From: an uncultured bacterium
GTDB taxonomy: Bacteria; Patescibacteriota; JAHJAL01
DNA: 64,000 nt
Assembly (NCBI GenBank): GCA_938004065.1
Contig: CALKWM010000041.1
Coordinates: 26,889 to 90,888 of the forward strand
Direction of reading: 5' to 3'
In this document: positions 1 to 64,000 of the stretch, piece by piece
Layout of the letters: the number at the start of each line of letters is the position of its first letter
How positions within the stretch are numbered: the first letter of the stretch is position 1
Translations under genes and position numbers: made by a program
Notes under the pieces: generated by a model
Told to the model about the DNA's origin: nothing
Seen by the model: only the letters and a program-made list of their open reading frames with translations
Database searches by the model: none

Positions 1-1338
1 GCCTTTCTCGGAAAAAAAGACAATTGGTGGGGCCCGGCCGGTGAAACCGGCCCTTGTGGACCCGATTCCGAGATATTTTACTGGACTGATTTGTCAGAGC
101 CAGCTCCGGCCAAATTTGATCCCGAAGACAATCGCTGGGTGGAAATTTGGAACAATGTTTTCATGCAATACAACAAGACCAAAGAAGGAAAATTTATTCC
201 ATTGGAACAAAAAAATGTCGATACCGGTATGGGTTTTGAAAGAATGAGTATGGTAATGCAAAACAAAACAAACATTTTTGATACAGACCTATTCCAATCT
301 GTAATCGAAAGTATTGATAAACACACCAAAATAGATAACATCATTGCCAAAAGAATTCTCGCTGACCACATGCGCACCGCTATCTTTATCACCTCCGAAA
401 AAGTTGCCCCTTCCAATGTCGAGCAAGGTTATGTACTTCGCCGAATTTTCCGCCGAGCAATTCGCTACATGAAAAAACTGGAAATAAATGATGTGCAAGG
501 ATTGATAAGTGATTTGATCACCGCAGTTATCAAAAAATACGGTCAGTATTATCGAGAACTTAGTGACAATCAACAATTTATCACTGATGAACTCGTAGCA
601 GAATATGTCAAATTTGAAAAAACCCTGCAACATGGTATGAAAGAATTTGATAAAATGATTGAGCTACTAAAAACCAACAACCAAACTCAACTATCCGGTC
701 ACCCCGCATTCAAATTGTACGACACTTATGGTTTTCCAATTGAAATGACATGTGAGTTAGCCAAAGAACAAAATATTGATGTCGATCGAGAAGGATTTGA
801 TAAAGCTTTCGTCAAACATCAAGAATTGTCTAGAGTAGGGAGTGAGCAAAAATTTAAAGGTGGACTAGCCGATCACACCGAAATTACAACCGCCTATCAC
901 ACTATGACTCATTTATTGCATGCCGGCTTGCGTCACGTATTGGGAACACACGTCGAACAACGCGGTAGCAATATCACTGCCGATAGATTACGTTTCGATT
1001 TCTCTCATCCTGACAAAATGACACCTGAACAAATTGAAAATGTTGAAAACTGGATTAACAATGCGATTACCAATAATTTGATAGTACACAAAGAAGAAAT
1101 GTCCATCGAAGACGCTCTCGCTCAAGGAGCTATGGGAATATTTAAAGACAAATACGGCGACAAAGTTTCTGTTTACACTATATCCAATTCCAAAACCAAC
1201 GAAATATATTCCCGTGAAATCTGTGGCGGACCACATATCCAAGATGGTTCCGATCTGGGAACATTTAAAATACTCAAAGAAGAAAGCTCCTCCGCCGGCA
1301 TCCGCCGTATCAAAGCGGTGTTAGTAAATAAAAAATAA
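1..1338 (+). CDS. alaS: Alanyl-tRNA synthetase, 3' portion. The gene begins upstream of the window. Frame 1 reads through from position 1 (…WWGPAGETGPCGPDSEIFY…). The product ends right after the editing domain (HxxxH … GIRRIKAV), so no C-Ala domain is present.
   Basis: Frame-1 translation from nt 1 contains AlaS catalytic and tRNA-binding motifs (GPCGPDSEIF, FDPEDNRW, MGFERM). The editing-domain motifs HTMTHLLHAGLRHVLGTHVEQRGS and CGGPHI are present. The stop codon is at 1336-1338. Confidence 0.9.
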   Translation, partial: AFLGKKDNWWGPAGETGPCGPDSEIFYWTDLSEPAPAKFDPEDNRWVEIWNNVFMQYNKTKEGKFIPLEQKNVDTGMGFERMSMVMQNKTNIFDTDLFQSVIESIDKHTKIDNIIAKRILADHMRTAIFITSEKVAPSNVEQGYVLRRIFRRAIRYMKKLEINDVQGLISDLITAVIKKYGQYYRELSDNQQFITDELVAEYVKFEKTLQHGMKEFDKMIELLKTNNQTQLSGHPAFKLYDTYGFPIEMTCELAKEQNIDVDREGFDKAFVKHQELSRVGSEQKFKGGLADHTEITTAYHTMTHLLHAGLRHVLGTHVEQRGSNITADRLRFDFSHPDKMTPEQIENVENWINNAITNNLIVHKEEMSIEDALAQGAMGIFKDKYGDKVSVYTISNSKTNEIYSREICGGPHIQDGSDLGTFKILKEESSSAGIRRIKAVLVNKK

Positions 1339-1660
1339 ATAATTACATTCAATATTTCACTTTCTTGCATATTGCTTATTGCATATTGCATATTGGTTAT
1401 TGATACTTTCTTGCTTCTTGCTTCTTGCTTATTGCATATTGGACATTGATCCTTTCTTCTTGATTCTTGTTTCTTTCTTCTTGATTCTTTATTCATTGGA
1501 TATTGGACATTGTTCCTTGCTACTTTCACTTGGATATTGGATATTGGTTATTGATACTTTCTTGCTTCTTGCTTATTGTTTATTGCATATTGGATATTTT
1601 TCATTCACTTGGATATTGATCCTTGATACTTTTTCCCTGCATATTCTTACCTAAAATATT
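1339..1660. repeat. Degenerate heptanucleotide tandem array of about 45 units with consensus near (A/T)TATTGC / TCTTGCT / TTGATAC. It lies between alaS and the ftsA-like gene.
   Basis: Direct reading shows 7-nt periodicity: cttgcat attgctt attgcat attgcat attggtt attgata ctttctt gcttctt … The track ORF 1379..1654 is an artefact of this repeat. Confidence 0.8.
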
Positions 1661-1717
1661 TTTGCTATAATAAAGATTGGATATAATCTTTTATTTTAAA
1701 TTTACATATTTATCGAT

Positions 1718-2941
1718 ATGTCGATTCTGTCTCTTATCAAAGGCAAAAACAAAAACAACAATAGTTTCTTTGTTCTGGACATTGGTGATTTTAGTGTCAA
1801 ATGCTTGATTGTCAAATCCGACACGGGTAGAGAACATGTCAATATCGTAGGTTATGCTTCCGAAGAAATAAACCCGGGAGACGTTTTTCAGGGACAAATT
1901 GTCAATATTCATCCGGTTGTGGAAAAAACCGCAATTGCTATCGACAAAGCTGTTTACCAATCCGGCTTTAAACCGGAATACATCATCGCCGGCATAAATG
2001 GAACACAAGTCGTCAATCAAACCAATGAAATTATCCATACTCGCAAAAATCCCAAACAGAAAATTTCCTCATCGGAACTTTCTGAAATCCTGAATGCTTC
2101 TCAACAACAAATCAAAAAAGACATTTTACAACAAGGCAAATATTCAACTGAAATTGAACTAATCAATGCCTCGGTATTGGAAACCAAAATCGATGATGTG
2201 GCTATCAAAAACCCCCTGGATTTTATCGGACAAAATATCATATTCAAATTATTTAGCTCATTTGCGCCAAGCATCCAGATTAACGCCCTGCAAACAGTTG
2301 CCGACAATTTAAAATTAAATCTTATTACTACCGTTTATCAACCTTTTGCTTATTTCAAAACACTCAAAAACATCCATGAATGCATAGTTATTGATATTGG
2401 AGAAAATCTGACATCTATATTGATCGTCAAAAACAATGAGATAGTTGAAAGTCATACTTTGCCAATAGGTAGTTCGAAGTTTACTCGTAAACTGGCTGAC
2501 AATCTCGAAGTAAATGTAATCAAAGCCAACCAATACAAAATCGATTATGCCAATGATTTTCTTTCTGCCGATACCACCCGGGCAATACTCACTTTATTTT
2601 CCCAACCGATATCTAAATTCAATCAAAAAATACTAAATCATATCCGGAAAATAATCGTTAAAGGTTATCCCACAAAAATTTTGTTTACCGGAGGTGGAAG
2701 TTTGCTCCCGGGAATTATCGAAAATTTTACCAACGAATATCATAAAATTAACAAAAAAGACAATCAGATTGGCATAATTGATATAAACTATTTTGATGAT
2801 CTGATCGACCAAACTAATTGTATCCAAGACACTTCGGCCATGCCCGCTATCGCCATCGCCAAACTTGGAACACAATTTGGTGACTATGACAACACCATCT
2901 CCAATTTCATTAAAAAACTATATCAAACATTGAGAAACTAA
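1718..2941 (+). CDS. Actin-fold ATPase of the FtsA/PilM family, FtsA-like
   Basis: Motifs FVLDIGDFSVKCLIV (phosphate-1), ECIVIDIGENLTSILIV (phosphate-2) and ILFTGGGSLLPGI (adenosine) match the FtsA/PilM fold. No ftsZ follows it. Confidence 0.55.
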   Translation: MSILSLIKGKNKNNNSFFVLDIGDFSVKCLIVKSDTGREHVNIVGYASEEINPGDVFQGQIVNIHPVVEKTAIAIDKAVYQSGFKPEYIIAGINGTQVVNQTNEIIHTRKNPKQKISSSELSEILNASQQQIKKDILQQGKYSTEIELINASVLETKIDDVAIKNPLDFIGQNIIFKLFSSFAPSIQINALQTVADNLKLNLITTVYQPFAYFKTLKNIHECIVIDIGENLTSILIVKNNEIVESHTLPIGSSKFTRKLADNLEVNVIKANQYKIDYANDFLSADTTRAILTLFSQPISKFNQKILNHIRKIIVKGYPTKILFTGGGSLLPGIIENFTNEYHKINKKDNQIGIIDINYFDDLIDQTNCIQDTSAMPAIAIAKLGTQFGDYDNTISNFIKKLYQTLRN

Positions 2942-2969
2942 TATAAATTAATTATAAAAAACCAAAAAT

Positions 2970-4478
2970 ATGAGCAAAACAATTTTTCTCCAACCGGAGG
3001 ACAAATCACCAGAAGCGATCAAAAAAATCAATCACACCAAATCAAAAAGTATTGATCTGGCTATCCCGGAAACATCGGCAATCTTTAACGAAAAAGAGTT
3101 AAAAAATCTTTTTGAGTTTATCTCGAAAAAAAATATCAGCATAACTCTAATCTCCAATGACAATACCGGTCTGCAAATTGCTCAAAAAATCGGTTTACCG
3201 ATCAAATCAACCAATCCCCAAGTCACTATCAACTCCAAACCGTCCAACAAAATCAAAATCATCTACAAAAAAGGCAAGTCAAAAACAAAAGACATAGTAG
3301 TGAAAAAAAATACCAACACTTCACCCCAAAAGAAAGAGAAAGAAGTCAAAAAAGTCAAACCCAGTTTTTTAAGCCAACTTCTCTTTGGTTTTTTAACAAT
3401 TCTCAGTATCATCGTTATTATCACTGTTTTCCTAATCATCGTACCTACTACCAAAATTAGCATTACCACTCAGGTTGATAGTATTCCGGTGAATTATAGT
3501 TTCACGCTCGACACCGAACAGAAAAACGTTGATTTTATCAATGGTGTTATTCCGTCTCAATCCATAACTATTGATGAAGAACTAACTCAAGAATCCCGTG
3601 CTACCGGCGAAAAAAACGATGGCACTCCGGCATCAGGCACTATCACAGTTTACAATCAATCTCAGTCCGAATTACCGCTGGTTGGCAATACACGATTTTT
3701 GTCCACCGGCGGAGTTTTGTTTCGATCGACCAATGCCGTCAATGTTCCGGCCGGTGGCAGTGCCAATGTCACAGTAGTGGCTGATGAGGCCGGCAGTCAA
3801 GGCAATATTAGCCCGAGCAAATTTACTCTTCCCGCCCTTCCTGATTCCGGTTCTTATTTTTACGGTCAGTCATCCGCCAACATGACCGGAGGTGCGGACA
3901 ATATTATTTATTATCTATCAGACACGGATATCCATTACTCAACGGACGAAATTCGTCAAAGTCTATACAATATGGCCATTAATGATCTGATCAACAAACT
4001 CCCTGCCGGTCGTAAATACATTTCTCCCGACATACAAGACATTCAGATTGAAACCTCCACCGATGCCAAAGTCGGAGATCAAGTTGATACTTTCAATATC
4101 AAAGCCAAAACAACCGTTACTTTCATCGTTTACGATGACAAAGATCTCACTCAATTAACCACAAACAATCTCTCCAAACAGATTTCCAAAGAAAGAGTTT
4201 TTGTATCAAACGGTATTGACGATATGTCGGTTACGGTCAAAGAAATTGATGTTAATGATGGATTTGCCAAGCTCGATATCTCCACCAATGCTTTGAGTGC
4301 ACCACTATACAATACCGATATTATCAAGAGCGAAATATCCGGCAAATCCAAAGAACAAGTCAAGGAATATTTCCTCCAATATCCGGAAATTCAACAAATC
4401 GATATCGAATTCTGGCCGGATTGGGTTAAACGCGTTAGTAACATACCTTCCCGCATCTATATCGACATAGTCTGGTAA
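2970..4478 (+). CDS. Hypothetical bitopic membrane protein. It has a ~130-aa cytoplasmic N-domain, a Lys-rich linker, one TM helix and a ~330-aa extracytoplasmic domain.
   Basis: The ORF is 502 aa. The hydrophobic segment LLFGFLTILSIIVIITVFLIIV follows a KKGKSKTKDIVVKK linker. No family was recognised. Confidence 0.5.
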   Translation: MSKTIFLQPEDKSPEAIKKINHTKSKSIDLAIPETSAIFNEKELKNLFEFISKKNISITLISNDNTGLQIAQKIGLPIKSTNPQVTINSKPSNKIKIIYKKGKSKTKDIVVKKNTNTSPQKKEKEVKKVKPSFLSQLLFGFLTILSIIVIITVFLIIVPTTKISITTQVDSIPVNYSFTLDTEQKNVDFINGVIPSQSITIDEELTQESRATGEKNDGTPASGTITVYNQSQSELPLVGNTRFLSTGGVLFRSTNAVNVPAGGSANVTVVADEAGSQGNISPSKFTLPALPDSGSYFYGQSSANMTGGADNIIYYLSDTDIHYSTDEIRQSLYNMAINDLINKLPAGRKYISPDIQDIQIETSTDAKVGDQVDTFNIKAKTTVTFIVYDDKDLTQLTTNNLSKQISKERVFVSNGIDDMSVTVKEIDVNDGFAKLDISTNALSAPLYNTDIIKSEISGKSKEQVKEYFLQYPEIQQIDIEFWPDWVKRVSNIPSRIYIDIVW

Positions 4479-4534
4479 AATTTTTAATCGATACCAACAT
4501 ATTCCCCGCAAGAATTTTTATCCATTTAACATAT

Positions 4535-4960
4535 ATGGACAAAATCACTTCGCGGGGAATAACCAATAATTACAAAAAACTCATGACAAATATTTTAGCC
4601 ATTGATTACGGTTCTAAAAACATCGGTTTAGCCGGAAAAATAGGTGATGACAATCCTATTGTGCCTTATGATATTTTAGCCAACGATCAAAATACATTTA
4701 TCAATCTTGATAAAATTATCAATGAAAAAAATATCAATTTTATCCTAATCGGAATGCCATATTGTCTGAGTGGTAAATCCGGCCCACAAGCGGAAATCGT
4801 CCAAAAATTCGCTCAAAATATTGAGGATAAATTCAACCTCGAAATTGAATTTATCGACGAACGCTTAACATCAAAACTGTTTGATGATCAAATGCCAAAT
4901 TCCGACAGTATGGTTGCCTATCATTTATTGGATTCGTATCTAAAAAGGAGCAAAAAATGA
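4535..4960 (+). CDS. ruvX: Holliday-junction resolvase-like / pre-16S rRNA nuclease YqgF (RuvX). The true start may be the internal ATG at 4583 (MTNILAIDYG).
   Basis: ILAIDYGSKNIGLA … FILIGMPYCLSGKSGPQAE … IDERLTS is the YqgF/RuvX signature. Confidence 0.85.
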   Translation: MDKITSRGITNNYKKLMTNILAIDYGSKNIGLAGKIGDDNPIVPYDILANDQNTFINLDKIINEKNINFILIGMPYCLSGKSGPQAEIVQKFAQNIEDKFNLEIEFIDERLTSKLFDDQMPNSDSMVAYHLLDSYLKRSKK

Positions 4961-5961
4961 CCAAAGAAAAAAAATCAAATTGTTTCAGTTGTTTGCTAAT
5001 TTTATTGATAATTGGGTTTTTAGCCGTTCTATCACCTATATATTACTTCTACACCAACTACAATTACACTTCAAAAAATGCAGTTCAAATTGACATCCAA
5101 GAGGGAGATGGCACCGATGACATTAGTCGAAAATTGGCCACCTCCAAAGTGGTCAAATCCGATCTTTTCTTTCAAATATACACATTTTACACCAATGATT
5201 ATCAACTTTTTCAACCCGGAAGTTATAACATCCCTGCCGGATCAACTATCGATGATACTATAAAAATTTTAACTACTATCAAAGAAACCGAGGTCAAATT
5301 GACTTTTCCGGAAGGGATGACCACCGATGAAATTTTCGATCTTGTTTCCGCCAACACATCTGTCAGCAAATCCGAATTATTAAAAGAATCATTAAAACAA
5401 TCATCCAATTTGCCATTTGATATTTCAAATTATCCCATCAATGACCATTTGGAAGGATTTATTTTCCCTGATACCTATATCTTCAATATTGACACCACCG
5501 CATCCGAAGTGGTTGAAAAAATTCTGGATAATTTCAACAAAAAATGGAATAGTCTGGAAAAAAACGAAACCGAGCTCTCAGATTATGATATATTAATATT
5601 GGCCTCAATTATTGAAAAAGAAGCCGCCAATGCGGATGAAAGTCAAATTATTTCCGGAATCCTGCATGATCGATTAAAATACAATATTTACCTTGGAGTC
5701 AATTCCACTATCAATTATATTTTGAACGAACCGGAAGCATTTTTTTCCAACGGCGAGAACAATATTGACTCACCATACAATACCTATCTAAATTACGGCC
5801 TGCCCCCAACGCCCATCTGCAATCCCGGTCTTTCCTCCATCAAAGCCGCTCTCAATCCCGAATTTACTGACTATGTATTTTATCTGCATACTCCGGATGG
5901 CCAGATAATTTACTCCGAAACTCTCGACGAACACAACCTCAACATCGCCAAATACTATTAA
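4957..5961 (+). CDS. mltG: Endolytic murein transglycosylase MltG (YceG family)
   Basis: N-terminal TM anchor. The YceG motifs LTFPEGMTTDEI, ASIIEKEA and SPYNTYLNYGLPPTPICNPG are present. Confidence 0.85.
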   Translation: MTKEKKSNCFSCLLILLIIGFLAVLSPIYYFYTNYNYTSKNAVQIDIQEGDGTDDISRKLATSKVVKSDLFFQIYTFYTNDYQLFQPGSYNIPAGSTIDDTIKILTTIKETEVKLTFPEGMTTDEIFDLVSANTSVSKSELLKESLKQSSNLPFDISNYPINDHLEGFIFPDTYIFNIDTTASEVVEKILDNFNKKWNSLEKNETELSDYDILILASIIEKEAANADESQIISGILHDRLKYNIYLGVNSTINYILNEPEAFFSNGENNIDSPYNTYLNYGLPPTPICNPGLSSIKAALNPEFTDYVFYLHTPDGQIIYSETLDEHNLNIAKYY

Positions 5962-6070
5962 TTTATATCCGATACATTTTTAATTCAAAAAATTTTGTTG
6001 ATAATTATTCATAATTTTTCCCGTTTGAAAAGTTTGAATATGTTTGAACAAGTTTGCTAAGTTTATTATA

Positions 6071-7120
6071 ATGCTTTCCAATTTTCTCGGACTATTTTCG
6101 CATGATATCGGCATTGATTTGGGTACTGCCAATACCCTGGTTTTTGTTCGTGGCAAAGGGATTATCATCAACGAACCATCTGTTGTTGCCATCAACAATC
6201 GTACCAACCAGATACTGGCCATTGGGCAAGAAGCCAAAAGAATGGTTGGACGCACTCCCGGACACATAGTTGCTACCAGACCGTTGATTGATGGTGTCGT
6301 TTCAGACTTTGAAATCACTGAACAGATGCTCCGTTACTTTATCGAAAAAGTCCATCGCGAAACATTTACCATCCTGCCTCGTCCTCGCGTTGTTATCGGT
6401 GTACCGTACGGAGTTACCGAAGTTGAAAAAAGGGCCGCCCAAGAAGCTGCCATCAACGCCGGCGCACGCGAAGTTTACTTGATAGAAGAACCAATGGCCG
6501 CCGCTATCGGTGCCAGATTGCCTGTCCAGGAAGCCACCGGTTGTATGATTGTCGATATCGGTGGTGGTACCAGTGAAATCGCCGTTATCTCCCTCGGAGG
6601 TATAGTTGTGTCCAAATCATTACGTATTGCCGGTGATGAATTAAACCAAGACATCATCAACTATGCCCGCGATAAATTCAATCTGCTTATCGGTGAAAGA
6701 ACGGCTGAGGAAATCAAAATACAGATAGGCAACGTTTTCCATCATACTGAGGTTGAAGAGTATATCATGCGTGGCCGTGACCTGGTTACCGGCTTACCCA
6801 AAGCGATAACGGTAAATTCCAAAGAAATTCAGGAAGCTCTCTCCAAATCCATTACACACATTGTCGATTCCATTAATTACATCATCGAAGAAACTCCCCC
6901 CGAACTTCTGGCCGACATTATGCAACGTGGCATATGGTTGGCCGGTGGCGGAGCTTTATTGACCGGCCTAGATCAGCTCATCGCTAAAACAACATCGATT
7001 CCAACCCATGTTGTTGACGATCCGTTAACCGCTGTCTCGCGTGGCACCGGTTATGTTCTCGAAGAACTCGAACAATTAAAATCGGTATTGGTGGATACCG
7101 ATATTAGTCCTAGTCTGTAA
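6071..7120 (+). CDS. mreB: Rod-shape protein MreB. Start chosen at the ATG that aligns with the E. coli MreB N-terminus; the track ORF begins 27 nt earlier at 6044.
   Basis: MLSNFLGLFSHDIGIDLGTANTLVFVRGKGIIINEPSVVAI, DIGGGTSEIAVIS and GIWLAGGGALLTGLD. Confidence 0.92.
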   Translation: MLSNFLGLFSHDIGIDLGTANTLVFVRGKGIIINEPSVVAINNRTNQILAIGQEAKRMVGRTPGHIVATRPLIDGVVSDFEITEQMLRYFIEKVHRETFTILPRPRVVIGVPYGVTEVEKRAAQEAAINAGAREVYLIEEPMAAAIGARLPVQEATGCMIVDIGGGTSEIAVISLGGIVVSKSLRIAGDELNQDIINYARDKFNLLIGERTAEEIKIQIGNVFHHTEVEEYIMRGRDLVTGLPKAITVNSKEIQEALSKSITHIVDSINYIIEETPPELLADIMQRGIWLAGGGALLTGLDQLIAKTTSIPTHVVDDPLTAVSRGTGYVLEELEQLKSVLVDTDISPSL

Positions 7121-7127
7121 GAAGCTT

Positions 7128-7952
7128 ATGGCTTACAATTACGAAAAACTAAAGAAAAATCTCTCGCAAAAACGCCGTTTCCTCACTATAACCATTATCA
7201 GCTTGATGGTTATAATACTATTTTTTGGCAGAAATTTGATCTATGATTATAGCAATTATTTATTATCAATCGTATATAAACCATACAACGATATAGTTGG
7301 TGATAGTTACGATTTTTTTGATATGCTTCAAAATATAAATCAGCTTTACAATGAAAACACGATTTTGAAAGAAAAAAATGTAAAATTATTGCAAGAAAAC
7401 ACCAATCTGCAATATCTGATCGAAGAAAATACTGAGCTTAAGAAAAATCTTAACTATTCCAAAACCAATCCTGACCTCACATATCTAACTGCCAAAATTT
7501 ATGCCCAAGACCCATTAAATATTACCAATCTGATTTCGATTGACAAGGGTAGCACCAATGGTATAAAGATTGGTCAAAATGTAGTTTACAATGGTATTTA
7601 CCTGGGACAAATCATCGAAGTAAACAAATACACCTCACAAGTCAAGATGCTCACTGATCCCACTTTACAAATTGTGGCACAAATTCCCTCCGCCAACACC
7701 AATGGGATCGTTCATGGTCAGATTGGTTTCGGTATGATTATGCAGGACATACCACCGGATGCTACACTGGAAATTGGCCAACTGGTAACAACTTCAGCTA
7801 TTGATTACAATATGCCGGAAAATTTGTTAATTGGAGAGATCATCGAAATCGAACATACCGATCAAGACATATTCCAAAAAGTCATCGTCAAACCCTATTA
7901 CAATCCCAACGATTTAAAATTTGTTCTTGTTTATATCAATGATGAAAATTGA
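7128..7952 (+). CDS. mreC: Rod-shape protein MreC
   Basis: Immediately follows mreB. It has an N-terminal TM helix, a coiled-coil (LKEKNVKLLQENTNLQYLIEENTELK) and a C-terminal beta domain (NGIVHGQIGFG … LVTTS). Confidence 0.8.
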   Translation: MAYNYEKLKKNLSQKRRFLTITIISLMVIILFFGRNLIYDYSNYLLSIVYKPYNDIVGDSYDFFDMLQNINQLYNENTILKEKNVKLLQENTNLQYLIEENTELKKNLNYSKTNPDLTYLTAKIYAQDPLNITNLISIDKGSTNGIKIGQNVVYNGIYLGQIIEVNKYTSQVKMLTDPTLQIVAQIPSANTNGIVHGQIGFGMIMQDIPPDATLEIGQLVTTSAIDYNMPENLLIGEIIEIEHTDQDIFQKVIVKPYYNPNDLKFVLVYINDEN

Positions 7953-9990
7953 TCTCAAATCAGATCTGTTAAAAACCAAATTAGTTAACGAAAAATCATA
8001 CCAGCTTTTGAAATTGAATGGTATCACTTCCGTTTTTGATTTATTGCATTATTTTCCTTTACGCTACGAAGATTACTCCACCAAATTGACGACCAATCAA
8101 ATCAAACAAGCGGGTTTTTTCCACATTATCGCCACCGTTCAATCAATAAACACCAGGCGTTCTTTTCGTCGTGGTATTTCTATGGCCGAAGTAACCGTCA
8201 AAGACGATACCGGATTCTTTAAATTCACTTTTTTTAACAATCGATTTATTGCCAAAATTTTAAAAAAAGAACAAAAATATATATTTCTGTGCCAAGCTGG
8301 CATCACCAACTACGGACTACAAGTTACCAATCCACTTTTTTATTCATATCATCGAGATATAATCATCGAGAAAATCATTCCCATCTATTCGGAAACCAAA
8401 TCGATTAAATCCAATTGGTTTAAATTAAAGATTTCTAAAATTATCAACTCAAGCCACGATTTACCAGATTATTTACCTGATCACATCATCAAAGAATTAA
8501 AACTTTTACCGCTATCAGAAGCAATTTACAAAATTCATAAACCGTCCAATTTCCATGATATAAAACTGGCAACCAAAAGAATTTCTTTCAATGAAATTTT
8601 TCTCATGCAGTTAAGAAATTTTTACCGGCAAACAGGTTATCGTAAACAGCGCAGTCATCAGGTAAAATTCGATCTATCATATCTGAAAAAAGATTTAAAA
8701 AATATCTCATTTGATTTAACAAATTACCAAAAAAAATCACTTTGGGAAATTTTGCAAGATTTGGATCAAAAGACACCCATGAATCGACTGCTGGAAGGTG
8801 ATGTCGGTTCCGGTAAAACCGTTATTGCTGCCTTGGCCGCATCTCACAATACAAATAGTAAATTTCAAACGGTCATAGTAGCCCCAACAGAAATACTGGC
8901 CTTACAACATTATCAAAAATTCAGTGATTATCTTTCCCATCGCAACTATCAAATCGGAATTTTTACTCAATCAACCATTCAAATCAATCAAAACAAGATA
9001 AATAAAGAAAAATTTATCAGAGCTACTGGCAAGGGTTCGATAGATATTATCATCGCCACTCATGCTATCTGGCACAATCAGATAAAATTTAAAAATCTCA
9101 ACCTTGTTATCATCGATGAACAACATCGTTTTGGAGTCAAACAACGCAATCTGCTTTCATCCGATTCGCACTTTGTCCCACACACACTTACCATGTCAGC
9201 GACTCCGATTCCCCGTAGTCTGGCTCTATCGGTATACGGACATATCAAAATTTCTCAAATCAAATCATTGCCCCAAGGTCGAAAACCGATTATTACCAAA
9301 ATCATACATCCCAACTATCGTCAACAAACATACGATTTTGTAAATATGGAAATAAAAAAAGGCCGTCAGGCATTTGTTATATGTCCTTTGGTCGAAGAAT
9401 CGGAAAAAATTTCCGTCAAATCCGTCACGGATGAATACAAAAAACTTGGCAAAATTTTCCCTAAATTCAAAATTGCCCTTTTGCATGGTCAACTCAAAGA
9501 TAAAGAAAAAGAAGAAGTTATGAATCAATTCAATGCGGGAAAAATCGATATCATCGTCTCCACATCGGTCATCGAAGTTGGTATCGATGTTCCCAACGCC
9601 AATATCATCATTATCGAAGGATCGGAGAGATTTGGTTTATCTCAACTTCATCAATTCCGCGGCCGGGTCGGCCGCGGTGAACATCAATCATACTGCTTTT
9701 TGTTTACCGATTTACCAAACCCCAAAGTCATCGCCCGCTTACGTGTTCTGGTCAAAACCAACGACGGTTTCAAGATTGCCGAAGCCGATCTCAAGCTCCG
9801 CGGTCCGGGAGATATGTCCGGATTTCGCCAATCCGGTTTACCCGACCTCAAAATGGCTAGTCTCTCTGACCAAAAATTAATTGAATTATCACTAAAATCT
9901 GTCAAAGATTTACTAAAAAAAGATCCGGTTTTATCTCATCACCCCAACCTCCTCGCCAAAATCTCCTCAACATCAAATTTTTTAAATTAA
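7939..9990 (+). CDS. recG: ATP-dependent DNA helicase RecG. The track ORF starts at TTG 7921; the first ATG is at 7939.
   Basis: Wedge-domain region with PLRYED. Helicase motifs LEGDVGSGKTVIA, DEQHRFGV, TMSATPIPRSL, VSTSVIEVGIDVPNA and QLHQFRGRVGRG. Confidence 0.92.
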   Translation: MMKIDLKSDLLKTKLVNEKSYQLLKLNGITSVFDLLHYFPLRYEDYSTKLTTNQIKQAGFFHIIATVQSINTRRSFRRGISMAEVTVKDDTGFFKFTFFNNRFIAKILKKEQKYIFLCQAGITNYGLQVTNPLFYSYHRDIIIEKIIPIYSETKSIKSNWFKLKISKIINSSHDLPDYLPDHIIKELKLLPLSEAIYKIHKPSNFHDIKLATKRISFNEIFLMQLRNFYRQTGYRKQRSHQVKFDLSYLKKDLKNISFDLTNYQKKSLWEILQDLDQKTPMNRLLEGDVGSGKTVIAALAASHNTNSKFQTVIVAPTEILALQHYQKFSDYLSHRNYQIGIFTQSTIQINQNKINKEKFIRATGKGSIDIIIATHAIWHNQIKFKNLNLVIIDEQHRFGVKQRNLLSSDSHFVPHTLTMSATPIPRSLALSVYGHIKISQIKSLPQGRKPIITKIIHPNYRQQTYDFVNMEIKKGRQAFVICPLVEESEKISVKSVTDEYKKLGKIFPKFKIALLHGQLKDKEKEEVMNQFNAGKIDIIVSTSVIEVGIDVPNANIIIIEGSERFGLSQLHQFRGRVGRGEHQSYCFLFTDLPNPKVIARLRVLVKTNDGFKIAEADLKLRGPGDMSGFRQSGLPDLKMASLSDQKLIELSLKSVKDLLKKDPVLSHHPNLLAKISSTSNFLN

Positions 9991-9994
9991 ATAT

Positions 9995-10145
9995 GTCATC
10001 CTTAAACCTGATCCGCCTTGCCTGCCCGCCTTGGGTGGGGGCGGACAAGCGATTCAGGATCTCCAAATCTCGAATCCAAAGCGTCATCGTATTTGTTTGA
10101 GTCTTGTCCGCCGAAGTTTTTAGGAGGCAGGGGGATCCAGAAAAA
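9995..10145. repeat. GC-rich structured intergenic element, family 2 copy 1. It has nested hairpins around ccttgcctgcccgccttgggtgggggcgg and an inverted pair ggcggacaag … cttgtccgcc.
   Basis: GC-rich island directly after the recG stop in an otherwise AT-rich genome. It shares a 24-nt core with 13755-13860 and the submotif cttgtccgSCgaa with family 1. Confidence 0.6.
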
Positions 10146-10201
10146 AATTTCTTTTTTTTAAAAACTTTTTACTTCAATATGTTTAATATGTTTGATATTT
10201 G

Positions 10202-10337
10202 ATGAGTAGTGCTAATTAATTTTCTTATCTGTCATCCTCGAGTCGAAAGCGAGGGACGAGCGATTAGACAACTTGTCCGGCGAATGCTGGATCGGGGATC
10301 CATACCATATTTCTTATTTTTATTTAGCACTACTCAT
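10202..10337. mobile_element. MITE-like palindromic element, family 1 copy A. Terminal inverted repeats atgagtagtgctaa … ttagcactactcat flank a GC-rich core (ctgtcatcctcgagtcgaaagcg … aacttgtccggcgaatgctggatcggggatcca).
   Basis: Perfect 14-nt TIRs were read directly. Two more copies sit at 20460-20572 and 60541-60730. The element is non-coding and intergenic. Confidence 0.65.
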
Positions 10338-10405
10338 TATTTGATATGTTTGATAAGTTTTACTTAAGTTTTTATTAAACATTTCTTAATCTCTAAATTA
10401 TTATC

Positions 10406-10954
10406 ATGAGAGTATCTGCCGGAAAATTCAAAGGACGAAACCTCCACTTTCCCAGAAACATCCGCCCATCCTCCCAGCTTCACAAAAAAGTAATCTTTGA
10501 TACCATTCGACCCTTCCTCACTAATTCCACTTTTTTGGATCTCTACGCCGGTAGTGGCCAAATCGGTATTGAAGCGTTATCACAAGGAGCGCTTCGCATA
10601 ACTTTTGTTGAAAAAAACAAACTCAGCATCAAATCCGTCACCTCAAATCTACAAAATTGTTCGATAGAAAACAAATATTACCAAATCATTCACTCCAACG
10701 TTTCATCTTTTTTATCCAAAACTGATGAGCAATTTGACATAATCTTCGCCGACCCGCCATACCTAAACGTGAACTGGCATGATTTCGAACAAATCTCAAA
10801 ACTGATGACACTAGGCAGTATTTTTATCCTAAAATACTCACCTAAAAATCCGCCTCCCGATTTCCCCGGACTTACCGTCTTCAAAACAAAAGACTTCCAA
10901 GACACCAACCTAAAATTTTATCGAGTATCAAGTTCTAATTTCTGTGACTTGTAA
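10406..10954 (+). CDS. rsmD: 16S rRNA (guanine966-N2)-methyltransferase RsmD
   Basis: RPSSQLHKKVIFDTI, LDLYAGSGQIGIEALSQGA and IIFADPPY are RsmD-family SAM-methyltransferase motifs. Confidence 0.85.
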   Translation: MRVSAGKFKGRNLHFPRNIRPSSQLHKKVIFDTIRPFLTNSTFLDLYAGSGQIGIEALSQGALRITFVEKNKLSIKSVTSNLQNCSIENKYYQIIHSNVSSFLSKTDEQFDIIFADPPYLNVNWHDFEQISKLMTLGSIFILKYSPKNPPPDFPGLTVFKTKDFQDTNLKFYRVSSSNFCDL

Positions 10955-11014
10955 CTTGATACTTCACAACCTGATCTGTAATTGCTCAATTATTAATTTA
11001 GCTTACATATAAAA

Positions 11015-11662
11015 TTGTCCAATTTACTATTAAAATTCTATCCCTACCTCACCACATTTCTCGGTATTACACTCATAATTGCCTTTTTCATCATATTTTA
11101 CGACTTTACCAAACCTTTCCCCGATCCGATTCAAATCATCAATTCTAGCGAATGCCAAGCATCCGACAATACTGAAATTATTGAAGATAAAGATAACAAG
11201 GATTCAACTGACAAATTAACCATTTACCTATCCGGTGCCGTGCAAAACCCGGGAGAATACCAATTAATTCCCGGTTCGATTGTCTATGACGCCATTACCA
11301 TGGCCGGTGGCCTGAAAGACACGGCTAATTTAGTAAATTCTCAAATCAATACATCTGGTCTGATTACAGATCAAATGTCAATCTACATTCCAGGTGAAAA
11401 TGATCAAACTACATCCAATACTCCGGCCTTCATAACCGATATGGACAATTACTCAAACAATTCAAATAATTCAAATCTTATCAACATTAACACCGCCGAC
11501 AAAACTAAACTGATGGAACTGACCGGAGTAGGGGAAGTCACTGCCCAAAAAATCATTGATTATCGTTCTTCAAATCCATTTGACAATATCGAGGAAATAA
11601 TGGAAGTCAAAGGAATTGGTGAAAAAAGCTTCGCCAAAATCAAAGACCAAATCACAACATGA
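11015..11662 (+). CDS. comEA: Competence protein ComEA (SLBB domain + tandem helix-hairpin-helix). It uses a TTG start.
   Basis: N-terminal TM helix. SLBB region (IYLSGAVQNPGEYQLIPGSIVYDAITMAGGL). The C-terminal segment ININTADKTKLMELTGVGEVTAQKIIDYR … IEEIMEVKGIGEKSFAKIK is typical ComEA HhH. Confidence 0.85.
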   Translation: MSNLLLKFYPYLTTFLGITLIIAFFIIFYDFTKPFPDPIQIINSSECQASDNTEIIEDKDNKDSTDKLTIYLSGAVQNPGEYQLIPGSIVYDAITMAGGLKDTANLVNSQINTSGLITDQMSIYIPGENDQTTSNTPAFITDMDNYSNNSNNSNLININTADKTKLMELTGVGEVTAQKIIDYRSSNPFDNIEEIMEVKGIGEKSFAKIKDQITT

Positions 11663-11726
11663 TAAACACCGGCTATAAAGCTGGTGTTTCTCATATCTTT
11701 CAAAGATTACAACTTACATCAGTAAA

Positions 11727-11810
11727 TGGGGGCGGAGAGACTCGAACTCACACAGGTATTACCCCACTTGGTCCTAAGCCAAGCGCGTCTACCAATTCCG
11801 CCACGCCCCC
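11727..11810 (-). tRNA. tRNA-Leu, anticodon UAG, with a long variable arm. No CCA is encoded.
   Basis: Reverse complement is GGGGGCGTGGCGGAATTGGTAGACGCGCTTGGCTTAGGACCAAGTGGGGTAATACCTGTGTGAGTTCGAGTCTCTCCGCCCCCA. It has a 7-bp acceptor stem, an anticodon loop CTTAGGA and a T-arm GTTCGAGTC. The track ORF 11659..11859 overlapping it is spurious. Confidence 0.85.
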
Positions 11811-11954
11811 TTACAAACTAAAACAGTTACCCATAACTATTTTTATTAGCACAATCTAACCGTAAATACATTTTAACAAATTTTTGGCCACAAATAAATA
11901 TCTTATGTATTACAATATCAATGTGACATATATTCTCTTTCAAAGATTGCTTTA

Positions 11955-12680
11955 ATGATAATAAATACATACAAACCAATCGGGATTACTTCATACGACG
12001 TGATAAGGATTTTGAAATTTATCCTACATCATCCGAAACTGTATTCCGATATTTCTACTTGGAAAGATATCATCGATAACTATCAAGGCGGCAAAATCGG
12101 CCATGCCGGCACTCTTGACCCCTTTGCCGAAGGTGTCTTGGTCGTATGCACTGACCAGGACACCAAAAAAATCTCCGATATCCAATCTCAATCAAAAGAA
12201 TACATTGCCAATATCAATCTTGGATCCATATCCAATACATATGACGTGGATGGAGATATTACACCCGTACGGGCGGACCCATGTGTCCGCCCTACAAAAA
12301 AAATAATTCAAAACACTCTCAATTCCCATTTCACCGGTGAAATCTTGCAAACACCACCTGCTTTTTCCGCCAAAAAAATCAACGGTAAACGTGCCTATGA
12401 TCTGGCAAGAGCCGGAAAAAGTGTAAAACTTGACCGTAAAAAAGTGGTAGTATATAACATAGGTGTTAATAAATATGATTATCCCGATTTGGAATTGATC
12501 ATAAATTGCGGATCCGGAACATACATTCGCTCCATTGCCCATGACCTGGGCCAACTATTGCATGTGGGAGCATATTGTCATTCACTAATTCGCACTAAAA
12601 TAGGGGAGTATGCTATCAAAAATTCCCTCCATTTACCGGAAAATGAAATCAAATATATTTTAAACAAAAAAAATGCTTAA
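11955..12680 (+). CDS. truB: tRNA pseudouridine(55) synthase TruB
   Basis: The GHAGTLDPFAEGVLVVC catalytic motif is present. The gene lacks the PUA tail, as in short TruB forms. Confidence 0.85.
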   Translation: MIINTYKPIGITSYDVIRILKFILHHPKLYSDISTWKDIIDNYQGGKIGHAGTLDPFAEGVLVVCTDQDTKKISDIQSQSKEYIANINLGSISNTYDVDGDITPVRADPCVRPTKKIIQNTLNSHFTGEILQTPPAFSAKKINGKRAYDLARAGKSVKLDRKKVVVYNIGVNKYDYPDLELIINCGSGTYIRSIAHDLGQLLHVGAYCHSLIRTKIGEYAIKNSLHLPENEIKYILNKKNA

Positions 12681-13731
12681 TTATCTTTTATTATTCCTCC
12701 TGATTATCGCCATCCTTATTTTGCTTTACATTGCCTATCAATTGACATTCAATCGACCGAGCGAAAACAAAGATGATAGTCAATCCAATTTGATGCTACA
12801 AAATCAACTGCAAGATTTGACCAAACAATTATCTGATCGTATGCGAGAAACCAATGAAAGACTGGATAAGACATACGCCTCATCCAGCCAGATTTCTCAA
12901 GACACTCACAAGACTCTGCAACAAGTTACCGCCAAATTGGTTCAACTTGACGAAACCAACAAACAGGTTGTAAATTTTGCCACCCAACTGCAAAGCTTGG
13001 AAAATATTCTGAAAAATCCAAAACAGAGAGGAGTTTTAGGCGAATACTTTTTGGAAACGCTTTTGAACAATGTTTTGCAACCCAATCAATATCAAATGCA
13101 ATACAAATTTAGCAATGGTGAAATTGTTGATGCCGCCATATTTGTCAAAGATACCATTATCCCCGTCGATGCCAAATTTTCTCTGGAAAAATTTAATATA
13201 ATTCAAGACACAAAAGACAAACAAGAACGAGCTAAACTGGAAAATGAGTTTAAAATTGATATCAAAAACCGTATTGACGAAACCGCCAAATACATTCGGC
13301 CAAGCGAAAATACCACCGAATTTGCTTTCATGTTTATACCGGCCGAAGGAGTATTTTACAACCTCTTGATATACAAAGTTGGCACCACCGATATTTCTTC
13401 CAAAGACTTGATCGAATATGCTTTTTCTAAAAGAGTTATCATAGTTTCTCCGACATCGTTTTTCGCTTATTTGCAAACCGTCTTGCAAGCTTTGAAATCA
13501 CTCCGAGTCGAAGAATCCGTCAAAGATATCATTAAACACGTGCAAAACTTGGACCGACATGTGAAAACCTATGACAATATCTACAATGGCATTGGCAAAA
13601 ATCTTGCCACCGTAATCAACAAATACAATGACGGATACAAAGAGCTAAAAAAAATCGATAAAGATGTGGCTCACATCACCAGCGGGGAATCTACCATCGA
13701 ACCACTTGCTCTCGATAAACCAAATTTATAA
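12673..13731 (+). CDS. rmuC: DNA recombination protein RmuC
   Basis: N-terminal TM helix plus a long coiled-coil, then the RmuC nuclease-like core (GEYFLETLL, PVDAKFSLE, FMFIPAEGVFY). Confidence 0.8.
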   Translation: MLNYLLLFLLIIAILILLYIAYQLTFNRPSENKDDSQSNLMLQNQLQDLTKQLSDRMRETNERLDKTYASSSQISQDTHKTLQQVTAKLVQLDETNKQVVNFATQLQSLENILKNPKQRGVLGEYFLETLLNNVLQPNQYQMQYKFSNGEIVDAAIFVKDTIIPVDAKFSLEKFNIIQDTKDKQERAKLENEFKIDIKNRIDETAKYIRPSENTTEFAFMFIPAEGVFYNLLIYKVGTTDISSKDLIEYAFSKRVIIVSPTSFFAYLQTVLQALKSLRVEESVKDIIKHVQNLDRHVKTYDNIYNGIGKNLATVINKYNDGYKELKKIDKDVAHITSGESTIEPLALDKPNL

Positions 13732-13754
13732 ACTCTCTTCATCATCCCTATATG

Positions 13755-13860
13755 TACGGGCGACCCTTGCCTGTCCGCCTTGGGTGGGCGGTCGCCCTCG
13801 TGCTTTTATAGCGGACCCTTTACTTGCCCGCCGATGAGGCGGGCGGTCGACTAAAAAGAA
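13755..13860. repeat. GC-rich structured element, family 2 copy 2. It carries nested stem-loops gggcgacc…ggtcgccc and gcccgcc…ggcgggc.
   Basis: It shares ccttgcctgYccgccttgggtggg with 9995-10145 and lies directly after the rmuC stop. Confidence 0.6.
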
Positions 13861-13977
13861 CTATAATCATCCAAAACACTCATAACAAGCACATTGTCGT
13901 CAATGTGATACTTTTATCATAAAACAATTGACATTTATAGCATAAAAATGCTACAATAACAGGATTAAAAAAATATT

Positions 13978-14433
13978 ATGTCAAAAACAAAAACAAATAC
14001 CAAATCGATCATACATATTGCCTCCGATCATCGCGGTTATATCTTGAAATATGAATTGAAGAAATACTTACAAAAAAATAATTTTAAAATCATTGATCAT
14101 GGTAATCACGAATATCAAGTACGCGACGATTACCCGGACTTTGCCAAAGCACTATGCAAAACCATACAGAAAAAACCATCTGATTTTGGCATCTTGATTT
14201 GCGGTTCCGGAATCGGGATGGCTATTGTTGCCAATAGATATTCCAAAATTCGAGCCGCCAATTGCTGGCATGCAAAAGTTGCCGAATCGGCCAGAAATGA
14301 TGACGATGCCAATATTTTGGTACTTCCGGCAGACTTTATCACCAAAACACAAGCCATGGAAACTGTCAAAAAATTTTTACATACCAAATTCTCCGCTAAA
14401 ACAAAACACATCCGGAGATTGAAAAAAATATAA
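13978..14433 (+). CDS. rpiB: Ribose-5-phosphate isomerase B
   Basis: IASDHRGY … ILICGSGIGMAIVANRY … RAANCWHAKVAESARNDDDANILVLPADFI is the RpiB/LacAB signature. Confidence 0.88.
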   Translation: MSKTKTNTKSIIHIASDHRGYILKYELKKYLQKNNFKIIDHGNHEYQVRDDYPDFAKALCKTIQKKPSDFGILICGSGIGMAIVANRYSKIRAANCWHAKVAESARNDDDANILVLPADFITKTQAMETVKKFLHTKFSAKTKHIRRLKKI

Positions 14434-14441
14434 AAACAAAA

Positions 14442-15095
14442 ATGACAAAAAAAATCTTAATTCCGGCCATTTTAGCCCACGACGCCAATCAATTGGAGTC
14501 ATTGATCGCTAGAGTTGAAGATCTGGTTGAATACATCCAAATCGACTACATGGATGGCAAATTCGTCAAAGAAAAAAGCAAATTCGACTATCGTGATTTC
14601 TATCGCATCAATCCCGTGGCTAAGCCGGAATTGCATCTGATGGTTGAACATCCGGAAAAAGTCATCGAAAACTGGATAGCGGCCGGAATCGAGAAATTTA
14701 TCATACATGCCGAAGCGCCGACAAATTGGGACAAAATACGCGAAATATATGAAGATAATTACATCAAACTTTATATTGCTCTCAATCCCGACACGCCCAT
14801 CAATAAAATAACCGACAAAATGCAAATAATTGACGGAATTACTGTCATGGGAGTAAATCCCGGTCAAGGCCGCCAGAAATTTTTACCCAAAGTATTGGGA
14901 AAGATAAAAGCACTGCGTAACCGATATCCGGAATTAAACATTCAAATAGATGGTGGTATGCATACCAAACCCACCAATACGATCAGACAGGCCATCTTGG
15001 CCGGTGCCAACGAAATAGTCGCCGGTTCCGAGATTTTTATGTCGGCTGACATTATGAAAAAAATTGATGAACTGTATCATGAATTGAAGATATAA
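14442..15095 (+). CDS. rpe: Ribulose-phosphate 3-epimerase
   Basis: TIM-barrel Rpe motifs IQIDYMDG, HLMVEHPE, VMGVNPGQGRQKF and IQIDGGM. Confidence 0.8.
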   Translation: MTKKILIPAILAHDANQLESLIARVEDLVEYIQIDYMDGKFVKEKSKFDYRDFYRINPVAKPELHLMVEHPEKVIENWIAAGIEKFIIHAEAPTNWDKIREIYEDNYIKLYIALNPDTPINKITDKMQIIDGITVMGVNPGQGRQKFLPKVLGKIKALRNRYPELNIQIDGGMHTKPTNTIRQAILAGANEIVAGSEIFMSADIMKKIDELYHELKI

Positions 15096-15099
15096 ACAA

Positions 15100-15921
15100 A
15101 TGGAAAAACTCACTCAAAAACAACTCAAAGAAATAGCCAATGATATTCGTCGCGATATCATAAAAATGTTAGCGCGTGCCGGCTCCGGACACACAGCCGG
15201 TTCACTCGGTATGGCTGATGTATTTACCGCCCTTTATTTCAATATTTTGAATCATAATCCGAAAAATCCCAAGTGGCCGAATCGAGACCGCTTGATTCTC
15301 TCAAATGGCCATATTTGCCCGGTTTTATACGCCACATTGGCACACGCCGGCTATTTTCCTAAAAAAGATTTATCAACCCTCCGCCAACTTGGTAGTGGAT
15401 TGCAAGGGCATCCTCATCGGGGCTCTTTACCCGGTATTGAAAACACTTCCGGCCCGCTTGGTCAGGGATTGTCTCAATCCTGCGGTATGGCTCAAGCAGC
15501 CAAACTTGATGGAGAAAAACATCGTATATATTGTTTAACCTCCGATGGTGAACACAATGAAGGTCAAACCTGGGAAGCCATCATGTACGCCGGCAAATAC
15601 AAAATCAACAATTTAACCCAGATCATCGACCGTAACAATATCCAGATCGATGGCCACACCGAAAATGTGATGCCTCTGGAACCTCTTCGCAAAAAATATG
15701 AAGCATTTGGTTGGTATGTGATCGATATCGATGGTCACAATATGGAAGAAATTATCGACGCCTGCAATCATGCCAAGGCCGTTTATGAAAAACCCACTTT
15801 AATAATCGCCCACACTATCCCCGGCAAGGGAGTTGATTTCATGGAGAACGATCCTAAATGGCATGGCATCCCACCCACACCCGAACAAGCCAAACAAGCA
15901 CTAAAACAATTGGAGAAATAA
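15100..15921 (+). CDS. tkt: Transketolase, N-terminal (TPP pyrophosphate-binding) subunit of a split transketolase
   Basis: GSGHTAGSLGMADVFTALYF, GHICPVLYATLA, GHPHR, LGQGLSQSCGMA and CLTSDGEHNEGQTWEA. Confidence 0.88.
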   Translation: MEKLTQKQLKEIANDIRRDIIKMLARAGSGHTAGSLGMADVFTALYFNILNHNPKNPKWPNRDRLILSNGHICPVLYATLAHAGYFPKKDLSTLRQLGSGLQGHPHRGSLPGIENTSGPLGQGLSQSCGMAQAAKLDGEKHRIYCLTSDGEHNEGQTWEAIMYAGKYKINNLTQIIDRNNIQIDGHTENVMPLEPLRKKYEAFGWYVIDIDGHNMEEIIDACNHAKAVYEKPTLIIAHTIPGKGVDFMENDPKWHGIPPTPEQAKQALKQLEK

Positions 15922-16215
15922 ATGGGATATTTTTTTAGAATAATAATCTGGTTTTCATATCTAGGAATAATAACAAAAATTGACCACAAATATACATATC
16001 TTATTCTCGCTTTTTTAGATACAATAATTGGAATTATTCTCGATTTAATATCTCATGATTATGGTGAAAATTCATCTTTGTACAATCTATTTTTCTTAAT
16101 ATTTTTTGTTACAATTGTATTTATCAAAAACACAGTATATTTTTATTTACTACAAAAATCAGTTGGCACCTTTTGGTTCTATTTAATATTTCTTTTTGGG
16201 TTCTTATTTATCTAA
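15922..16215 (+). CDS. Hypothetical small membrane protein with three TM helices. Its ATG directly follows the tkt-N stop.
   Basis: 97-aa hydrophobic ORF translationally coupled to the preceding gene (TAA-ATG). No family was recognised. Confidence 0.35.
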   Translation: MGYFFRIIIWFSYLGIITKIDHKYTYLILAFLDTIIGIILDLISHDYGENSSLYNLFFLIFFVTIVFIKNTVYFYLLQKSVGTFWFYLIFLFGFLFI

Positions 16216-16303
16216 AAACGAATCTATTACATAGAGAAAAGAATTTAGAAAATATCATAACCAAGCCCTACTACAACAAAAAAACATAAGTTAATAATAT
16301 ATT

Positions 16304-17560
16304 ATGGAACCTCAAACTAACAAAGACAATTCATCAACATTTCCAAGTATTGGTCAGGTATTTACCAATTCATGGAAAACTTACAAAGAAAATTTTGGTA
16401 AATTTATTGCTGTTGCAGTTTTTATCTTGATATCCTATCTAGTTCTTTTTCTTATTACACAATACAGTGATTTTATATTGTCAATTATTGGCAATCAATC
16501 TGAAAACAATATTATTTATGCTTTACAGATTTTTGCAGTAATATCCTATCTTGTTTTAATAATTCTATATATTATCGCCATCATCAACTGGCAAACATAT
16601 TCCGTAATCTACATTTTCAAAAACAGAAATAACAACCCGAACGCAATCGAAGCCGTGAAATATGCGATCAAAAAAACCGGTACCGCTATTTGGACCAACC
16701 TGATTAAAAGCATCATTATCTTTGGAGGCAATTTATTGTTGGGCATTCCCGGACTAATACTAACAATCAATACCGTATTCTCAGATATTAGTATTGTTTA
16801 TAATCAGACCTCCGGTTATCAAGCACTATCAACCAGCCGGTATTATGCCAATGGCAAATGGTGGAGAATATTATTCTTTGTATTTTTACTGGGAGTAATA
16901 TATGGAACTTTATACCAAATTCAAGATATCGCAAACTTAATCCTCGAAAAAATAAACATTGTTAGTTATGTTCAAACAATTATCGATTATGTATTTATTT
17001 TTGTTTTCTCCGTATTGCTACCATTTTCAATAATTGTTCTGGGGCATATCTATGAATACCTACAACTCGAAAAATCACCGCCCTCTGAAGAAATAATTAT
17101 CAAAGATCGAAAAAAACTTATCTGGTATTTGGTGGGATCAATTCTATCAGTAATTGCAATCATGGTAATATTTATTGGCATGATTGGACTAATTCTAAGT
17201 CTCTATATCAATAATAACCCTTCAAAAAATTTGGATACAAATACCACCGAAGAATTATCTGATGATGTTAAATATCCTTATGGCATGACTATTGATCAAG
17301 AATTGGATAAATCGATTGAAAATATCAATCAATCCTTAAACAATTATTTTCAAGAGAATAATTATTTTCCATATTCCAACAATATTTCCACAGCAATAAC
17401 CGATGACTTCGAAATCCCTTATCAATGCGGGACCATCAACCAACCCGCTGAATTTTGCGGTATAAACTATCTATGGATCTCACCGGATAAATACCAACTG
17501 GAAATTAATTATTTCTCTGAAATAGACCAAACTGTCACATCGGTCCCAATATCCAAATAA
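16304..17560 (+). CDS. Hypothetical polytopic membrane protein with about six TM helices and a ~130-aa C-terminal extracytoplasmic domain holding a Cys pair
   Basis: The 418-aa ORF is strongly hydrophobic in periodic stretches. C-terminal segment CGTINQPAEFCG. No family was recognised. Confidence 0.5.
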   Translation: MEPQTNKDNSSTFPSIGQVFTNSWKTYKENFGKFIAVAVFILISYLVLFLITQYSDFILSIIGNQSENNIIYALQIFAVISYLVLIILYIIAIINWQTYSVIYIFKNRNNNPNAIEAVKYAIKKTGTAIWTNLIKSIIIFGGNLLLGIPGLILTINTVFSDISIVYNQTSGYQALSTSRYYANGKWWRILFFVFLLGVIYGTLYQIQDIANLILEKINIVSYVQTIIDYVFIFVFSVLLPFSIIVLGHIYEYLQLEKSPPSEEIIIKDRKKLIWYLVGSILSVIAIMVIFIGMIGLILSLYINNNPSKNLDTNTTEELSDDVKYPYGMTIDQELDKSIENINQSLNNYFQENNYFPYSNNISTAITDDFEIPYQCGTINQPAEFCGINYLWISPDKYQLEINYFSEIDQTVTSVPISK

Positions 17561-17579
17561 TTTCCCATACACATATACA

Positions 17580-18554
17580 ATGAAAAACAAAACCAAAAAA
17601 ATCAGAAAGCAAATATTTATCGAATCAATTCCAACCAGAAATGGTTACGGCGATGCTTTATTGGAATTAGGCAAAACCAATTCCAATGTCGTGGTTTTAA
17701 GCGGTGACCTGACCGAATCCACTCGGGCTGATAAATTTGCTAAAGAATATCCAAACAGATTTTTTCAATGCGGCGTAGCCGAACAAAATATGATGGGTAT
17801 TGCTGTCGGTATGGCCGTGGAAGGAAAAATTCCCTTCGTCTCCAGTTATGCTGTTTTTAATCCCGGCCGCAACTGGGATCAATTGCGCACCAATGTCTGT
17901 TACAACAACACAAATGTGAAAATTATCGGTGCTCACACCGGCGTATCAGTCGGTCCTGACGGTGCGACTCACCAAGCACTAGAAGACATTGCCATCACAC
18001 GTGTCCTGCCAAATTTAGTGGTTATCGCCCCTTTGGACTACCATGAAACCTACAAAGCCACTATCGCCGCCGCCAATTTTGATGGACCGGTCTATATCCG
18101 TTTCGCTCGTGAAAAAACTCCCCTTATCACCAATCCAAAAACATCATTTCAAATTGGCAAAGCAAATATTTTGAAACCGGGAACAGATATTACACTCATT
18201 GGTTGTGGACCAGTTCTAGCCAATGGATTAAAAGCGGCACATGAAATGGAAAAACAAGGTATATCAGTAGAAGTGATAAATTCTCACACCATCAAACCAC
18301 TCGATACTAAAACTATATTAAAATCAGTCAAAAAAACAAATCAAGTTATAACTCTTGAAGAACATCAAATTACCGGAGGTCTGGGGGGAGCTGTCTGCGA
18401 ATATTTGTCCGAGGTATATCCCGTCCCGATACACAGAATCGGCATGCCCGACACTTTTGGCGAATCAGGAACCCCAAACGAACTAATCGCCAAATACGGC
18501 ATGGACACTCAATCAATAACCAAAACTATCAAAATCTTTATAAATAATAAATAA
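17580..18554 (+). CDS. tkt: Transketolase, C-terminal (pyrimidine-binding + C-terminal domain) subunit
   Basis: GYGDALLELGKTNSNVVVLSGDLTESTRADKF, FQCGVAEQNMMGIAVGMA and GPDGATHQALEDIA. Confidence 0.88.
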   Translation: MKNKTKKIRKQIFIESIPTRNGYGDALLELGKTNSNVVVLSGDLTESTRADKFAKEYPNRFFQCGVAEQNMMGIAVGMAVEGKIPFVSSYAVFNPGRNWDQLRTNVCYNNTNVKIIGAHTGVSVGPDGATHQALEDIAITRVLPNLVVIAPLDYHETYKATIAAANFDGPVYIRFAREKTPLITNPKTSFQIGKANILKPGTDITLIGCGPVLANGLKAAHEMEKQGISVEVINSHTIKPLDTKTILKSVKKTNQVITLEEHQITGGLGGAVCEYLSEVYPVPIHRIGMPDTFGESGTPNELIAKYGMDTQSITKTIKIFINNK

Positions 18555-18661
18555 TCGTCCCAAGATCATCGAGGGACACCACACTTGGATATTGATACTT
18601 GAAACTTGATACTTTCTAAACTAATAAATATTTCTCAATAAATATAATATCTTTTACCACC

Positions 18662-19636
18662 ATGAAACTCGACATTTTATCAATCGGCGACTGCACTATC
18701 GATGTTTTTCTCACACTGGTTGAGGGAAATGTGCAATGCAGTATTGACAAAAATTATTGCCAAATATGTTTTAACTATGGTGACAAAATTCCGGTTCGTG
18801 AAGTTATTCAAATTCCAGGAACCGGCAACGCCGCCAACCTGGCAATCGGCGCCAGTCGCTTGGGACTCAAAAGCGGCATCAATTGCATTATCGGCAACAA
18901 AACAGTTGGCGAAGCAATTATCAACAATTTCAAAAATGAAAAAGTAAATATCAAATATCTAATCAAAGATTTGAAATCTCCAACCAACTATTCCGCCATC
19001 CTAAACTATAAAGGCGAACGTACGATTTTCTCTCATCACGAGGATCGCCATTATCACCTCCCAAAAATTATCATCCCACCAAAATGGATATATCTGACAT
19101 CTGTTGGTCATGGTTATGAAAATCTCTACCAAAAAGTGGTTAAATATTGCCAAACCCATAATGTAAAATTGGGCTTTAATCCGGGTACTCTACAAATACG
19201 AAACGGTCTTTCAAAAATTAAAAATGTTATCGATCAGTCACAAGTGATCTTGGTCAACAAAGAAGAAGCCAACATGATACTAAATACTTCCAAAAAAGAC
19301 ATCAAATCACTACTTAAAAAACTCTTTGATCTCGGTCCCGATTATGCCGTTATCACCGATGGTCAAAATGGCGCGTATTCTTTTGACGGACATGAATTCA
19401 TCCACATACCCGCCACAAAAACAAATGTAGTTGAAAGAACCGGCGCCGGCGATGCTTTCTCAACCGGATTTATCTCCGCTATCATTCACGGTAAAAATCA
19501 TCGGGAAGCACTTGTTTGGGGCACGATGAACTCCGACGAAGTTATCAAATTTGTAGGTCCGCAAAAAGGACTTTTGACTTTGAAAAAAATAAAACACAAA
19601 GTCAAAAGTTGTCCGGTAAAAGTAAAAAATATCTAA
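18662..19636 (+). CDS. PfkB-family carbohydrate/nucleoside kinase (ribokinase-like)
   Basis: N-terminal GG-type motif (PGTGNAANLAIGASRLG) and the C-terminal PfkB anion-hole motif TGAGDAFSTGF. Confidence 0.8.
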   Translation: MKLDILSIGDCTIDVFLTLVEGNVQCSIDKNYCQICFNYGDKIPVREVIQIPGTGNAANLAIGASRLGLKSGINCIIGNKTVGEAIINNFKNEKVNIKYLIKDLKSPTNYSAILNYKGERTIFSHHEDRHYHLPKIIIPPKWIYLTSVGHGYENLYQKVVKYCQTHNVKLGFNPGTLQIRNGLSKIKNVIDQSQVILVNKEEANMILNTSKKDIKSLLKKLFDLGPDYAVITDGQNGAYSFDGHEFIHIPATKTNVVERTGAGDAFSTGFISAIIHGKNHREALVWGTMNSDEVIKFVGPQKGLLTLKKIKHKVKSCPVKVKNI

Positions 19637-19822
19637 AAATATCACAATGGAAATAAAAATCAAAATCAGTAAAAGTTCTATCAAAAGACTGCAACTTACT
19701 TTGGCCAGTATCGTATTATGTACAATATTATTTCTTTTCTAAAAACATTATCAATAATTTAACCATTTAACAATTTATCAATATTCATTTTTTTACAATA
19801 TTTCAATAAAACAAATATCATC

Positions 19823-20455
19823 ATGAAAACAAAAACAAAAAAAGCCACTACCACTTGCAAAAACAAACCACAGATTAAAAACTCTTTCAATCCAGAACAC
19901 TTAAAGTACTCCATCTGTGTTTCCGGTTCCGCCAATGCGGAAATTTGCGATGTTGATGCTGCCTCAAAAGTGGAAGAATTGGGACGTCAAATTGCCCTCC
20001 ACAACGCTTTCCTAATGACCGGAGCCACCACCGGCATGCCGGACTATGCTGCCAAAGGATGCCAAGACGCCGGCGGTATCAGTATCGGTGTCTCACCGGC
20101 CTACTCCAAACACGATCACGTTAATCGCTACAATCTCCCGCTCAAAAATTATGATCTCATCATGTACACCGGTTTTGGGTACTCCGGCAGAAATCTACTC
20201 CTAACCCGTATGGCCGACGCAGTAATAAATGTTTGCGGACGAATCGGCACTCTCAATGAATTTACCATTGCTTTCGAAGATAAAAAAATTATTGGAGTTC
20301 TGGAAGGTACCGGAGGGTTGGTCAATGAATTCAGAAAAATTGTCAACAAAGGATACCGTGGCCCGGGTAAAATAGTTTACGATCATGACCCTAAAAAATT
20401 GGTAGAAAAAGTAATTGCCCTGATTGCCGAAGAAAATAAATTCAAAAATAAATAA
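19823..20455 (+). CDS. LOG/SLOG-superfamily Rossmann-fold protein (TIGR00725-like, DprA/LOG-related)
   Basis: ICVSGSANAE … LMTGATTGMPDYAAKGCQDAGGISIGV … MYTGFGYSGRN … VINVCGRIGTLNEF matches the TIGR00725/LOG family pattern. Confidence 0.55.
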   Translation: MKTKTKKATTTCKNKPQIKNSFNPEHLKYSICVSGSANAEICDVDAASKVEELGRQIALHNAFLMTGATTGMPDYAAKGCQDAGGISIGVSPAYSKHDHVNRYNLPLKNYDLIMYTGFGYSGRNLLLTRMADAVINVCGRIGTLNEFTIAFEDKKIIGVLEGTGGLVNEFRKIVNKGYRGPGKIVYDHDPKKLVEKVIALIAEENKFKNK

Positions 20456-20459
20456 ATAT

Positions 20460-20572
20460 ATGAGTAGTGCTAATTAATTTTTTTATCTGTCATCCTCGAA
20501 TCGAAAGCCATTTTATGGCGCTTCGATATCGGGGATCCATGCCATATTTTTTATTTTTATTTAGCACTACTT
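20460..20572. mobile_element. MITE-like palindromic element, family 1 copy B, a shorter variant. TIRs are tgagtagtgctaa … ttagcactactta.
   Basis: Same TIRs and the same cores (ctgtcatcctcgaatcgaaagc, atcggggatccatgccatat) as copy A, with an internal deletion. It sits between the LOG-like gene and the giant ORF. Confidence 0.65.
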
Positions 20573-20588
20573 ATAAATATATATTTTC

Positions 20589-23500
20589 ATGAGAAAACTA
20601 TTCTCAAATCTTATCGACAAAATATCCAAAAACCAAACCTATGCTTTGGTATTTGGCTTAATACTATTTATTGCCATAGTAATTGGCATTCCATATCTCG
20701 ACTCAATTAATAAAAATCAGACACTTGAACTAAACCACCCATTGACAGAACGAATTGGCGATAACCACAAAATTTCAACTCCCACAGACGAAACAGATTA
20801 TACCGTTCCATCAGAAAACGACAGTACAATAACAGCCAAAACCGATACGGATGAAACGGTTATTTCTGATAATTCATCATCAACTGTTAGCAATCAAACC
20901 AATATTTCAAACCAACCCTCAAACGACAATGACACTAGTTATGCCATCATTGACATTTCCTCAAACATTATCTCTCCCGTGCAGGACACCGAACCAATAG
21001 TTATCAACGAAACCGCTCCTTGGGATGAGGGATACTATCAATACCAGGATGATACAATCGAAGTTAAATTTGGCGACAAAGACGAACAAAATCCAAAAGT
21101 TACATACAAGGCACCTATTTGGCAAGACATAAACGGCGAGTTATTTAATTCAGTTTCCAATTGGCTCGATCGCATCACCAACCGTAATATCAAATCAATC
21201 GAATTTTCTCTGGTTGATGCTTATGATTCCAGAACCCAATCAGAACCCAAAATTGATCTTCCAATTTCCGATTTTGAATCTAGTTTTTGGAATCAAATCA
21301 AAAATTTCTTTGTACGAATTTTCGAAGACAATCCAAACAACATCTTATTGTTCCAAGAAGATGGCCACGACATAATTTTAAACAAAAGTGTTCTAAAAAA
21401 TATCAATGTCAAATATCAGATTTTAAATAATCGAGGAATCAAAGAAGAAATAGTTATTGTAAATAGAGACGATCTAAAAAACTCATTTGTCTTCAGTCTA
21501 AAACTGGACAAAGGGATGAAGTATAATCGCAACCAGGAAATGGTTGTTGATGCGCCGGCCAATGTCTATTATTTCTATGACGAACAAAATCGATACATTG
21601 CCCATTTCGTGTCACTTTATGCCGAGGATCAGGCCGGCGCCAAGACGGAAAACGTTACCATGAAAATTAGCCAACTTTCCGATACGGATCACAAGATAAC
21701 TATCACCGTCGATCCTGAATGGCTTTATAGCTCAGAACGTAAATTCCCGATAATCATCGACCCATCGATCGTCCACGACACCCAGACTGAATTTGATACC
21801 GCCAAATCGTTAAATCGGGTTACTACCAACGCCAATCCGTCGATCGAACTGTCCGGACCCCCATACAAAAATTATGGAGTTTATACTTCTGATGTAATCG
21901 ACTTTGGCATAGCTGACCCAAATCTATACAATATGATCTGGACCGAAAACGGAGTGCAGACCGGCAGTGGCGAAACCGATTTAACCACTAATGGACTGGT
22001 AGCCAAATGGAATTTCAATGAAACTTCCGGTACAAGTGTCAGCGATTCCTCCGGTAACGGCCACACCGGCACGCTAACCAATATGACTACCACTGGGCAG
22101 GACGCCAGCGTCAATTCCGGCTGGACGGCTAACAATAAAAAGTGGGGGACTGGATCCGTGATGTTTGACGGTTCAAATGATTATATTGATGTTCCATCAT
22201 TTACTTTTAATGAAAATGGTATATTTGCAGTCTCATTTTGGATGAATCCTGTAAAAACCGGTACAAATCTGCATTATTTATTGGATTTTCGCAACGCTGA
22301 TGCTAACGGACAAAGCGCAGTTATCAGTTATGATCATAACAACACGGGCGCGATCGATTACACTATCTTTGGCGAATCCAATTGGCATAATGGTACCATT
22401 CCGTTAAATGAGAGATCGTGGAACCATGTCGTGGTTATTCACAACTCAAACTCTAACAATTTAAAAACATACATAAATGGTCAATTAGATCAAAATGTCA
22501 GCGTTAATGATTTTACGATAACCGGCTCTCCTTTGAGAATCGGAGCCAGGAGACTCACCGGCGCCGCTCCCTATAAAGGTTCTATTGATGCGATAAAAAT
22601 ATTCAACCGTGATCTGTCGGAAAATGAAATTATATCACTATATAACTCTACCAACATCGAATTCCAGACCCGCACCGGCTCCGACGATAATCCCTATAAT
22701 GGTGGATGGGAAGAATGGAAACCGGCCGGATCGGGCACCGAAACACAATTAGACAGCTTTGATAATCAATTTCTCTATCCCACCAGCGAAACCGGTTTGA
22801 CCAACTACTGGCCAATGGATGAATTGTCCGGTTCAAACGTTGACGAACCGGTTAATTCAGCTGACGGCACCGCCACCGGCACTAAAATCATTGACGGTAA
22901 GTACGCCAAAGCCCGTTATTTTAACGGGACAAGTGATTATCTTTCCGTAACCAATAGTTCGGTCCTAAATCCGGGCAACAATTTTACTATTGAAAGTTGG
23001 ATCTATCAGCCGACTATCAGTGACAATGGGGCGATTATTAGTACACTGGATATTACAAATGGAGTAGTAACCAAAGGTTATGCTTTCAAAACAAATACCA
23101 GCTCATTATATGGTTGGAGGGCCAATAGTCTGATGTTACAATTGGGTACTCCCACCTGGAACTGGGGATATTGGACATCCCCAACCAACAGTTTGACTGC
23201 CGGTCGCTGGCACCATGTGGCTGTAACCGTGGCCAATGCCAATACTGCATCTAAAACCGTCTATTTTTACATCGACGGCAAACAATACCCCGGCGCTTTT
23301 TGGACCAATAACAGTCAACAAGTGGTCAATTTTAACACCAACACCACATCCAGCCGAATCGGTGGAATATATACTGCCACCATGCCTTCTTACAATACAA
23401 CATATTTCAACGGCAATATTGACGAACTAAAAATTTACAGCGCCATACTAAGCGCTGATCAAATCAGTCAAAAATATTTGGAAGGAAAAGAATTATTTAA

Positions 23501-26500
23501 TCTCCAACCATGTATATATCAAACCAACGACTCCGATATTAAAGTTGAAGGTTCTTATTCATCCAGAAATTCCTTTGGTCATGCTATTACCAGCCAAAAT
23601 CTCGTCGCTCTCTGGCACTTGGACGAAACCGGCGGTAGTGGGGCTTATCTGAAAGACAGTTCCGGTAACAACAACCACGCCACCCCTTCGAGTTCGAACA
23701 ACAATATTGAAAATGGCATTACCGGTAAAGGCAGAAAAACGGTAAATGGCGGCAATATCACTATTCCCGATTCAACATCGTTACGACCAGCCGGCGCTTT
23801 TTCCTTTAATTTTTGGATTAAAACTAATGGTTTAAACTCTACCGCCCAATCATATTTCATCAACAAAGAAACCTGGTCGTCGAGTGGCTGGGCAATTATG
23901 GATAATGGTTCCTATACCAGTGATGTTATGTTCAGAGTTTTACCATCGGGTACCGGAACTTGTGGAACGGGTGTAGCATGTATGAGCCGTACCCTGGTAA
24001 ATGACAACAACTGGCATATGATTTCCGGTGTTTATAATGGCTCTAATATTTTTTTGTATCTCGACGGTGTCCAAAAAGACAGCCGTAGTGCCGGCAGTTT
24101 TACTACCAGCAATAACAATGTTTTAATAAATCAAACAAGCGGTAGCGCCAATGGCGTCCTGATGGATGAAATATCAATCCATGGTACTGCATTGAGTGTT
24201 GATGAAATCAACGAATTATACCGTCTCGGCCGTGATCATTATGTGAACAACAACATTGACTCAATTGATCTAAGTGATAGCTCTAAAATCGCTTTTTATA
24301 CCGCCTCCGATCAACCAGGCGAAAATTATGATTTAATTGTTGGCGAATCCACCTTTGCCAACTACCAAACTGACGCTAACACAATTGGTTTGTGGCATTT
24401 AAATGATAAAACAAACAATATTTTTGACTCAAGTGGATACTACAACAACGGAACAACTTCAGGGACTACGGCTGTGAATGCTTATTTAGATTATGGCAGA
24501 TCATTTAACGGAACTAGTGACTGGATCAATATCGACAGTGAGGCCGCCGACATGCCCACCACTACCAGTAACCTATCCGTTTCCGCTTGGGTAAAATGGG
24601 ATGATGCTCCAACCACTAATGAAGTTGTGATTAGTTATGGAGGCAATAACAGCGCCACGGGCTGGTTGTTGCAATACGAAACTACCGGAAAAATTCAGTT
24701 TTCCGTTCGTAATGCAAATTCTGTATCATCCGGTATTACACCTGTCGGCGGACACTGGTACCACCTCACCGGCACCTATGACCATTCCAATGTCAAACTC
24801 TATATCGACGGACAACTGGTAGGTAGTTCGCCGGCCACATCGAATATTATCACCGCCACTACTCTTCGTTTTGGCAATGAATACAATCGCAGTTATTATT
24901 TTGATGGTGTTCTTGATGAGATAAGAATTGACAAAATCGCCCGCACTCCCGAAGAAATTCGCCAGGCCTATGAAATCGGCAAACGAACTCATTCCATCAC
25001 TTTCGACTTCGCCGCCGGCTTGGATAGTGCCAATACCATCAGTGGCTCCGGCGACTATTCATTCACCGTCGACGCCACCACCAAAGGATTAGGAACCAAA
25101 GGCGAGGGATTATATGTCGGCGACAAAATTATTATCAAAGAAAACTATGACGGTACTGAATACATCGCCCAAGGTATCGTCGAAGCCGTCAATCAAACTA
25201 CCGGCGCCACTGTCGTTTCCGCCTGGGATGTCGGCTCTACTTTCCCGTCAGGCGGATTTACTCAATACGCCGATGCTTTCAAATGGCAGCGGGAATACTT
25301 TGATCTGACCGGAATTCTGGATGATCATCTGGAAACCACTCAACTGATCACCATCCGCAAAACCACCGGCACCTCCGGCAGCACCATCTGGCTGGACGAT
25401 TTAAATTCAATCGATAGTTATCTGACGGATCCACTGGGCAGTGAAATTAACTCAAGTGATAATCAATATCTACAGTATCGGGCGATATTTACCACGCAGG
25501 ATGAAAACATCACCCCGTCAATTTCCGATGTTACCATCAATTTCGATAACGCACCCGAACCGTCATTTGATTCCGCCGACACCTCCCAGTCATCCATCAA
25601 CCTCAACAACCAGAATGCTTTCAACGTCCAGTGTCAGAATGCCATGGTCTATGCTTCGGGACAAACGGTCACCTGTCAGGGATCATGGGATAACAGCAAT
25701 TGGAACACGGTGGTCAGTACCACTTCACCCGTTTCCGGCACCATTCAGGGTACTCCAGATATTACAACCTGGACCGGCTATCCCGCTGACGGTAACGTTA
25801 CCATATACGTCCGCATGCTGGTTGAATCCACTCCTTACGGACCGGAGACGTTCAGTGTCACCAAGGACACCGTCCGACCAACCATAAACTCGATAAATTC
25901 CGTCGCCGGCGATACATCCGACCCATATCTCGACCCTACTGATGATGGTTCGACAATAGTCAGTTTAAACACCACCGACGCGAGTACCTGCCGTTGGGAT
26001 GAAAGTGACACCGACTACGCCAGCATGAGCAATACCTGCAGTTCACCAACCAATTGTGACTTGGATATGACTGGTGAGGGAGGTCATATTGTTTATTTCC
26101 AATGTATTGATTCCTCATCCAATTCTACTGCTAATTCCTATGAATTAACATATTCACTCACTTACCTGGAAGACTGGGACGGCATTCCCTATGCTTCCGA
26201 CAACTGTCCGGAGACATATAATCCCAATCAATCAGACATGGATGGGGACACTAGCGGCGACGCCTGTGACCCGGAAACTCTAATAAGCGCCAATACCACC
26301 TGGCCCGCGGGAGAATATAATTTCAAATATTTACATGTGACAAATAACGCCACTCTCACTCTAAACTCTAACACCGGTTCACCCTTCCCCGGTGTCAGTA
26401 TTACTGGTGAAAACATCACCGTTGATAATGGATCAAAAATAAGTGCTGACCAAAAAGGTTACGGCAGTGCTCAAGGGCCCGGGGCCGGTGCAAATGGAAA

Positions 26501-29500
26501 CACCGTGTTGCAACCTGTCGGTGGTACCGGCGCTGATCATGGCAGTCGTGGCGGTAACGGCATCAATCATACCAATAACGATAATTCATATGGCAATGCT
26601 TATGAACCGACTACTTTGGGCAGTGGTGGTGGTAGTGAAGATTCCTTTCATAACACTTATGGTGGTCCTGGTGGTGGAGCCATCAAAATAAATATTTCTG
26701 GTATCCTGACAAATAACGGAATTATAAGCACCAACGCCGGCAATGCCATTTTTAGCGGTTACGGCATTCCACAAGGTAGCGGCGGCGGATCCGGCGGTAG
26801 TATCTGGATTATAACTAATACTATAAATGGTAATGGTAGTATCCAATCCAATGGTGGTGCGGCCACCACCGGCGCCAACTGCTCAAACTGTTACGGTGGC
26901 GGTGGTTCGGGCGGACGTATCAGTATCAATTTTTCTACAAGCAATTATGCTGGCGCAATTAAAGCCATGGGTGGTACCGGTCATCAGCAAGGAGAAGACG
27001 GCACAATTTCTTACAACGGCAACATGTCGAATTCGTGCGACACCGGCAATCCTTTTAGTCATTGTTATATTGATCAAATTCACCACTTACCGAACAATCT
27101 ATCCTACAAATACAATAATCTTACCATCGAATCAGGCGGTCAGATGGAGTTTAAAGATGATTATACCGGCACACTGGAGCCTGGCAATTTATCAATTGAG
27201 ACTGATGGTATGATTAAAATCGACAACTCAGCCGAAATTGATATCACCGGGGTCAATACTATTGATATAGATGGGGAAATATATCTCGAATCGGGCACAT
27301 CCGGAAATCATAGTGTTTTATCGCTCAGCGGTGATGATATTACCATCTCAGGTAATTCGGTCGAAGGCGAGCGCTGGTCGGAAATAAATATTCATGCTAA
27401 TGACGCTTTATTGGTGGATGGATTAGTCAAAGCTACCTGGATCGATATAACCGGCGACAATTTTAATATAACTTCAAGTGGACAAATTATAACCGACACA
27501 TTGGGACACCCCAGCACTTCCGGTCCCGGAGCCGGTTCGTATGGTAATTCCACCCTGGGACCGGTAGGCGCTACTGGCGCCGGTCATGGTGCTGTTGGTG
27601 GCGACGGCTATGATCATACTCCAGGCGGTTCCAGCTATGGCGATCAAAATGCCCCGGTTGATCTCGGTTCAGGTGGTGGTAGCCAAAACTCTTCTTATCC
27701 CGATTTTGGTGGTCCTGGTGGCGGCGCTTTAAAAATTAATTTAAATGGTACTTTAAACAATAACGGTCTTATCAGTAGTAATGCTAGCGATGCCATTTAC
27801 AGTGGTTATGGTTTTCCTCAAGGTTCCGGTGGTGGTTCCGGCGGTAGTATATGGATAATCTCTGACGCATTAAATGGTAGCGGTCAAATTGAAGCCGATG
27901 GCGGCGATGGTAACGATGGTATTAACGCTCCGGTAGCTTATGGTGGTTGCGGTTCCGGCGGCAGGATTAAAATTGAATATGTCACAAATAGTTTTACTGG
28001 CGATGTCACCGCCGACGGTGGCACGATCGGTCATGCCGTTCCTTGTTCAGCCGGTTCTATCGTCTACACTCAAAATTCTTCAAGTTTACCACGGGTTAAT
28101 TCGATCACTTCAGTTGCCGGTGATACATCTTTACCCTATGAAGACACTACGGATAACAGTCAAACGCTGGTTGAATTCACCACCTTAAACAGCCCAACCA
28201 ACGTCAAATGGGATACCATCGATACCAACTATGATTCCATGACCAATAGTTGTGGCAGTATTACTCAATGTTTGCTTGATCTATCCGGCAACGGTGTTAA
28301 AACCGTCTATTTCCGGGCCACCGATGGTTCCGGTAATAACTCGGCCTCCTCCTATGTTTTGCAATACACCATCAATGACACATCAGTTTCGGAGCCATTT
28401 GTCAGTGCTATTATCTCTGTGGCCGGTGATGACACCCCGCCATATGTCGATGTCAGCGATGACGAACACACAATGGTTAATTTTTCTACCATCAATAATT
28501 CAACCAATGTCAAATGGGATAACACTGACACCGACTACGATAGTATGTCCAATAGTTGTGACAGCATAACTGAATGTGACTTGAATCTTGCCGGCGACGG
28601 TATTCACGTTGTTTATTTCCGCGCCACTGATGGTTCAGGAAATAAATCGTCTTCTTCAACCCAACTACAATACACTATCCGACAAACAGAATATTCTAAT
28701 CAACTCAGTAGTTCATTTCCTTCCGAAAATGACTTAACTCTAACTGTTAGTTTTAAACCCAGTTTTTCTGAACCCATCACCGACGGCAGTATCAAACTAA
28801 TCATGGATGATGAATTTGACTTTAGCGGTTTGACTATCAATGATGTCTCCGCCAGTGGTGGCGATGTCACCTGGACCAATGACGAGCAGATCTATGCCGG
28901 TGGAATTCAAATCGCGAGATCAAATATTCCATTTGTAAGTATTGCTAAGGCTCAAGGAGAAAATTCCATTACCTTTAACTTCACCGGTGATATTTCTTCT
29001 GAAGATGGAGAGATAACTTTCATCATTGGTGGCTTAAATCAACCCGGTAATCCACCCACCGAAGGACCATATAGTTACATCCTCGAATGGTATGAAGAAA
29101 ATAACGCCGGTGGTTCACCTTTGTATATTCAGGACGGTAAAGTACATATCAATACCGGCACAACAGTTTCCGCTTCAGTACCGACTGCTTTTTCATTTAT
29201 CATCGATCCGGTTGGTACGGGCACCGTCAATGGCGCCAACATCACCACCTCCACCACAACCGGCAATACTGCCAATTTTGGAACATTCACTTCCGCCGAC
29301 GATCGCATTGCCGCCCATGACCTCATTGTCTCTACCAACTCGACCAGCGGTTACATTATCACTACTCAGTATTCCGGACTATTTTCTTCCGCTACTGACA
29401 ATATGAATAATTTTACCGGATCAAATACCGCACCAACCACCTGGACCACACCCCCCGGATCCGGAGTGGAAAGCTATTTTGCTTATACAACTAATGATTC

Positions 29501-29711
29501 TTCACTCTTGAATTCTTCAACAGACAGATTTACCTCTTCCGGTGGCAATAAATGGGCCTCCTTCGCTACCACTCCCTCCGAAGTGTCATATTCCAACACT
29601 GCCGTGATAGATGAAACCACCAGAGTAGGATACCGTCTGGAAATTACCAATCTGCAACCGGCCGGCATATATTCCACAAATGTCATGTATATCGCTACAC
29701 CAACATTCTAA
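20589..29711 (+). CDS. Giant (3040 aa) cell-surface multidomain protein. It has an N-terminal signal-anchor, 4-5 LamG/concanavalin-A-like lectin domains, one thrombospondin type-3 Ca-binding repeat, two ~348-aa Gly-rich beta-helix-like repeats, three ~95-aa Cys-containing Ig-like modules and a C-terminal ~190-aa domain shared with the next gene.
   Basis: Single uninterrupted ORF. LamG_3-type motifs (LVAKWNFNETSGTSVSDSSGNGHTGTL, GSIDAIKIFNRDLSENEI and paralogous copies). TSP3 repeat DWDGIPYASDNCPETYNPNQSDMDGDTSGDACDP. Duplicated GGPGGGA(I/L)KIN … SGGGSGGSIWII blocks. Three …SVAGDTSxPYxD…KWDxxDTDYxSMxNSCxSxTxC…VYF… modules. Confidence 0.85.
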   Translation: MRKLFSNLIDKISKNQTYALVFGLILFIAIVIGIPYLDSINKNQTLELNHPLTERIGDNHKISTPTDETDYTVPSENDSTITAKTDTDETVISDNSSSTVSNQTNISNQPSNDNDTSYAIIDISSNIISPVQDTEPIVINETAPWDEGYYQYQDDTIEVKFGDKDEQNPKVTYKAPIWQDINGELFNSVSNWLDRITNRNIKSIEFSLVDAYDSRTQSEPKIDLPISDFESSFWNQIKNFFVRIFEDNPNNILLFQEDGHDIILNKSVLKNINVKYQILNNRGIKEEIVIVNRDDLKNSFVFSLKLDKGMKYNRNQEMVVDAPANVYYFYDEQNRYIAHFVSLYAEDQAGAKTENVTMKISQLSDTDHKITITVDPEWLYSSERKFPIIIDPSIVHDTQTEFDTAKSLNRVTTNANPSIELSGPPYKNYGVYTSDVIDFGIADPNLYNMIWTENGVQTGSGETDLTTNGLVAKWNFNETSGTSVSDSSGNGHTGTLTNMTTTGQDASVNSGWTANNKKWGTGSVMFDGSNDYIDVPSFTFNENGIFAVSFWMNPVKTGTNLHYLLDFRNADANGQSAVISYDHNNTGAIDYTIFGESNWHNGTIPLNERSWNHVVVIHNSNSNNLKTYINGQLDQNVSVNDFTITGSPLRIGARRLTGAAPYKGSIDAIKIFNRDLSENEIISLYNSTNIEFQTRTGSDDNPYNGGWEEWKPAGSGTETQLDSFDNQFLYPTSETGLTNYWPMDELSGSNVDEPVNSADGTATGTKIIDGKYAKARYFNGTSDYLSVTNSSVLNPGNNFTIESWIYQPTISDNGAIISTLDITNGVVTKGYAFKTNTSSLYGWRANSLMLQLGTPTWNWGYWTSPTNSLTAGRWHHVAVTVANANTASKTVYFYIDGKQYPGAFWTNNSQQVVNFNTNTTSSRIGGIYTATMPSYNTTYFNGNIDELKIYSAILSADQISQKYLEGKELFNLQPCIYQTNDSDIKVEGSYSSRNSFGHAITSQNLVALWHLDETGGSGAYLKDSSGNNNHATPSSSNNNIENGITGKGRKTVNGGNITIPDSTSLRPAGAFSFNFWIKTNGLNSTAQSYFINKETWSSSGWAIMDNGSYTSDVMFRVLPSGTGTCGTGVACMSRTLVNDNNWHMISGVYNGSNIFLYLDGVQKDSRSAGSFTTSNNNVLINQTSGSANGVLMDEISIHGTALSVDEINELYRLGRDHYVNNNIDSIDLSDSSKIAFYTASDQPGENYDLIVGESTFANYQTDANTIGLWHLNDKTNNIFDSSGYYNNGTTSGTTAVNAYLDYGRSFNGTSDWINIDSEAADMPTTTSNLSVSAWVKWDDAPTTNEVVISYGGNNSATGWLLQYETTGKIQFSVRNANSVSSGITPVGGHWYHLTGTYDHSNVKLYIDGQLVGSSPATSNIITATTLRFGNEYNRSYYFDGVLDEIRIDKIARTPEEIRQAYEIGKRTHSITFDFAAGLDSANTISGSGDYSFTVDATTKGLGTKGEGLYVGDKIIIKENYDGTEYIAQGIVEAVNQTTGATVVSAWDVGSTFPSGGFTQYADAFKWQREYFDLTGILDDHLETTQLITIRKTTGTSGSTIWLDDLNSIDSYLTDPLGSEINSSDNQYLQYRAIFTTQDENITPSISDVTINFDNAPEPSFDSADTSQSSINLNNQNAFNVQCQNAMVYASGQTVTCQGSWDNSNWNTVVSTTSPVSGTIQGTPDITTWTGYPADGNVTIYVRMLVESTPYGPETFSVTKDTVRPTINSINSVAGDTSDPYLDPTDDGSTIVSLNTTDASTCRWDESDTDYASMSNTCSSPTNCDLDMTGEGGHIVYFQCIDSSSNSTANSYELTYSLTYLEDWDGIPYASDNCPETYNPNQSDMDGDTSGDACDPETLISANTTWPAGEYNFKYLHVTNNATLTLNSNTGSPFPGVSITGENITVDNGSKISADQKGYGSAQGPGAGANGNTVLQPVGGTGADHGSRGGNGINHTNNDNSYGNAYEPTTLGSGGGSEDSFHNTYGGPGGGAIKINISGILTNNGIISTNAGNAIFSGYGIPQGSGGGSGGSIWIITNTINGNGSIQSNGGAATTGANCSNCYGGGGSGGRISINFSTSNYAGAIKAMGGTGHQQGEDGTISYNGNMSNSCDTGNPFSHCYIDQIHHLPNNLSYKYNNLTIESGGQMEFKDDYTGTLEPGNLSIETDGMIKIDNSAEIDITGVNTIDIDGEIYLESGTSGNHSVLSLSGDDITISGNSVEGERWSEINIHANDALLVDGLVKATWIDITGDNFNITSSGQIITDTLGHPSTSGPGAGSYGNSTLGPVGATGAGHGAVGGDGYDHTPGGSSYGDQNAPVDLGSGGGSQNSSYPDFGGPGGGALKINLNGTLNNNGLISSNASDAIYSGYGFPQGSGGGSGGSIWIISDALNGSGQIEADGGDGNDGINAPVAYGGCGSGGRIKIEYVTNSFTGDVTADGGTIGHAVPCSAGSIVYTQNSSSLPRVNSITSVAGDTSLPYEDTTDNSQTLVEFTTLNSPTNVKWDTIDTNYDSMTNSCGSITQCLLDLSGNGVKTVYFRATDGSGNNSASSYVLQYTINDTSVSEPFVSAIISVAGDDTPPYVDVSDDEHTMVNFSTINNSTNVKWDNTDTDYDSMSNSCDSITECDLNLAGDGIHVVYFRATDGSGNKSSSSTQLQYTIRQTEYSNQLSSSFPSENDLTLTVSFKPSFSEPITDGSIKLIMDDEFDFSGLTINDVSASGGDVTWTNDEQIYAGGIQIARSNIPFVSIAKAQGENSITFNFTGDISSEDGEITFIIGGLNQPGNPPTEGPYSYILEWYEENNAGGSPLYIQDGKVHINTGTTVSASVPTAFSFIIDPVGTGTVNGANITTSTTTGNTANFGTFTSADDRIAAHDLIVSTNSTSGYIITTQYSGLFSSATDNMNNFTGSNTAPTTWTTPPGSGVESYFAYTTNDSSLLNSSTDRFTSSGGNKWASFATTPSEVSYSNTAVIDETTRVGYRLEITNLQPAGIYSTNVMYIATPTF

Positions 29712-30063
29712 CGAGCAATTTTCAAGTTCTAAGTTTTAAGTATCAAGTAAAACACAATACATAAAGCACAATATCTCAATATTTCAATATCTAATTTTTA
29801 TTCAAATGAAAACAAAAATCAAAAACATCAAGCATGCACAGATGATGACAATTATGCTCATCTCCATCTTCACCATCCTGCTCAACAATCTGGGCAACAT
29901 GTATTAAACTCTATAATATTTACCAAAAAATTTATTAACAAAAACAAAAATGAAAAAAATTCTGTCCTTTCTAGCCAATTTATTTGACAACAACGGCATG
30001 TCGATGATTTGCAAAAAAGAACTTGGATTCACAATCCGCAAAGTAAAATAATTCTTTACTTCC

Positions 30064-30747
30064 ATGACAAATCGGTATCACAAATACTTTTCGATTCTGT
30101 TAATTTCGTTGCTCACTACAACAACCTATTTGTCAATTCAAAAACACTCTCATGCTCAAACACTAACCGAGACTAGAAACACAACCATTACCGTCTCCAT
30201 CCCGCAACATCTTACTTTTATTATCAATGGAGTCAACACCGGCGACCCCTGTCCCAATGCCAGTGTCGCCGAACTCGCCGAAATTGATTCTACGGCTACT
30301 GATATCGATTATGGCACATTCAACGGCGCCAATCGAAAAATCGCCTGCCAGGAAACTATCGTTACCACCAACGCCGCATCCGGCTACCGTCTCACAATCC
30401 AACAAGACCATCCGATTCAATCATCACCCACAGTACAGATTAGTAATTTCCAGGGTTCATCCGGCTCCGCCGACACCTGGACCACACCGGAAACCTGGTC
30501 TTCACCAACCGCCACTCATCATTCATACTTTGGATTTTCCACCAGTGACACCATCGATTACTCCAGGTTCTCACTAAATCGTTACGGCAGTTTTCAATCG
30601 GACGCAACCGAGCACGAAATCGCCTCCGCCCCCGGACCGGTTATCGACGACACCAACCACATCTCCTTTCAACTCGAAACCGACGACCTCCAAGCTTCCG
30701 GTAATTACTCAAATACTGTTACCTATATTGTTACTGCTTATTTTTAG
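30064..30747 (+). CDS. Secreted protein: a signal peptide followed by the same ~190-aa C-terminal domain found at the end of the giant protein
   Basis: Signal peptide MTNRYHKYFSILLISLLTTTTYLSIQKHSHAQT. Four blocks match the giant's C-terminus, for example DYGTFNGANRKIACQETIVTTNAASGYRLTIQ vs NFGTFTSADDRIAAHDLIVSTNSTSGYIITTQ. Both proteins carry TWTTP and a terminal …Y(I/V)xTxxF. Confidence 0.7.
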   Translation: MTNRYHKYFSILLISLLTTTTYLSIQKHSHAQTLTETRNTTITVSIPQHLTFIINGVNTGDPCPNASVAELAEIDSTATDIDYGTFNGANRKIACQETIVTTNAASGYRLTIQQDHPIQSSPTVQISNFQGSSGSADTWTTPETWSSPTATHHSYFGFSTSDTIDYSRFSLNRYGSFQSDATEHEIASAPGPVIDDTNHISFQLETDDLQASGNYSNTVTYIVTAYF

Positions 30748-30841
30748 TTTTTTCTTTACCATTAGAATATTTATCATTTTTTCCCAAGACAGTTTTTTTG
30801 TTTGTTATGTTTGATTTTTAATAAGTTTACTATCTTTAAAT

Positions 30842-32203
30842 CTACTTCCCAAACGACACTCTATCACCAATCTCCTCCGTCCACCCATGCCAACTACCCC
30901 TCGAAACCGTAAACTCTCCATATCGATCATTGATTTTATCCATTGATTCAATCAAACGGATTTTTTTCAATTTATCCTCCAATATCGACAACTGCACTTT
31001 GGCGCTTGATTCCAACCCGGACACACTAACAAAAATTTTACTGATCTTGTCATGCAAAACCTTTCTCTCCAGATGTTTATAAACCCCTCGGAAAATATCC
31101 CAACTGTCATCCGTTGCCTCGGCAATTTTCTCCTGTCGGCCAAATCCACCACCATACAGATACTGCCAACCCACCCACAAAACCTTTGCCCGCAATTTCT
31201 TCCGCCGCAATCTGCGTCCCGTTTTCTCCGCCATCTTCATCATCAGCATTGCAATCTCATCTTTGTTAGCCGTTTTTTTAAGTAAGGTATAGGAGTGTCC
31301 TACCGACTTTGGCTTGCGATCTTCATCGATATTCAATTTATCCACCTCCAAACCATTCATCCTAGACCACAAGAAATATCCCATTTTACCCATTTTTTTG
31401 AGTAAAAAAGAGGGCTTGGCATATTTGATTTCCAAGGGAGTAACTATCCCCAAAGCATTGAGTTGCCTCTTTAAGCCCCAGGAAATTCCCCAAACATCAG
31501 TTAGTTCCAGCTCGCCCAACAGATAATCCACATTTTGATCATTTACCAAAGTCAAACCATCCGGCTTCTTAAAATCCGACCCCAATTTGGCAAAAAATTT
31601 AGTCCCGGCAATCCCAATCGAACAAGTCAACCAATCTCCCACTTCCTCTCTTATTCTTCTCTTAATCTCCCCAGCAATCACCTCCACCTCATCATACAAA
31701 TCCCCAACACGCTTATTGTCATCCCCACCTTGTGCAGGGATCTCAACCGCTCTATTCCATTTATTTTCTTTATCAGCTTTGAGTTGTGGTTTTGCACTTT
31801 GAGTTTTGCACTTTGAGTTTTTTCTCGTTTGGAATTTCAAAAAACTCTCATCAATACTATAATTCTCCACGTCCGGCGTATAACTATTGAATATCGCCTG
31901 AATCCTTTCCGTAATTACTCGGTACTTGGTCGGATCGTCTCGCACTAACACAATATCCGGACAAATTTGTTTGGCCTCCCACACTTTGGTTCCGGTACCA
32001 ATACCGATAGTTTTTGCCTCTCGACTGGCCGCGATTATCGTGCCTTTCGGATGCAAATAACTACACACTCCCAATGGCCGTCCCCGCCAGGCCGGATTGG
32101 CTTGCTGTTCACAAGTGGCAAAATAACTATTCATATCCACATGCATGATTATTTTCTCACTCTGAGGCATTTCAAATAAATCATTATTTTCTTGTTTAAA
32201 CAT
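30842..32203 (-). CDS. dinB: Y-family DNA polymerase (DinB/Pol IV-like) carrying an in-frame low-complexity insertion
   Basis: IIMHVDMNSYFATCEQ, GTIIAASREAK, DESFL and LTCSIGIAGTKFFAKLGSDFKKPDGL. A ~45-aa insert after DESFLKF is encoded by repeat DNA at 31780-31835. Confidence 0.8.
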   Translation of the reverse strand: MFKQENNDLFEMPQSEKIIMHVDMNSYFATCEQQANPAWRGRPLGVCSYLHPKGTIIAASREAKTIGIGTGTKVWEAKQICPDIVLVRDDPTKYRVITERIQAIFNSYTPDVENYSIDESFLKFQTRKNSKCKTQSAKPQLKADKENKWNRAVEIPAQGGDDNKRVGDLYDEVEVIAGEIKRRIREEVGDWLTCSIGIAGTKFFAKLGSDFKKPDGLTLVNDQNVDYLLGELELTDVWGISWGLKRQLNALGIVTPLEIKYAKPSFLLKKMGKMGYFLWSRMNGLEVDKLNIDEDRKPKSVGHSYTLLKKTANKDEIAMLMMKMAEKTGRRLRRKKLRAKVLWVGWQYLYGGGFGRQEKIAEATDDSWDIFRGVYKHLERKVLHDKISKIFVSVSGLESSAKVQLSILEDKLKKIRLIESMDKINDRYGEFTVSRGSWHGWTEEIGDRVSFGK

Positions 32204-32344
32204 AATTTCACCTCCAAAATAAAACTAAAACGTCAAAACAAAAAACTCAAAACCATAACCCTAAAACTAAAAACATTTTTGTGATTTAATTTGGATTTTT
32301 TTAGTTGTGGTTTTGAGTTCTAAGATTTGAGCTTTCACATTTCA

Positions 32345-32599
32345 CTAAAACGTAATCTCCTCAAGTACCCAACTCAAATTTCCCGTATCAAAACACAACT
32401 TATACCCGTTATTATCGGCATCACTCACACAAAAATAATAAAACAATTTCTCACCAATTTTTTTATGAAAATACAAATTCGTCCGTTTGACATAAATCTT
32501 ACGACCTTTCCATTGCAAGAGTAGGGGAGTGCTTTTAGCTGAAAAAAGCATCACCACCTTTACTTTCTCATCAATTTTTTCCGAACTGTTTGATATCAT
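32345..32599 (-). CDS. Hypothetical small protein (84 aa)
   Basis: ORF only. It lies between the Y-family polymerase and the HTH gene. No motif was recognised. Confidence 0.3.
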   Translation of the reverse strand: MISNSSEKIDEKVKVVMLFSAKSTPLLLQWKGRKIYVKRTNLYFHKKIGEKLFYYFCVSDADNNGYKLCFDTGNLSWVLEEITF

Positions 32600-32817
32600 T
32601 CAATTCTCCTATCATCCCGGAAAAGACTTTCGCATCGCCTTGGGCGATAAGAAAATTCTTTATCCGGGACACATTTCCTCATTATAAAAATATGTTTATT
32701 AATCATTAACACTTTAGTTAATTATCACCCTAAATTCATCTTAACACAACTGTTAATTTAAACACAAGAAAAAAATGATTATCGCAGATACCAATAATCA
32801 TTATTTAAATTCCATAT

Positions 32818-33120
32818 TTATTTTTCCAACTTTTCCTCTAACTCCGCCAACAAAAAAGCCAACTTGAAAAAATCACTGCAACTACATTTATTGATTTTTC
32901 CTTCCTTGAATAATTTTAATGTTCTGGGAGTTATCAATAAACCGTCAATTAGTTCTTTTTCATTAACACCCTCCTTTTTCAAATAATCCAAATACAACTT
33001 CAATGGCTCTTCCATCGCTCGGGACAATTTGCCGAATTGATCGCTCAATCGCCTGATTTCTTTCACTCTTATCACTATTTTCCACCCCCAAACTTTTTTT
33101 AAAACACCAAACAAATCCAA
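32818..33120 (-). CDS. Small helix-turn-helix DNA-binding protein, XRE-like
   Basis: KELIDGLLITPRTLKLFKEGKINKCSCSDFFKLAFLL fits the XRE HTH pattern (helix - turn - recognition helix … KLAxxL). Divergent from the lytS-type kinase. Confidence 0.45.
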   Translation of the reverse strand: MDLFGVLKKVWGWKIVIRVKEIRRLSDQFGKLSRAMEEPLKLYLDYLKKEGVNEKELIDGLLITPRTLKLFKEGKINKCSCSDFFKLAFLLAELEEKLEK

Positions 33121-33223
33121 TATATCTAATAATCAATTATCTAACAACCAGTCTTGACTTTAAAAACCTAAAAAACATATAATCACCATATGAAAAATCT
33201 TATCGAAAAAAACAAATAACAAC

Positions 33224-33514
33224 TTGAGGGAGGTGATTATCATTTTCCGATCAGAAAAACAAAAACACCTGTTCTTTTTTATTTCTCTAGCTCTATTATT
33301 TACTCTAATATTGTGTAACTTCAATCTACACAATATAATTATTAACAATCTGATTATTATATTACTCATTCCCGCAGTATCTTTCGGAGCCAGCAAAATA
33401 ACCAAAGAAAAAAACATGACCGGAAAAATTCTTTTCGCAACGATTTCAATATCAGCGTTGTTAACAATAATAAACATCAAATTTATATCTGCCGTATTGG
33501 CAATATTAAAATGA
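33224..33514 (+). CDS. Possible small membrane protein with three TM helices. The start codon is uncertain; an SD-like GGAGGTGA lies at 33229-33236.
   Basis: Hydrophobic 96-aa ORF in the 520-bp divergent region upstream of the sensor kinase. An overlapping antisense ORF 33160..33480 is equally AT-rich. Confidence 0.25.
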   Translation: MREVIIIFRSEKQKHLFFFISLALLFTLILCNFNLHNIIINNLIIILLIPAVSFGASKITKEKNMTGKILFATISISALLTIINIKFISAVLAILK

Positions 33515-33641
33515 AATTGTGTTACGCACCGGATTTGTTAAAAACATATCCGGTCTTTTTATTTATAAAACCACTTTCTCTAAAGTATAATAAAAATAAG
33601 AAGTTTTCTTACTTCTTGCTTCTTACTTCTTACTCCTTATA

Positions 33642-34865
33642 TTGTCTCCTTCAATCTTTTTCTACAATCAAGTTCTTGACATCATGGGCCGTACGGCCAT
33701 CATTTTGATCATTGCCTTTGTCATCAGTCATCTGGTTATCAAAAACAACTTCAATATCGTCCGCCCCGGCCTCAAAGAAAAATTCCTCCTGGCACTTACT
33801 TTCATCCTCATCTACACTTTTACATTGCTTTTTAACTACGGCGAAGAAAAACTACTCATCTTTGATCTGGCCCTGCCGATCGTTATCGTTTCCGGCATCC
33901 TGGGTGGCTTACGAGTCAGTATCCTGGTATCCGGCGTAACCGCCATTCTCATCAATTTCTTTTTCCCACTGTCATGGCTCTACGCCATCTTGACCATTAT
34001 CGCCGGCATATCCAGTGGCATTTTTCACCACATCAAAAGCAGCAATCGCCTCAAAATGCTTTTCGCCAGCATCATGCAATTTGTATTTTCATTTATGCAA
34101 ATCAGTCTGGTATATTTTGTTTTTGAAGGATATCTCTATTCCATCCTCTGGCAAAACATTGTCGCCGCCGTAACTATCGGGCTCATTCAAGTGGCCAGCG
34201 TACTGGTATTTTTGTACATTATTTACTCCATTATCGATTACCAAAAACAACAGCAGGAAATCTATATGCAACATCAATACCGTCTGAAAACTCTCCAATC
34301 CCAACTCAATCCGCACTTTCTTTTCAATTCTCTCAACACCATCGGCTCTCTAACTCGCACCAAACCGGAAAAAGCCCATGAATTGATTATCGAACTTTCT
34401 TCACTACTTCGATCCAGTCTGCGCAAACAAGGCGAACACGTTCCTTTGATCGATGAAATTCAAAATATCAACAGCTATCTATCCATTGCTAAAGCCCGTT
34501 TTGGTGATAGAATTCAAATTAAAATTGACGTCCCTGATTTTTATCTGAAATACCAGGTACCAAACTTAATTTGGGAACCGATTGTCGAAAATGCCATCAT
34601 TCACAACATCAAAAAACAAGATATTATCAATTTGCATTTATATGTCAAAAAAGACCAAAAATATTTGCATCTAATAACATCCGATGACGGGCAGGGGATA
34701 GCCCCGGAAAAATTGGAGGAATTGCGTCAAGACAATCCAAATGTTAAACATCTGGGACTACCCAGCACTATCGCCCGCTTGAAAAATCAATACCATGGAG
34801 AGGAATTGGTACAAATCAACACCTCGACCAAAGGTACCGTCATCACCCTCAAAATTCCAATATAA
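33642..34865 (+). CDS. Sensor histidine kinase, LytS/YehU type (5TMR-LYT membrane domain + His_kinase + HATPase_c)
   Basis: Multiple N-terminal TM helices. LQSQLNPHFLFNSLNTIGSL is the PF06580 H-box. C-terminal ATPase (GQGIAPEKLEEL … GLPSTIARL). Confidence 0.85.
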   Translation: MSPSIFFYNQVLDIMGRTAIILIIAFVISHLVIKNNFNIVRPGLKEKFLLALTFILIYTFTLLFNYGEEKLLIFDLALPIVIVSGILGGLRVSILVSGVTAILINFFFPLSWLYAILTIIAGISSGIFHHIKSSNRLKMLFASIMQFVFSFMQISLVYFVFEGYLYSILWQNIVAAVTIGLIQVASVLVFLYIIYSIIDYQKQQQEIYMQHQYRLKTLQSQLNPHFLFNSLNTIGSLTRTKPEKAHELIIELSSLLRSSLRKQGEHVPLIDEIQNINSYLSIAKARFGDRIQIKIDVPDFYLKYQVPNLIWEPIVENAIIHNIKKQDIINLHLYVKKDQKYLHLITSDDGQGIAPEKLEELRQDNPNVKHLGLPSTIARLKNQYHGEELVQINTSTKGTVITLKIPI

Positions 34866-34940
34866 CCAAGCATCAAGTTCTAATTTCTAATTTTCAAGCC
34901 GTTTTATTTTTTTTGATTTTTTATATTTTATTTTCGATTT

Positions 34941-35708
34941 TTGCCTTCCATGCTCACCATCAATACCCTCATTATCGACGATGAACAACCCGCCATCGAA
35001 GAACTACACTATCATTGCAGTCAATTCATCAACCAATCACATATCTACGACCTCACCAATCCCAAAAAAGCCATCGATGCCATTTGTGAATACGATATCA
35101 AGCTGGTTTTTTGCGACATCAACATGCCCTACATCTCCGGTATCGAACTGGCCGAAGAAATATCAAAACTGGAAAAACCGCCTCTGGTAGTTTTTGTTAC
35201 CGCCTATGACGAATTCGCCGTCAAAGCATTTGAACTCAATGCTATAGATTACGTTTTGAAACCAATCGATCCAAAAAGATTTCAACAAACATTTTCCAAA
35301 ATTCAAGAAAAAATTTCCAAACATCCGGAAAACATTGACAATACTGAATTAATCGAACAAACACGAAATTTTATCAACGGCAAAATCACAGCTGTCGGTA
35401 CCAATCCCAATGATCGCTACATATTCAAACTGACAGATATTACCCATTTCGAAGCCGAAGGACCAATAGTTTACGCCCATACTACTGATCAAAACAAAAA
35501 GCGTGTTCATTACCAGATGCAAGAATTGGAAAATGCACTACCGGAAAATTTTGTCCGCACTCATAAATCACACATTGTCAATATCGACCACGTCGCCCGC
35601 ATGTACCTCTGGCAAAAATCCAACTATCAAATCGAGTTGGAAAACAAAAAAACTATTCCCGTCTCCCGCCGCTTGAGCCAAAGGGTCAAAGACAAACTAA
35701 ATTGGTAA
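34941..35708 (+). CDS. LytTR-family response regulator (REC + LytTR DNA-binding domain)
   Basis: REC segment LIIDDEQPAIEEL … VFCDINMPYISGIELA. LytTR segment FEAEGPIVYAHTTDQNKKRVHYQMQELENALPENFVRTHKSHIVNIDHV. Confidence 0.85.
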   Translation: MPSMLTINTLIIDDEQPAIEELHYHCSQFINQSHIYDLTNPKKAIDAICEYDIKLVFCDINMPYISGIELAEEISKLEKPPLVVFVTAYDEFAVKAFELNAIDYVLKPIDPKRFQQTFSKIQEKISKHPENIDNTELIEQTRNFINGKITAVGTNPNDRYIFKLTDITHFEAEGPIVYAHTTDQNKKRVHYQMQELENALPENFVRTHKSHIVNIDHVARMYLWQKSNYQIELENKKTIPVSRRLSQRVKDKLNW

Positions 35709-35840
35709 ATAATATATCATCTACACCTGTGTTGTCATCACGCAAATCGTCAAAAATTTGATTATTTTGCGATTCCTTATTTCATTTATTACTTTTTACT
35801 AATTTATCACCAAATTGCCACTTATTCTATTTTTCCTACC

Positions 35841-35874
35841 GCTCATTAAACTTCCATGTTTAATGAGCTTTTTT
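35841..35874 (+). terminator. Rho-independent terminator candidate downstream of the LytTR regulator
   Basis: Perfect 11-bp stem gctcattaaac / gtttaatgagc, 6-nt loop, then TTTTTTA. Confidence 0.5.
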
Positions 35875-35930
35875 ATAGTTACAATAAATTTAGTTTAAGC
35901 TTAATCGCTTAGTTAAAGGAGTGAACAATC

Positions 35931-36191
35931 ATGAAATTAAATGACAAAAAACAACTGGCCAACTTAATTACCGATTACAAACTCTGGGTGGCTTTTATCG
36001 AACAATTTTTAGACGACCACCAAATTGACAATCAAACTATCAATCACCAACTCAACCACATCAAAAAACAACTAAATTTTCTGCTCAAAACCAACACTAT
36101 ACCAATCATTATCGACCGCATACTTTTAATCGATGAACAACTCAAAGACATTCAGCTTAAAGTTCCACAACTGGTTTTTCAGCCCGCATAA
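35931..36191 (+). CDS. Hypothetical 86-aa cytoplasmic protein with a strong Shine-Dalgarno
   Basis: AAGGAG lies 8 nt upstream of the ATG (ttaaaggagtgaacaatcATG). The ORF is hydrophilic and helical. A terminator hairpin follows. Confidence 0.5.
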   Translation: MKLNDKKQLANLITDYKLWVAFIEQFLDDHQIDNQTINHQLNHIKKQLNFLLKTNTIPIIIDRILLIDEQLKDIQLKVPQLVFQPA

Positions 36192-36235
36192 ATTTGTTTT
36201 CATTTTTTTCGCCTTACCAAAAAACTCTCAATCTC

Positions 36236-36264
36236 AACCCTCATTTTAAATAGAGGGTTTTTTG
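36236..36264 (+). terminator. Rho-independent terminator candidate
   Basis: aaccctc-attttaaata-gagggtt followed by TTTTTT. Confidence 0.5.
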
Positions 36265-36349
36265 GTAAATTTGGCTTTTTTTATCTATTAATTATAATAT
36301 ATAAATATATATTATATTTATCATTTAACTTACCATCCCCAAACTAAAA

Positions 36350-37663
36350 ATGAAAAAATCATCACTACTCCCACTAGTATTAGTTTTTGCTTTTTCTTTT
36401 TTTGTCCCAAATTTAAATTTTGAAGCAAAAAAAGCAGTAGCATCTGACAACAAAGTTATTGATATTTCGATCAATGACCAACAGATGACAATTGTGGAAA
36501 ACAACATGGCTATCAAAAAATTTGCCATTTCTACCGGCAAATGGGATATGCCCACACCACTTGGCACTTTTTACATCCAAAACCATATCTACGACGCTTA
36601 CTCACAACCCTATGATCTGTATATGCCATATTGGATGGGAATTGGCGGTGGCTACGGCATACACGGTTTGCCATATTGGAAATACAGTTGGGGCAATGTG
36701 TATGAAGGCGTTAACCATCTGGGCATTAGAGTAAGTCATGGTTGCATCCGATTATCAGTTGACAACGCCGCCTGGTTATACGATTGGGCTCCCAATGGAA
36801 CCAGAGTGGTCATTCATCAAGAATCCGGAACCCAGGTTGCCATCACTCCACCAGATTACGACGGTGTGATAACCGCCCAATCAGCACAAAATATCACACT
36901 CAGACCCGGGGAATCAACCGAGGTTTGGGTCAAACTCAAAAACACCGGGAAGCATTGGTGGTACAACGTTGGTGATCACCCAATTCATTTGGCAACCTAC
37001 AAAGACGCTGATCGCGTGTCTGATTTTGGAAACTCTAGCTGGCTTACTTTCAATCGACCAGCCATTATCGACAATACCGGGGTTGGATATGGCCAGGAAG
37101 CAACTTTTAAATTTACTATTACCGCTCCCACCAAACAAATGCAATACGAAGAACACTTCAAGCCGGTTGCTGAAGGTCATTCCTGGTTTTTTGATCCTGA
37201 TTTGGATATCGTCTGGTACATCAATGTTTATCAACCCGAATACTCCAATCAATGGTTCAGCCAATCCGACTGGCCCATCATCACCGCCGGAGATACCAAG
37301 ACCCTCGCTTTTAAATTCAAAAACATGGGCTATGCCACCTGGTACAATAGTGGATCAAATCCCATCCGCTTGGCCACCAGCAATCCGATCGACCGCAGTA
37401 GCGTATTTTTCAATCCCGCTTCTTGGCTTTCCTCAAACCGCGCCACCGCCATGGATGAAGCCCAAGTATTGCCCGGTGAGATTGGTACATTTACTTTCAC
37501 CGTAAAAGCACCGCTAAGTCCCGGTACCTATGACGAGTATTTCCGATTGGTTGCCGAAAACAAAACTTGGATGGAAGATCAAGGTGTATTTTTACGCATC
37601 AAAGTAGTTCAAAATCCTGATCTATCAACAACATACAGTAGCGAAACCGATCTAACCAAATAG
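36350..37663 (+). CDS. Secreted L,D-transpeptidase (YkuD domain) with C-terminal repeated beta-rich domains
   Basis: Signal peptide. YkuD catalytic motif GIHGLPY … GIRVSHGCIRLSVDNAAWLYDW. The C-terminal ~300 aa contains three paralogous ~100-aa repeats (…WYN.G..PI.LAT…F…SWL…). Confidence 0.85.
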   Translation: MKKSSLLPLVLVFAFSFFVPNLNFEAKKAVASDNKVIDISINDQQMTIVENNMAIKKFAISTGKWDMPTPLGTFYIQNHIYDAYSQPYDLYMPYWMGIGGGYGIHGLPYWKYSWGNVYEGVNHLGIRVSHGCIRLSVDNAAWLYDWAPNGTRVVIHQESGTQVAITPPDYDGVITAQSAQNITLRPGESTEVWVKLKNTGKHWWYNVGDHPIHLATYKDADRVSDFGNSSWLTFNRPAIIDNTGVGYGQEATFKFTITAPTKQMQYEEHFKPVAEGHSWFFDPDLDIVWYINVYQPEYSNQWFSQSDWPIITAGDTKTLAFKFKNMGYATWYNSGSNPIRLATSNPIDRSSVFFNPASWLSSNRATAMDEAQVLPGEIGTFTFTVKAPLSPGTYDEYFRLVAENKTWMEDQGVFLRIKVVQNPDLSTTYSSETDLTK

Positions 37664-37693
37664 TCAACGAATTATATTTTCTAATCATCTATT

Positions 37694-38287
37694 TTGCAAA
37701 ACATCCCCAAATCAATCGCCAATCTGATACACCACTTTTCTAAACTTCCGGGAATTGGACCAAAAAGTGCCAGTCGTTTAACATACTTTCTACTTAAAAA
37801 ACCTAAAAATGACGTGCAACAATTCGGTCAGGCCCTGTATACACTTCAGGAAAATTTGATTTACTGTTCCAACTGCCACAACTACACCGAAATCGATCCC
37901 TGCGAAATATGTCAAAATCCCAAAAAAAATCCTCGAGTTATTTGTGTAGTAGAACAACCACTGGATATTCTGGCTTTTGAAAAAACATCATTCGCCGGTA
38001 CTTATCATGTTTTACACGGCGCACTCGCTCCCATCGAAGGAATCGGCCCGGAACACCTGACTCTGGAGAGTCTCAACAAAAAAGCTCGTCAAGGCAATAT
38101 TGAAGAAATCATAATCGCCACCAACCCCAATCTGGAAGGAGAAGCCACCGCTATCTACATCCAAAACATGTTAGAAAATATCCCTGAAATTAAAATTACT
38201 CGTCTGGCTTTTGGACTACCCATGGGATCAGACTTGGAATACATCGATGAATTGACTTTAAATAAAGCTATCGAAGGACGTAAATAA
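37694..38287 (+). CDS. recR: Recombination protein RecR (TTG start)
   Basis: HhH (LPGIGPKSASRL), C4 zinc finger (CSNCHNYTEIDPCEIC), Toprim (VICVVEQPLDILAFEKT … IIIATNPNLEGEATAIYI). Confidence 0.9.
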   Translation: MQNIPKSIANLIHHFSKLPGIGPKSASRLTYFLLKKPKNDVQQFGQALYTLQENLIYCSNCHNYTEIDPCEICQNPKKNPRVICVVEQPLDILAFEKTSFAGTYHVLHGALAPIEGIGPEHLTLESLNKKARQGNIEEIIIATNPNLEGEATAIYIQNMLENIPEIKITRLAFGLPMGSDLEYIDELTLNKAIEGRK

Positions 38288-38297
38288 TTTTTCAAAA

Positions 38298-39206
38298 ATG
38301 GGCAAAAATCAAATCATTGAAACAAAAATCGGCAACAAAATCTGGATAGATATCACCAATCCGACACACAAAAAACTTATCGAATTCAAAGATAAATATA
38401 AAATCCACGAAGCCGATATCCATGACGCCATGGATAAAGTTGTAATTCCAAAAACATTTGAACATAAAAATTACTTATTCATTGCCATCCATGCCATTCA
38501 TTATTCAAACAACCAAATCAATTTACAAGAAATAGATTTCTTCTTTTCCAAACACTTTATTATTACCATTCACAATCAGCCAATAGATTTTCTGGACAAT
38601 ATCTGTGAAGAAATATACCCGGAGATATCTTGCCACAACACCGCCCATGTTCTTTTTAGAATCCTTAAACACATCAATATTTCTCAAAGAGAAATTATCA
38701 AAAATTATGCCAACGACATCAATCAATTGGAAATTGACATCACCACTGAAAAAAACAATGAACGAAAAACCATCAGTAACATTCTCTCAATTCGCAAAAA
38801 CATCTTACAACTAATCAACGTTTCCCAACCTAACATCGTGGTCATCAAAGAAATTCATAAGTCAGATATTATAAAAAACAGTTTCAGTAACTATCAGGTA
38901 TATTTTGACAGTTTGGTTGAATCTCAAGAAAAGTCATATAACATGCTCAAGCACTATCTGGAAGTTACTAACGGTTTGATCGATACGATTAACATTATGG
39001 TCAATTATCGTTTTAACGATATTATCAAAATTTTAACCATAGTCTCAGTTTCGCTACTTCCCCTTACACTTATTTCCGGAATTTTGGGTATGAATTTTTC
39101 CAGTTCCATCTTTGATATGCCATACGGTTTTACCATTACTATCATTTTTATGATTCTTTTGGAAATATTAATAATTCAATATTTTAAATACAAAAAATGG
39201 CTCTAA
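38298..39206 (+). CDS. corA: CorA-family Mg2+/Co2+ transporter
   Basis: Two C-terminal TM helices with the GMNF signature (ILGMNFSSSIFDMPYGF). Confidence 0.8.
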   Translation: MGKNQIIETKIGNKIWIDITNPTHKKLIEFKDKYKIHEADIHDAMDKVVIPKTFEHKNYLFIAIHAIHYSNNQINLQEIDFFFSKHFIITIHNQPIDFLDNICEEIYPEISCHNTAHVLFRILKHINISQREIIKNYANDINQLEIDITTEKNNERKTISNILSIRKNILQLINVSQPNIVVIKEIHKSDIIKNSFSNYQVYFDSLVESQEKSYNMLKHYLEVTNGLIDTINIMVNYRFNDIIKILTIVSVSLLPLTLISGILGMNFSSSIFDMPYGFTITIIFMILLEILIIQYFKYKKWL

Positions 39207-40603
39207 AACTATTCAATACATTTACCAGGCAAAAAGAAGAATTTAAACCCCAAAAAGAAGGTCAAGTCAAAATGTACACCTGCGGACCTACCGTTTACAA
39301 CTATGTTCATCTGGGAAATTTGCGGGCATACACCTGGGTGGATATTTTGCGTAAATACTTCGAATTCAATGAATGGGACGTAAAACACGTCATGAATATT
39401 ACCGACGTCGATGACAAAACCATCCAAGCCAGTCAAAAAGAAAATCTGCCACTCACTGATTTAACCGAGAAATACACCTCAATCTTCATGCAAAATTTAA
39501 TGGACTTAAACATCACTCCACCTACCAAGATCGTCAAAGCTACCGACCACATCAAAGAAATGATTAAAATCATTCAAAAACTGGTTGATGAAAAATTTGC
39601 CTATATCGGCAAAGATGGATCAGTTTATTTTTCCATCGTCAAATTTCCCGAATACGGTAAATTATCAAAACTAGACAAGAGTGGTATCAAAATCGGTTTC
39701 CGAGTTGATCACCAAGAATACGACAAAGACCAAGCGGCTGATTTTGCCCTCTGGAAAGCCCACAGTGAATCCGATGGTGAAGTTTACTGGAATTCTCCAT
39801 GGGGCAAAGGCCGTCCCGGTTGGCACATCGAATGCTCAGCCATGAGTATGAAACATCTCGGCGATACAATTGATATTCACACCGGTGCGGTGGACAACAT
39901 CTTTCCCCACCATGAAAACGAAATTGCTCAATCCGAATGTTATACCGGCAAAAAATTCGTCCGATATTGGCTTCACAACGAACACATGCTGGTCAATGGC
40001 CAGAAAATGTCAAAAAGCAAAAATAACTTTTTTACTCTGGACTCGATCCGCGACAATAAATTAAATCCACGCGATCTACGATATTTGATAGTCAGCTCTC
40101 ATTATCGTTCCAAAATGAATTTTACCTGGGACAGTATCAATGCGGCACACAACGTCCTAAAAAATATCGATAAATTTATCAATCGTTTAGAAAAAGTCAA
40201 CAAAGAAAAACCCCAAATCCCGGCTAACAGCTACGAAAGTCTGTTTAATTCATCAACCACCCAATTTTTCGATGCTATCGAAGATGATCTAAATACCCCC
40301 AAAGCACTGGCAGTTATTCATAACCTGATTAAAAAAATCAATATTCTGCTCGATGAAGACAAAATAGGAAAAAGAGCAGCCAAAAAAACTCTCAAAATGT
40401 TGCATGATTTCGACCAGATATTTGGAATATTGTTTGTTGCTTCTGACAAAATCCCTTTAAAAATCAAAAAAATAGTAACCGACCGTGAAGAAGCACGCAA
40501 AATCAAAGATTTTAATACCGCCGATAAACTTCGCAAAGAGATAGAAAAAGCCGGCTACGAAATAGAAGACACTGAACTGGGAACCAATGTTACTAAAAAA
40601 TAA
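39197..40603 (+). CDS. cysS: Cysteinyl-tRNA synthetase
   Basis: MYTCGPTVYNYVHLGNLRAY (HIGH region), zinc-binding Cys/His residues and KMSKS. Confidence 0.92.
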   Translation: MALKLFNTFTRQKEEFKPQKEGQVKMYTCGPTVYNYVHLGNLRAYTWVDILRKYFEFNEWDVKHVMNITDVDDKTIQASQKENLPLTDLTEKYTSIFMQNLMDLNITPPTKIVKATDHIKEMIKIIQKLVDEKFAYIGKDGSVYFSIVKFPEYGKLSKLDKSGIKIGFRVDHQEYDKDQAADFALWKAHSESDGEVYWNSPWGKGRPGWHIECSAMSMKHLGDTIDIHTGAVDNIFPHHENEIAQSECYTGKKFVRYWLHNEHMLVNGQKMSKSKNNFFTLDSIRDNKLNPRDLRYLIVSSHYRSKMNFTWDSINAAHNVLKNIDKFINRLEKVNKEKPQIPANSYESLFNSSTTQFFDAIEDDLNTPKALAVIHNLIKKINILLDEDKIGKRAAKKTLKMLHDFDQIFGILFVASDKIPLKIKKIVTDREEARKIKDFNTADKLRKEIEKAGYEIEDTELGTNVTKK

Positions 40604-40721
40604 TCTTTTCTTGATTTTTATCGCACCTATTCATAAATAACTCAAAAAATAGTACACTTTCATGTGAACTATTTTTTTCATCCACCAACTCTTCCAATAC
40701 TCTTACTTTTTACTTATCCCG

Positions 40722-41714
40722 ATGAATTTCACCTGGCACCAAAAACATCCCATCATCTGCTCTGCACCCATGCATGGGATAACCAATAGTTCTCAACGGC
40801 AAATTTTTAAAAAATTCGGGGCCGACTTGCTCTTTACTGAAATGGTAAGTTCTATGGGTTTAAAGTATGAAAATAGAAAAACCCAATCCAAGATACATTT
40901 TACCTCCCGTGAAAAACCGATTATCGTCCAAATATTTGGCAATACGATCACCGAAACTATTCTTTCCGCCCAGTATGCGGAAAAAATGGGTGCCGACGGG
41001 ATCGATTTTAACTGCGGTTGCCCCGCCCGCAATATGATTGCTTCCGGAAATGGAGGAAAATTACTACTGGAACCGGATAAACTTATTGAAGTCCTCACCA
41101 GTATTAAAAAAAATATTCACATACCACTTTCACTTAAAACTCGAATTGGATATGACAAAATACTACCACCAAAATTCTATGATAAAATAGCCAAAAAAAC
41201 AGGTATTGATTGCTTAATAATTCATGGCCGTACCGTCAAACAAAAATACCGAGGAAAAAGTGATTGGAAACAAATCAAAAAAATTTCCCAAAAAATTTCA
41301 ATACCGGTTATTGGCAGCGGTGATATTATCAATGCCTACATCGCCCAGAATCGCATCAATAATTTTACACCGGCCGGCATCATGATCGGTCGCGGAGCAT
41401 TGGGCAACCCATGGATTTTTAACCAAACCAAAAAAGTATTATCCGGAATCAAAATACGACCACATATCAATCTCAAAAAAATTATTCAAACAATTTTATT
41501 TCACGCTCGACTCAATATCAAAGAATTTTTACACAATCCATATTACACTGCCAAATTCACTCGCGATGAAATCGAACACCACGCGATTTGCAATATGAGA
41601 AAACATTTTGGTTGGTATTTTAAAGGTTTCGTAGGCGCCAAAACTATCAGAATGGATTTGTTTACAATATCCACCTACGAAGAACTGGAAAAATATCTAA
41701 ATAAACTAACTTAA
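40722..41714 (+). CDS. dus: tRNA-dihydrouridine synthase
   Basis: ICSAPMHGITNS … LLFTEMVS … GADGIDFNCGCPA … IHGRT are Dus-family TIM-barrel motifs. Confidence 0.85.
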   Translation: MNFTWHQKHPIICSAPMHGITNSSQRQIFKKFGADLLFTEMVSSMGLKYENRKTQSKIHFTSREKPIIVQIFGNTITETILSAQYAEKMGADGIDFNCGCPARNMIASGNGGKLLLEPDKLIEVLTSIKKNIHIPLSLKTRIGYDKILPPKFYDKIAKKTGIDCLIIHGRTVKQKYRGKSDWKQIKKISQKISIPVIGSGDIINAYIAQNRINNFTPAGIMIGRGALGNPWIFNQTKKVLSGIKIRPHINLKKIIQTILFHARLNIKEFLHNPYYTAKFTRDEIEHHAICNMRKHFGWYFKGFVGAKTIRMDLFTISTYEELEKYLNKLT

Positions 41715-41771
41715 TCCCATTTTCTCATTTTTTAGTATTGCATTATTTACCGATGTCAATTTTTAAAATCT

Positions 41772-42719
41772 ATGCAAAAAAAATTTACATCTACATCTGC
41801 CGGGCGCCTTGATAAAATTATCAATTCACATATTGACGATCTTTCTCGCAACTACATTTCCAAATTGATAAAAGACAATCACATAACAGTTAACAACATA
41901 CTAACCAATAAACCATCTACCAACGTCAAAGTAGGGGACATCATCCAATTTACTATTCCCCCGGCCATTTCTCAAGATATTGTCCCCAAAAATGATCACC
42001 TGGATATAGTTTTCGAAGACAAACATATGTTTGTCATTAACAAACCACCTCATTTACCTGTACATCCCAGCTATGGTCATTTTGATGATACTCTGGTCAA
42101 TATTCTCATGTATCACTATCCCAAATTTAAAACCTTCGCTCCTATCAACGGAATTCATCGTCCCGGCATAATTCATCGTTTGGATCAAGATACATCGGGA
42201 TTAATTGTCATTGCCAAAACTGTACAAGCAATGCAAAAACTAGCAAATGATTTAAAAAACAAAAAATGGACCAAAAAATACTTCGCCCTATGCCTCAATA
42301 ATACAAATAAAACTAACGGCACAATTACAAAAAATATCATCCGCAATCCCAGAGATCGAAAAAAATTTATCGCCACATCTTTTGACCGAGGAAAAACCGC
42401 CATTACACATTACCAATCTTTAGAAAACTACACATATCAAAAAAACACTATCAGTTTAATGGATATATCGATTGAAACCGGCCGCACTCATCAAATCAGG
42501 GTACATTTAAATTCTGAAAAAATGCCAATCTTGGGCGATAAACAGTATTTTACCAAAGAATCACAAAAATTTTCCAAAACATTACAAATCGATCGTCAAC
42601 TACTACATTCCTACTATTTAAAACTAATTCATCCTGATAACGGCAAGATAATTGAATTTTCAACCCCTAAACCACTGGATTTCAAACAAGCTATCAACAA
42701 CTTAAAAAAACCAATTTGA
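41772..42719 (+). CDS. rluD: RluA-family 23S rRNA pseudouridine synthase (RluD-like, N-terminal S4 domain)
   Basis: S4-like N-terminus (RLDKIINSHIDDLSRNYISKLIKDNHITVNN). HRLDQDTSGLIVIAKT is the catalytic motif. TGRTHQIRVHL. Confidence 0.85.
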   Translation: MQKKFTSTSAGRLDKIINSHIDDLSRNYISKLIKDNHITVNNILTNKPSTNVKVGDIIQFTIPPAISQDIVPKNDHLDIVFEDKHMFVINKPPHLPVHPSYGHFDDTLVNILMYHYPKFKTFAPINGIHRPGIIHRLDQDTSGLIVIAKTVQAMQKLANDLKNKKWTKKYFALCLNNTNKTNGTITKNIIRNPRDRKKFIATSFDRGKTAITHYQSLENYTYQKNTISLMDISIETGRTHQIRVHLNSEKMPILGDKQYFTKESQKFSKTLQIDRQLLHSYYLKLIHPDNGKIIEFSTPKPLDFKQAINNLKKPI

Positions 42720-42798
42720 TACAATAGATTTATAAAAACTATTTCACAATATCTCATATCATCTCATATATTCATCCAATTAATTAATTACTAAAAAA

Positions 42799-43869
42799 AT
42801 GTATATCGTTATCATGGCCGGCGGGCAAGGCACCAGACTTTGGCCTATGAGTCGGCAAAATCGGCCCAAACAACTGTTTGATCTGGTATCCAATCAAACA
42901 CTTCTAAAAGACACGATCGATCGCTTAGTGCCACAATACCCAATTGACCAAATCTATATTGCCACCAACCATAATTATGTCTCGGAAATCAGAAAACAAA
43001 TTCCCGATTTCCCGGCTGAAAATATTTTTTCCGAACCCGAGCTTAGGGACACTTCCGCTTGCATCGGATTGGCAACCGCCAAAATCTGCAAAAAAGATCC
43101 TGATGCAGTTATCGCTATCTTGCCCTCAGATCATTACATAGAAAAAGAAACCAAATTTCTCAAAATTCTTGCTTGCGCCGACAAACTGTGTCAACGTGAA
43201 AATCAAATCGTTATTCTCGGTATTCAACCAACCAGACCAGCCACCGAATTGGGCTATATTCATATCAAGTCCGGTACCAAAAGTATCAACGGTTGCAAAG
43301 TATTTCGAGTCAAAAATTTCGTTGAAAAACCTGATATCGCCACCGCCAAAAAATACGTCAAAAGTTGGCGATATTTCTGGAATGCCGGTATGTTTATCTA
43401 TCCGGCCCAAGTCATGCTGGAATCTTTCAAAAAACACATGCCTCAAAACTATCTCATCACCGAAAAAATACTTGCCGCCATCGACACCCCACAAGAAAAA
43501 AAAGTAATTGATAACGAATACAAAAAATATGAAAAACTATCGATCGATTACGGCATCATGGAAAAATCCGATGATCTGTTGATGATTCCAGCCGATATCG
43601 GCTGGAATGATATCGGTACCTGGGGCGCTCTCAAAGACGTTTTGGCAATTGATGAAACCGCCAATGTTACCAAAGGCAACCTAATCACCATCGACACTAC
43701 CGGATCACTGATCTACGGCTCCCAAAAACCGATTGCCACCATCGGCATCGACAATCTGGTAATAGTCGATACTGACGATATTCTTATGATTTGTCCCAAA
43801 GACAAAACCGCCGATATGAAAAAACTGGTTCAACATCTCAAAGATACGCGCCAAGATAAATTGTTATAA
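42799..43869 (+). CDS. manC: Mannose-1-phosphate guanylyltransferase (GDP-mannose pyrophosphorylase)
   Basis: IVIMAGGQGTRLWPMSR … PKQL, ILPSDHYI, ELGYI and the nucleotidyltransferase fold. Confidence 0.8.
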   Translation: MYIVIMAGGQGTRLWPMSRQNRPKQLFDLVSNQTLLKDTIDRLVPQYPIDQIYIATNHNYVSEIRKQIPDFPAENIFSEPELRDTSACIGLATAKICKKDPDAVIAILPSDHYIEKETKFLKILACADKLCQRENQIVILGIQPTRPATELGYIHIKSGTKSINGCKVFRVKNFVEKPDIATAKKYVKSWRYFWNAGMFIYPAQVMLESFKKHMPQNYLITEKILAAIDTPQEKKVIDNEYKKYEKLSIDYGIMEKSDDLLMIPADIGWNDIGTWGALKDVLAIDETANVTKGNLITIDTTGSLIYGSQKPIATIGIDNLVIVDTDDILMICPKDKTADMKKLVQHLKDTRQDKLL

Positions 43870-43918
43870 GAAGACCAAGCAACTATTGTTTTTAGTTATA
43901 GATTTTACTACAATAACA

Positions 43919-43957
43919 AATAGCAATGCTTTTCATTGCTATTTTCTTAAATTTTTT
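43919..43957 (+). terminator. Rho-independent terminator candidate after manC
   Basis: Perfect 10-bp stem aatagcaatg / cattgctatt, 5-nt loop, T-rich tail. Confidence 0.5.
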
Positions 43958-43991
43958 AGTCTAATTTTTTTATCCTTTAATTACACCTGCC

Positions 43992-45293
43992 GTGCAAAGA
44001 AACACTTTTTTATTAACAATTCTTATTATTATCATCACCATTTTTGCCGGTTTGATAACATGGCCGAAAGGACCCGACCTTAACATTCCTCAACTCAACA
44101 TTTCTCAAGAACTGAAAATCCATGAAGGGCTAGACTTGAAAGGTGGAACACAATTGACCTATCAAGCCGATATTTCAGAAATTCCCTTGGCCGAACAAGC
44201 CAATGCTATTCAAGGAGTAATAAACATCATCGATTTTCGAATCAACCAGTTAGGTGTCGCCGAACCGCTCATCCAATCATCCGGCGAGGACAAAATTCTA
44301 GTCGAATTACCCGGAGTCAATGACATCAATCAAGCGATAAATCTAATCGGTAAAACAGCTCAATTAAAATTTTTAAGTGAACCAACCGAACCACATCCCG
44401 ATCTAAACGAATTGGACATGGGATGGTGGACACCGACAAATTTAACCGGTGCCAATTTAAAAAAAGCTGACATTGAAATCGATCCTCAAACCAGTAAACC
44501 GATTGTAACCCTGGAATTCGACGACCAAGGCAAACAACTTTTTGCCGAACTTACCAAAAACAATATCCAAAAAAGAATCGCTATATTCCTGGACAACATT
44601 TTAATTTCCGCTCCCACCGTCCAAACCGAAATTTCAGACGGTAACGCTATCATCGAAGGAAATTTTACCATCGAACAAGCCAAAGATCTAAAAATTCAAC
44701 TTAATTCCGGTGCTTTGCCTGTACCGGTAAAACTAATCAGTCAATCAAATGTTGGCGCTACTCTTGGCAATGAAACCATGAAAATGAGTGCCATCGCCGG
44801 CATTATCGGCTTTTTGTTGGTAGTAATTTTCTTGCTGATCAACTACCGTATGCCCGGCCTTATAGCATCCGTTGCGCTAGTAATCTATATTTTAATCTCC
44901 ATTAGTATCTTTAAACTGATTCCGATTACTATCACCCTCGCCGGTGCTGCCGCTTTTATCCTTTCTATCGGCATGGCAGTCGATGCCAACATCTTGATAT
45001 TTGAAAGAACCAAGGAAGAACTTCGTACCGGAAAAACTCTTCGTTCTGCCATAGAGGCCGGCTTTAACCGTGCCTGGCCATCAATCCGAGATGCCAATAT
45101 CTCAACACTGATCACCACCTCGATTTTGTGGTATTTGGGAACCGGCACCATACGCGGATTTGCATTAACTCTGGCTATTGGTGTTTTAGTCAGTATGTTT
45201 TCAGCTATCACTACCACTCGCACTCTTCTGAGACTTTTCTACGGCGCAAACGACGATCCCCAAGTTTTTGGTATCAAACCTCTAAACAAATAA
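43992..45293 (+). CDS. secD: Protein translocase subunit SecD (GTG start)
   Basis: LDLKGGTQLTYQAD, LGVAEPLIQSSGEDKILVELPGV, and a C-terminal 6-TM bundle. Confidence 0.9.
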   Translation: MQRNTFLLTILIIIITIFAGLITWPKGPDLNIPQLNISQELKIHEGLDLKGGTQLTYQADISEIPLAEQANAIQGVINIIDFRINQLGVAEPLIQSSGEDKILVELPGVNDINQAINLIGKTAQLKFLSEPTEPHPDLNELDMGWWTPTNLTGANLKKADIEIDPQTSKPIVTLEFDDQGKQLFAELTKNNIQKRIAIFLDNILISAPTVQTEISDGNAIIEGNFTIEQAKDLKIQLNSGALPVPVKLISQSNVGATLGNETMKMSAIAGIIGFLLVVIFLLINYRMPGLIASVALVIYILISISIFKLIPITITLAGAAAFILSIGMAVDANILIFERTKEELRTGKTLRSAIEAGFNRAWPSIRDANISTLITTSILWYLGTGTIRGFALTLAIGVLVSMFSAITTTRTLLRLFYGANDDPQVFGIKPLNK

Positions 45294-45331
45294 CATTTTA
45301 TTTAAACTTAATACTTTTTTAACTAGTTACT

Positions 45332-46447
45332 ATGTACAATATCATCGGCAAAAGAAATCTTTGGTATATCATATCCGCAATTATCATTATTCCCGGATTA
45401 ATCTCTCTCTTAACCAATGGTTTAAAACTGGGAATCGACTTTCGTGGCGGTACTCTTTTGGAACTTCAATTTAACGACCAGAAAAAAATTGATACTGAAC
45501 AAGTAAGAGAAAGTTTGTCCGGACTGGACTTGGGCAATCTTTCACTGCAATCTTCCGGTGCCAATTCAATCATTATCCGCACCGATACTTTAACCGTTGA
45601 CAACACCGAATTTGAAAAACCAGCCAACTCTACTATCAACGAAACAGACAACAGTTCCACCGCAACACAAGAATCTGACACCACCAATACCAATTCTCAA
45701 GCCGGTATATTTTTTCAAATTGCTCACGCCCAAGAATCAACACCCGCAACAACTCTGGAAAATGACAGCACCGTTCAACCTGAGTCCATCGACAATCACA
45801 TAGTGCTTGGTGGAACGGAAAAATACAACGAAATTATAGATAAACTCCAAGCGGACTTTGGCAACATCACCGAATTGCGATCTGAGTCAGTTGGCCCGAC
45901 CATATCCAGTGAATTAACTACCAATACTATCTGGTCAGTATTTTTAGCGTCACTATTTATCATTTTGTATCTCGCGTGGGCATTTCGAAATGTACCCGCT
46001 CCGGCCAGCTCCTGGCGATTTGGCATCTGTGCCATCGCCGCTCTGCTACACGACGTATTATTTGTACTTGGCGTTTACTCCATTCTTGGCGCTTTTTACA
46101 ATGTTGAATTGGATATCCTCTTCCTACCTGCTATCCTAACTATTATGAGTTTCTCGGTACACGACAGCATCGTAGTCTTTGATCGTGTCCGTGAAAATCT
46201 ACGCAAATACACCAAAGAATCTTTTGAAGAGGTTGTAAATATCTCTGTCAATGAAACTTTGGTTCGATCACTCAATCTATCTTTGACAGTAGTTATTACA
46301 CTCCTTGCCTTATACCTTTTCGGCGCCAACTCTATAAAACCATTTTTGTTTACTCTAATAATTGGTTTGATCTCCGGTACCTACAGCTCTATCTTTAACG
46401 CTTCACCACTTCTTGTTACTTGGCATAACTGGACTAACAAGAAATAA
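45332..46447 (+). CDS. secF: Protein translocase subunit SecF, with a Thr/Ser/Asn-rich low-complexity insert in the periplasmic domain
   Basis: LGIDFRGGTLLELQF and a C-terminal TM bundle (LNLSLTVVITLLALYLFGANSIKPF). Confidence 0.88.
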   Translation: MYNIIGKRNLWYIISAIIIIPGLISLLTNGLKLGIDFRGGTLLELQFNDQKKIDTEQVRESLSGLDLGNLSLQSSGANSIIIRTDTLTVDNTEFEKPANSTINETDNSSTATQESDTTNTNSQAGIFFQIAHAQESTPATTLENDSTVQPESIDNHIVLGGTEKYNEIIDKLQADFGNITELRSESVGPTISSELTTNTIWSVFLASLFIILYLAWAFRNVPAPASSWRFGICAIAALLHDVLFVLGVYSILGAFYNVELDILFLPAILTIMSFSVHDSIVVFDRVRENLRKYTKESFEEVVNISVNETLVRSLNLSLTVVITLLALYLFGANSIKPFLFTLIIGLISGTYSSIFNASPLLVTWHNWTNKK

Positions 46448-46549
46448 TCTATTTAAATTTATAACCTTTCATAATCCCCGCCAACCAAAAACCCAAGAAT
46501 ATTTGTAAACACTTTCTTGTGGTCGGTAGCGGGGGTTTTCATTTAATAA

Positions 46550-47305
46550 ATGAATAATCATATCCCAAATATCCTCTTTGAAGACAACCACATCATCGTC
46601 GTTGACAAACCTTTCAATATCCTTACTCAAGGAGACAATACGGGTGATCAAAGCTTGTATTCACAGGTCAAACAATACATCAAAAACAAATATCACAAAC
46701 CTGGCAAAGTTTATCTGGGACTTATACATCGACTTGATCGACCGGTACGGGGAATAATTGTCTTTGCCAAAACCTCCAAAGCCGCATCCAGACTATCCGA
46801 ACAAATCAGAGTAGGGGACTTTACTAAAAAATATATCGCCATCAGTGAATCATCTCCGTATGGGCAACCCTTGCCTGCCCGCCGAATGGCTGAGCAGATA
46901 TCCAAATGGCAAACCATAACCCATTACTTGAAAAAAAATCCGCATACAAATACCACCAAAGTGTCAGATATTCCCAAAACTGACTACAAAAAATCTATCC
47001 TGAAATTTAGATTATTTCCAAAATCTGGTAATTCGTCATTAGTAATTAGCAATTCAAATATCATTCAACACTTTCTTTTGCCCAAAAACACTATTTTAAA
47101 AAATTCAAATATTATCGAGGTCAAACTCCTCACCGGCCGTTCTCATCAGATACGATCGCAGTTAAGCCACATAGGACTGCCGATTTTAGGCGATATCAAA
47201 TACGGTGCATCAAATCCACTCCCAAACAAAAATATCGCTCTCATCGCAAATTGCTTAAAATTGACTCATCCCACTACAAAAAAAGTATTAATATTCAAAT
47301 TATAA
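46550..47305 (+). CDS. RluA-family pseudouridine synthase (no S4 domain) with an unusually long region before the TGRxHQIR motif. That region includes a segment derived from the family-2 GC-rich repeat.
   Basis: GLIHRLDRPVRGIIVFAKT and LLTGRSHQIRSQLSHIGLPILGD. Nucleotides 46868-46898 (cccttgcctgcccgccgaatggctgagc) match the family-2 repeat core and encode …PLPARRMAE… in frame. Confidence 0.75.
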   Translation: MNNHIPNILFEDNHIIVVDKPFNILTQGDNTGDQSLYSQVKQYIKNKYHKPGKVYLGLIHRLDRPVRGIIVFAKTSKAASRLSEQIRVGDFTKKYIAISESSPYGQPLPARRMAEQISKWQTITHYLKKNPHTNTTKVSDIPKTDYKKSILKFRLFPKSGNSSLVISNSNIIQHFLLPKNTILKNSNIIEVKLLTGRSHQIRSQLSHIGLPILGDIKYGASNPLPNKNIALIANCLKLTHPTTKKVLIFKL

Positions 47306-47337
47306 AAAAACCCTTTCTTTTTTCAAAAGGGCACTTG

Positions 47338-48408
47338 CTAACCATAACTATCTTTTAAATCTAAAAACATTTTATCATCAGTCAAAGCTTTTAGATATTT
47401 TTTAAAATTATCATAAGTCTGCGATTCCAACTCTTTCCATGACAGAGGGCTAGCTTCCAATACCAGAAAAAATGGAATACTGATCCTATCATTTCGAATT
47501 GCCCAACCAACCATAGAAAATATTTTTCTAAAATCAATAATTCCATCATATACACTCGCATGGGCATTGTGACCATCTTTTGGTAAATTACTGATCTCAA
47601 TCATCCGAACCAATCGAGCAATTTTGGGATCAAGCACAAATCTCATCAACCATTTCTCCGCTTCAACATTTTCACAGCACTTATACATACTTCTTGCCCG
47701 ATGAAAATGACCGGCATCAAATGATATCCAAAATTTTCTACCATTGCCTATATTCAAATCCTGGATCAATTTAACAAAATCCATTGGTGTATGCAATTCC
47801 GGATAATACTCAACCAATACATTTATTTCCTCCGGAAGGCAGTCTATCATATCCAGATTTTCTACTAAACCTCGAGAATCCCATCTAATCCATTTTGAAC
47901 TTTTAATGCAAGTCGTATATTTCAGTAATTTTTTTATTTTACACTTCAGATCATCCTTGTTTCTAACACTAAAAAATCTCCACGCGATCATTTGTAAAAA
48001 CATTCTTTTGAAATATCTCGCCCACAAATCTAATTTCATACCTTGTGGCTTATCCCGATTAACCATTTCCAAATCATACTTGAATCTCTCGACATTCCAG
48101 TTAATATCGGGGATATCACCGCAATAATGGTCAAATGTTTTTGAACGGATGTTCTTTACTGTTTTTTCAATGTTAACTACCATTCCTCCCAACACACTCA
48201 AACCCACATGCCCAAAACCGACTTTTCTAAGTAATTTGCAGACTTTGGTATCAAATTTTTTATCCCCAATCGATGATACCAAAAGATATATATTGTCTTT
48301 AAAATACTTTTCCAATTTGCATTCACCTCTTTTTTTTAATATTTCGAAAACACAATCATTATAATATTTATCGCCATCAAATACAACAAAAGACCTGTTT
48401 TTTTTCAC
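47338..48408 (-). CDS. Hypothetical protein, probably an AP-endonuclease-family-2 / xylose-isomerase-like TIM barrel
   Basis: C-terminal half: FDAGHFH … EISNLPKDGHNAHASVYDGIIDFRKIF … FFLVLEA fits the PF01261 pattern (metal-ligand H/D/E, G.G.IDF). Confidence 0.35.
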   Translation of the reverse strand: MKKNRSFVVFDGDKYYNDCVFEILKKRGECKLEKYFKDNIYLLVSSIGDKKFDTKVCKLLRKVGFGHVGLSVLGGMVVNIEKTVKNIRSKTFDHYCGDIPDINWNVERFKYDLEMVNRDKPQGMKLDLWARYFKRMFLQMIAWRFFSVRNKDDLKCKIKKLLKYTTCIKSSKWIRWDSRGLVENLDMIDCLPEEINVLVEYYPELHTPMDFVKLIQDLNIGNGRKFWISFDAGHFHRARSMYKCCENVEAEKWLMRFVLDPKIARLVRMIEISNLPKDGHNAHASVYDGIIDFRKIFSMVGWAIRNDRISIPFFLVLEASPLSWKELESQTYDNFKKYLKALTDDKMFLDLKDSYG

Positions 48409-48435
48409 AGGTCTTTCTAATACATCTTCTTGCTT

Positions 48436-49446
48436 TTAATATTTTTCTTCTCGATTCACCTCCTCACATACTTTATTCATTTCCCGAACGTCATCGAAAA
48501 ATTTGTCACCCAGATTATCTCTATCCGCTGGGTTGATTTCGATGACGATCTCTTCCAAAGTATCAGGAAAATACTCTAATACTTTTTTCAGATACTTTGG
48601 ATAATCGATAACATTTTGATCCGGATGGCAATGCATTTTTATCACTTCATCCATTGCCTCCTCGGATCGATCGACAGATTTAGAATCAAATGCCTTCTGA
48701 TTGAGAATCTGCACCGGATTGTAATCCAGAGAAAACACATTATGCCTGAAACCCGGCACCACGGGTCTTCTGATATTTTCCAAGACATTATAAATGTCAC
48801 CCCACAATCCCATCGCTTCTCCCTGAAGTAAATGAGCCGGATCAAGAGCAATTCCTATATTCTCTCGCTTTAAAAACCTTTTATAATCCAATATATCATG
48901 AAGATAGGAAAAAAAATCTTTACAAGAAAAACTATCAATTTCAAATCCAATCTTCATTTTTGATGAAATGTTTAACAATTCAATTATTTTCTCCTCATCT
49001 TTGACAAATGTTTTTCCAATTCCGGATCTTATATATGTTATTTCTGTATTATTTATCAAATAACTCATGTTTCTCATGAGCTCTTTAATATTTGGATAAT
49101 TTATCAGTCTCCAACCGATATGTGCCTTCATGCGGGAGATAAAAGAGGAAATAGCTTGTTTCCGAAGAAATTCATTTATCATCCTCCGGTCAAAGAAATT
49201 GACTATATCCGGAATATCAATATCATTGACCATTATTTTTTCTTCCTCAAGCATTCCTAAAAATTTTTTAGAATCAATTATCCTCATCGGATGAAAACTT
49301 AAACCAACACAATCGATACCGCATCTTTCCTCGATTTCCTGTGCCAGTCTATTAAAATTCGACAACAATACTTTTGGGTCAAACATCCTCCATAATGTTT
49401 TTATATCAGTATGAATACAAGATCCCATAGAAATTGACCATTTCAT
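48436..49446 (-). CDS. Hypothetical protein, a possible distant paralog of the preceding TIM-barrel protein
   Basis: IGIALDPAHLL … MHCHPDQNVIDYPKYLKKVLEYF … EIVIEINP matches weakly to the same sugar-phosphate isomerase / AP-endonuclease-2 pattern. Confidence 0.3.
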   Translation of the reverse strand: MKWSISMGSCIHTDIKTLWRMFDPKVLLSNFNRLAQEIEERCGIDCVGLSFHPMRIIDSKKFLGMLEEEKIMVNDIDIPDIVNFFDRRMINEFLRKQAISSFISRMKAHIGWRLINYPNIKELMRNMSYLINNTEITYIRSGIGKTFVKDEEKIIELLNISSKMKIGFEIDSFSCKDFFSYLHDILDYKRFLKRENIGIALDPAHLLQGEAMGLWGDIYNVLENIRRPVVPGFRHNVFSLDYNPVQILNQKAFDSKSVDRSEEAMDEVIKMHCHPDQNVIDYPKYLKKVLEYFPDTLEEIVIEINPADRDNLGDKFFDDVREMNKVCEEVNREEKY

Positions 49447-49575
49447 TATCCATCACAATCCTTTCTTTTTTAATTTGCATCCTATCAGCAATACCCCAAG
49501 ACTATATTACTTTATTAACCAGATGTCAATATTTATATCCCATATATTCAAATCCACTCTTCAAAAAAGAGTGGA

Positions 49576-50415
49576 TTATTTTGCGATAACCAATTCAATA
49601 TTTTCCCGAATATTTTTCAAAAAATTTTTGAAATTACTCGGATTAAATTTGAAAACAATTAACGGTTCGTCAGTGTTTTTATTTATATTCCTGCACAAAA
49701 ATATTTTTTTATCTATAGATATTTTTTGGTCATCCCAATCCATAATCAATACTTTCACTGAACCAGGGCAAATCTTTTCAATTTCATGATATATTTCCTT
49801 AGGATCTTCCAATTTTGATATATCCAATGATAAATATAAATCTACCGAAGATGATAAAAGTTTTCTGACTCTACAAAATTGACATAAAAATTTTTCTACA
49901 TCATCATTTGGAATATCAACTGTCGCTATATAACGACCGATATTTTTGAAATTATCCATCAAACTAATATAAAACCAAAAATTTTCAAATCTGATTATCT
50001 TGAGTTTGTTAAGATTGTACTTTTTGTCCCTTCTACAATAATTCCAAACTAATATCTCCTGCTTAATTTCAGGTAATAATTGATCTAAAGCAACATTTAT
50101 CGCAGAACATGACTTTTTTGAAATATCTTTTTTGGAGGTCATTATATCCGGTATAAACATACCAAATATACCTATTTTGTGTTTTCTGGCAATATTTTTA
50201 ACATTCAACCTCTTAGTGCCATTTACAAACATTCCTATGGAGATATCTAGATCTGAAATATTTTCAAGTACTTTCAAATAATTATTTACTATTATACTAG
50301 TCGGAAATACCTTTCTTAATTTATTTTTTATAAAAACTTTGCTATCCAGTGTGAGCAAACTACTGGAATCGATAGCAAAATACATCATTTTTTTCACCTC
50401 CTTTTTAAGATTCAT
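49576..50415 (-). CDS. Hypothetical protein (279 aa). No recognisable motif.
   Basis: ORF only. It is preceded on its own strand by a 400-bp AT-rich region with nested inverted repeats. Confidence 0.4.
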   Translation of the reverse strand: MNLKKEVKKMMYFAIDSSSLLTLDSKVFIKNKLRKVFPTSIIVNNYLKVLENISDLDISIGMFVNGTKRLNVKNIARKHKIGIFGMFIPDIMTSKKDISKKSCSAINVALDQLLPEIKQEILVWNYCRRDKKYNLNKLKIIRFENFWFYISLMDNFKNIGRYIATVDIPNDDVEKFLCQFCRVRKLLSSSVDLYLSLDISKLEDPKEIYHEIEKICPGSVKVLIMDWDDQKISIDKKIFLCRNINKNTDEPLIVFKFNPSNFKNFLKNIRENIELVIAK

Positions 50416-50823
50416 ATTTCTAAAGCCATTATATCAATTTTTTTTCTTTTTTCTCTTATCTTCTTGTTTAAATCAGAGTAGGGAAGTACCAAATTTACAA
50501 GTTTGTAAATATCGTCTATGTCATATATATTATTAGAAAAAGATTTACATAATGCGTTATATTTTATTTTATTATTTTATAGAGAAATAAAGCTGATTAA
50601 TTTTGTGCGACATAAGATTTTAAATTACATTTGCTTAGTCGAATAATCGAGGATCAATTATTCGCAGTAAAAATATTATTATCAAACATTAATTTATCTA
50701 TAAATATCACACAATCACAAACACGACAAAAGTTTCACCTTATATTAATATAGTCGCACAAGATACATTGTACGACTATTTATTTTACTTATTTTCCCAC
50801 TCCTCTATTGATCTCCAATTCCT

Positions 50824-53802
50824 CTAAACCTCATCACCATCTATGTCTTCAAATACCTCACCGTCCGTACCGATAACTATCTCACCCATATTGGAAAACT
50901 TTGAGTTTTTACTATTTTGGATACTCTTGGTATCACCCACACCTTTATTGCTCGCCTTGAGTGTTTTATTGACATTTTTAACATCATTTTGCATATCTTT
51001 ACTCTGCTTCAATTTCGCTAATTTTGCCTTGACATAATCTGCTTTTTGAATAGATTGTTCGTCTTTAATCACTTTTGGCATTACATCAACTTTCTTCTTT
51101 TTGGGTGGTTTTATGTAAACTTTTTTTTCAACGGTTTTATTATTAAATTTTTGAGAATCCTTAACAACATTGCTAACTGCTTTTTTCACATCTACATTTT
51201 CATTTTCGCTTTTGATAACATTTGTATCAGACTTCTTTTGCTGAAACTTTTTCAATTTTTCAATCAAACTACTCTGCTTTTTTATCTGTTCTTCGTTCAT
51301 TACTTCCGGTTTAGTGTTTTCAACTGGAAATCGTCCCCTACCCCCTCGGCGATTGCCTTTTTGTTGCTTTTCTATCATTTCTCCTTCGACTTTTCGTTTA
51401 TCCAACGATTCCGCCCATTCATTTAGTTTTTTTTCAACAAAACTCCTCTGTGTACCATATCTTTCTCTGGAAACACGTTGAATTTTTTCTTTGTTTCCCG
51501 TCTTTTTTTCGGGCAAATCCAAAGTGGTGGCACTAAATGGCGCTGAAGAAATACCGTCAATAGTCATCCGTAAATAGATCTGAAATCTTTCCAAATTTAC
51601 CAAATCCTCATTGGTAAAAGTCGGCGCAAACTCTTTGGCCAGGTGATCAGCATCGTTAGCTCCCACACGAAATGATACGAGTGTACCTACGTTACCAAAA
51701 ATTGCTTCTCGCACACTATCCTCCATCTGAGCAATATATTGATTGGCTACATGAAGGTTCAGATTGTATTTTCTCGCTTCGGACAAAATAGCCGCAAAAC
51801 TCTCGGTAGCAAAGTTTTGAAATTCATCAACGTACAAATTGAAAGGTACACGTTCACTCTTGGGAATATCTTGACGACTCATAGCCGCCAACTGAATCTT
51901 GGTCACCATCGTGGCACCCAACAAAGCTGAATTATCTTCACCCACAATACCTTTTGATACTTTTACCAAAAATATTTTACTCTCATCCATTATTTGTCTG
52001 ATATTCATGGAACTCGTTGGCTGTCCAATCATATTGCGAATAGTTGCACTGGCCAGAAATTGACCAACTTTATTTTGGATAGGCATCACCGCTTCCTGCC
52101 TGATTTTATCGGGGTATCCTTCAAATTCAGTCATCCAGAAATCCCTGACAACCGGATCTTTCACTTTTTTCAAAACCTCTTCACGATAAAATTTATCTGT
52201 TAACAATCGGGGCACACCCAAAAAAGTACTACCCGGATAATCCAGAAGTGCCAAAAACGTGTATCGTAATATATGCTCCAATCGAGGCCCCCATGAATCA
52301 GCAAAAAGTTTTTTGAAAATCCCAACCAATCCCGAAGTTACAATCGGTTTGTAATCATCTTCAACTTGTTCCAACAAATTGAACGCCATTGGGTTTTCTT
52401 TGTCTCCCGGATCAAACAATATCACGTCATTTACTCGACTTTTCGGAACGTACTCTAAAATAGTATCAACAAAATCTCCATGCGGATCAACCACTGCCAC
52501 TCCCCGACCTTTGTAAATGTCATCGATAACCATGTTTTGCAACAAAGATGTTTTACCCATACCGGTCTTACCAACTATATATGTGTGATAAGATCTGTCT
52601 CCTATCTTTAAACCAAATTTATTCTCCAAACCCCTAAAATTTGTTTGCCCAAAGATAGTTAAATCTTCCTTGGGGGTATTCATCAATGTTGGTAAATTAC
52701 TTGGCGGTTCAGCCGTTTTGGCAGTTGACCAAACTATAGCCGGTGTTTCTACCGATATACTTGGCAAATGATACAAACTAGCCAATTCTTTTACGTTTAA
52801 AACATACCCCCTGCCCCAGAAACTTCTCTTGATATAGGCATTGATATCTGATTTTTGATTTATATTTACCGTTTTACAATAAAAACCGTTGATATTGCTG
52901 GCATTATATTGTTTAAAAGTACTGACAATGGAATTCATTTTGCTTTTAGCATCATTAGTATCATCAGCAAAGCAAATTACTCTGATTTTTGTCTCATAGC
53001 CCAATTTGGTAGTCTTTTCACCGATCGCTTTGATTGCCTCCTCCTCTTGCACGGTTAAAACCTTTTTTGTTCCGGCCGCTTCTTCCGTTTTAGCACCCGA
53101 AGTCAATAAATGTGTAATTATTATCGACAGAAAATGCCAAAAAGAGCCAAATATTCCCATAGAATGGTATTCGCCTCTGATTTTTTGTACTTGTTGTTTA
53201 GATTTCTCCATCCACTTGTTATCCGTCGGACGTACCAAAATTTGCACCCAAATCTGATTATTCAAGTCACCCATTTTACTCAAAACCGCCGTCACACCGG
53301 CCAACGGATCAACTTCAAATGTATCAAAAGTTCTAATTGGAAATGCTTCACTTTTTTCCAATTCGATTTCACAACTACTAAAATTACGATTCAATCCATC
53401 GTATTCCTGGGTATAATCATCCACTCTTTCAATAAGTAAAGTTGGATATTGAGCATACATCTGACCTTCCAAAAACTCGATTATCTGTTCCGGAGCGGTT
53501 GCATAAAACTTGATATATTTACTGGAAGAGACAACTTCAAAACTGATATGTTCTTGCAAGCTACCCTCGACAAAACGATCCCACTTTTTACGATAGATAC
53601 CATGCAAACTGGCGAACATTTGTTCGGCCGAGAGAGCTGTCTTCTCGTTATTTTTCGGCACTTTCAACAACAACGTAACCATCTTCTGTTTCGAAAGCCA
53701 ATTACGATAACGCCGACTCTGCACAGCTAAAAATATCAGATAGATTACACCTACCCATACCGCCAAAAGCAGCAAAAATATCCCAAAATAATAGATAAAC
53801 AT
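50824..53802 (-). CDS. Membrane-anchored P-loop ATPase of the FtsK/HerA/TrwB (VirD4-type coupling protein, DUF87) superfamily. It has an extra ~380-aa N-terminal domain and a ~230-aa Lys-rich disordered C-terminal tail ending in an acidic tip.
   Basis: N-terminal TM helix. Walker A YIVGKTGMGKTSLLQNMV followed by VAVVDPHGDF (compare TrwB IVDPNGDM and HerA DPHGEY). Walker B region NLYVDEFQNF … HVANQYIAQM. The tail is K/E/N-rich and ends GTDGEVFEDIDGDEV. Confidence 0.7.
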   Translation of the reverse strand: MFIYYFGIFLLLLAVWVGVIYLIFLAVQSRRYRNWLSKQKMVTLLLKVPKNNEKTALSAEQMFASLHGIYRKKWDRFVEGSLQEHISFEVVSSSKYIKFYATAPEQIIEFLEGQMYAQYPTLLIERVDDYTQEYDGLNRNFSSCEIELEKSEAFPIRTFDTFEVDPLAGVTAVLSKMGDLNNQIWVQILVRPTDNKWMEKSKQQVQKIRGEYHSMGIFGSFWHFLSIIITHLLTSGAKTEEAAGTKKVLTVQEEEAIKAIGEKTTKLGYETKIRVICFADDTNDAKSKMNSIVSTFKQYNASNINGFYCKTVNINQKSDINAYIKRSFWGRGYVLNVKELASLYHLPSISVETPAIVWSTAKTAEPPSNLPTLMNTPKEDLTIFGQTNFRGLENKFGLKIGDRSYHTYIVGKTGMGKTSLLQNMVIDDIYKGRGVAVVDPHGDFVDTILEYVPKSRVNDVILFDPGDKENPMAFNLLEQVEDDYKPIVTSGLVGIFKKLFADSWGPRLEHILRYTFLALLDYPGSTFLGVPRLLTDKFYREEVLKKVKDPVVRDFWMTEFEGYPDKIRQEAVMPIQNKVGQFLASATIRNMIGQPTSSMNIRQIMDESKIFLVKVSKGIVGEDNSALLGATMVTKIQLAAMSRQDIPKSERVPFNLYVDEFQNFATESFAAILSEARKYNLNLHVANQYIAQMEDSVREAIFGNVGTLVSFRVGANDADHLAKEFAPTFTNEDLVNLERFQIYLRMTIDGISSAPFSATTLDLPEKKTGNKEKIQRVSRERYGTQRSFVEKKLNEWAESLDKRKVEGEMIEKQQKGNRRGGRGRFPVENTKPEVMNEEQIKKQSSLIEKLKKFQQKKSDTNVIKSENENVDVKKAVSNVVKDSQKFNNKTVEKKVYIKPPKKKKVDVMPKVIKDEQSIQKADYVKAKLAKLKQSKDMQNDVKNVNKTLKASNKGVGDTKSIQNSKNSKFSNMGEIVIGTDGEVFEDIDGDEV

Positions 53803-53841
53803 GATCTAAATAAATCCTTTTTTAAAAATTTTCTTTGTTAT

Positions 53842-54948
53842 TTATTTTTCTTTTATCCGATACATACCATCTGCGGTACGCTCAAAGTATTCTTTATTGT
53901 GTAAATTAATTACAATCGTATTTTTCTTCACCATTCTGGATTTAGCTACGGCATCGATTATTTCTTCTCTAGTTAACGGACCCTTTTTCTTCAAAACATC
54001 GACAATCACATCCACTACCGTACCGGGTTTGTAACCCCATTCTTTCAATGCGTATATACCCTTACCAATCAGAACATATCGATCATCTGCAATCAATTCA
54101 TTGTGAACCGCTTGGTGAGTAATTTTTTTCTGATGGATAAAATCCTCATTTTCAATACTTTCGGTTAATTCCAAAAAATGCATCGGTTTGCTATTTTTTT
54201 TCAAAATATAATAAATTTTATCACGAATATTTTTTGGGTTTATAAAAGTCCACTCATACAAACCATATTTATCGTTTTCAATAAGCATAACTGATTTAGA
54301 CAAATCCAACACTGATTCCAATAGATTTTTATCAACCCCATGTCTATCCACTACATAGTCATAAATATGATCAATATGTTTAACATCTTTTTCACTTTGC
54401 AAATATGCTTTCACGTCCTTCAGTAACTCCAACACTACTTTTTCCTCACAATCTTCCAAACACCAGGATGGGTTTTTGTGATCACATTCTTTCACATAAT
54501 ACAGCTCCGGATGGACTTCAAAAATCAATCTTAAAGCATTGGCATTGATTTCATCATATTTATTTTGCAAAAGTTTTTTTATCAAAGTCTCTTCAGACAT
54601 AATCCCACCGGCATTTTCCAATTCATGCACTACCATATAACTGATTGGTGAAAAATGTTTATAATTGACTTCCTTGGCCAATCTTTTTATAGCCGCTTTT
54701 TCAATCTGTCTAATCCTCTCCCGTGTTACACCATAACTATCACCTATTTCCTGCAAAGTTTTGATTTCACCATTGTTTAAACCAAATCTTTTTTTTAAAA
54801 CATGACGTTGTTTCCGTTTTAAACCCGAAAAAGCTTTACCAATAATCTTGTTCAAATCCGCCTCCGACATCTCTTCACGATACTGTGAAGCCATGATGCC
54901 ATCAATCATCTTTCCTCCATTTCGTTGATTATCATTGCTATTTTCCAT
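53842..54948 (-). CDS. DNA-binding protein with an N-terminal sigma-70 region-4 HTH and a C-terminal HARE-HTH-like winged helix
   Basis: LKRKQRHVLKKRFGLNNGEIKTLQEIGDSYGVTRERIRQIEKAAIKRL is a textbook sigma r4.2. LIADDRYVLIGKGIYALKEWGY matches the HARE-HTH consensus DxRFxxxGxGxWxLxxW. The gene sits 40 nt upstream of, and on the same strand as, the ATPase. Confidence 0.6.
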   Translation of the reverse strand: MENSNDNQRNGGKMIDGIMASQYREEMSEADLNKIIGKAFSGLKRKQRHVLKKRFGLNNGEIKTLQEIGDSYGVTRERIRQIEKAAIKRLAKEVNYKHFSPISYMVVHELENAGGIMSEETLIKKLLQNKYDEINANALRLIFEVHPELYYVKECDHKNPSWCLEDCEEKVVLELLKDVKAYLQSEKDVKHIDHIYDYVVDRHGVDKNLLESVLDLSKSVMLIENDKYGLYEWTFINPKNIRDKIYYILKKNSKPMHFLELTESIENEDFIHQKKITHQAVHNELIADDRYVLIGKGIYALKEWGYKPGTVVDVIVDVLKKKGPLTREEIIDAVAKSRMVKKNTIVINLHNKEYFERTADGMYRIKEK

Positions 54949-55062
54949 TTTTACCTTCTTACCAACAAAAAATTAAATAAACGCCCGCATAAACACAATA
55001 TATAACTTTGTAATACCTAAAACTATAATATCATTATACTATCCATACATCAATAGTTTTTA

Positions 55063-55653
55063 TCATAATACTTTATCAACCAAACCATACTTTTTCGCTT
55101 CTTCCGGCACCATGAAAAAATCTCTATCCGTATCATGTTCTATCTTGTCAAATTTTTGTCCGGTGTGTTTTACCAATATCTCATTTAATCTCTTTTTCAT
55201 CCTCAGCATCTCCTTGGCCTGAATTTCTACATCGGAAGCTTGACCTTCCACCCCGCCCATAATCTGATGAATCATTACTCTGGAATTTGGCAAAGCGAAT
55301 CTTTTACCTTTTTGCCCGGCTGTTAGCAATACCGCTCCCATAGACGCCGCTTGACCGATACATATTGTTACCACATCCGGTTTTACGTGTTGCATAGTAT
55401 CATAAATCGCCAATCCGGCAGTAACTGATCCTCCGGGTGAATTGATATAGAACATAATGTCTTTTTTACTATCATCACTCTGCAAAAACAATAATTGAGC
55501 TACAATCAAATTTGCCACATCGTCATTGATCGGTGAACCCAAAAAAATAATCCTTTCTTTAAGTAATCTGGAATAAATATCAAAAGCTCGTTCACCAAAA
55601 CTCGATTTTTCCACCACCATTGGTACCAATTGTTCAATCAAATCTTTCTTCAT
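55063..55653 (-). CDS. clpP: ATP-dependent Clp protease proteolytic subunit
   Basis: [11 protein letters not shown] (active-site Ser) and [10 protein letters not shown] (His). Confidence 0.92.
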
Positions 55654-55666
55654 AAAAAAATCCTTT

Positions 55667-57028
55667 TTATTTAGACATTTTACCGATTAATAATTCAAAC
55701 AATTTATCAATCATTAACTGCTGTTCAAAATAGTTTCTTCGATCTTTGGAGTTATACTCTTTCTCATAATCTTTTAAGATTTCCCTCCAGTTTTGTCGAT
55801 GGTTATATTTTAAACTTTCGGCGACTTTATCCAATTCTCGTTTAATATAATCACTTATTTCATCTTTGTCAACAGTTATTTTAAACTCCTTTACCATTTC
55901 ACCAACAATCAAAGCTATTTTCGCTCTTTTATCCGCTTGCTCTTTCCAACCTTCTTTCACCTTTGTTTCGTCCAAACCTTCTTTTTGCATATAATCAGTT
56001 GGTTCAATTCCTCTCTTTTTCAAGTTATCCTCAAATTCATGCCACATCATATGCAATTCCCTCTCCTGCAAACTTAACGGTATCTCCGCCGCAACATTTT
56101 TTTCAATTTCGCTGATAATATCATTTTTCAATTTTTCTGCAGAAGTTATATCTTTCTCCTTTTGTAAACTTTCCTGCAAATATTTTTTAAAAGATTCTAC
56201 CCCTTCCACACCCTCAATCGATAATGTTTTGACAAATTCATCATCCAAAACAGGGGGAACGAGTTTTTTGATCTCATTGACCTTAACATTAAACTTCACT
56301 TTTTTACCGGCCATTCTTTTATCTCGAAAACCATCATCAATATCCAAGTCAAATTCTTTTTCACTACCCTTTTGCAATCCTATCAAATTATCTTCAAAAC
56401 CGGGTATCATTGTATTGTTTCCCACAACCAACGGAAAATTTTTACTGCCCAACTCCGGCTCAATTTTATCATCGATCAAAATATCAAAATCCACATCCAC
56501 CCAATCACCTTTTTCAGATTTATGTTTTTCATCGTGTAATTCCAATTTGGATCTTTTTTTCAAAATATCATCGATAGTCGCTAACAATTCCTTTTCAGTT
56601 ACGGTCGAATCTTCCTTTTTAACTTTTAATTTATCAATATCCGGCAACACAATTTCCGGATAAATATCTACCTCTACATTGATCGTAAAACCTTTCTCGA
56701 AAACATCTCGGTCAACTTGCGATGCAAATTCAATCTTTGGAGTACCGATAGTTAAAAATTCTTCCTTTTTTTCCATTACGAAATCGTAATACGCATTTTT
56801 GACTGCAATATCTACTGTTTCCAATAACAGTTTCTCTTTATCAACATTTTTTTCGATCACACTAATCGGCGCCTTACCTTTACGAAAACCACCAACCTCA
56901 ATCTTTTCACCAATTTCCGCCAAAGCCAATTTTTTAGATTTTTCCATCTGTACGGCATCAACACTAACAGAAAACTTAACTCTTGAGCCCGAAATTTTTT
57001 CGATTTTTTCCTGTTTAGAATTAGTCAC
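55667..57028 (-). CDS. tig: Trigger factor
   Basis: N-terminal ribosome-binding GFRKGKAP and the FKBP-type PPIase region. Classic tig-clpP arrangement. Confidence 0.9.
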
Positions 57029-57111
57029 GATTTATTCTCCAATCATTATAATTATACAATACCACCAAATATATATTTGGTCAATCTAGCTAAATTTTTA
57101 ATTTTATTGTC

Positions 57112-58326
57112 CTAAATTTTTAGTACATCCAAACCGGGCAAACTGCCAAATGCAATGTATTCCATCATCGCGCCCCCACTGGTCGAAACGTATTTAAATT
57201 TATCTTCCAATTCATACTTTTTTACAAACGACACCGTATCTCCTCCACCAACCATCGTTATCGCTTTTGATTCAACCATGGATTTTGCCATCAGTTCCGT
57301 CATCTTAGCAAAATTATCCAATTCCACATAACCAAACGGCCCATTCCAAAATATCGATCCGGTCTTAGCAATTATTGACCGATATTTTTCCAAACTCTTT
57401 TCACCCACATCGTACACCGCTTCCGAAGACTCACAAATGCTAAATGGTTTTATCTTTCCCGACAATACCTGATTGATATCAATATTTATCACACTTTTTA
57501 TCTCTTGTTTGTTGATATCCGCCACGATCAAATCCTCGGGATAAACAACATTGATCTTTAATTTATCCAAAAACTCCAAAAAACTATCTACTGCCTGATT
57601 GCTATCTTCAGAAACCACGCTATCGCCGATCTCAAATCCATATCTCTTTAAAAAAGCTACGGCCACACTCGAACCAAATACTACACCATCAAGTTTGGTT
57701 GAAAGCGCTTTAATCACCGGAATTTTGTCAGACAATTTGACGCCACCGAAAAACCCCCAAAAAGGTTTGCGGATATTTCCTAAAAAATCATCAATTTTTT
57801 GTTTTTCCTTTATCAAACCAATCCCACCGTAACTGGGCAAAATTTGAGCAACTTTGGTTACACTGGCATGTTCCCTGTGCGCCACCGAAAAACCATCCAA
57901 AACGAACATGTCGGCCAACTTGGATAACTTGATAGCTAGCTTTTCTTCGCCCTTTTCCTCACCAAATTCAAATCGGATGTTTTCCAACAAAATTACTTTC
58001 CGATGGCAGGCGGTAATATCTTTTTTAGTCACTTCCGTTACCGGCTTGGATATATATTCAACATCTTCACCCAAATACCGATCCAGTTCTTCCGCCACGA
58101 TCTTCATCTTTAAATCTTCCACCACCACACCCCCCGGACGACCGATATGCGAAACGATTACCACTTTCTTGGCACCTTTTTCCAGAATATATTTTGAATT
58201 TTCAATACTATCCAAAATTCTCGTGTTATCAGCAATTTTTCCAAACTCAATCGGCACATTATAATCCGTTCTCACCAATACAACCTTGTCTTTAACATCC
58301 GCTTCGGCAACTGACTTAATTTGCAT
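57112..58326 (-). CDS. pgk: Phosphoglycerate kinase
   Basis: VRTDYNVP, SHIGRPGG, and a C-terminal GGGD / GGA…EYI region. Confidence 0.92.
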   Translation of the reverse strand: MQIKSVAEADVKDKVVLVRTDYNVPIEFGKIADNTRILDSIENSKYILEKGAKKVVIVSHIGRPGGVVVEDLKMKIVAEELDRYLGEDVEYISKPVTEVTKKDITACHRKVILLENIRFEFGEEKGEEKLAIKLSKLADMFVLDGFSVAHREHASVTKVAQILPSYGGIGLIKEKQKIDDFLGNIRKPFWGFFGGVKLSDKIPVIKALSTKLDGVVFGSSVAVAFLKRYGFEIGDSVVSEDSNQAVDSFLEFLDKLKINVVYPEDLIVADINKQEIKSVINIDINQVLSGKIKPFSICESSEAVYDVGEKSLEKYRSIIAKTGSIFWNGPFGYVELDNFAKMTELMAKSMVESKAITMVGGGDTVSFVKKYELEDKFKYVSTSGGAMMEYIAFGSLPGLDVLKI

Positions 58327-59338
58327 ATTTATCCTCCATTGATTTCACCAACTCAAATAACCGGTTGCTATAACCCCACTCATTGTCATACCACGCAATC
58401 AATTTCAACATGTTTCCATCAACAACTTTGGTCAAATCCAAATTTACTATCGCCGAATGTTCATTACCGATAATATCTTTTGAAACCAATGGTTCATAAG
58501 TTACTTCAATCAATCCCTTATAATCTCCAGCTGCCGCTTTCTCTAAAACTTGATTTACTTCTTCTTCGGTAACGTTTTTTTTGAGTAGAAAAGTAAAATC
58601 AGACAAAGAGCCACAAATTACCGGTACCCTGATCGCCATCCCATCAAATTTACCCTCCAGACTTGGAATAGTTTTGGTGGTGGCGATAGCCGCCCCCGTC
58701 GTTGTCGGCACGATATTCGCTCCCGCCGCTCTGCCTCGCCTTTTGTCTTTGTGCGGTGCATCCACCAATTTTTGATCGGCAGTATAGGCATGTATGGTTG
58801 TCATCATGGCTTTTTCAATTCCGAAATTATCATCCACCACTTTGGCTACCGGTGAAATACAATTTGTCGTACAACTGGCATTGGATATAATATCTTGATC
58901 TTTTAAATCCTTCTCATTTACACCAATTACAAATGTTTCCACATCATCAGACTTGGCCGGAGCTGAGATAACCACTCTTTTCGCTCCCGCAGTCAAATGA
59001 GCGCTGGCCTTTGTTCGATCGGTAAAAAAACCGGTTGACTCGACTACCACATCCACACCTAGATCTTTCCAAGGTAAAACAGCTGGATCTTTTTGTGACA
59101 AAACACCGATTTTATGACCATCAATTAGTAAAAAGCCCTGATATACATCATCTCCTGATTCAAATCCAATCTCTCCATCAAATTTTTCATAAACACTATC
59201 ATATTTAAACAAATGCGCCAACGTTTCCACATCGGTTAAATCATTTACCGCTACGATATGGTGATGCCAATCGTTTTTGACTGCCGCCCGCATCACCTGC
59301 CGGCCTATTCGCCCGAATCCATTGATTGCTACTTTCAT
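58316..59338 (-). CDS. gap: Glyceraldehyde-3-phosphate dehydrogenase
   Basis: MKVAINGFGRIGRQV, ASCTTNC and WYDNEWGYS. Confidence 0.95.
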   Translation of the reverse strand: MKVAINGFGRIGRQVMRAAVKNDWHHHIVAVNDLTDVETLAHLFKYDSVYEKFDGEIGFESGDDVYQGFLLIDGHKIGVLSQKDPAVLPWKDLGVDVVVESTGFFTDRTKASAHLTAGAKRVVISAPAKSDDVETFVIGVNEKDLKDQDIISNASCTTNCISPVAKVVDDNFGIEKAMMTTIHAYTADQKLVDAPHKDKRRGRAAGANIVPTTTGAAIATTKTIPSLEGKFDGMAIRVPVICGSLSDFTFLLKKNVTEEEVNQVLEKAAAGDYKGLIEVTYEPLVSKDIIGNEHSAIVNLDLTKVVDGNMLKLIAWYDNEWGYSNRLFELVKSMEDKYAN

Positions 59339-59577
59339 ATATCTCTCCTTTAAGTTAGTTATACAAATAAATACAAAATAACTTACACTACCAGAGCTTT
59401 AAAAATGCTAAATTGTTAAATTGATATATTGTTATTTTTCAACAATTTGACCATTTAACAATTCTTTATTCTTAAGTCTTTATTCTTGCGTCTTAACTTA
59501 AACCATTTAGCAATTTGACCATATTCATTTATTTTTTGCATTCCATTATTTGTAATTTAAAATTTGGTATTTCAATA

Positions 59578-60372
59578 TTACTTTCTATTTTTACTATCAT
59601 TATAAGTATCAAATGCTTTCAAAATTTCCAATGGAACAGCAAACACTACCGTATTTGACTCATCACTTGATATATCATTTATAGTAGCTAATGTCCTAAG
59701 ATGTAACGCTCCTGGTGCTGATGACAATTTATTAGCTGCTTCTACTAGATTATCAGCTGCCTGTAATTCTCCTTCAGCTTTGATAATAGTTGAACGCTTT
59801 TCACGTTCTGATTCTGCCTGTTTGGCAATTGTTCTGACCATATTTTCCGGTAATATTACATCTTTTAATGCTACTGTTTCTACTTCGATTCCCCAGGTAT
59901 CCGTAGTTTTCTCAACTATATCTTTAATTTTTTGTGAAATTTGTTCTCTCTTGGATAACAATTCATCCATTTCTACTTCACCCACGATATTTCTCATCGT
60001 CACTTGAGCCAGTTGAAATATGGCATAATTATAATTTTCTACATCCAGTATAGCTTTGCTGGCATCAATAACTTTATAGTAAATAACCGCACTGATTCTA
60101 ACTGATATATTATCCTTGGTAATAGTCTCCTGTTCAGGTACTTCTACTACCTTCGTTCGCAAATCTACTTTCATCCACGTCTGAAAAATAGGTAATACCA
60201 ATCTCCAACCTGGATCCATCAGGCCACTATAACGTCCGAAAGAAAATTTAACCCCCTTTTCATATTGATTTACCTGTTTGATCGATGACAAAATAATAAA
60301 AAACAAAACTATACCGACCGGCGTAGCCAAACCCAACAAAGCAATTATTATATCCATTGTTACTTTCTCCAA
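59578..60372 (-). CDS. SPFH/band-7 (stomatin/prohibitin-like) membrane protein
   Basis: N-terminal TM helix followed by an SPFH domain (QYEKGVKFSFGRY … TKDNISVRISAVIYYKV … AESEREKRSTIIKAEGE). Confidence 0.85.
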   Translation of the reverse strand: MEKVTMDIIIALLGLATPVGIVLFFIILSSIKQVNQYEKGVKFSFGRYSGLMDPGWRLVLPIFQTWMKVDLRTKVVEVPEQETITKDNISVRISAVIYYKVIDASKAILDVENYNYAIFQLAQVTMRNIVGEVEMDELLSKREQISQKIKDIVEKTTDTWGIEVETVALKDVILPENMVRTIAKQAESEREKRSTIIKAEGELQAADNLVEAANKLSSAPGALHLRTLATINDISSDESNTVVFAVPLEILKAFDTYNDSKNRK

Positions 60373-60540
60373 GATTAAAAAAATATCTTAAATTAATTAT
60401 AAAATAAGTTACACACTACGTAAATATGAAAAAGACAATATTCAATATACAATATACAATAAGCAAGAATTAAGAAAAATAATAAAAAACATCTATAATT
60501 CTTAATTTAAGTAGCGCTACATAAAAATTAGAAATATACG

Positions 60541-60730
60541 ACTTGTGTGAAATCAATTCTTCTCCTGTCATCCTCGAATCGGAAGCGTTATCGCGATCCG
60601 ATAACTTGTCCGGCGAACCTGTCCGGCGAATGCCCGGATGCGGGATCGGGGATCCAGATATCTTATATTTGTTTTTTAATTCACACAACTCGTTAATATG
60701 TGATACGAATCCCCAATCCCGCATACAAAA
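60541..60730. mobile_element. MITE-like palindromic element, family 1 copy C, a longer variant. Imperfect TIRs (acttgtgtgaaat … aattcacacaact) and an internal long inverted pair gcgggatcggggatcc / gaatccccaatcccgc.
   Basis: It shares ctgtcatcctcgaatcggaagcg, aacttgtccggcgaa (here tandemly duplicated) and ggatcggggatcca with copies A and B. It lies between the SPFH and U32 genes. Confidence 0.6.
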
Positions 60731-60732
60731 CA

Positions 60733-61959
60733 TTAATTATTTATTTTTCTTATCATCGAATATTCAGGAAATTCATATCCAGCCACATAAAATACAAAAT
60801 TGGTATTCACCACCTCTCCCAAATCATTCCCATCAATATCTAAAAACTTTTCAATTTTCATTTCCTTGATCCCCAAAGGTGTGATTACATCCAAACTATC
60901 ACCTAGTTTAATCTGATTACGAGCTTCAATTTTTAACAAATCCCCTACTCTACCTATCACTTTGCCAACGAACTGTTTTTCTTTTTCTTTTCTTTGAAAT
61001 TCCAAATTAACCATATTGGCCCCATCCGCTCCAAAAAAACCAGTGGTATAATTTCTACTTGTGGCGGCCTGTAATTCATTTAAATATCTCGATAAATTAT
61101 TCTTATACTTATCCTTATTTTCAAAATAATCATCCATTGCTTGCCGATACACACTTACCACATTTGCCAAATAGTATTCACTCTTGTTGCGGCCTTCAAT
61201 TTTCCAGCTCATCGCTCCCGTTTTAATCAACTCATCTATCATTTCAATCAAACACAAATCTTTTGAATTAAAAAAATAACTTCCTCGCTCATCCTCCTCG
61301 ACCTTCATAAACTCACCCGGTCTGGTTTTCTCTTCCAGATAAAAATCATAATTCCACCGGCAACAATGCGAACAATCACCCTGATTGGCATCCCTGTTAG
61401 TTAAATAATTACTGATATTGCAACGACCGGAATACGACATACACATCGCTCCATGCACAAAAATTTCCAGATCAATTTCCGGCAATTTATTTTTAATATC
61501 TTTTATCTCCTTCCAGTGCAATTCTCGAGCCAGTATCACTCGTTCAAATTTGGACTGATCAACCCACCATTTTACCGCTCGCCAATTGGTAATATTGGCC
61601 TGTGTACTGATATGCAAAGGGGTATTTATCTTTTCATCAGCTATTATTCCCATCACCCCCGGATCAGCCACAATCAATGCATCCGGATTTATATTTTCCA
61701 GCTTATGTAAAAACTCCGGTAGCAATTCGATGTCCTTGTTTTTGGCAAAGATATTGACCGTCACATAAACTTTTTTGCCCAATTTATGAGCATAATCGAT
61801 ACCCTTAGCCAAACTTTCCATATTGAACCCAATCTCCTTGACTCTCATCCCAAACTCCGGTACTCCGGCATATACCGCATCCGCCCCATACAAAAAAGCA
61901 ACCTTCAATCTTTCCAAATCTCCCGCCGGCGCTAAAAGCTCCGGCTTCTCTTTATTCAT
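60733..61959 (-). CDS. Peptidase U32 family protein (YegQ/RlhA-like)
   Basis: ELLAPAGDLERLKVAFLYGADAVY is the U32 N-terminal TIM-barrel signature, plus the Cys cluster CMSYSGRC. Confidence 0.85.
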   Translation of the reverse strand: MNKEKPELLAPAGDLERLKVAFLYGADAVYAGVPEFGMRVKEIGFNMESLAKGIDYAHKLGKKVYVTVNIFAKNKDIELLPEFLHKLENINPDALIVADPGVMGIIADEKINTPLHISTQANITNWRAVKWWVDQSKFERVILARELHWKEIKDIKNKLPEIDLEIFVHGAMCMSYSGRCNISNYLTNRDANQGDCSHCCRWNYDFYLEEKTRPGEFMKVEEDERGSYFFNSKDLCLIEMIDELIKTGAMSWKIEGRNKSEYYLANVVSVYRQAMDDYFENKDKYKNNLSRYLNELQAATSRNYTTGFFGADGANMVNLEFQRKEKEKQFVGKVIGRVGDLLKIEARNQIKLGDSLDVITPLGIKEMKIEKFLDIDGNDLGEVVNTNFVFYVAGYEFPEYSMIRKINN

Positions 61960-62059
61960 AATACTTTATTAATAATATCTTGATCAATTCTAACATTTTT
62001 AAAATAAAAATACTTTTCCTACCCCATAGACAAAAAAAGACATCCACATAGAATCTCTT

Positions 62060-62160
62060 TGCTTATTGTTTATTGCTTATTGTTTATTGCTTATTGCTTA
62101 TTGTTTATTGTGTATTGCTTATTGTGTATTGTTTATTGTGTATTGTTTATTGCTTAATAC
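62060..62160. repeat. Near-perfect heptanucleotide tandem array, (TTATTGY)x14. It lies between the M23-peptidase stop and the U32-peptidase start, both on the - strand, where it reads (RCAATAA)n.
   Basis: Direct reading: ttgcttattgtttattgcttattgtttattgcttattgcttattgtttattgtgtattgcttattgtgtattgtttattgtgtattgtttattgctt. It generates the artefactual track ORFs 62066..62248 and 62073..62351. Confidence 0.85.
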
Positions 62161-63359
62161 GGCAAAGCAATATCCAAAAACAAATGCGGATTTACACTAT
62201 TTCCAAACGCATCATTTATCTCAAAATGCAAATGTGGACCGGTTGTAAAATACCCCGCCCCTCTCGTGCCAGGCGCACCACCGGAAAGTCCGATTGCCTC
62301 ACCACGCGACACGTATTGACCATTGGAAACAAAAATCTCACTCATATGTAAATACTTGGTTAAATAGCCGTTTCCATGTTGAATCGCAATGTAACTAAGT
62401 CCGGAATTGCCGGAATCATACGCCACCACCACCACACCACTGGCTGCAGCATACACCGGTGTACCTTGACCGGCCGCTAAATCAATCCCGGTATGTGGGA
62501 ACCCGAAACCATAATACGGATCCATATAATCACCACCAACCACACTAACTCTATTGAACCCCGCCAAAGGATAACCGAAACCATCACCACCGGATAAATT
62601 TGGATATTCAATTTCCAGTTTTTTTCTGGCTTCCTCGATCAATCTGTCAATCTCCGATGAAACGGATTGTTCTTCGGCAACCGCATCCGCTAGCTGTCTT
62701 TGAAACTCCTCTTCCTCTCCCTTGGTTTGTTCCAGCAACAAATTTTTGGCATCCTTTTGACTCTGAAGTGCGGATTGTTCTTCTTCCTTTCTCGACAACA
62801 AATCTTCCAACTCATCTTTCTCTCCGTTCAACTGCACTCTTTGCGCTTCCAAATTACTCTTAATTTTATTTATTTCCGTTATTGTTATCCTCACCTGCTC
62901 CTTGACCGCTTCTACATATGTTACTTGTTTAACAAAATCGGAAAAATTTTGCGAGGACAGCAAAATCATCACCACATTTTGTTCACGTTGTTCATACAAC
63001 ATCTGTAAACTCTCATCGAGAATCACTTTTTGATAATCAAGCATCCTCTGCTGTCTGGCAATTTCATTTGTCAATACATCAATCCTGTCTTGCTTTTCAG
63101 TAATCTGATACTCTGTATCTTTTATCTGCAATCCCAACTGTTCAATTTTTGCATCAAAAATTGCAATCTGATTTTCCAGATTGACAGACTCATTTTTCTT
63201 TTGTTCAACCAATTTATTTATCTCATCCATCCGATTTTGGATCTCTTCTCTTTGTTGTTTCAAATCATTGACACTTTGGGCATGCAAAAAACCACCACTT
63301 ACCAAAATCAGTGCCAATATCATAACTATACAAATTCTATTCCAAATGCTCTTCATCAA
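62154..63359 (-). CDS. M23 (LytM) metallopeptidase with an N-terminal signal/anchor and a long coiled-coil; EnvC-like partner of FtsX
   Basis: The coiled-coil occupies the N-terminal two-thirds. M23 motifs HTGIDLAAGQGTPVYAAASG and GPHLHFEI. The gene is directly downstream of ftsX. Confidence 0.85.
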   Translation of the reverse strand: MMKSIWNRICIVMILALILVSGGFLHAQSVNDLKQQREEIQNRMDEINKLVEQKKNESVNLENQIAIFDAKIEQLGLQIKDTEYQITEKQDRIDVLTNEIARQQRMLDYQKVILDESLQMLYEQREQNVVMILLSSQNFSDFVKQVTYVEAVKEQVRITITEINKIKSNLEAQRVQLNGEKDELEDLLSRKEEEQSALQSQKDAKNLLLEQTKGEEEEFQRQLADAVAEEQSVSSEIDRLIEEARKKLEIEYPNLSGGDGFGYPLAGFNRVSVVGGDYMDPYYGFGFPHTGIDLAAGQGTPVYAAASGVVVVAYDSGNSGLSYIAIQHGNGYLTKYLHMSEIFVSNGQYVSRGEAIGLSGGAPGTRGAGYFTTGPHLHFEINDAFGNSVNPHLFLDIALPY

Positions 63360-63463
63360 AAACCATTATCCAATGAATTAAAAAAAATATACAATAAGCA
63401 ACAAACAATATACATCAATGAGTAGTGCAAAATAAAAACTTGAAACTTGCTACTTGATACTTA

Positions 63464-64000
63464 TCATTTAAGGTGTTTTCTAATCGCCACAAACGCACTT
63501 GCTACACTGATAGTAACACCAAGCAATATTTGAAACGCCAAAACAAATAGCAAATATTGGGCAACAAAATCGTTGAAAAAACCTCCTGAAAGACCGAGAT
63601 AAGACTGAGCGATCAAAGACACATAATACCCGATTGCTGTCACAAATATAGTCGATAAAATCGCCGCCAACAAGCCATACAAACCGCTTTCTATCAAAAA
63701 CGGCGCATGCACAAACCAATCCGTCGCCCCCACCAATTTCATAATCTCAATCTCATCCTTACGCGAAAATATTGCAATTCTAACCGTGCTAAACACCACC
63801 GATACGGCAATTATTATAAATATCAAACCAATCAATATTCCCGCTTTTTGCACAAAATCAATTACACCGATCAATTTTACAATTACCGCTCTATTTCTGG
63901 AATAACTACTGGAATATATCATATCTTTGTAATCATCTCTTTCAACCACTTGACTTACTTTGTCCAAATCACTGGTATTTTTGGTCTTTACCACCAAACT
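63464..64000 (-). CDS. ftsX: Cell-division ABC permease FtsX, 3' portion. The gene start lies beyond the window end.
   Basis: Four-TM permease C-terminus (IIAVSVVFSTVRIAIFSRKDEIEIMKLVGATDWFVHAPFLIESGLYG). The ORF has no in-window start. Confidence 0.8.
   Translation of the reverse strand, partial: SLVVKTKNTSDLDKVSQVVERDDYKDMIYSSSYSRNRAVIVKLIGVIDFVQKAGILIGLIFIIIAVSVVFSTVRIAIFSRKDEIEIMKLVGATDWFVHAPFLIESGLYGLLAAILSTIFVTAIGYYVSLIAQSYLGLSGGFFNDFVAQYLLFVLAFQILLGVTISVASAFVAIRKHLK

Follow-up and report, generated by a model that had tools for sequence, protein, structure and literature searches.

Tandemly repeated heptanucleotides are the most abundant class of long simple-sequence repeats (LSSRs) in many prokaryotes. 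They occur mostly in intergenic DNA, and slippage of the polymerase has been suggested as their origin (Mrazek 2007, summarised in PMC4679880 and PMC4692102). The class includes the cyanobacterial STRR elements, GGGAATC in Xanthomonas, GGGGAYT in Nostoc and TAACTGA in Beggiatoaceae (PMC4679880, PMC4692102). Since the cyanobacterial STRR elements, such families have been an oddity of some bacterial genomes. The TAACTGA repeats of Beggiatoaceae, Cyanobacteria and Bacteroidetes consist of one fixed heptamer, present mostly in 2-6 copies and only a few nucleotides from start codons, at many intergenic loci beside functionally unrelated genes (PMC4679880). In Haemophilus influenzae a 7-nt tract, (ATCTTTC)n, is situated upstream of hmw1A and hmw2A, and slippage changes the number of its units (PMC12721329, PMC8262952). 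The hmw repeats control adhesins, are perfect, with a natural minimum of 11 units, and are transcribed in the 5' leader, where they form a hairpin with a G-rich arm that is cleaved by RNase III (PMC12721329). The zot-ctxA spacer of Vibrio cholerae is filled from the upstream stop codon to the -35 element by 3-8 perfect TTTTGAT heptads, which precede the core promoter, are bound by H-NS, ToxR and ToxT, and vary in copy number from strain to strain (10.1101/2021.05.14.444153). Full-text literature searches returned no paper that joins heptamer or tandem intergenic repeats with Patescibacteria or the Candidate Phyla Radiation.

The window considered here is the whole 64-kb (64,000-nucleotide) stretch of DNA that was analysed. 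It is AT-rich (~37% G+C), and about 10% of it is non-coding. The same sequence is present in the MAG GCA_036848155.1 (a 171-kb contig) and in ENA and Logan assemblies. An array of about 320 bp, built of units related to TTATTGC, TCTTGCT and TTGATAC, had been described in the spacer between alaS and ftsA. This array (array 1; Table 1) was confirmed. It contains 38 units in phase, and its neighbors were assigned by Pfam as AlaS (PF01411, PF07973) and FtsA (PF14450). All three unit types are found in it, the first two being rotations of TTGCTTA and CTTGCTT, respectively. The first three positions of the unit, TTG, have an information content of 1.8, 2.0 and 1.3 bits, and the fourth has 0.08 bits. 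When the array is read in register, the phase is broken at five places by TTTC, A, TTTCAC, TTTC and TTCAC. The units are arranged in a recurring higher-order block of ~46 nt with the order TTTC-(TTGCTTC)n-TTGCTTA-TTGCATA-TTGGATA-TTGATAC. Perfect period 7 is maintained over at most 23 nt in array 1 and at most 20 nt in array 2. No terminator-like hairpin was found between alaS and array 1. The last unit of the array, the degenerate TTCTTAC, overlaps the predicted -35 element of ftsA. The open reading frame that had been taken for the repeat read in one frame does exist; neither of the two public annotations has a gene in the spacer, and the frame was rejected as coding, being a stop-free reading of a T-rich repeat.

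The second, cleaner array of 14 units that the original prediction placed upstream of a U32 peptidase gene (PF01136) was also found (array 2). Both neighboring genes are encoded on the minus strand, where the units of the array are of the GCAATAA type. Its terminal unit, the last on the plus strand, contains the TAA codon at which the M23 peptidase gene ends. The array is separated by 100 nt from the U32 start codon, and ~60 nt lie between its end and the predicted U32 promoter. A third long array of the same unit family is positioned just beyond window position 64000. It directly follows the stop codon of an RF-1 family gene and precedes, by ~45 nt, a TGCTATAAT element upstream of ftsE. Arrays 1 and 2 have opposite orientations relative to transcription.

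Table 1. Coordinates of the heptamer arrays, the dispersed tracts and other features of the window; positions on other contigs are marked with the contig.
Feature	Coordinates	Strand	Units or motif	Location and remarks
Array 1 spacer	1339-1717			between alaS 3' end and ftsA
Array 1	1359-1650	+	38 degenerate heptamers, consensus TTG-N-W-T-M	starts 21 nt after alaS stop
Array 1, read in register	1365-1650	+	38 units	five short phase breaks
Array 1, Tandem Repeats Finder, period 7	1365-1441		11.4 copies, 79% matches
Array 1, Tandem Repeats Finder, period 7	1446-1494, 1530-1553, 1562-1598
Array 1, Tandem Repeats Finder, 46-nt higher-order period	1359-1598		4.9 copies
ORF within array 1	1379-1654			rejected as coding
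Predicted extended -10 of ftsA	1663-1671	+	TGCTATAAT	motif only; ftsA start codon 1718
Gene directly 3' of ftsA	2970-4478			502-aa protein, weak Baseplate_J-like match (E = 3e-7); neighbor kept in L005
GTTTGAWAA repeats	6023-6064		10-nt period	immediately upstream of mreB; L005 counterpart 6320-6370
GC-rich repeat	10016-10039, 13765-13788		CCTTGCCTG[CT]CCGCCTTGGGTGGG	two long spacers
9-nt tandem repeats	10176-10198, 10340-10360		AATATGTTT and TTTGATAAG	on both sides of MITE-like element
MITE-like element	10203-10340, 20461-20575		GAGTAGTGCTAA...TTAGCACTACTC	terminal inverted repeats
MITE-like core, further copies	60560-60650; L005 1890-1945; L141 ~3640-3720		TGTCATCCTCGA..TCGAAAGC..GGGGATCC	GC-rich
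Inverted pair	10920-10964	+	GTATCAAGT-N20-ACTTGATAC	spans stop codon of RsmD-like methyltransferase gene, just upstream of ComEA-like gene; family tract part 10947-10964
Family tract	18582-18617	+	CAC-TTGGATA-TTGATAC-TTGAAAC-TTGATAC-TTTC	92% identical to 1606-1631; transketolase subunit-pfkB kinase spacer, just upstream of TATAAT
Second dispersed motif	19748-19793, 59401-59433, 59436-59481, 59488-59533		AACCATTTAACAATTT	intergenic
Family tract	29720-29750	-	ACTTGAT-ACTTAAA-ACTTAGA-ACTTGAA	just 3' of stop of 3040-aa gene
Intragenic run	31789-31821		perfect 14-nt repeat GTTTTGCACTTTGA x2.4, TTG phased at 7 nt	in ORF of minus-strand Y-family (IMS/DinB-like) DNA polymerase
Family tract	33605-33641	+	TTCTTAC/TTCTTGC, 5 units	89% identical to 1407-1433; 3' of a TATAAT, probably in leader of LytS-type histidine kinase gene (ATG 33684)
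Family tract	34866-34900	-	TCTAATT units (CAAG-type on +)	directly 3' of histidine kinase stop codon
Family tract	59461-59500	+	ATTCTTT-type, 3.9 copies	Band_7-GAPDH spacer
Family tract	60437-60477	-		88% complementary to 1558-1598, block order kept; upstream of Band_7 promoter region
Start codon of U32 peptidase gene	61959	-
Predicted extended -10 of U32 peptidase gene	61987-61995	-	TGTTAGAAT	motif only
Array 2	62055-62158	+	14 units TTG[CT][TG]TA	M23-U32 spacer
Array 2, Tandem Repeats Finder, period 7	62059-62156		14.0 copies, 84% matches
Stop codon of M23 peptidase gene	62154-62156	-	TAA	within array 2
Family tract	63385-63412	-	TTGTTTG-TTGCTTA-TTGTATA, TTG-phased	26 nt upstream of M23 peptidase start
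Family tract	63437-63462	+	ACTTGAA-ACTTGCT-ACTTGAT	directly 3' of ftsX stop codon
Third array	L141 8114-8165 (contig DAIUKQ010000003.1)		GCAATAT/GCAATAA x7	just beyond window position 64000

The repetition is specific for seven nucleotides. When lags 5-11 were scanned across the window, strong self-similarity appeared at lag 7 alone and was confined to 1365-1586 and 62048-62162. A census of tandem segments at lags 6-13, with a threshold of at least 4 copies at 80% or more, identified 11 segments at lag 7. They total 439 nt, all within the 6.5 kb of intergenic DNA of the window, and the family makes up about 7% of its non-coding DNA. The census found no segments at lags 6 and 8-13 and no lag-7 segment in coding DNA. 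Every spacer was also read and repeat searches were made, which showed that arrays 1 and 2 belong to a dispersed family with about nine shorter tracts in the window and the third array past its right end. In total the family comprises ~12 tracts in ~82 kb, positioned in both orientations and having TTGCWTA- or TTGATAC-type units in common. The genes beside the tracts are mixed: alaS, ftsA, transketolase, pfkB kinase, the LytS/LytTR pair, Band_7, GAPDH, ftsX and both peptidases.

Only one intragenic TTG-phased run of at least three units was found in the window (in the DNA polymerase gene of Table 1). The motif TTGATACTT occurs 12 times in the 64 kb, with 8 of the occurrences intergenic; it was considered as a DNA-uptake sequence and rejected as too sparse and too clustered in tandem. 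A strand rule, by which stop-proximal tracts would be mostly CAA-type in the sense direction and start-proximal tracts TTG-type, is broken by array 1 and by the arm at 10955.

The arrays and tracts are probably members of a genome-wide heptanucleotide LSSR family, similar to the STRR elements, which was made and remodelled by slippage or unequal recombination. Every defining feature of LSSRs that can be tested here is present in the Patescibacteria family: units of 7 nt are arranged head to tail, are restricted to non-coding DNA, occupy many dispersed loci and are polymorphic between close relatives (in one variant contig). As in LSSR and STRR families, tandem 7-nt units are over-represented compared to other periods, a single unit family is found in the genome, and both length and sequence vary between close relatives (PMC4692102, PMC4679880). 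The units described here are AT-rich with a TTG core and not G-rich like the GGGAATC and GGGGAYT units, so that they allow no G-quadruplex. The host is also different, being a member of the Patescibacteria, the units are more degenerate, and they form the ~46-nt higher-order blocks. The TAACTGA repeats are likewise an intergenic heptamer family with many loci beside unrelated genes, but the units are variable here and usually lie 40-200 nt from start codons.

If the family originated in this way, replication slippage, together with unequal recombination or gene conversion among units and among blocks, would create and remodel the arrays. A loop of 7 nt is not a multiple of three and would survive only outside genes, which would explain why the heptamers are intergenic only. 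Larger arrays would be expected to change faster than short ones. The arrays would have been inserted between the stop codon of the upstream gene and the core promoter of the downstream gene, leaving the promoter intact. Because they sit between a stop codon and an intact core promoter, the likeliest effect of an array would be a quantitative change in the promoter-upstream context and not an on/off switch. The arrays may well be near-neutral.

Counted in favor of the slippage family are the specificity of the period, the intergenic restriction, the unrelated units in relatives, the duplication of blocks, the dispersed copies, the absence of the array from orthologous spacers, the remodelling seen in a close strain, the lack of RNA structure and the opposite orientations. 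Other features count against it. Decay is not uniform across the unit, as TTG is kept and position 4 is free, and the changes in the variant strain spare TTG. This unevenness fits constraint, although block duplication confounds the count. The specific order of the ~46-nt block recurs at unlinked loci on both strands, at least five tracts end near a predicted -35/-10, and a streamlined genome retains a 290-nt array.

The consensus assemblies ERZ724098, ERZ724101, SRR6007444, SRR6007447 and GCA_036848155.1 are identical to the window across the arrays and tracts that each covers, and look-ups of the pfkB and Band_7 genes for further strain variants returned only identical strains. A variant of array 1 was found in one Logan contig (L003, from SRR32844786). 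This contig encodes an identical FtsA protein, and 1223 of the 1224 bases of ftsA are the same (99.9%). The identity continues over 79 nt upstream of the ftsA start codon, through the leader and the promoter with its TGCTATAAT element, back to about position 1639. The differences begin directly before the predicted -35, where L003 has one extra TTTCTTC unit (a 7-nt insertion) and lacks ~100 nt (~15 units). It also has at least five substitutions in ~95 nt of the array, none of which is in a TTG core. The evidence comes from a single short-read contig that begins inside array 1. Assembly could therefore account for how much sequence is missing, but not for the novel substitutions. At array 2, a contig from a sister sample (L013) has one substitution in the first 38 nt compared to four in the other 2254 nt, and the short tracts between ftsX and the M23 peptidase gene have not changed.

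These data bear on the idea that the arrays are contingency loci, in which high-frequency slippage switches or grades the expression of ftsA and the peptidase gene in the manner of the hmw1A tract. The original prediction had proposed slipped-strand phase variation and a comparison of unit number between strains. It was right in that the heptamer arrays upstream of genes are genuine and that unit number differs in L003; hmw likewise has a 7-nt unit, and both the number and the sequence of the array 1 units differ in a strain whose ftsA is 99.9% identical. However, the same-study assemblies, which come from several samples, have an identical consensus, and classical phase variation is very unlikely. 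In these degenerate repeats, perfect period-7 runs do not exceed 23 nt, compared to at least 11 perfect units in hmw. From the promoter motifs, array 1 is predicted to lie upstream of the promoter and not in a transcribed leader or in a -35/-10 spacer. The hairpin with a G-rich arm that hmw needs is not predicted for the arrays, and the flanking genes are essential housekeeping genes and not surface factors. None of the other properties of the hmw tract, namely perfect leader-transcribed repeats, RNase III cleavage and adhesin control, was seen here.

More distant relatives were compared at the alaS-ftsA locus. A scan of genome contigs provided one locus, labelled Patescibacteria group bacterium, in which FtsA is 46% identical and the alaS-ftsA order is kept. 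A protein search added two relatives with 57-59% FtsA identity. A metagenome scan returned only relatives with 22-23% FtsA identity, in which heptamer tracts are absent. No counterpart of array 1 is present in the alaS-ftsA spacers of the three relatives compared. The promoter element of ftsA is TGCTATAAT in two of them (L004 and L005) and TGATATAAT in the third. In L004 the spacer is only ~50 nt long, and the alaS stop codon overlaps TGCTATAAT itself. The spacer of L005 (59% FtsA identity) is 167 nt long and holds a different, GC-rich element. L005 does have heptamers elsewhere: tracts of TTTTACT and ATTCGTA precede alaS, and one of ATTTATC follows yceG. Lag 7 is again the sole tandem period found. 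Another relative, L006 (57% FtsA identity), has AAACTAT x4 in the ftsA leader. Judged from the sequences compared, the heptamer period is a trait of the lineage and the unit sequence is not. TTG-phased heptamer arrays with unrelated units were found to be common elsewhere in a scan of viral contigs. Many IMG/VR loci on viral contigs of 4-6 kb, among them L022, L023, L027 and L029, contain degenerate TTGNNGC x8-13 with five fixed and two free positions, and these may be a distinct element.

A layout in which a stop codon is followed by heptads, a core promoter and a gene is shared by array 1, array 2, the third array and the tracts at 18582 and 60437, the promoters being predicted from motifs. 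The distance between a tract end and a predicted -35/-10 is ~10-80 nt in at least five cases. Other tracts directly follow stop codons or lie in a leader and are not promoter-upstream. The array units themselves were considered as sigma-70 -35 hexamers and rejected, as a promoter scan gave fewer sites than in shuffled sequence.

By its layout, the closest functional analog of these loci would be the zot-ctxA spacer of Vibrio cholerae. The sequence TTGAT is also found in some units here (TTGATTC, TTGATAC). The ctx heptads are 3-8 perfect units with known binders, whereas the arrays have 14-38 degenerate units and the target is a housekeeping gene. Heptads are also the operators and parS sites of plasmid pSM19035, where 7-bp units that share a conserved core follow one another without gaps, in direct or inverted orientation, upstream of promoters. 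The omega protein, a ribbon-helix-helix protein, reads WATCACW heptads (7-10 units) of this plasmid, which carries the cognate omega gene. Neither an omega gene nor the WATCACW motif was found here, and the array consensus TTG-N-W-T-M has no whole-unit match to WATCACW or TTTTGAT, only the TTGAT shared by some units.

A DNA-binding or nucleoid-associated protein might polymerize on the TTG-phased heptads upstream of core promoters, and the length of the array would then tune transcription or insulate the promoter from read-through. The contiguous 7-bp units do have a conserved core beside a predicted promoter, with TTG at a fixed phase and position 4 free. The order of stop codon, heptads and core promoter is the same as in zot-ctxA (10.1101/2021.05.14.444153), one block is dispersed to several promoters, and omega is a precedent for a protein that binds heptads. 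This explanation is nevertheless unlikely. The analysis produced no candidate for the binding protein, relatives have other unit sequences (TTTTACT, ATTCGTA, ATTTATC, AAACTAT), and 38 units far exceed the 3-10 of known operators. Furthermore, the orientation relative to the promoter is inconstant, several tracts are placed directly after stop codons or in a leader, and the promoters are motif predictions. A more specific version, which is rather improbable, is that the heptads form a lattice for a lineage-specific DNA-binding protein coating promoter-upstream spacers, with array length, reset by slippage, acting as a heritable rheostat. If true, the protein-read lattice would be a rheostat for ftsA, ftsE/X and the M23 and U32 peptidase genes, and a chromosomal housekeeping counterpart of the ctxAB and omega heptad systems in the Candidate Phyla Radiation.

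A role at the RNA level was also considered, in which the tracts would act as unstructured U-rich or CA-rich RNA in 3' or 5' UTRs that binds S1, cold-shock proteins or Rho. The predicted fold of array 1 RNA is not more stable than those of shuffled controls (z = -0.12), and a search of Rfam identified only tRNA-Leu and no family for the arrays; a structured RNA or a known RNA family was therefore rejected. Folds of four tract-bearing spacers likewise did not surpass those of shuffled controls, and z values of +1.29 and +1.85 mark folds worse than in the controls, as would suit an unstructured RNA. Among the family tracts, only the inverted pair at 10920-10964 folds significantly (z = -2.9). 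Since there is no terminator between alaS and the array, read-through transcripts would include array 1. The tract at 33605 is between a TATAAT and a start codon, the AAACTAT units of L006 are in a leader, and a role in RNA has been proposed for the Beggiatoaceae TAACTGA repeats (PMC4679880). However, arrays 1 and 2 would be transcribed into unrelated RNAs (UUGCAUA and GCAAUAA), and their opposite orientation argues against a strand-specific role. Most tracts are also 40-200 nt from start codons, not adjacent to them as in Beggiatoaceae. An RNA function is thus highly improbable.

Two structural roles named in the original prediction, intrinsically bent DNA and iterons, are suggested by the AT-rich, periodic sequence and by a weak 21-nt super-period that Tandem Repeats Finder reports in array 2. 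Curvature was calculated with a wedge model. The arrays have a mean of 11-12 degrees and a maximum of 22 degrees, compared to a window mean of 18 degrees, a 95th percentile of 37 degrees and 79 degrees for a phased A-tract control. The arrays are thus predicted to be straighter than the average of the window, and units spaced 7 bp apart do not stay in phase with the helix. Replication iterons have units of 17-22 bp, an adjacent rep or dnaA gene and an AT-rich unwinding element. The unit here is 7 nt, there is no rep gene among the annotated neighbors, and neither a DnaA-box cluster nor a skew inversion was seen nearby. Both roles are extremely improbable. The GC skew of the plus strand is negative throughout window positions 1-64000 (-0.04 to -0.40), whatever strand the genes occupy, which suggests that the skew is strong and linked to replication and that neither an origin nor a terminus lies in the window.

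The slippage family therefore remains the preferred explanation. Its presence in a reduced Patescibacteria genome shows that large free-living genomes are not the only ones with such repeats. The locus is a compact system for study, with three arrays directly upstream of predicted extended -10 promoters, division and envelope genes as neighbors, and at least one natural length variant. It is suited to asking whether such arrays are neutral products of slippage or quantitative modifiers of promoters. The arrays also break short-read assemblies and could be used as strain markers.

Several other repeats are present in the window (Table 1). A MITE-like element with terminal inverted repeats and a GC-rich core has two copies, and its core occurs separately at a third position as well as in L005 and L141. 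The core copy of L005 fills the alaS-ftsA spacer, where the window has array 1. The repeat CCTTGCCTG[CT]CCGCCTTGGGTGGG is GC-rich in an otherwise AT-rich genome. A second dispersed intergenic motif, AACCATTTAACAATTT, has direct and inverted copies. The GTTTGAWAA repeats upstream of mreB, unlike the heptamer arrays, are kept in position and sequence in L005, which makes them a candidate regulatory site.

Follow-up and report, generated by a model that had tools for sequence, protein, structure and literature searches.

Three GC-rich palindromic repeats, here called copies A, B and C, are dispersed in a 64-kb segment of a Patescibacteria chromosome (38% GC; contig DAIUKQ010000003.1 of assembly GCA_036848155.1), the whole of which was analysed and is referred to below as the window. 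They raise the question of whether such repeats are mobile elements or structured RNAs, and whether they are peculiar to the genome in which they were found. The initial annotation of the window left the choice between a miniature non-autonomous element and a family of small RNAs. We present evidence supporting the first of these readings for the units as wholes, and find that their conserved core corresponds to a cross-phylum class of hairpins, the Neisseria NTS and the broader Ssn-related motifs (SRM), a point missed earlier. We consider it probable that A, B and C are non-autonomous MITE-like units with 14-bp terminal inverted repeats (TIRs) and 6-bp flanking duplications, whose cargo is a strand-specific single-stranded DNA (ssDNA) hairpin of the NTS/SRM class.

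Organization and genomic setting of the three copies

All three copies originally described are present, and all are on the plus strand (Table 1). The window contains exactly three occurrences each of the 5' core CTGTCATCCTCGA and the 3' core ATCGGGGATCCA, and the combined two-core pattern finds three matches there against none in 100 shuffles; a third core proposed earlier (atcggggatccaKaYcatat) fits exactly in A only. The boundaries first given for A stand, those of B need to be extended from 20572 to 20574, and those of C move from 60541-60730 to 60538-60693. Each copy is indeed bounded by TIRs, 14 bp long in every case, with one type shared by A (perfect) and B (one mismatch) and a diverged type in C (one mismatch between the arms); the C repeats differ from those of A at 5 of 14 positions, four of the five being compensated on the opposite arm. 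A and B are 96% identical over their first 49 nt and 87% over their last 60 nt and have AT-rich arms in common, while their centers differ. The block CTTGTCCGGCGAA is found in A and twice in C (the second time with one mismatch) and is absent from B, in agreement with the earlier remark that B lacks an internal block. The cores (49-60% GC) are richer in GC than the flanks (23-28%), as had been noted, and the arms have 19-30%. That A, B and C have kept identical cores despite the divergence of their terminal repeats argues that the core itself is under constraint; TIRs less conserved than the core would be unusual if a transposase read only the ends.

Table 1. Positions of the repeat copies, their parts and other features of the window
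Feature	Position	Strand	Length	Details
Copy A	10202-10337	+	136 bp	
Copy A, TIRs	10202-10215 (left); 10324-10337 (right)		14 bp	ATGAGTAGTGCTAA / TTAGCACTACTCAT
Copy A, cores	10229-10241 (5'); 10291-10302 (3')			CTGTCATCCTCGA; ATCGGGGATCCA
Copy A, C after palindrome	10300			
Copy A, flanking direct repeat	10196-10201 (left); 10338-10343 (right)		6 bp	TATTTG; 6/6
Copy B (compact form)	20460-20574	+	115 bp	
Copy B, TIRs	20460-20473 (left); 20561-20574 (right)		14 bp	ATGAGTAGTGCTAA / TTAGCACTACTCAT with one mismatch
Copy B, cores	20487-20499 (5'); 20528-20539 (3')			upper stem AUCGAAAGCC-loop-GGCGCUUCGAU; bulged A at 20528
Copy B, C after palindrome	20537			
Copy B, flanking direct repeat	20454-20459 (left); 20575-20580 (right)		6 bp	AAATAT; 6/6
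Copy C	60538-60693	+	156 bp	
Copy C, TIRs	60538-60551 (left); 60680-60693 (right)		14 bp	ACGACTTGTGTGAA / TTCACACAACTCGT
Copy C, cores	60565-60577 (5'); 60645-60656 (3')			
Copy C, duplicated module	60605-60630			TGTCCGGCGAA
Copy C, C after palindrome	60654			
Copy C, flanking direct repeat	60532-60537 (left); 60694-60699 (right)		6 bp	AAATAT, TAATAT; 5/6
Degenerate GC-rich unit upstream of A	10010-10138	+		GCGTCATCG..., CTTGTCCGCCGAA, GGGGGATCCAG
GC-rich hairpins, RmuC-RpiB gap	13755-13850			24-nt block CCTTGCCTGYCCGCCTTGGGTGGG
Tandem array around A	10176-10201; 10338-10357			units of ~9 nt
tRNA	11727-11810			
Giant-protein gene	20589-29711			3040 aa
TraG/TrwB-like gene and adjoining ORFs	47338-53802	-		992-aa coupling protein
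ORF across C in the source record	60470-60733	-	87 aa	probably spurious
7-nt-period arrays	1359-1631; 62059-62163			TTGCTTA / TTGTTTA / TTGATAC
Further gaps with the 7-nt motif	18582-18617; 33605-33639; 63437-63462			

The window carries ordinary housekeeping genes. The neighbors of A are recG and rsmD, and those of B a SLOG-family gene and the gene for a 3040-aa surface protein; C stands between two minus-strand genes, to both of which it is thus antisense. By the ORF list made in this analysis all three are intergenic, as first reported; the source record calls an 87-aa ORF spanning all of C, which has no Pfam match and was probably created by the repeat. The observation that the window encodes no cognate transposase proved correct: none was detected among its genes or in the 16 kb of flanking contig, and neither a transposase nor a longer element with the same TIRs was found in the ~80 kb of contig or in 63 kb from relatives.

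Several other features of the region deserve mention. The giant protein downstream of B is of the Laminin_G type and has internal repeats; the 798-aa version of a relative keeps only the N-terminal 420 and C-terminal 330 residues, and more distant relatives have no giant gene in the region fetched. A TraG/TrwB-like coupling-protein gene (DUF8128) adjoins three ORFs lacking a Pfam match, and this stretch may be the remnant of a conjugative or secretion module. Intergenic arrays with a strict 7-nt period, of up to 14 units, stand in two gene gaps and their motif family recurs in three others; they may be promoter-region or protein-binding arrays.

The same contig holds further related units without the TIRs of A, B and C, which takes the copy number beyond the three originally counted. 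One is the degenerate unit upstream of A, which also has a GCGATTCAGGATC 3'-half resembling a doublet outside the window. Four more were found in the ~8 kb beyond each window end (16 kb of flanking contig in all), namely an inverted doublet of the GTCATCCTGAAC...GATTCAGGATCC subtype between convergent genes and a tandem pair of the CCTCGA and CCCCGA subtypes in the plus orientation of the window copies. Seven of these eight units (three copies and the degenerate unit in 64 kb, and the four in the flanks) point the same way, along the C-rich strand with negative GC skew. The skew is negative in every 2-kb bin of the window except one (+0.05 at 26-28 kb), ranging otherwise from -0.04 to -0.40 whatever the gene strand and being stronger where genes lie on the minus strand; the shared orientation is suggestive only. 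Separately, the gap between RmuC and RpiB holds other GC-rich hairpins, which have a 24-nt block in common with 10016-10039 in the degenerate unit and contain CTTGYCCGCC modules like those inside A and C.

Evidence for insertion

With the element ends fixed by the inverted repeats, comparison of the flanking bases reveals 6-bp direct repeats next to each copy, which are perfect for A and B and match at five of six positions for C. At such a spacing in the AT-rich parts of the window, a 6/6 match is expected by chance at 0.26% of sites (0.0026) and a match of at least 5/6 at 2.8% (0.028), with the caveat that the repeats of all three copies sit in low-complexity AT-rich DNA. The left repeat of B shares two bases with the upstream SLOG gene, the final two of its stop codon.

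Comparison with relatives provides a further line of evidence. In a relative whose SLOG protein is 84% identical (L131), the following gene shows homology to both termini of the giant gene; 18 nt separate the pair there, as against 18 nt plus the 115-bp copy B in the window. Two further relatives (L134 and L135; SLOG proteins 79-82% identical) have no such element after the SLOG gene. In three others (L128-L130; 75-78%), the scan detected neither an SRM-like unit nor the terminal repeats. A polymorphic insertion site, which the initial annotation had proposed as a test of mobility, is thus seen at B, which is absent from L131, L134 and L135. Taken with the TIRs, the 6-bp repeats and the lack of an ORF of their own, these empty sites support the view that A, B and C are small mobile insertions of the MITE-like kind, 115-156 bp in length, and as such they appear private to this Patescibacteria lineage.

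Assemblies of the same strain, each made from one sequencing run, break off precisely at A and at B, as is expected of dispersed repeats. An independent assembly (L116, L119; a 10201-bp contig of Logan SRR6007447) begins 94 nt ahead of rsmD, inside A, and stops 57 nt beyond the SLOG gene, inside B, indicating that the repeats fragment short-read assemblies. A itself sits within a short tandem array of ~9-nt units (TGTTTAATA TGTTTGATA ... TATTTGATA TGTTTGATA), and hence its target was itself repetitive.

Correspondence of the core with the targets of Ssn nucleases

A search of the literature with nucleotide strings led to the study of Chenal et al. (Nat Commun 2025; PMC11893778), whereas peptide strings translated from the hairpins had no match. 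That study describes SsnA, a 94-aa single-domain GIY-YIG protein which binds the Neisseria NTS (CGTCATTCCCGCGMAVGCGGGAATCYRG, encompassing the classical dRS3 repeat) and cuts a few nucleotides upstream of it, acting on the NTS only as ssDNA and only on that strand, with no binding of the RNA form. In vitro, the nick made by the Neisseria and Wolbachia Ssn proteins falls a few nucleotides 5' of GTCAT; binding depends critically on the C that follows the palindrome and cleavage on the three nucleotides that precede it, and extension of the stem and opening of the loop are tolerated (PMC11893778). The NTS belongs to the broader SRM class, which is spread across bacteria and was retrieved with the pattern HGTCWYN(0-2)YYVSBRHN(0-5)WNVSBRGN(0-2)RNCYNB (PMC11893778). 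The class is further marked by numerous dispersed copies in a genome and by an ssn gene of the single-domain GIY-YIG type (cd10448), which the repeats often flank.

The window cores align with this motif position by position, as T-GTC-AT-CCTCGA ... TCGGGG-AT-C-CAK. The 5' flank HGTCWY before the palindrome is matched by TGTCAT in all three copies, the 3' half WNVSBRG-N(0-2)-RNCYNB by ATCGGGGATCCAT in A and B and by ATCGGGGATCCAG in C, and the C directly after the palindrome is present in each. The full published pattern has no match in the 64-kb window. All three copies depart from its 5' half at V, where a T forms a T·G wobble, and A departs at H as well; the half-sites are 28-67 nt apart against the 0-5 nt allowed; the wobble and the spacing together account for the published search pattern missing these copies. 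Once V is relaxed to N and the loop allowed to reach 90 nt, B and C match. Judged by this alignment, the window core is a long-stemmed, member-like variant of the NTS/SRM hairpin class tied to Ssn nucleases.

This correspondence bears on the strongest rival, namely that the copies are ordinary MITEs with an interior derived from an SRM-like repeat but no longer engaged by any nuclease, selfish DNA moved by a DDE transposase that reads the 14-bp ends. In its favor, the copies have TIRs, 6-bp duplications and a site unoccupied in relatives, the core of A is rearranged, and no GIY-YIG gene was found in the window or the 16 kb of adjoining contig by regular expression, tblastn or an HMM built from the locus proteins. 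Nevertheless, it is the two cores that are identical in three copies when the A/B and C terminal repeats differ at 5 of 14 positions, every copy retains the positions relevant to Ssn, namely the GTC preceding the palindrome and the C following it, and units of the SRM type occur on the same contig without these TIRs. We therefore regard the ordinary MITE as unlikely, though it is the most serious competitor to an element carrying an SRM-class hairpin as cargo.

A family of long-stem hairpins across phyla

A scan of contigs, one genome per species, with the pattern GTCATCCTCGA-N19-79-ATCGGGGATCC recovered at least 113 loci. Those among the matches listed come from the Nitrospirales (with many copies per genome), Peribacteria, Saccharibacteria, Berkelbacteria, Kazan, Parcubacteria, Hyphomicrobium, sphingomonads, Photobacterium, Zhongshania, Caldisericota and others, with a few high-GC ones being chance coding matches. 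The same long-stem form is thus common in many phyla, and the conserved core is not specific to this genome. The strict published SRM pattern finds 57 sites in these loci compared with 5 in shuffled controls. Small single-domain GIY-YIG genes are present at six of the 113 matches listed; the five that were scanned all match PF01541, and NCBIfam offers no specific model for these small proteins. Several of the genes have hairpins directly flanking them, and Patescibacteria-type genomes account for four of the six. A metagenome scan with CTGTCATCCTCGANTCGNAAGC yielded six loci, three of them related hairpins (L125-L127) and none from the population of the window. A match of the 5' core on a viral contig was set aside as a single chance coding match in an aminotransferase-like ORF.

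Among the matches listed, 63 of the 102 distinct inner sequences form a single closed hairpin, and 34 hold extra half-sites as nested or tandem arrays. The flanks GTCAT and ATCCAG are constant, and between them the stem after GTCAT covaries with that before ATCC(AG) in more than 20 variants (CCTCGA/TCGGGG, CCCCGA/TCGGGG, TCCCGC/GCGGGA, TCCTGC/GCAGGA, CCCGGA/TCCGGG and others). In the same set, the wobbles of the lower stem nearly always pair a 5'-arm T with a 3'-arm G. The one-sidedness of these T·G wobbles, together with the covariation, points to a folded single strand of the GTCAT strand. An outer inverted repeat of at least 12 bp was seen in only 7 of 122 family copies examined, and is hence no general feature of the family.

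Certain loci show arrangements of their own. The only other clear nesting like that in the window is in Salegentibacter (L021:550-599), where a hairpin is centered in an outer palindrome of 18-20 bp (AAAGACTATCTGAAAATC...). In other Patescibacteria genomes (L022, L032, L034, L037 and L074), a stretch of 15-40 AT-rich bases regularly separates a CCTCGA-type hairpin from an inverted GTCATTCCCGC-type one downstream (CTGGATTCCCGCC..GCGGGAATGAC), forming head-to-head doublets reminiscent of REPINs. In four sphingomonads (L039, L050, L068 and L077), one shared, conserved stop-codon context (...ccgaagtga) directly precedes the hairpin, whose upper stem carries compensated changes; if these loci are orthologous, the hairpin was kept there vertically rather than inserted recently.

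Folding of the copies and the RNA and REP alternatives

Within the copies, the 5' and 3' cores pair, AUCCUCGA with UCGGGGAU, with one U/T·G wobble that is available on the plus strand only. The resulting layout is 5'-(C)TGTC-AT-CCTCGA, a variable upper stem and loop of 28-67 nt, a bulged A, and TCGGGG-AT-C-CAK-3'. The claim that each copy folds into a long imperfect hairpin stands for the whole elements, which fold better than their shuffles both as RNA (z of -3.9, -6.7 and -2.9 for A, B and C) and as ssDNA (-2.8, -6.9 and -3.2). For the cores taken alone it survives in B (ssDNA z -4.7) and fails in A, where the canonical stem is not closed (z -0.5) and a local hairpin, CCTCG-N9-CGAGG, is preferred.

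Strong folds and compensated stems are points in favor of structured small RNAs or cis-regulatory RNA hairpins, such as 3'UTR stabilizers or terminators. The gene context in other phyla agrees with this, as the matches listed lie more often just downstream of a same-strand gene (45 against 30), with convergent gaps favored as well and divergent ones avoided; likewise, the sphingomonad copy keeps its place after one stop-codon context in four genomes, with its upper stem compensated. Against it, Rfam returned only a tRNA at the gathering threshold and only noise in relaxed scans (E up to 10), so that the check for known RNA families proposed at the outset came back without one. The scans gave no consistent promoter or terminator pattern, the orientation to neighboring genes is inconsistent, C being antisense to both of its own, and both the duplications at the ends and the empty site in relatives are signs of insertion. 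The inner regions of the family also fold no better on the plus than on the minus strand (the minus is better in 65, the plus in 29), an excess due in part to C-rich arrays of multiple half-sites becoming G-rich on the minus strand; the asymmetry of the lower-stem wobbles is a more informative strand signal than these inner-region energies. As the published nuclease does not bind the RNA form either (PMC11893778), we hold the RNA reading, which had been offered alongside the mobile element, to be unsupported and quite improbable.

The dispersal of the hairpins between genes, the inverted doublets seen just beyond the window and elsewhere among Patescibacteria genomes, and a mosaic arrangement typical of BIMEs also bring to mind REP/REPIN-type elements mobilized by a RAYT (Y1/HUH) or the hairpin ends of IS200/IS605-type elements. 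REPs carry a GTAG-type tetranucleotide, while the conserved 5' flank here is GTCAT; there is no Y1 transposase among the annotated neighbors, and single-strand peel-and-paste makes no target duplication, in contrast to the 6-bp duplications observed. This origin is accordingly the least credible of the three rivals. Integron attC sites, CRISPR, retron RNA, a tRNA-like CCA end and intrinsic terminators were dropped for want of a defining feature.

Proposed mechanism and implications

Returning to MITE-like units with an NTS/SRM-class hairpin as cargo, we propose that the hairpin would fold when the plus strand becomes single-stranded, be it during replication, repair or the entry of transforming DNA. 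An Ssn-family GIY-YIG nuclease encoded elsewhere in the genome might then bind the folded hairpin and, by analogy with the in vitro action of the Neisseria and Wolbachia enzymes, nick it a few nucleotides 5' of GTCAT, within the AT-rich arm. A transposase acting in trans would have inserted the whole inverted-repeat-bounded unit, generating the 6-bp duplications. We infer both the action of such a nuclease of this genome on the long-stem copies and the trans-acting transposase as the source of the duplications. Against this explanation stand the lack of a GIY-YIG gene, a transposase or a longer element with the same TIRs in the contig stretch searched, the mismatch with the full published pattern, the unclosed stem of A, the TIRs being less conserved than the core, the low-complexity setting of the 6-bp repeats, and the fact that just three copies bear TIRs, one of them with different terminal repeats.

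A bolder and distinctly tentative extension is that SRM hairpins spread as the cargo or mobilization handle of small TIR units with 6-bp duplications, and that a large cross-phylum class of long-stem SRMs, with half-sites up to ~80 nt apart, has escaped the published motif search. The long-stem form being common across phyla, published SRM counts are probably underestimates. How the target repeats multiply and what role they have outside Neisseria are questions left open by the work on Ssn (PMC11893778), and the locus studied here bears on both, since a target-type hairpin inside a clearly inserted unit ties the target motif of a nuclease to a demonstrable insertion event. Should nicking by Ssn in the AT-rich arm 5' of the hairpin help to copy the unit out, a GIY-YIG ssDNA nuclease would for the first time be linked mechanistically to the expansion of the repeat it targets. 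In Patescibacteria, which are thought to depend on DNA uptake, the hairpin could, if this is true, gate which incoming single strands integrate. On the practical side, such repeats break short-read assemblies and generate spurious small ORFs.

Comparison with known systems

The likeness to integron attC sites is one of functional analogy only: in both, a folded single strand is recognized, the stem has a conserved lower end with unpaired or bulged bases, and the top varies greatly in length, whereas the integrase, the cassette array and the R and L box sequences have no counterpart here. REP/REPIN-RAYT systems share dispersed hairpins, sometimes in inverted doublets, and a small nuclease-like gene flanked by its own repeats; they differ in the type of enzyme (HUH/Y1 rather than GIY-YIG), in the conserved flank and in the target duplications found here.

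MITEs such as the Correia elements of Neisseria are intergenic units of 100-160 bp with TIRs, a target-site duplication (TA) and no ORF, and they show occupied/unoccupied polymorphism. A, B and C resemble them in size, terminal repeats, duplication, lack of an ORF, intergenic position and site polymorphism. The duplication here is 6 bp rather than TA, and it is the interior, a hairpin of a cross-phylum class, and not the ends, that is best conserved.

The dRS3 repeats and NIMEs of Neisseria (ATTCCC-N8-GGGAAT) have a palindrome core of the same type, AT-YCC...GGR-AT, and a mosaic of modules. The window stem, CCTCGA/TCGGGG, is different and much longer, and its hairpin lies inside a TIR-bounded unit, whereas dRS3 itself flanks RS elements.

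From the NTS/SRM class as published, the window hairpins depart in having half-sites 28-67 nt apart through a variable upper stem instead of a loop of 0-5 nt, in a T·G wobble at a stem position where the published pattern forbids it, in being embedded in a longer TIR unit with 6-bp duplications, in showing no ssn gene in 80 kb of contig, and in their host, a Patescibacterium, a phylum not mentioned in the main text of that study (PMC11893778). They nonetheless share with it the non-palindromic GTCAT flank on the 5' side, the GC-rich palindromic stem followed by C and then YRG-like bases, 3' halves that fit the published pattern exactly, a strand-specific asymmetry, a multi-copy intergenic distribution across phyla, and, in other genomes, small GIY-YIG genes beside such hairpins.

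Follow-up and report, generated by a model that had tools for sequence, protein, structure and literature searches.

The Pam pili of the CPR bacterium Candidatus Mycosynbacter amalyticus comprise the pilins PamA, PamB and PamE, the tip protein PamT, the chaperones PamC and PamD and the anchor PamR (bioRxiv 10.64898/2026.03.03.709456; NF058581). In the operon described in 2026, PamA and PamB are each built of two all-beta domains with a single strand connecting them while PamT, the proposed tip subunit, is a small single domain, and the text of the preprint is silent on adhesins, LamG and fusions (bioRxiv 10.64898/2026.03.03.709456). In haloarchaea, TafC is the proposed tip protein of Tat-fimbriae that are assembled by strand donation (PMC11821415, PMC12337348). 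The giant protein described here, encoded in a 64-kb stretch of CPR DNA (the window), has a C-terminal module that resembles the Pam pilins but, unlike them, is part of a fusion with 2700 aa of lectin and stalk sequence. With slightly better than even confidence we read it as a head-stalk-pilin adhesin of a CPR bacterium, joined to a fibre via donor-strand exchange. The features of the gene and its neighbour are as follows.

20589..29711, forward strand: giant ORF, 3040 aa and stop codon, same protein in three assemblies
20640..20699, forward strand: aa 18-37, sole N-terminal hydrophobic segment, export signal or signal-anchor (sequence, hydropathy scan)
20706..21968, forward strand: aa ~40-460, conserved family-specific N-terminal domain, in most of the best 120 homologues
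22167..22631, forward strand: Laminin_G_3 domain 1, aa 527-681, unit start about aa 465 (Pfam, 81 bits)
22923..23468, forward strand: Laminin_G_3 domain 2, aa 779-960 (Pfam, 72 bits)
23748..24212, forward strand: Laminin_G_3 domain 3, aa 1054-1208 (Pfam, 60 bits)
24507..24959, forward strand: Laminin_G_3 domain 4, aa 1307-1457 (Pfam, 112 bits)
24999..25874, forward strand: 'mid' domain, aa 1471-1762, conserved, family-specific (homologue comparison)
25875..26171, forward strand: Cys module 1, aa 1763-1861, four Cys (internal-repeat and homologue comparison)
26172..26276, forward strand: thrombospondin type-3 (Ca-binding type) repeat, aa 1862-1896, DNCPETYNPNQSDMDGDTSGDACD
26277..27437, forward strand: Gly-rich unit 1, aa 1897-2283, probable beta-solenoid with Gly-rich loops (internal repeats, AF2, Foldseek)
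27438..28088, forward strand: Gly-rich unit 2, aa 2284-2500, truncated copy (internal repeats, AF2)
28089..28688, forward strand: Cys modules 2 and 3, aa 2501-2600 and 2601-2700 (internal-repeat and homologue comparison)
28689..29159, forward strand: N-terminal beta-sandwich of the pilin module ('preC'), aa 2701-2857, corresponding to the NTD of two-domain Pam-like pilins
29160..29216, forward strand: conserved connecting strand TVSASVPTAFSFIIDPVGT, in the position of the Pam linker/donor strand
29217..29708, forward strand: Pam-like pilin C-terminal Ig-like domain (CTD), aa 2877-3040 (NF058581 match, AF2, fold searches)
30064..30747, forward strand: partner gene, 227-aa minimal pilin, uncalled in the NCBI record

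A very long, repetitive ORF from a metagenome-assembled genome invites the suspicion of faulty assembly, faulty annotation or pseudogene decay, to which we attach practically no probability. The reading frame is open across all 3040 codons with zero internal stops, and syntenic orthologues of 3282 and 3039 aa keep the module order of the window protein. The identical protein is found on contigs of NCBI GCA_036848155.1, ENA ERZ724098 and Logan SRR6007447; the agreement of these three independent assemblies rules out a frameshift or chimera artefact, so that the single intact ORF of the initial annotation, for which frameshifts had been the concern, stands. Its elevated GC, as also described there, holds against the remainder of the window (0.440 vs 0.369), with a modest enrichment at third positions (GC3 0.43 vs 0.40 for the 21 other genes) except in the 'mid' domain (GC3 0.57).

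Far from being an isolated oddity, the giant belongs to a large, as yet unnamed CPR family of LamG/DUF2341 surface proteins ('LamG domain-containing protein', NCBI), in which about 115 of the best 120 homologues share the N-terminal domain and 'mid' as well as LamG domains in varying number. Most of these homologues stop after 'mid', which is thus their C-terminal domain, whereas the stalk of Cys modules and the pilin module are confined to a subset comprising the window protein, P0002-P0007, P0009 and the giant of locus L008. The N-terminal domain gave zero matches in Pfam, NCBIfam and PDB sequence searches. Pfam bears out the LamG type proposed in the initial annotation, but with four rather than four to five domains, which extend over nt 22167-24959; the earlier range of 21970-24250 left the fourth domain outside. 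This LamG-type region aligns with TafC positions 149-363, and both proteins would pair a lectin-like part with a strand-donation fibre, as proposed here for the giant. With a score of 105 bits where the equivalog cut-off is 410, however, only the jelly-roll domain is common to the two, and TafC is archaeal, Tat-exported and tied to an unrelated pilin.

Between 'mid' and the pilin module, the three Cys-pair modules of about 95 aa and the canonical TSP3 repeat (at about 26170-26280) noted earlier are all recovered. The Cys modules, of about 97 aa, share 47-57% pairwise identity and a CxxxxxC motif; the Ig-like fold assigned to them is weakly suggested by matches to Big_13, HYR and OmpL47, all of them sub-threshold. 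The TSP3 repeat scores 27.0 bits against TSP_3, above the gathering score of 25, and may bind Ca. The two Gly-rich blocks, given as near-duplicates of about 348 aa, do form a pair with a period of 349 aa, but at 50-58% identity and with the second one truncated they are paralogous copies, and their AF2 model (pLDDT 75; top Foldseek E-value 0.01) points weakly to the parallel beta-helix that had been suggested. Repeat number does differ between orthologues, with 2-9 Cys modules and 0-3 Gly units, as expected of a spacer. Structurally, the Gly-rich model comes closest, though weakly, to PL6 alginate lyases and phage tailspikes, and the orthologue P0003 gives a weak Glyco_hydro_16 match, as might befit a secreted polysaccharide- or cell-wall-degrading enzyme in which the LamG domains served as carbohydrate-binding modules and the lyase or hydrolase was the Gly-rich solenoid. 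We consider such an enzyme very improbable: the Foldseek E-values are 0.01 or worse, Pfam, NCBIfam and PDB sequence searches gave zero significant catalytic families for any segment, and most orthologues do without Gly-rich units.

Judged by sequence and model, the last 340 residues are a complete pilin module of beta-sandwich, conserved strand and Ig-like CTD, the AF2 model (pLDDT 90.9) presenting two all-beta domains linked via one strand, as in Pam pilins. The CTD, through the last 150 aa of the protein, matches the NCBIfam model CPR_Pam_pilin_C (NF058581) over profile positions 2-148 of 148 (E 6.5e-8), its 32.8 bits falling short of the curated cut-off of 55 bits; 41 of the 43 aligned relatives likewise match end to end, and the score lies under the cut-off in every tested clade member, those from Saccharibacteria included. 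Kinship to the solved Pam pilins is therefore one of remote homology and operon layout, and the module would form a divergent sister clade. In the connecting strand V160, V164, F170 and V175 are near-invariant in A2, with the model strand at E168-175; this strand, which is also found in operon-encoded giants, may serve as a donor strand or may just be the one with which the CTD fold begins. As a query, the module retrieved secreted CPR proteins of about 350-390 aa (E down to 1e-47, coverage up to 100%), and fold searches led to fibre subunits, adhesins and pilins, among them FimH, CupB6, CfaE, Saf, TasA, TasA-like protein (TLP), CsuA/B, Gram-positive pilins and MSCRAMMs. Searching 1.84 billion representatives with a profile gave 3415 matches in which the module is nearly always C-terminal, and 19 of the best 150 exceed 1000 aa (maximum 6399 aa), marking it as a recurrent C-terminal handle on large proteins. 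The 'shared C-terminal anchor' of the initial annotation is indeed shared, the last 180 aa being 34% identical to the product of the ORF at 30064-30747 (E 6e-27), but it is a Pam-related pilin module rather than an unknown anchor, which changes the proposed display mechanism.

At more than 30 loci from WWE3, Woesebacteria, Levyibacteriota, Saccharibacteria and other CPR, a stand-alone homologue of the module is flanked by two paralogous chaperone-like genes, each with signal peptide and C-terminal TM helix, and a third signal-peptide/C-terminal-TM gene with Ig/Big domains, the membrane-anchor gene, often comes next. This is the PamC / pilin / PamD / PamR layout (bioRxiv 10.64898/2026.03.03.709456). 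At least 13 such operons carry, directly upstream of the first chaperone-like gene, a gene for a protein of 540 to >2845 aa that ends precisely in a divergent copy of this CTD; Laminin_G_3 domains occur in five of these proteins.

The giant's own locus differs from the Pam operon in that chaperone and anchor genes are lacking, with no chaperone-like or PamR-like gene within the 64-kb window or beside the full-module giants at the window locus, L004-L006, L008 and L055, and in that its partner is a minimal pilin. The product of 30064..30747 has a cleavable-looking signal peptide, the conserved strand, a Pam-like CTD and one Cys pair while the NTD is absent. In L055 an orthologue of this minimal pilin (52% identical) begins 4 nt beyond the orthologous giant gene, and by this comparison the gene pairing is conserved in a relative. 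In L008 the giant gene is followed by a two-domain pilin gene, in L005 and L006 additional giant genes with the same pilin module adjoin, and in L053 the pilin position between the two chaperone-like genes is taken by such a minimal pilin; L004, the locus of the closest orthologue, has no small pilin gene downstream of the giant.

The architecture, the module homology, the operon context of the stand-alone relatives and the conserved gene pair, all observed computationally, are the basis on which we propose how the head-stalk-pilin adhesin would work. Following export through Sec, the N domain, four LamG/ConA-like lectin domains and 'mid' would form the head, a candidate ligand-binding part that may recognize host or substrate glycans. 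A length-variable stalk, made up of the Cys-pair modules, a single TSP3 repeat of the Ca-binding type and both Gly-rich solenoid units, would set this head apart from the C-terminus. The pilin module would engage in non-covalent donor-strand exchange with other subunits of its family, among which the minimal pilin encoded immediately downstream is the leading candidate, such that the giant would sit on a thin membrane-tethered fibre, either at its distal end or along its length. The LamG, TSP3, internal-repeat and shared C-terminal calls of the initial annotation hold, and a putative surface-adhesin role is still the most sensible reading in this CPR genome, with its proposed display now through a Pam-type pilin module.

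The N-terminus may count against a fibre, in that the hydrophobic segment, if uncleaved, would hold the head at the membrane of the producing cell. Sequence and hydropathy scan reveal no obvious AxA site after this 20-aa segment, which is plausibly a signal-anchor; among the homologues, some N-termini are clear AxA signal peptides and others long anchors. The giant could then be an N-terminally anchored surface fibril whose helix probably remains in the membrane, as in many family members ending after 'mid', with the pilin-like module serving as a distal Ig-like cap or homotypic interaction domain rather than in fibre assembly. The lack of chaperone-like genes nearby fits such a fibril, and most homologues, being devoid of any C-terminal anchor, depend on the N-terminus for attachment. 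We nevertheless regard it as unlikely, since the giant retains 39 of the 50 columns in which stand-alone pilins reach >=85% conservation across strand and CTD, the dedicated minimal pilin gene beside it is conserved, and the related giants P0006, P0007 and P0010 share the N domain yet have clear cleavable signal peptides. The topology would also be unusual, with binding domains at the cell's own membrane and the 'stalk' pointing outward. Less probable still is a decorated shaft or matrix subunit that, by means of its full pilin module, polymerizes with itself, neighbouring giant paralogues or the minimal pilin into a bottle-brush fibre or TasA-like extracellular matrix scaffold, with a role in aggregation or biofilms instead of in recognizing a host from a pilus tip. 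The packing of 2700-aa N-terminal extensions on every subunit is hard to picture, a LamG head on a variable stalk is what adhesins typically show, and no direct evidence favours such a subunit over the head-stalk-pilin reading.

As a head-stalk-pilin adhesin, the giant would correspond in CPR to the tip adhesins of FimH/PapG type. With the chaperone-usher tip adhesins (FimH, PapG, CfaE, CupB6), which appear among the Foldseek matches to its module, it shares an N-terminal lectin part, a C-terminal pilin domain and, as we infer, strand complementation to a shaft. It differs in having neither outer membrane nor usher, in being ten times larger and in its long repeat stalk; sequence homology was not detected and TM-scores are low, about 0.2. 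Gram-positive head-stalk-anchor and sortase pilus tip adhesins (MSCRAMMs, for example FnBPA and SdrG; RrgA and GBS104 type) similarly combine head, repeat stalk and C-terminal attachment element on a monoderm envelope, and these adhesins are structural neighbours of the module. Conversely, the giant, which terminates in ...NVMYIATPTF, has no LPXTG, C-terminal TM helix or basic tail, and its proposed attachment is non-covalent. If this reading is true, the protein provides a concrete candidate for the way in which ultra-small CPR/Patescibacteria grip their host.

The gene of the giant (20589..29711, forward strand) reads as 3040 uninterrupted codons, and its product is identical in three independent assemblies, GCA_036848155.1 (on the 171-kb contig DAIUKQ010000003.1), ENA ERZ724098 and Logan SRR6007447. 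The same module order recurs in two syntenic orthologues, P0002 (3282 aa, locus L004) and P0003 (3039 aa, locus L055), and a frameshift or chimera artefact is thereby excluded, frameshifts in the reads having been named in the initial annotation as a possible refutation. The high GC noted earlier for the gene is borne out overall (0.440 vs 0.369 for the remaining window) but only slightly at third codon positions (0.43 vs 0.40 in the other genes), and since that excess is so small a foreign origin is rejected as the overall explanation. This leaves unaccounted for the 'mid' domain (24999-25874), where GC3 reaches 0.57 as against 0.38-0.47 in the other modules of the giant and ~0.40 in other genes. 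A promoter and terminator scan around the giant and minimal-pilin genes gave counts not above those of shuffled sequence. The features of the two proteins, both encoded on the forward strand, are as follows.

Giant, aa ~40-460: N domain, family-specific, without a Pfam, NCBIfam or PDB match
Giant, aa 527-681, 779-960, 1054-1208 and 1307-1457: Laminin_G_3 domains 1-4 (Pfam)
Giant, aa 1471-1762: 'mid' domain, conserved
Giant, aa 1763-1861: Cys module 1, followed by the thrombospondin type-3 repeat
Giant, period 349 aa: Gly-rich units 1 and 2, 50-58% identical, unit 2 truncated
Giant, aa 2501-2700: Cys modules 2 and 3, 47-57% identical to module 1
Giant, aa 2701-3040: predicted C-terminal pilin module
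Minimal pilin (ORF 30064-30747): N-terminal strand of the mature protein, QTLTETRNTTITVSIPQHLTFII

The array of four or five LamG domains proposed earlier consists of real domains, all of which pass the PF13385 threshold of 27.6 (60-112 bits, Pfam), although they number four and the last lies beyond the end assigned to the array. The thrombospondin type-3 repeat held up, scoring 27.0 bits against the PF02412 gathering threshold of 25, with the motif DNCPETYNPNQSDMDGDTSGDACD readable in the sequence (the DxDxDGxxDxxD type, for which a flanking Cys pair is a family criterion). For the Gly-rich blocks, taken in the initial annotation for beta-helices, the AF2 model (pLDDT 75) presents short strands in repeated triplets with a solenoid-like appearance, and its top PDB neighbours in Foldseek are all right-handed beta-helices (PL6 lyases, Ag43, TibA, pertactin, tailspikes), at a best E of 0.01, the others being worse, and TM ≤0.3. 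A Pfam search of the sub-segments gave no Beta_helix match, and a sub-threshold match to AgmC_N was all that Pfam and NCBIfam returned for these units. Because of the pLDDT and of Foldseek E values of 0.01 or worse, the predicted beta-helix fold is plausible rather than established. The three Cys modules were likewise found as described, while the Ig-like fold attributed to them is weakly suggested by sub-threshold matches to Big_13, HYR and OmpL47. The same sub-segment searches yielded no family for the N domain or 'mid', and PDB sequence searches with the N domain, 'mid' plus Cys module 1, the Gly-rich units and the pilin-module profile returned nothing meaningful.

The N domain, LamG arrays and 'mid' domain are common to ~115 of the 120 best full-length homologues, those that are named coming from Dojkabacteria/WS6, Amesbacteria and other CPR. 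Most of them end after 'mid', so the stalk and pilin module represent an addition in a subset. Repeat number, singled out earlier as a point for comparison between orthologues, does vary in the stalk (2-9 Cys modules, 0-3 Gly-rich units).

The C-terminal module is best considered against the filaments of the CPR bacterium Ca. Mycosynbacter amalyticus, which cryo-EM has shown to contain the pilins PamA and PamB, each with a beta-sandwich N-terminal domain (NTD), one linker strand and a truncated Ig-like C-terminal domain (CTD), assembled by donor-strand exchange (Troman et al., 2026; bioRxiv 10.64898/2026.03.03.709456). The pam operon also encodes the PapD-like chaperones PamC and PamD with C-terminal TM helices, the membrane anchor PamR and PamT, a small single-domain protein proposed as the tip subunit (Troman et al., 2026). 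The last 180 aa of the giant match the NF058581 model (CPR_Pam_pilin_C) over profile positions 2-148 of 148 (32.8 bits, E 6.5e-8), and the product of ORF 30064-30747 gives a second full-length match (22.6 bits), both below the curated cut-off of 55 bits. Every tested member of the clade, those of Saccharibacteria included, also falls below this cut-off, and for that reason we treat the clade as a divergent, pam-like sister clade, placed by its score against the family model. A shared C-terminal anchor had been noticed from the sequence, and the last 180 aa of the giant are indeed 34% identical to the minimal pilin (E 6e-27). With aa 2701-3040 as query, the homologues are secreted proteins of ~350-390 aa, at a query coverage of up to 100%. 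Against the pilin profile the giant scores 328 bits across the full module of NTD, strand and CTD, retaining 39 of the 50 conserved strand and CTD positions. The AF2 model, built on an alignment of 120 homologues of the module, has a pLDDT of 90.9 and comprises 11 strands, a strand at 168-175 and then a 7-strand CTD; this predicted two-domain, one-strand architecture is the one reported for PamA and PamB. Fold searches with the module matched pilins, tip adhesins, MSCRAMMs and TasA-type fibre subunits, with no Pam entry among the matches, the PDB copy searched holding no Pam structures. By profile and by predicted structure, the C-terminus of the giant is a pilin module.

The minimal pilin, the 227-aa product of the next gene, starts with a typical signal peptide (SHA/Q). 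A 52%-identical orthologue follows the giant in L055, starting 4 nt downstream, and establishes it as a real, conserved gene. The ORF is called in the ENA assembly, the NCBI and Logan calls placing an 80-aa opposite-strand ORF there instead (19575-19817 of the fetched locus L001); a conserved pilin gene has thus been missed by the NCBI annotation of this genome. The spacer between the two genes, 352 bp in the window as against 4 nt in L055, contains two 33-aa forward-strand ORFs found in the ENA record only, 29806-29907, whose product is hydrophobic, and 29950-30051.

The wider distribution of the module was assessed in 43 loci fetched from species-representative genomes and several metagenome loci. 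In more than 30 loci the stand-alone homologue lies almost always between two paralogous genes whose products have a signal peptide and a C-terminal TM helix. A third protein of this build, with Ig/Big domains, is often next, and these loci reproduce the layout PamC, pilin, PamD, PamR. In at least 13 canonical operons of this kind (L009/L023, L027, L031, L034, L035, L037-L040, L042, L045, L053, L054) the first chaperone-like gene is directly preceded by a gene for a protein of 540 to >2845 aa, which ends exactly in a divergent CTD copy. Laminin_G_3 domains occur in five of these operon-encoded giants, and the conserved strand, a candidate donor strand, is present in them as well. A profile search of 1.84 billion representatives retrieved 3415 proteins, almost all of which have the module at the C-terminus; of the best 150 matches, 19 exceed 1000 aa, the longest having 6399 aa.

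The giant of the window belongs to a second class, which has a full module and whose genes have no chaperone gene near them. The next gene after such a giant is usually of the same family: a minimal pilin in the window and in L055, a two-domain pilin in L008, and more giants in both L005 and L006. No such partner follows the giant in L004, the locus of the closest orthologue. The pilin slot between the two chaperone-like genes of L053 is filled by a minimal pilin of this type, so subunits lacking the NTD could plausibly build a shaft. The regions L005 3-16065 and L006 3-22770 carry two to three giant genes in tandem (~2400, 3350-3590 and 6399 aa), all ending in a Pam-like pilin module, the upstream one having Beta_helix domains in place of LamG.

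The named relatives belong to CPR lineages (Patescibacteria, WWE3, Woesebacteria, Levyibacteriota, Saccharibacteria, Parcubacteria). For the family as a whole there is one possible exception, the MAG JBGAQY01 (L047-L052), labelled Acidimicrobiales and with a GC of 0.57-0.58, which encodes, in tandem, many proteins of 450-590 aa with a Pam-like CTD at the end (25-33% identity); no chaperone-like genes lie near them in these loci. If this MAG is not a binning error, the domain exists outside CPR, against the exclusivity stated for it (Troman et al., 2026). A full pam-like operon in a 'Nanoarchaeia' MAG (L042) probably reflects mis-binning, and many contigs with canonical pam-like operons titled 'uncultured Gammaproteobacteria' or 'Pseudomonadales' (L010-L033, L044; TPA MAG records) have a gene content which suggests that they are CPR genomes with wrong labels.

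Elsewhere in the window, 50824-53802 (reverse strand) encodes a 992-aa protein with an N-terminal TM segment and matches to TraG-D_C and TrwB_AAD_bind, as in VirD4/TraG-type coupling proteins, and with the neighbouring minus-strand genes (~47-63 kb) probably forms a type IV secretion cluster typical of Patescibacteria. Transketolase (15100-18554, forward strand) is divided into separate N- and C-terminal genes, between which lie a 97-aa ORF and a 418-aa multi-pass membrane protein in the window and a ~94-aa ORF only in L004 and L055. CysS (39197-40603, forward strand) forms a tight clade with 'Patescibacteria group bacterium' relatives (64-82% identity), and the next-best matches, at ~50%, are mostly archaeal (Bathyarchaeia, Woesearchaeota, Nanoarchaeia), an indication that the cysteinyl-tRNA synthetase of this lineage is of archaeal type.

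Beyond the giant and ORF 30064-30747, the 64-kb window contains no CTD-bearing, chaperone-like or PamR-like gene, whereas two membrane-anchored PapD-like chaperones and a PamR-like anchor accompany the stand-alone homologues in the 30+ loci. The outer-membrane usher and periplasmic chaperone genes of a FimH/PapG-type cluster were not found in the window either; the source organism is taken to be a monoderm CPR bacterium. The combination of an N-terminal binding domain with a C-terminal pilin domain would be analogous to that of FimH and PapG; Foldseek matches of the pilin module to FimH, CupB6 and CfaE have E ~1e-3 but TM ~0.2. The giant reaches 105 bits against the equivalog cut-off of 410 for TafC (NF052521), the LamG-like part alone aligning, and it ends in ...STNVMYIATPTF, lacking the motif, hydrophobic helix and basic tail of sortase LPXTG proteins. 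Its sole hydrophobic segment is N-terminal (aa 18-37), has no clear cleavage site and may be a Sec signal like that of Pam pilins; the signal of the partner ORF is of the typical kind. The main rival interpretation takes this N-terminal helix for the actual anchor and the pilin module for a distal cap.

A head-stalk-pilin adhesin is the best-supported reading of the giant. A stalk whose length varies would keep the LamG head off the cell. Attachment would be non-covalent: the pilin module would join the protein to family subunits that make up a fibre or an anchor, presumably by strand exchange and in a tip or lateral position, and the neighbouring minimal pilin is the likeliest candidate for shaft or linker. 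Such a protein would work in the manner of the FimH/PapG tip adhesins, though in a monoderm and with no usher; N-terminal cleavage, a need for chaperones, and Ca and ligand binding are further inferred steps. The parts of the giant are of known kinds (LamG, TSP3, Pam-type pilin, tip-adhesin logic), but the following appear to be undescribed: a giant lectin protein fused to a complete Pam-like pilin module, a minimal-pilin gene conserved as its partner, and CTD-terminated giants recurring as first gene in pam-like operons. Contact of the pilins with the host envelope is stated as not known in the report on Pam, the text of which does not mention adhesins, LamG or fusions (Troman et al., 2026).

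A broader proposal, which we hold to be tentative and somewhat unlikely, is that giant LamG proteins with a Pam-type pilin C-terminus are the missing host-recognition subunits of CPR Pam-type pili and that the module is a general means of sortase-free, non-covalent display of very large proteins on monoderms, here maybe as a two-gene fibre of giant and minimal pilin without dedicated chaperones, like TasA and archaeal strand-donation fibres. How CPR episymbionts locate their hosts and stay attached to them is, to our knowledge, still largely obscure. Large lectin-rich proteins with a C-terminal pilin domain point to a recurrent and testable answer, in two settings: as first gene of pam-like operons or, in the window, standing on their own next to a minimal-pilin gene. 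Should this be true, variable LamG heads on variable-length stalks would be candidate specificity determinants, strand exchange would provide sortase-free surface display in a monoderm, host range would be open to study from genomes, and the question of host contact left open for Pam pili (Troman et al., 2026) would become testable.

What the first reader, a model, noticed from the sequence alone, without database searches (positions are those of the whole stretch)
29140..30747. The giant protein and the adjacent 227-aa secreted protein share a ~190-aa C-terminal domain, a WxL-like big + small surface-protein pair
Direct comparison shows four collinear conserved blocks between the last ~190 aa of the giant ORF and residues 40-227 of the next gene: TTVSASVPTAFSFIIDPVGTG / TTITVSIPQHLTFIINGVNTG; NFGTFTSADDRIAAHDLIVSTNSTSGYIITTQ / DYGTFNGANRKIACQETIVTTNAASGYRLTIQ; TTWTTP…SYFAYTTND / DTWTTP…SYFGFSTSD; and RLEITNLQPAGIYSTNVMYIATPTF / QLETDDLQASGNYSNTVTYIVTAYF. 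One very large and one small signal-peptide protein sharing a C-terminal module in one locus is the same architecture as Firmicutes WxL/Csc clusters, where the shared domain mediates non-covalent cell-wall attachment and complex formation. The TW(T/S)xP motif loosely resembles the WxL signature. This may be an undescribed cell-surface anchoring or docking system.
Basis: partly seen in the sequence, partly recalled or inferred. Interest (0 to 1): 0.7.

Follow-up and report, generated by a model that had tools for sequence, protein, structure and literature searches.

The report
Giant adhesin carrying a pilin module
A 3,040-aa surface protein and its 227-aa neighbour share the strand-accepting C-terminal domain of the recently described Pam pili of ultra-small CPR bacteria, so the pair most likely forms a giant tip adhesin with its own minimal pilin, and the system's accessory protein turns out to be related to the WxL-interacting proteins of Firmicutes.

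Summary
In detail: the giant's last ~190 aa and residues 40-227 of the next gene are homologous (BLASTP E=1e-26, 34% identity).

The domain is not a WxL domain. Neither window protein and none of 68 family members scanned hits Pfam PF13731, and the dual Trp-x-Leu motif is absent.

It is a divergent clade of the C-terminal, donor-strand-accepting domain of CPR "Pam" pilins. NCBIfam NF058581 is the only credible hit, but it stays below the curated cutoff. The family has 2,618 cluster representatives. AlphaFold models resemble donor-strand-exchange filament subunits.

The giant ends in a complete pilin module: a nine-strand N-terminal domain, a linker and the C-terminal domain. The small protein is a signal peptide plus linker plus C-terminal domain.

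In 59 of 67 related genome loci, carriers are interleaved with a membrane-anchored accessory family (F1, PamC/D-type). Large carriers followed by a smaller carrier recur, and the window's cassette is syntenic in other genomes.

Unexpectedly, F1 is homologous to Firmicutes WxL-interacting proteins (DUF916).

No chaperone gene lies within about 84 kb of the pair. The assembly order is inferred.

The parts
20589..29711 (+). Giant carrier gene (3,040 aa): N-terminal hydrophobic signal or anchor, adhesin-like body, C-terminal complete pilin module
   Evidence: ORF and translation. Pfam finds 4 Laminin_G_3 stretches (E=3.6e-82). NCBIfam finds TafC-like, OmpL47-type Ig and AgmC-like regions. Orthologous giants P0123, P0124, P0132, P0137 and P0142 have the same architecture.
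20628..20699 (+). N-terminal hydrophobic segment of the giant (about residues 14-37): Sec signal peptide or signal anchor
   Evidence: Hydropathy scan. Orthologue P0132 has a classical cleavable signal peptide, '...FTAQA|AVE'. Cleavage in the window protein is not established.
21999..24959 (+). Lectin-like region of the giant (about residues 471-1457): concanavalin-A/LamG-type domains, the presumed ligand-binding part
   Evidence: Pfam PF13385 with 4 stretches, best at 1307-1457. PF02210 at 1132-1174. NCBIfam TafC-like at 471-688.
28683..29150 (+). Pilin N-terminal domain of the giant (residues 2699-2854): nine-strand beta-sandwich
29151..29189 (+). Linker of the giant (residues 2855-2867, NTGTTVSASVPTA): putative donor strand
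   Evidence: Conserved alternating-hydrophobic segment across the family. It has no beta partner in the monomer model. Its role as donor strand is inferred from the PamA/B cryo-EM description.
29190..29708 (+). C-terminal domain (CTD) of the giant (residues 2868-3040): Pam-pilin-like strand-acceptor domain ending ...ATPTF-COOH
   Evidence: BLASTP to the small protein, E=1e-26. NF058581 at 30.4 bits over profile positions 2-148 of 148. Profile search.
29806..29907 (+). Conserved micro-ORF 1 (33 aa, hydrophobic) in the spacer
   Evidence: Called as a gene in the source record. Conserved at protein level in L072/L073, with many synonymous differences. Function unknown.
29950..30051 (+). Conserved micro-ORF 2 (33 aa, basic) ending 13 nt upstream of the small carrier gene
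   Evidence: Function unknown.
30064..30747 (+). Small carrier gene (227 aa): signal peptide, then linker, then CTD, with no N-terminal pilin domain
   Evidence: Translation. The full-length pilin HMM matches only positions 173-364, at residues 35-227 (127 bits). The AF2 model has pLDDT 88.8 and pTM 0.78.
30064..30156 (+). Predicted signal peptide of the small protein (residues 1-31, ...SHA|QT)
   Evidence: Read from the sequence (positive N-region, hydrophobic core, AXA-like site). Low pLDDT in the model. No signal-peptide predictor was available.
30157..30210 (+). N-terminal extension of the mature small protein (residues 32-49, including TTITVSIP): linker-homologous putative donor strand
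   Evidence: Aligns with the family's linker. Unpaired in the monomer model.
30211..30744 (+). CTD of the small protein (residues 50-227), with a clade-specific Cys63/Cys95 pair, ending ...VTAYF-COOH

Best explanation
The two genes are a satellite cassette of a Pam-type pilus system of a CPR (Patescibacteria) bacterium. Pam pili are fibres built by donor-strand exchange with the help of membrane-anchored chaperones.

Shown here:
- The shared ~190-aa module belongs to a very large family (2,618 cluster representatives) that is overwhelmingly CPR by record title. Its only credible curated relative is the Pam pilin C-terminal domain.
- The module lies at the extreme C-terminus in nearly all carriers.
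- It folds like donor-strand-exchange filament subunits.
- Carriers sit in operons with PamC/D-type (F1) and PamR-type genes.
- The giant ends in a whole pilin module (nine-strand NTD, linker, CTD).
- The small protein is a minimal pilin (linker plus CTD).

Inferred:
- The giant is exported by Sec. Its lectin-rich ~2,700-aa body is the host- or prey-binding part.
- Its C-terminal pilin module lets it be built into a fibre by strand exchange, like FimH or PapG at the tip of chaperone-usher pili.
- The small protein, encoded immediately downstream, donates its N-terminal strand into the giant's CTD groove and accepts the next subunit's strand in its own groove. It would thus be the giant's dedicated adaptor or shaft subunit.
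- Chaperones and the membrane anchor are supplied in trans from a core operon elsewhere in the genome.
For: Homology of the pair.

Curated relative: NF058581 'Pam pilus system pilin subunit' is the sole credible hit for both window proteins. The alignment covers nearly the whole profile and reaches the last residue (22.6 and 30.4 bits). It is also the sole credible hit for most of the ~38 relatives scanned (13-46 bits; two relatives gave no hit, and ten divergent carriers also hit the PamT model).

Family size and position: 2,618 representatives, and the module is C-terminal in 127 of 134 carriers in genome loci.

Complete pilin module in the giant. The nine-strand NTD matches the PamA/B description.

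Operon context: 59 of 67 genome loci carry F1 (signal peptide plus C-terminal TM) interleaved with carriers. Locus L042 contains a bona fide Pam pilin (150 bits, cutoff 55) and a bona fide PamR (387 bits, cutoff 300) flanking an F1 gene. The same locus has a second operon: 2,099-aa giant carrier, F1, 389-aa carrier, F1, PamR-like protein.

Large-then-smaller carrier order: seen for 7 of 8 large carriers.

Conserved synteny of the window cassette: SLOG gene, large carrier, small NTD-less carrier in L075 (3,039 + 222 aa) and L072 (798 + 227 aa).

NTD-less carriers can be an operon's only CTD-bearing subunit (L074).

The cryo-EM basis for donor-strand exchange in Pam pili is in bioRxiv 10.64898/2026.03.03.709456.
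Against: - Both window proteins and all members of their clade score below NF058581's curated cutoff. Membership is remote homology, not curated assignment.
- No F1 chaperone, PamR or ordinary pilin lies in the window or within ~10 kb beyond each end. The rest of the genome could not be examined.
- No model coordinates or multimer prediction were available. Which strand is donated, and the order of giant and small subunits, are untested.
- The giant's N-terminal hydrophobic segment lacks an obvious cleavage site, so it could remain membrane-anchored.
- The Pam study itself is a preprint. Chaperone function there rests on structure prediction.
Confidence: 0.58

Rival explanations
1. WxL-like non-covalent anchoring. 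The shared C-terminal domain binds the cell wall and/or a WxLIP-type membrane protein. It holds the giant adhesin on the cell surface, with the small protein as a stabilising partner, and no fibre is formed.
For: The grammar matches WxL clusters: a small domain-only protein, a large protein with the C-terminal domain plus N-terminal adhesin domains, and a two-Ig-domain accessory protein with a C-terminal TM helix (PMC9772566 and PMC10599100). F1 is homologous to WxLIP/DUF916. The WxLIP strand is predicted to complete the WxL sandwich.
Against: There is no PF13731 hit (0 of 68) and no dual W-x-L motif. No peptidoglycan-binding fold was matched. The nearest curated relatives are subunits seen as filaments by cryo-EM. 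No F1/WxLIP gene lies near the pair. Most carriers are ~360-aa two-domain proteins in tandem arrays, which fits polymer subunits better than wall anchors.
Confidence: 0.15
2. A self-contained two-protein surface complex without a pilus. The giant stays anchored in the membrane by its uncleaved N-terminal helix. The small protein simply caps or complements the giant's distal C-terminal pilin module in a one-to-one strand complementation, stabilising the tip of a fibrillar adhesin.
For: The giant's N-terminal segment looks more like a signal anchor than a cleavable signal peptide. The cassette is conserved without any adjacent chaperone in the window, L004, L072 and L075. TasA-type fibres show that strand complementation can occur without a dedicated chaperone (established knowledge; top structural hits 8aur and 9ikk).
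Against: Orthologue P0132 has a classical cleavable signal peptide. In other genomes large carriers sit inside full operons with F1 and PamR-like genes. The small protein keeps both a donor-like strand and an acceptor domain, which is more than a cap needs. PamT-type caps are a different class.
Confidence: 0.15
3. The small protein is an independent minimal pilin that forms its own thin fibre. Its position next to the giant reflects only a local duplication of the pilin module, with no physical partnership.
For: In L074 an NTD-less 215-aa carrier is the only CTD-bearing subunit of a complete operon. The two CTDs are only 34% identical.
Against: The large-then-small adjacency is conserved across genomes in which the small proteins are only 54-74% identical. 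It also parallels the large-then-pilin order in 7 of 8 other loci. No terminator is predicted in the spacer, and in L075 the two genes are 3 nt apart.
Confidence: 0.08

Closest known systems
Pam pili of CPR bacteria (PamA/PamB/PamE pilins, PamT tip, PamC/PamD chaperones, PamR anchor; Troman et al., bioRxiv 10.64898/2026.03.03.709456; NCBIfam NF058578, NF058579, NF058581)
   Same: Restricted to CPR by nearly all informative record titles. [quoted passage not shown] The giant has the nine-strand NTD, linker and CTD architecture. Family members sit in operons with F1 (PamC/D-type, C-terminal TM) and PamR-type genes, sometimes next to ATP synthase genes (L076). NF058581 is the only credible curated hit.
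   Different: All members of this clade are below the curated cutoff. The giant fuses ~2,700 aa of lectin and Ig modules in front of the pilin module, and the preprint does not mention adhesins or giant proteins. The small protein lacks the NTD but keeps the linker, so it is neither a PamA/B-type pilin nor a PamT orthologue. The cassette lies away from any chaperone gene.
WxL / Csc clusters of Firmicutes (small WxL, large WxL, WxLIP = DUF916 + DUF3324 + TM)
   Same: One small domain-only protein and one large protein with the same C-terminal domain behind adhesin modules. The accessory protein has two Ig-like domains and a C-terminal TM helix, and it is detectably homologous to F1 (PF06030 in 33 of 36 members; PDB 9i25_C, E=2.7e-4). 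An accessory strand is predicted to complete the carrier's sandwich.
   Different: The carriers do not match PF13731 and lack the dual W-x-L motif. No LPxTG partner was seen. WxL proteins are described as peptidoglycan-bound, not filament-forming. The window has no WxLIP/F1 gene.
Chaperone-usher two-domain tip adhesins and adaptors (FimH with FimG/FimF; PapG with PapF/PapK)
   Same: An N-terminal lectin part plus a C-terminal pilin domain that accepts a donor strand. The adaptor subunit genes lie next to the adhesin gene. The fold neighbours include the PapG, FimH, CupB6 and CsuE pilin domains and FimG, FimF and PapK.
   Different: There is no outer membrane or usher. The donor strand would be an internal linker rather than an N-terminal extension in two-domain subunits. 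The adhesin is ten times larger. There is no detectable sequence homology.
TasA / TasA-like (TLP) and archaeal donor-strand fibres
   Different: There is no sequence relationship, the accessory proteins differ, and no giant fusions are known to me.

Membership tests
WxL domain (Pfam PF13731) | Match to the PF13731 profile | tested here: not met
   No hit for either window protein at E<=1. 0 of 68 family members hit at E<=10, subject to HMMER's filters.
WxL domain (Pfam PF13731) | Two conserved Trp-x-Leu motifs on adjacent strands (PMC9772566) | tested here: not met
   The tryptophans in the two window domains are followed by TT, AS or SS. 0 of 267 family members have two or more W-x-L in their last 200 aa.
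WxL domain (Pfam PF13731) | [quoted passage not shown] | tested here: met
WxL domain (Pfam PF13731) | A WxLIP (DUF916/DUF3324/TM) gene in the same cluster | tested here: not met
   No F1/WxLIP-like ORF in the window or within ~10 kb beyond each end. It is met at family level in other genomes: F1 in 59 of 67 loci, and PF06030 hits in 33 of 36 F1 members.
WxL domain (Pfam PF13731) | Peptidoglycan binding | not testable with these tools
   No wall-binding fold appears among the structural neighbours, but binding itself needs an experiment.
Pam pilin C-terminal domain (NCBIfam NF058581) | Score at or above the curated cutoff of 55 bits | tested here: not met
   22.6 bits (small) and 30.4 bits (giant), E=9e-5 and 3.5e-7. 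The alignment covers profile positions 2/3-148 of 148 and ends at the C-terminus. A true positive for comparison is L042:18056-19105(-) at 150 bits.
Pam pilin C-terminal domain (NCBIfam NF058581) | Truncated Ig-like / open-barrel fold of donor-strand-accepting subunits | tested here: inconclusive
   The models are confident. Their neighbours are mostly donor-strand-exchange subunits, but at weak scores. The Pam coordinates are not in the PDB copy and model coordinates could not be inspected.
Pam pilin C-terminal domain (NCBIfam NF058581) | NTD (nine-strand sandwich), then linker strand, then CTD | tested here: met
   Met for the giant. The small protein lacks the NTD.
Pam pilin C-terminal domain (NCBIfam NF058581) | Encoded in an operon with PamC/D chaperones and PamR | tested here: not met
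   Not met in the window. Met for the family elsewhere.
Pam pilin C-terminal domain (NCBIfam NF058581) | Restricted to CPR bacteria | tested here: inconclusive
   Record titles name many CPR lineages: Patescibacteria, Roizmanbacteria, WWE3, Saccharibacteria, Microgenomates, Paceibacteria and others. About 35 TPA MAGs are titled Gammaproteobacteria or Pseudomonadales, and single loci are titled Methylomirabilota and Acidimicrobiales. These labels were not verified.
PamT tip pilin (NCBIfam NF058579) | Match to the PamT model (241 positions, cutoff 240 bits) | tested here: not met
   The small protein gives no PamT hit at E<=1. Other short carriers (L065, L067, L069) do match PamT end to end at 29-38 bits, so the small protein belongs to a different class that retains the linker.
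Chaperone-usher pilins (Fim/Pap type) | Sequence family membership, and assembly by a periplasmic chaperone plus an outer-membrane usher | tested here: not met
   No Pfam fimbrial family hit. No usher-like gene was found in the loci. There is only a resemblance of fold and mechanism.

The most novel reading that the evidence does not exclude
CPR Pam pili and the Firmicutes WxL/Csc clusters are two branches of one ancient monoderm surface-assembly system. In this system a membrane-anchored two-Ig-domain protein (PamC/D = WxLIP/DUF916-DUF3324) complements and hands over incomplete C-terminal sandwich domains. The conserved design would be a 'large adhesin + small domain-only partner'. The window's giant/small cassette would then be the CPR counterpart of a large/small WxL pair. 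WxL proteins would be expected to assemble by strand exchange rather than merely stick to peptidoglycan.
Probability: 0.35. Interest if true: 0.8.

Novelty: new variant of a known kind. Interest (0 to 1): 0.6.

Why it matters
CPR bacteria make up a large share of bacterial diversity and live attached to host cells, but how they recognise hosts is largely unknown. The Pam pilus preprint leaves open what contacts the host.

Giant lectin-rich proteins that end in a complete Pam-type pilin module are concrete candidates for the host-recognition tip of these fibres. They recur: at least 19 of the best 150 family representatives exceed 1,000 aa, and the largest is 6,399 aa. The conserved giant-plus-minimal-pilin cassette gives a defined two-protein system to test.

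Separately, the detectable homology between the Pam accessory proteins and the WxL-interacting proteins of enterococci, listeriae and lactobacilli links a CPR pilus to a virulence-associated but mechanistically unclear Gram-positive surface system. It suggests a testable mechanism, strand complementation, for both.

Tried and rejected
- Pfam and NCBIfam scans for WxL or any wall-binding family on both proteins and on 68 relatives found nothing for WxL.
- The small protein and the carrier profile against PDB sequences found nothing meaningful. The Pam cryo-EM chains are evidently not in the copy.
- I looked for Pam accessory genes in the window (envelope-type ORFs against NCBIfam, six-frame HMM scans for F1, F2, F3, F4, F6, F8 and F13) and in ~10 kb beyond each end. 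None was found. The best F1 candidate, ORF 36350-37663, scores only 14 bits and looks L,D-transpeptidase-like.
- F1 against NCBIfam gave no PamC/D model hit. A single F1 member against Pfam gave no hit, so the WxLIP link appeared only when 36 members and a profile were used.
- The AFDB50 fold search, meant to look for annotated WxL-domain neighbours, was unavailable because the library is not installed.
- The small protein as a PamT orthologue is rejected.
- A linker-fused 'pseudo-multimer' AF2 run was considered but not attempted.
Full report
**1. The observation**

The window holds a 3,040-aa ORF (20589-29711, +) followed 352 bp downstream by a 227-aa ORF (30064-30747, +). BLASTP of the giant's C-terminus against the small protein gives one collinear alignment: giant ~2858-3040 against small 40-227, 34% identity and 54% positives over 195 columns, E=1e-26.

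**2. What the shared domain is not**

Pfam gives no hit for the domain in either protein, and in particular no WxL (PF13731). When 68 family members were scanned one by one at E<=10, none touched PF13731.

The WxL domain is defined by two conserved Trp-x-Leu motifs on adjacent strands (PMC9772566). The tryptophans in the two window domains are followed by TT, AS or SS. None of 267 family members has two W-x-L motifs in its last 200 residues. Membership of the WxL domain family was therefore tested and not met.

**3. What it is**

*Curated relative.* NCBIfam returns a single family for both proteins: NF058581, 'Pam pilus system pilin subunit' (CPR_Pam_pilin_C). The alignment covers essentially the whole 148-position profile and ends at the last residue, but at 22.6 and 30.4 bits against a curated cutoff of 55.

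*The Pam system.* It was described in 2026 (bioRxiv 10.64898/2026.03.03.709456). Cryo-EM of filaments from the CPR bacterium Ca. Mycosynbacter amalyticus showed two pilins, PamA and PamB. [quoted passage not shown] This is donor-strand exchange. The operon also encodes PamT (a single-domain tip subunit), PamC and PamD (PapD/FimC-like chaperones with a C-terminal TM helix) and PamR (an anchor).

*Size and shape of the family.* Database searches found over 110 relatives, mostly 350-390-aa proteins with CPR source names. An exhaustive profile search found 2,618 cluster representatives at E<=1e-3 and 1,453 at E<=1e-10. The module ends at the C-terminus in essentially every listed protein, and in 127 of 134 carriers in the genome loci. 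260 of 267 members end in Tyr or Phe, typically '...ATPT[YF]'. For most of the ~38 relatives scanned, NF058581 is the sole credible family, always below cutoff at 13-46 bits. Two relatives gave no hit, and ten divergent carriers also hit the PamT model. This is therefore a divergent sister clade of the curated Pam pilin domain.

**4. Fold**

An AF2 model of the small protein is confident (pLDDT 88.8, pTM 0.78).

- Foldseek against the PDB gives weak E-values (2e-3 or worse). The list is nevertheless almost entirely donor-strand-exchange subunits: TasA fibre, CS20, FimA/F/G/I, the PapG pilin domain (probability 1.0), PapA, the CupB6 and CsuE tip adhesins, Csu, Caf1, EcpA and an archaeal thread.

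No wall-binding fold appears in either list.

**5. Architecture of the two proteins**

*The giant.* A profile of 88 full-length two-domain relatives aligns positions 35-364 (the whole mature pilin) to giant residues 2699-3040 at 218 bits, including the N-terminal 'LS(D/S)S(R/F)PS' motif. The AF2 model of the giant's last 351 residues (pLDDT 87.7) shows two domains. The first is a nine-strand sandwich (2699-2854), matching the strand count reported for PamA/B. The second is a CTD with the same strand pattern as the small protein. Upstream, the giant has an N-terminal hydrophobic segment, four LamG/ConA-type lectin domains (E=3.6e-82), OmpL47-type Ig modules, Gly-rich repeats and a thrombospondin-type motif.

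*The small protein.* It matches only profile positions 173-364. It therefore consists of a signal peptide, the linker-homologous segment and the CTD, with no NTD.

*The putative donor strand.* In both models the conserved, alternating-hydrophobic segment just before the first CTD strand has no beta partner in the monomer (giant TTVSASVP, small TTITVSIP). That is what one expects of a strand destined for a neighbour's groove. This is an inference, because coordinates could not be inspected.

*Not a PamT orthologue.* The small protein gives no NF058579 hit. A different class of 238-260-aa carriers does match PamT end to end.

**6. Genomic context of the family**

A scan of species-representative genomes returned 67 loci. 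Most informative record titles name CPR lineages.

- *Tandem arrays.* 48 of the 67 loci hold two to four carriers.
- *The accessory family F1.* 59 of the 67 loci hold members of one accessory family, F1. F1 is about 310-320 aa, with an N-terminal signal peptide and a C-terminal TM helix, and it is interleaved with the carriers.
- *F1 is PamC/D-type.* Locus L042 anchors this. Its minus-strand operon contains a bona fide Pam pilin (NF058581, 150 bits) and a bona fide PamR (NF058578, 387 bits, cutoff 300) flanking an F1 gene. Its plus-strand operon reads: 2,099-aa giant carrier, F1, 389-aa carrier, F1, PamR-like protein (95 bits, E=3e-27).
- *Large then smaller carrier.* Seven of eight large carriers in these loci are followed on the same strand by a smaller carrier within 0.26-4.4 kb.
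- *Giants are common.* At least 19 of the 150 best family representatives exceed 1,000 aa, and the largest is 6,399 aa. Five that I read are orthologues of the window giant with the same C-terminal pilin module. One of them begins with a classical cleavable signal peptide.

**7. The window's cassette**

The source is GCA_036848155.1, contig DAIUKQ010000003.1.

- *Conserved synteny.* L075 has PfkB, SLOG, a 3,039-aa giant, a 222-aa NTD-less carrier (P0073, 54% identical to the window's small protein), then DinB on the minus strand, a histidine kinase and a LytTR regulator. This is the window's own gene order. L072 has SLOG, a 798-aa carrier, a micro-ORF and a 227-aa carrier.
- *No accessory genes nearby.* The window and ~10 kb beyond each end contain no F1, no PamR-type gene and no other carrier. 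The closest relatives, L003 and L004, also lack F1.
- *Transcription.* No terminator is predicted in the spacer.
- *NTD-less carriers can be shaft subunits.* In L074 a 215-aa NTD-less carrier is the only CTD-bearing subunit of a complete operon: F1, carrier, F1, F4, F6.

**8. The WxL connection**

F1 as a single sequence has no Pfam or NCBIfam hit. Two broader tests changed this.

- Of 36 F1 members scanned, 33 hit PF06030, 'WxL Interacting Protein, peptidoglycan binding domain' (formerly DUF916), with best E=6.6e-12.
- The F1 profile's best PDB matches are E. faecium WxLIP1 (9i25_C and 9i1y_A, E~3e-4). The alignment is collinear over both Ig-like domains. The fimbrial chaperone EcpB follows at E=0.04.

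The WxL literature describes the same grammar: a small domain-only WxL protein, a large protein with a C-terminal WxL domain behind adhesin modules, and WxLIP with a C-terminal TM helix. [quoted passage not shown]

The Pam preprint does not mention WxL, DUF916, adhesins or giant proteins. No paper in the held library combines WxL with donor strand and pili, and the one paper holding DUF916, chaperone and pilus together is an E. faecalis genomics study unrelated to this idea.

**9. Most likely mechanism**

*Shown.* The pair shares a Pam-type pilin CTD. The giant carries a full pilin module behind a lectin-rich body. The small protein is a linker-plus-CTD minimal pilin. The family lives in Pam-type operons. 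The cassette is conserved.

*Inferred.* The giant is a fibre-borne tip adhesin, functionally like FimH or PapG. The small protein is its dedicated adaptor or shaft subunit, joined by donor-strand exchange. Chaperones and the anchor act in trans.

I put about 0.85 on the domain identity and about 0.55-0.6 on the tip-adhesin-plus-minimal-pilin mechanism as a whole. The rivals are WxL-type wall anchoring, a chaperone-free one-to-one capped surface adhesin anchored by the giant's N-terminus, and functional independence of the two genes. None is excluded, but each fits less of the evidence.

**10. Verdict**

This is a real and well-supported feature. The kind of system is known (Pam pili, 2026). 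This clade is sub-threshold for the curated model. The preprint does not describe the giant-adhesin fusion with a conserved NTD-less partner, or the Pam-WxLIP homology. I rate it a new variant of a known kind, interest 0.6.

Noticed in passing
window 29806-29907 and 29950-30051 (+): Two 33-aa micro-ORFs lie in the spacer between the giant and small genes. One is hydrophobic (MKTKIKNIKHAQMMTIMLISIFTILLNNLGNMY) and one is basic (MKKILSFLANLFDNNGMSMICKKELGFTIRKVK). Both are conserved at protein level in the orthologous cassette of L072/L073, with many synonymous differences. They look like real genes of unknown function inside the cassette.
   Followed up: partly
L024:11644-13661, L074:11685-13718, L029, L042, L076 (3' ends of Pam-like operons): Many operons end with family F4 (Ig domains plus a dockerin-like tail; some members are PamR-like with a C-terminal TM) followed by F6 (an N-terminal TM protein with a cohesin domain, PF00963). 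This suggests a cohesin-dockerin type membrane tether for the fibre.
   Followed up: partly
L051:12941-14701, L052:14147-15958, L054:15155-16867, L064:8115-9986; also L074:5403-8981: Proteins of 570-623 aa (and one of 1,192 aa) match the pilin NTD and linker but have no CTD. They would be donor-only subunits, possibly terminators or anchors, or alternative tips.
   Followed up: no
L005:14699-18061, L027:15462-19445, L009 and 23 other loci (family F3): Large (~1,100-2,350 aa) signal-peptide proteins with a conserved 'INFQGKV...G.Y.F.F.(I/L)Y' N-terminus accompany the operons in 26 loci. They are probably the 'tail fibre-like protein' noted in the Pam preprint's neighbourhood network.
   Followed up: no
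L005-L015, L017, L019, L020, L022, L026-L028, L030, L032, L033, L035, L037, L040, L046, L059, L065, L068 (record titles): About 35 TPA metagenome-assembled genomes titled 'uncultured Gammaproteobacteria' or 'Pseudomonadales' carry the same CPR-type operons as the Roizmanbacteria and Microgenomates loci. The labels look like submitter placeholders or errors. Single loci are titled Methylomirabilota (L036) and Acidimicrobiales (L066). None of this was verified.
   Followed up: no
window 30250-30252 and 30346-30348 (Cys63 and Cys95 of the small protein): A Cys pair is conserved in the small-carrier clade (P0002-P0004, P0073) but absent from the giant's CTD. It may be a stabilising disulfide like those reported in PamA/B.
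   Followed up: no
window 19823-20455 (+), and L072:380-1042, L075:156-773: A SLOG/LOG-family gene (PF18306 LDcluster4, E=1.1e-33) sits immediately upstream of the large carrier in all three syntenic cassettes. No functional link is evident.
   Followed up: no
window 50824-53802 (-): A 992-aa membrane-anchored TraD/TrwB-type coupling ATPase (DUF8128) lies among housekeeping genes. It is possibly part of the CPR type IV secretion or competence machinery.
   Followed up: no
L071:2483-5281 and L070:2604-6488 (beyond the window ends): The same contig holds further large surface proteins: a 932-aa CLIPPER (DUF11)-repeat protein and a 1,294-aa protein. Neither carries the pilin module.
   Followed up: partly
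L076:3452-8176: A short carrier followed by three F1 paralogues lies directly downstream of the ATP synthase operon. This reproduces the pam/ATP-synthase adjacency reported in the preprint.
   Followed up: no
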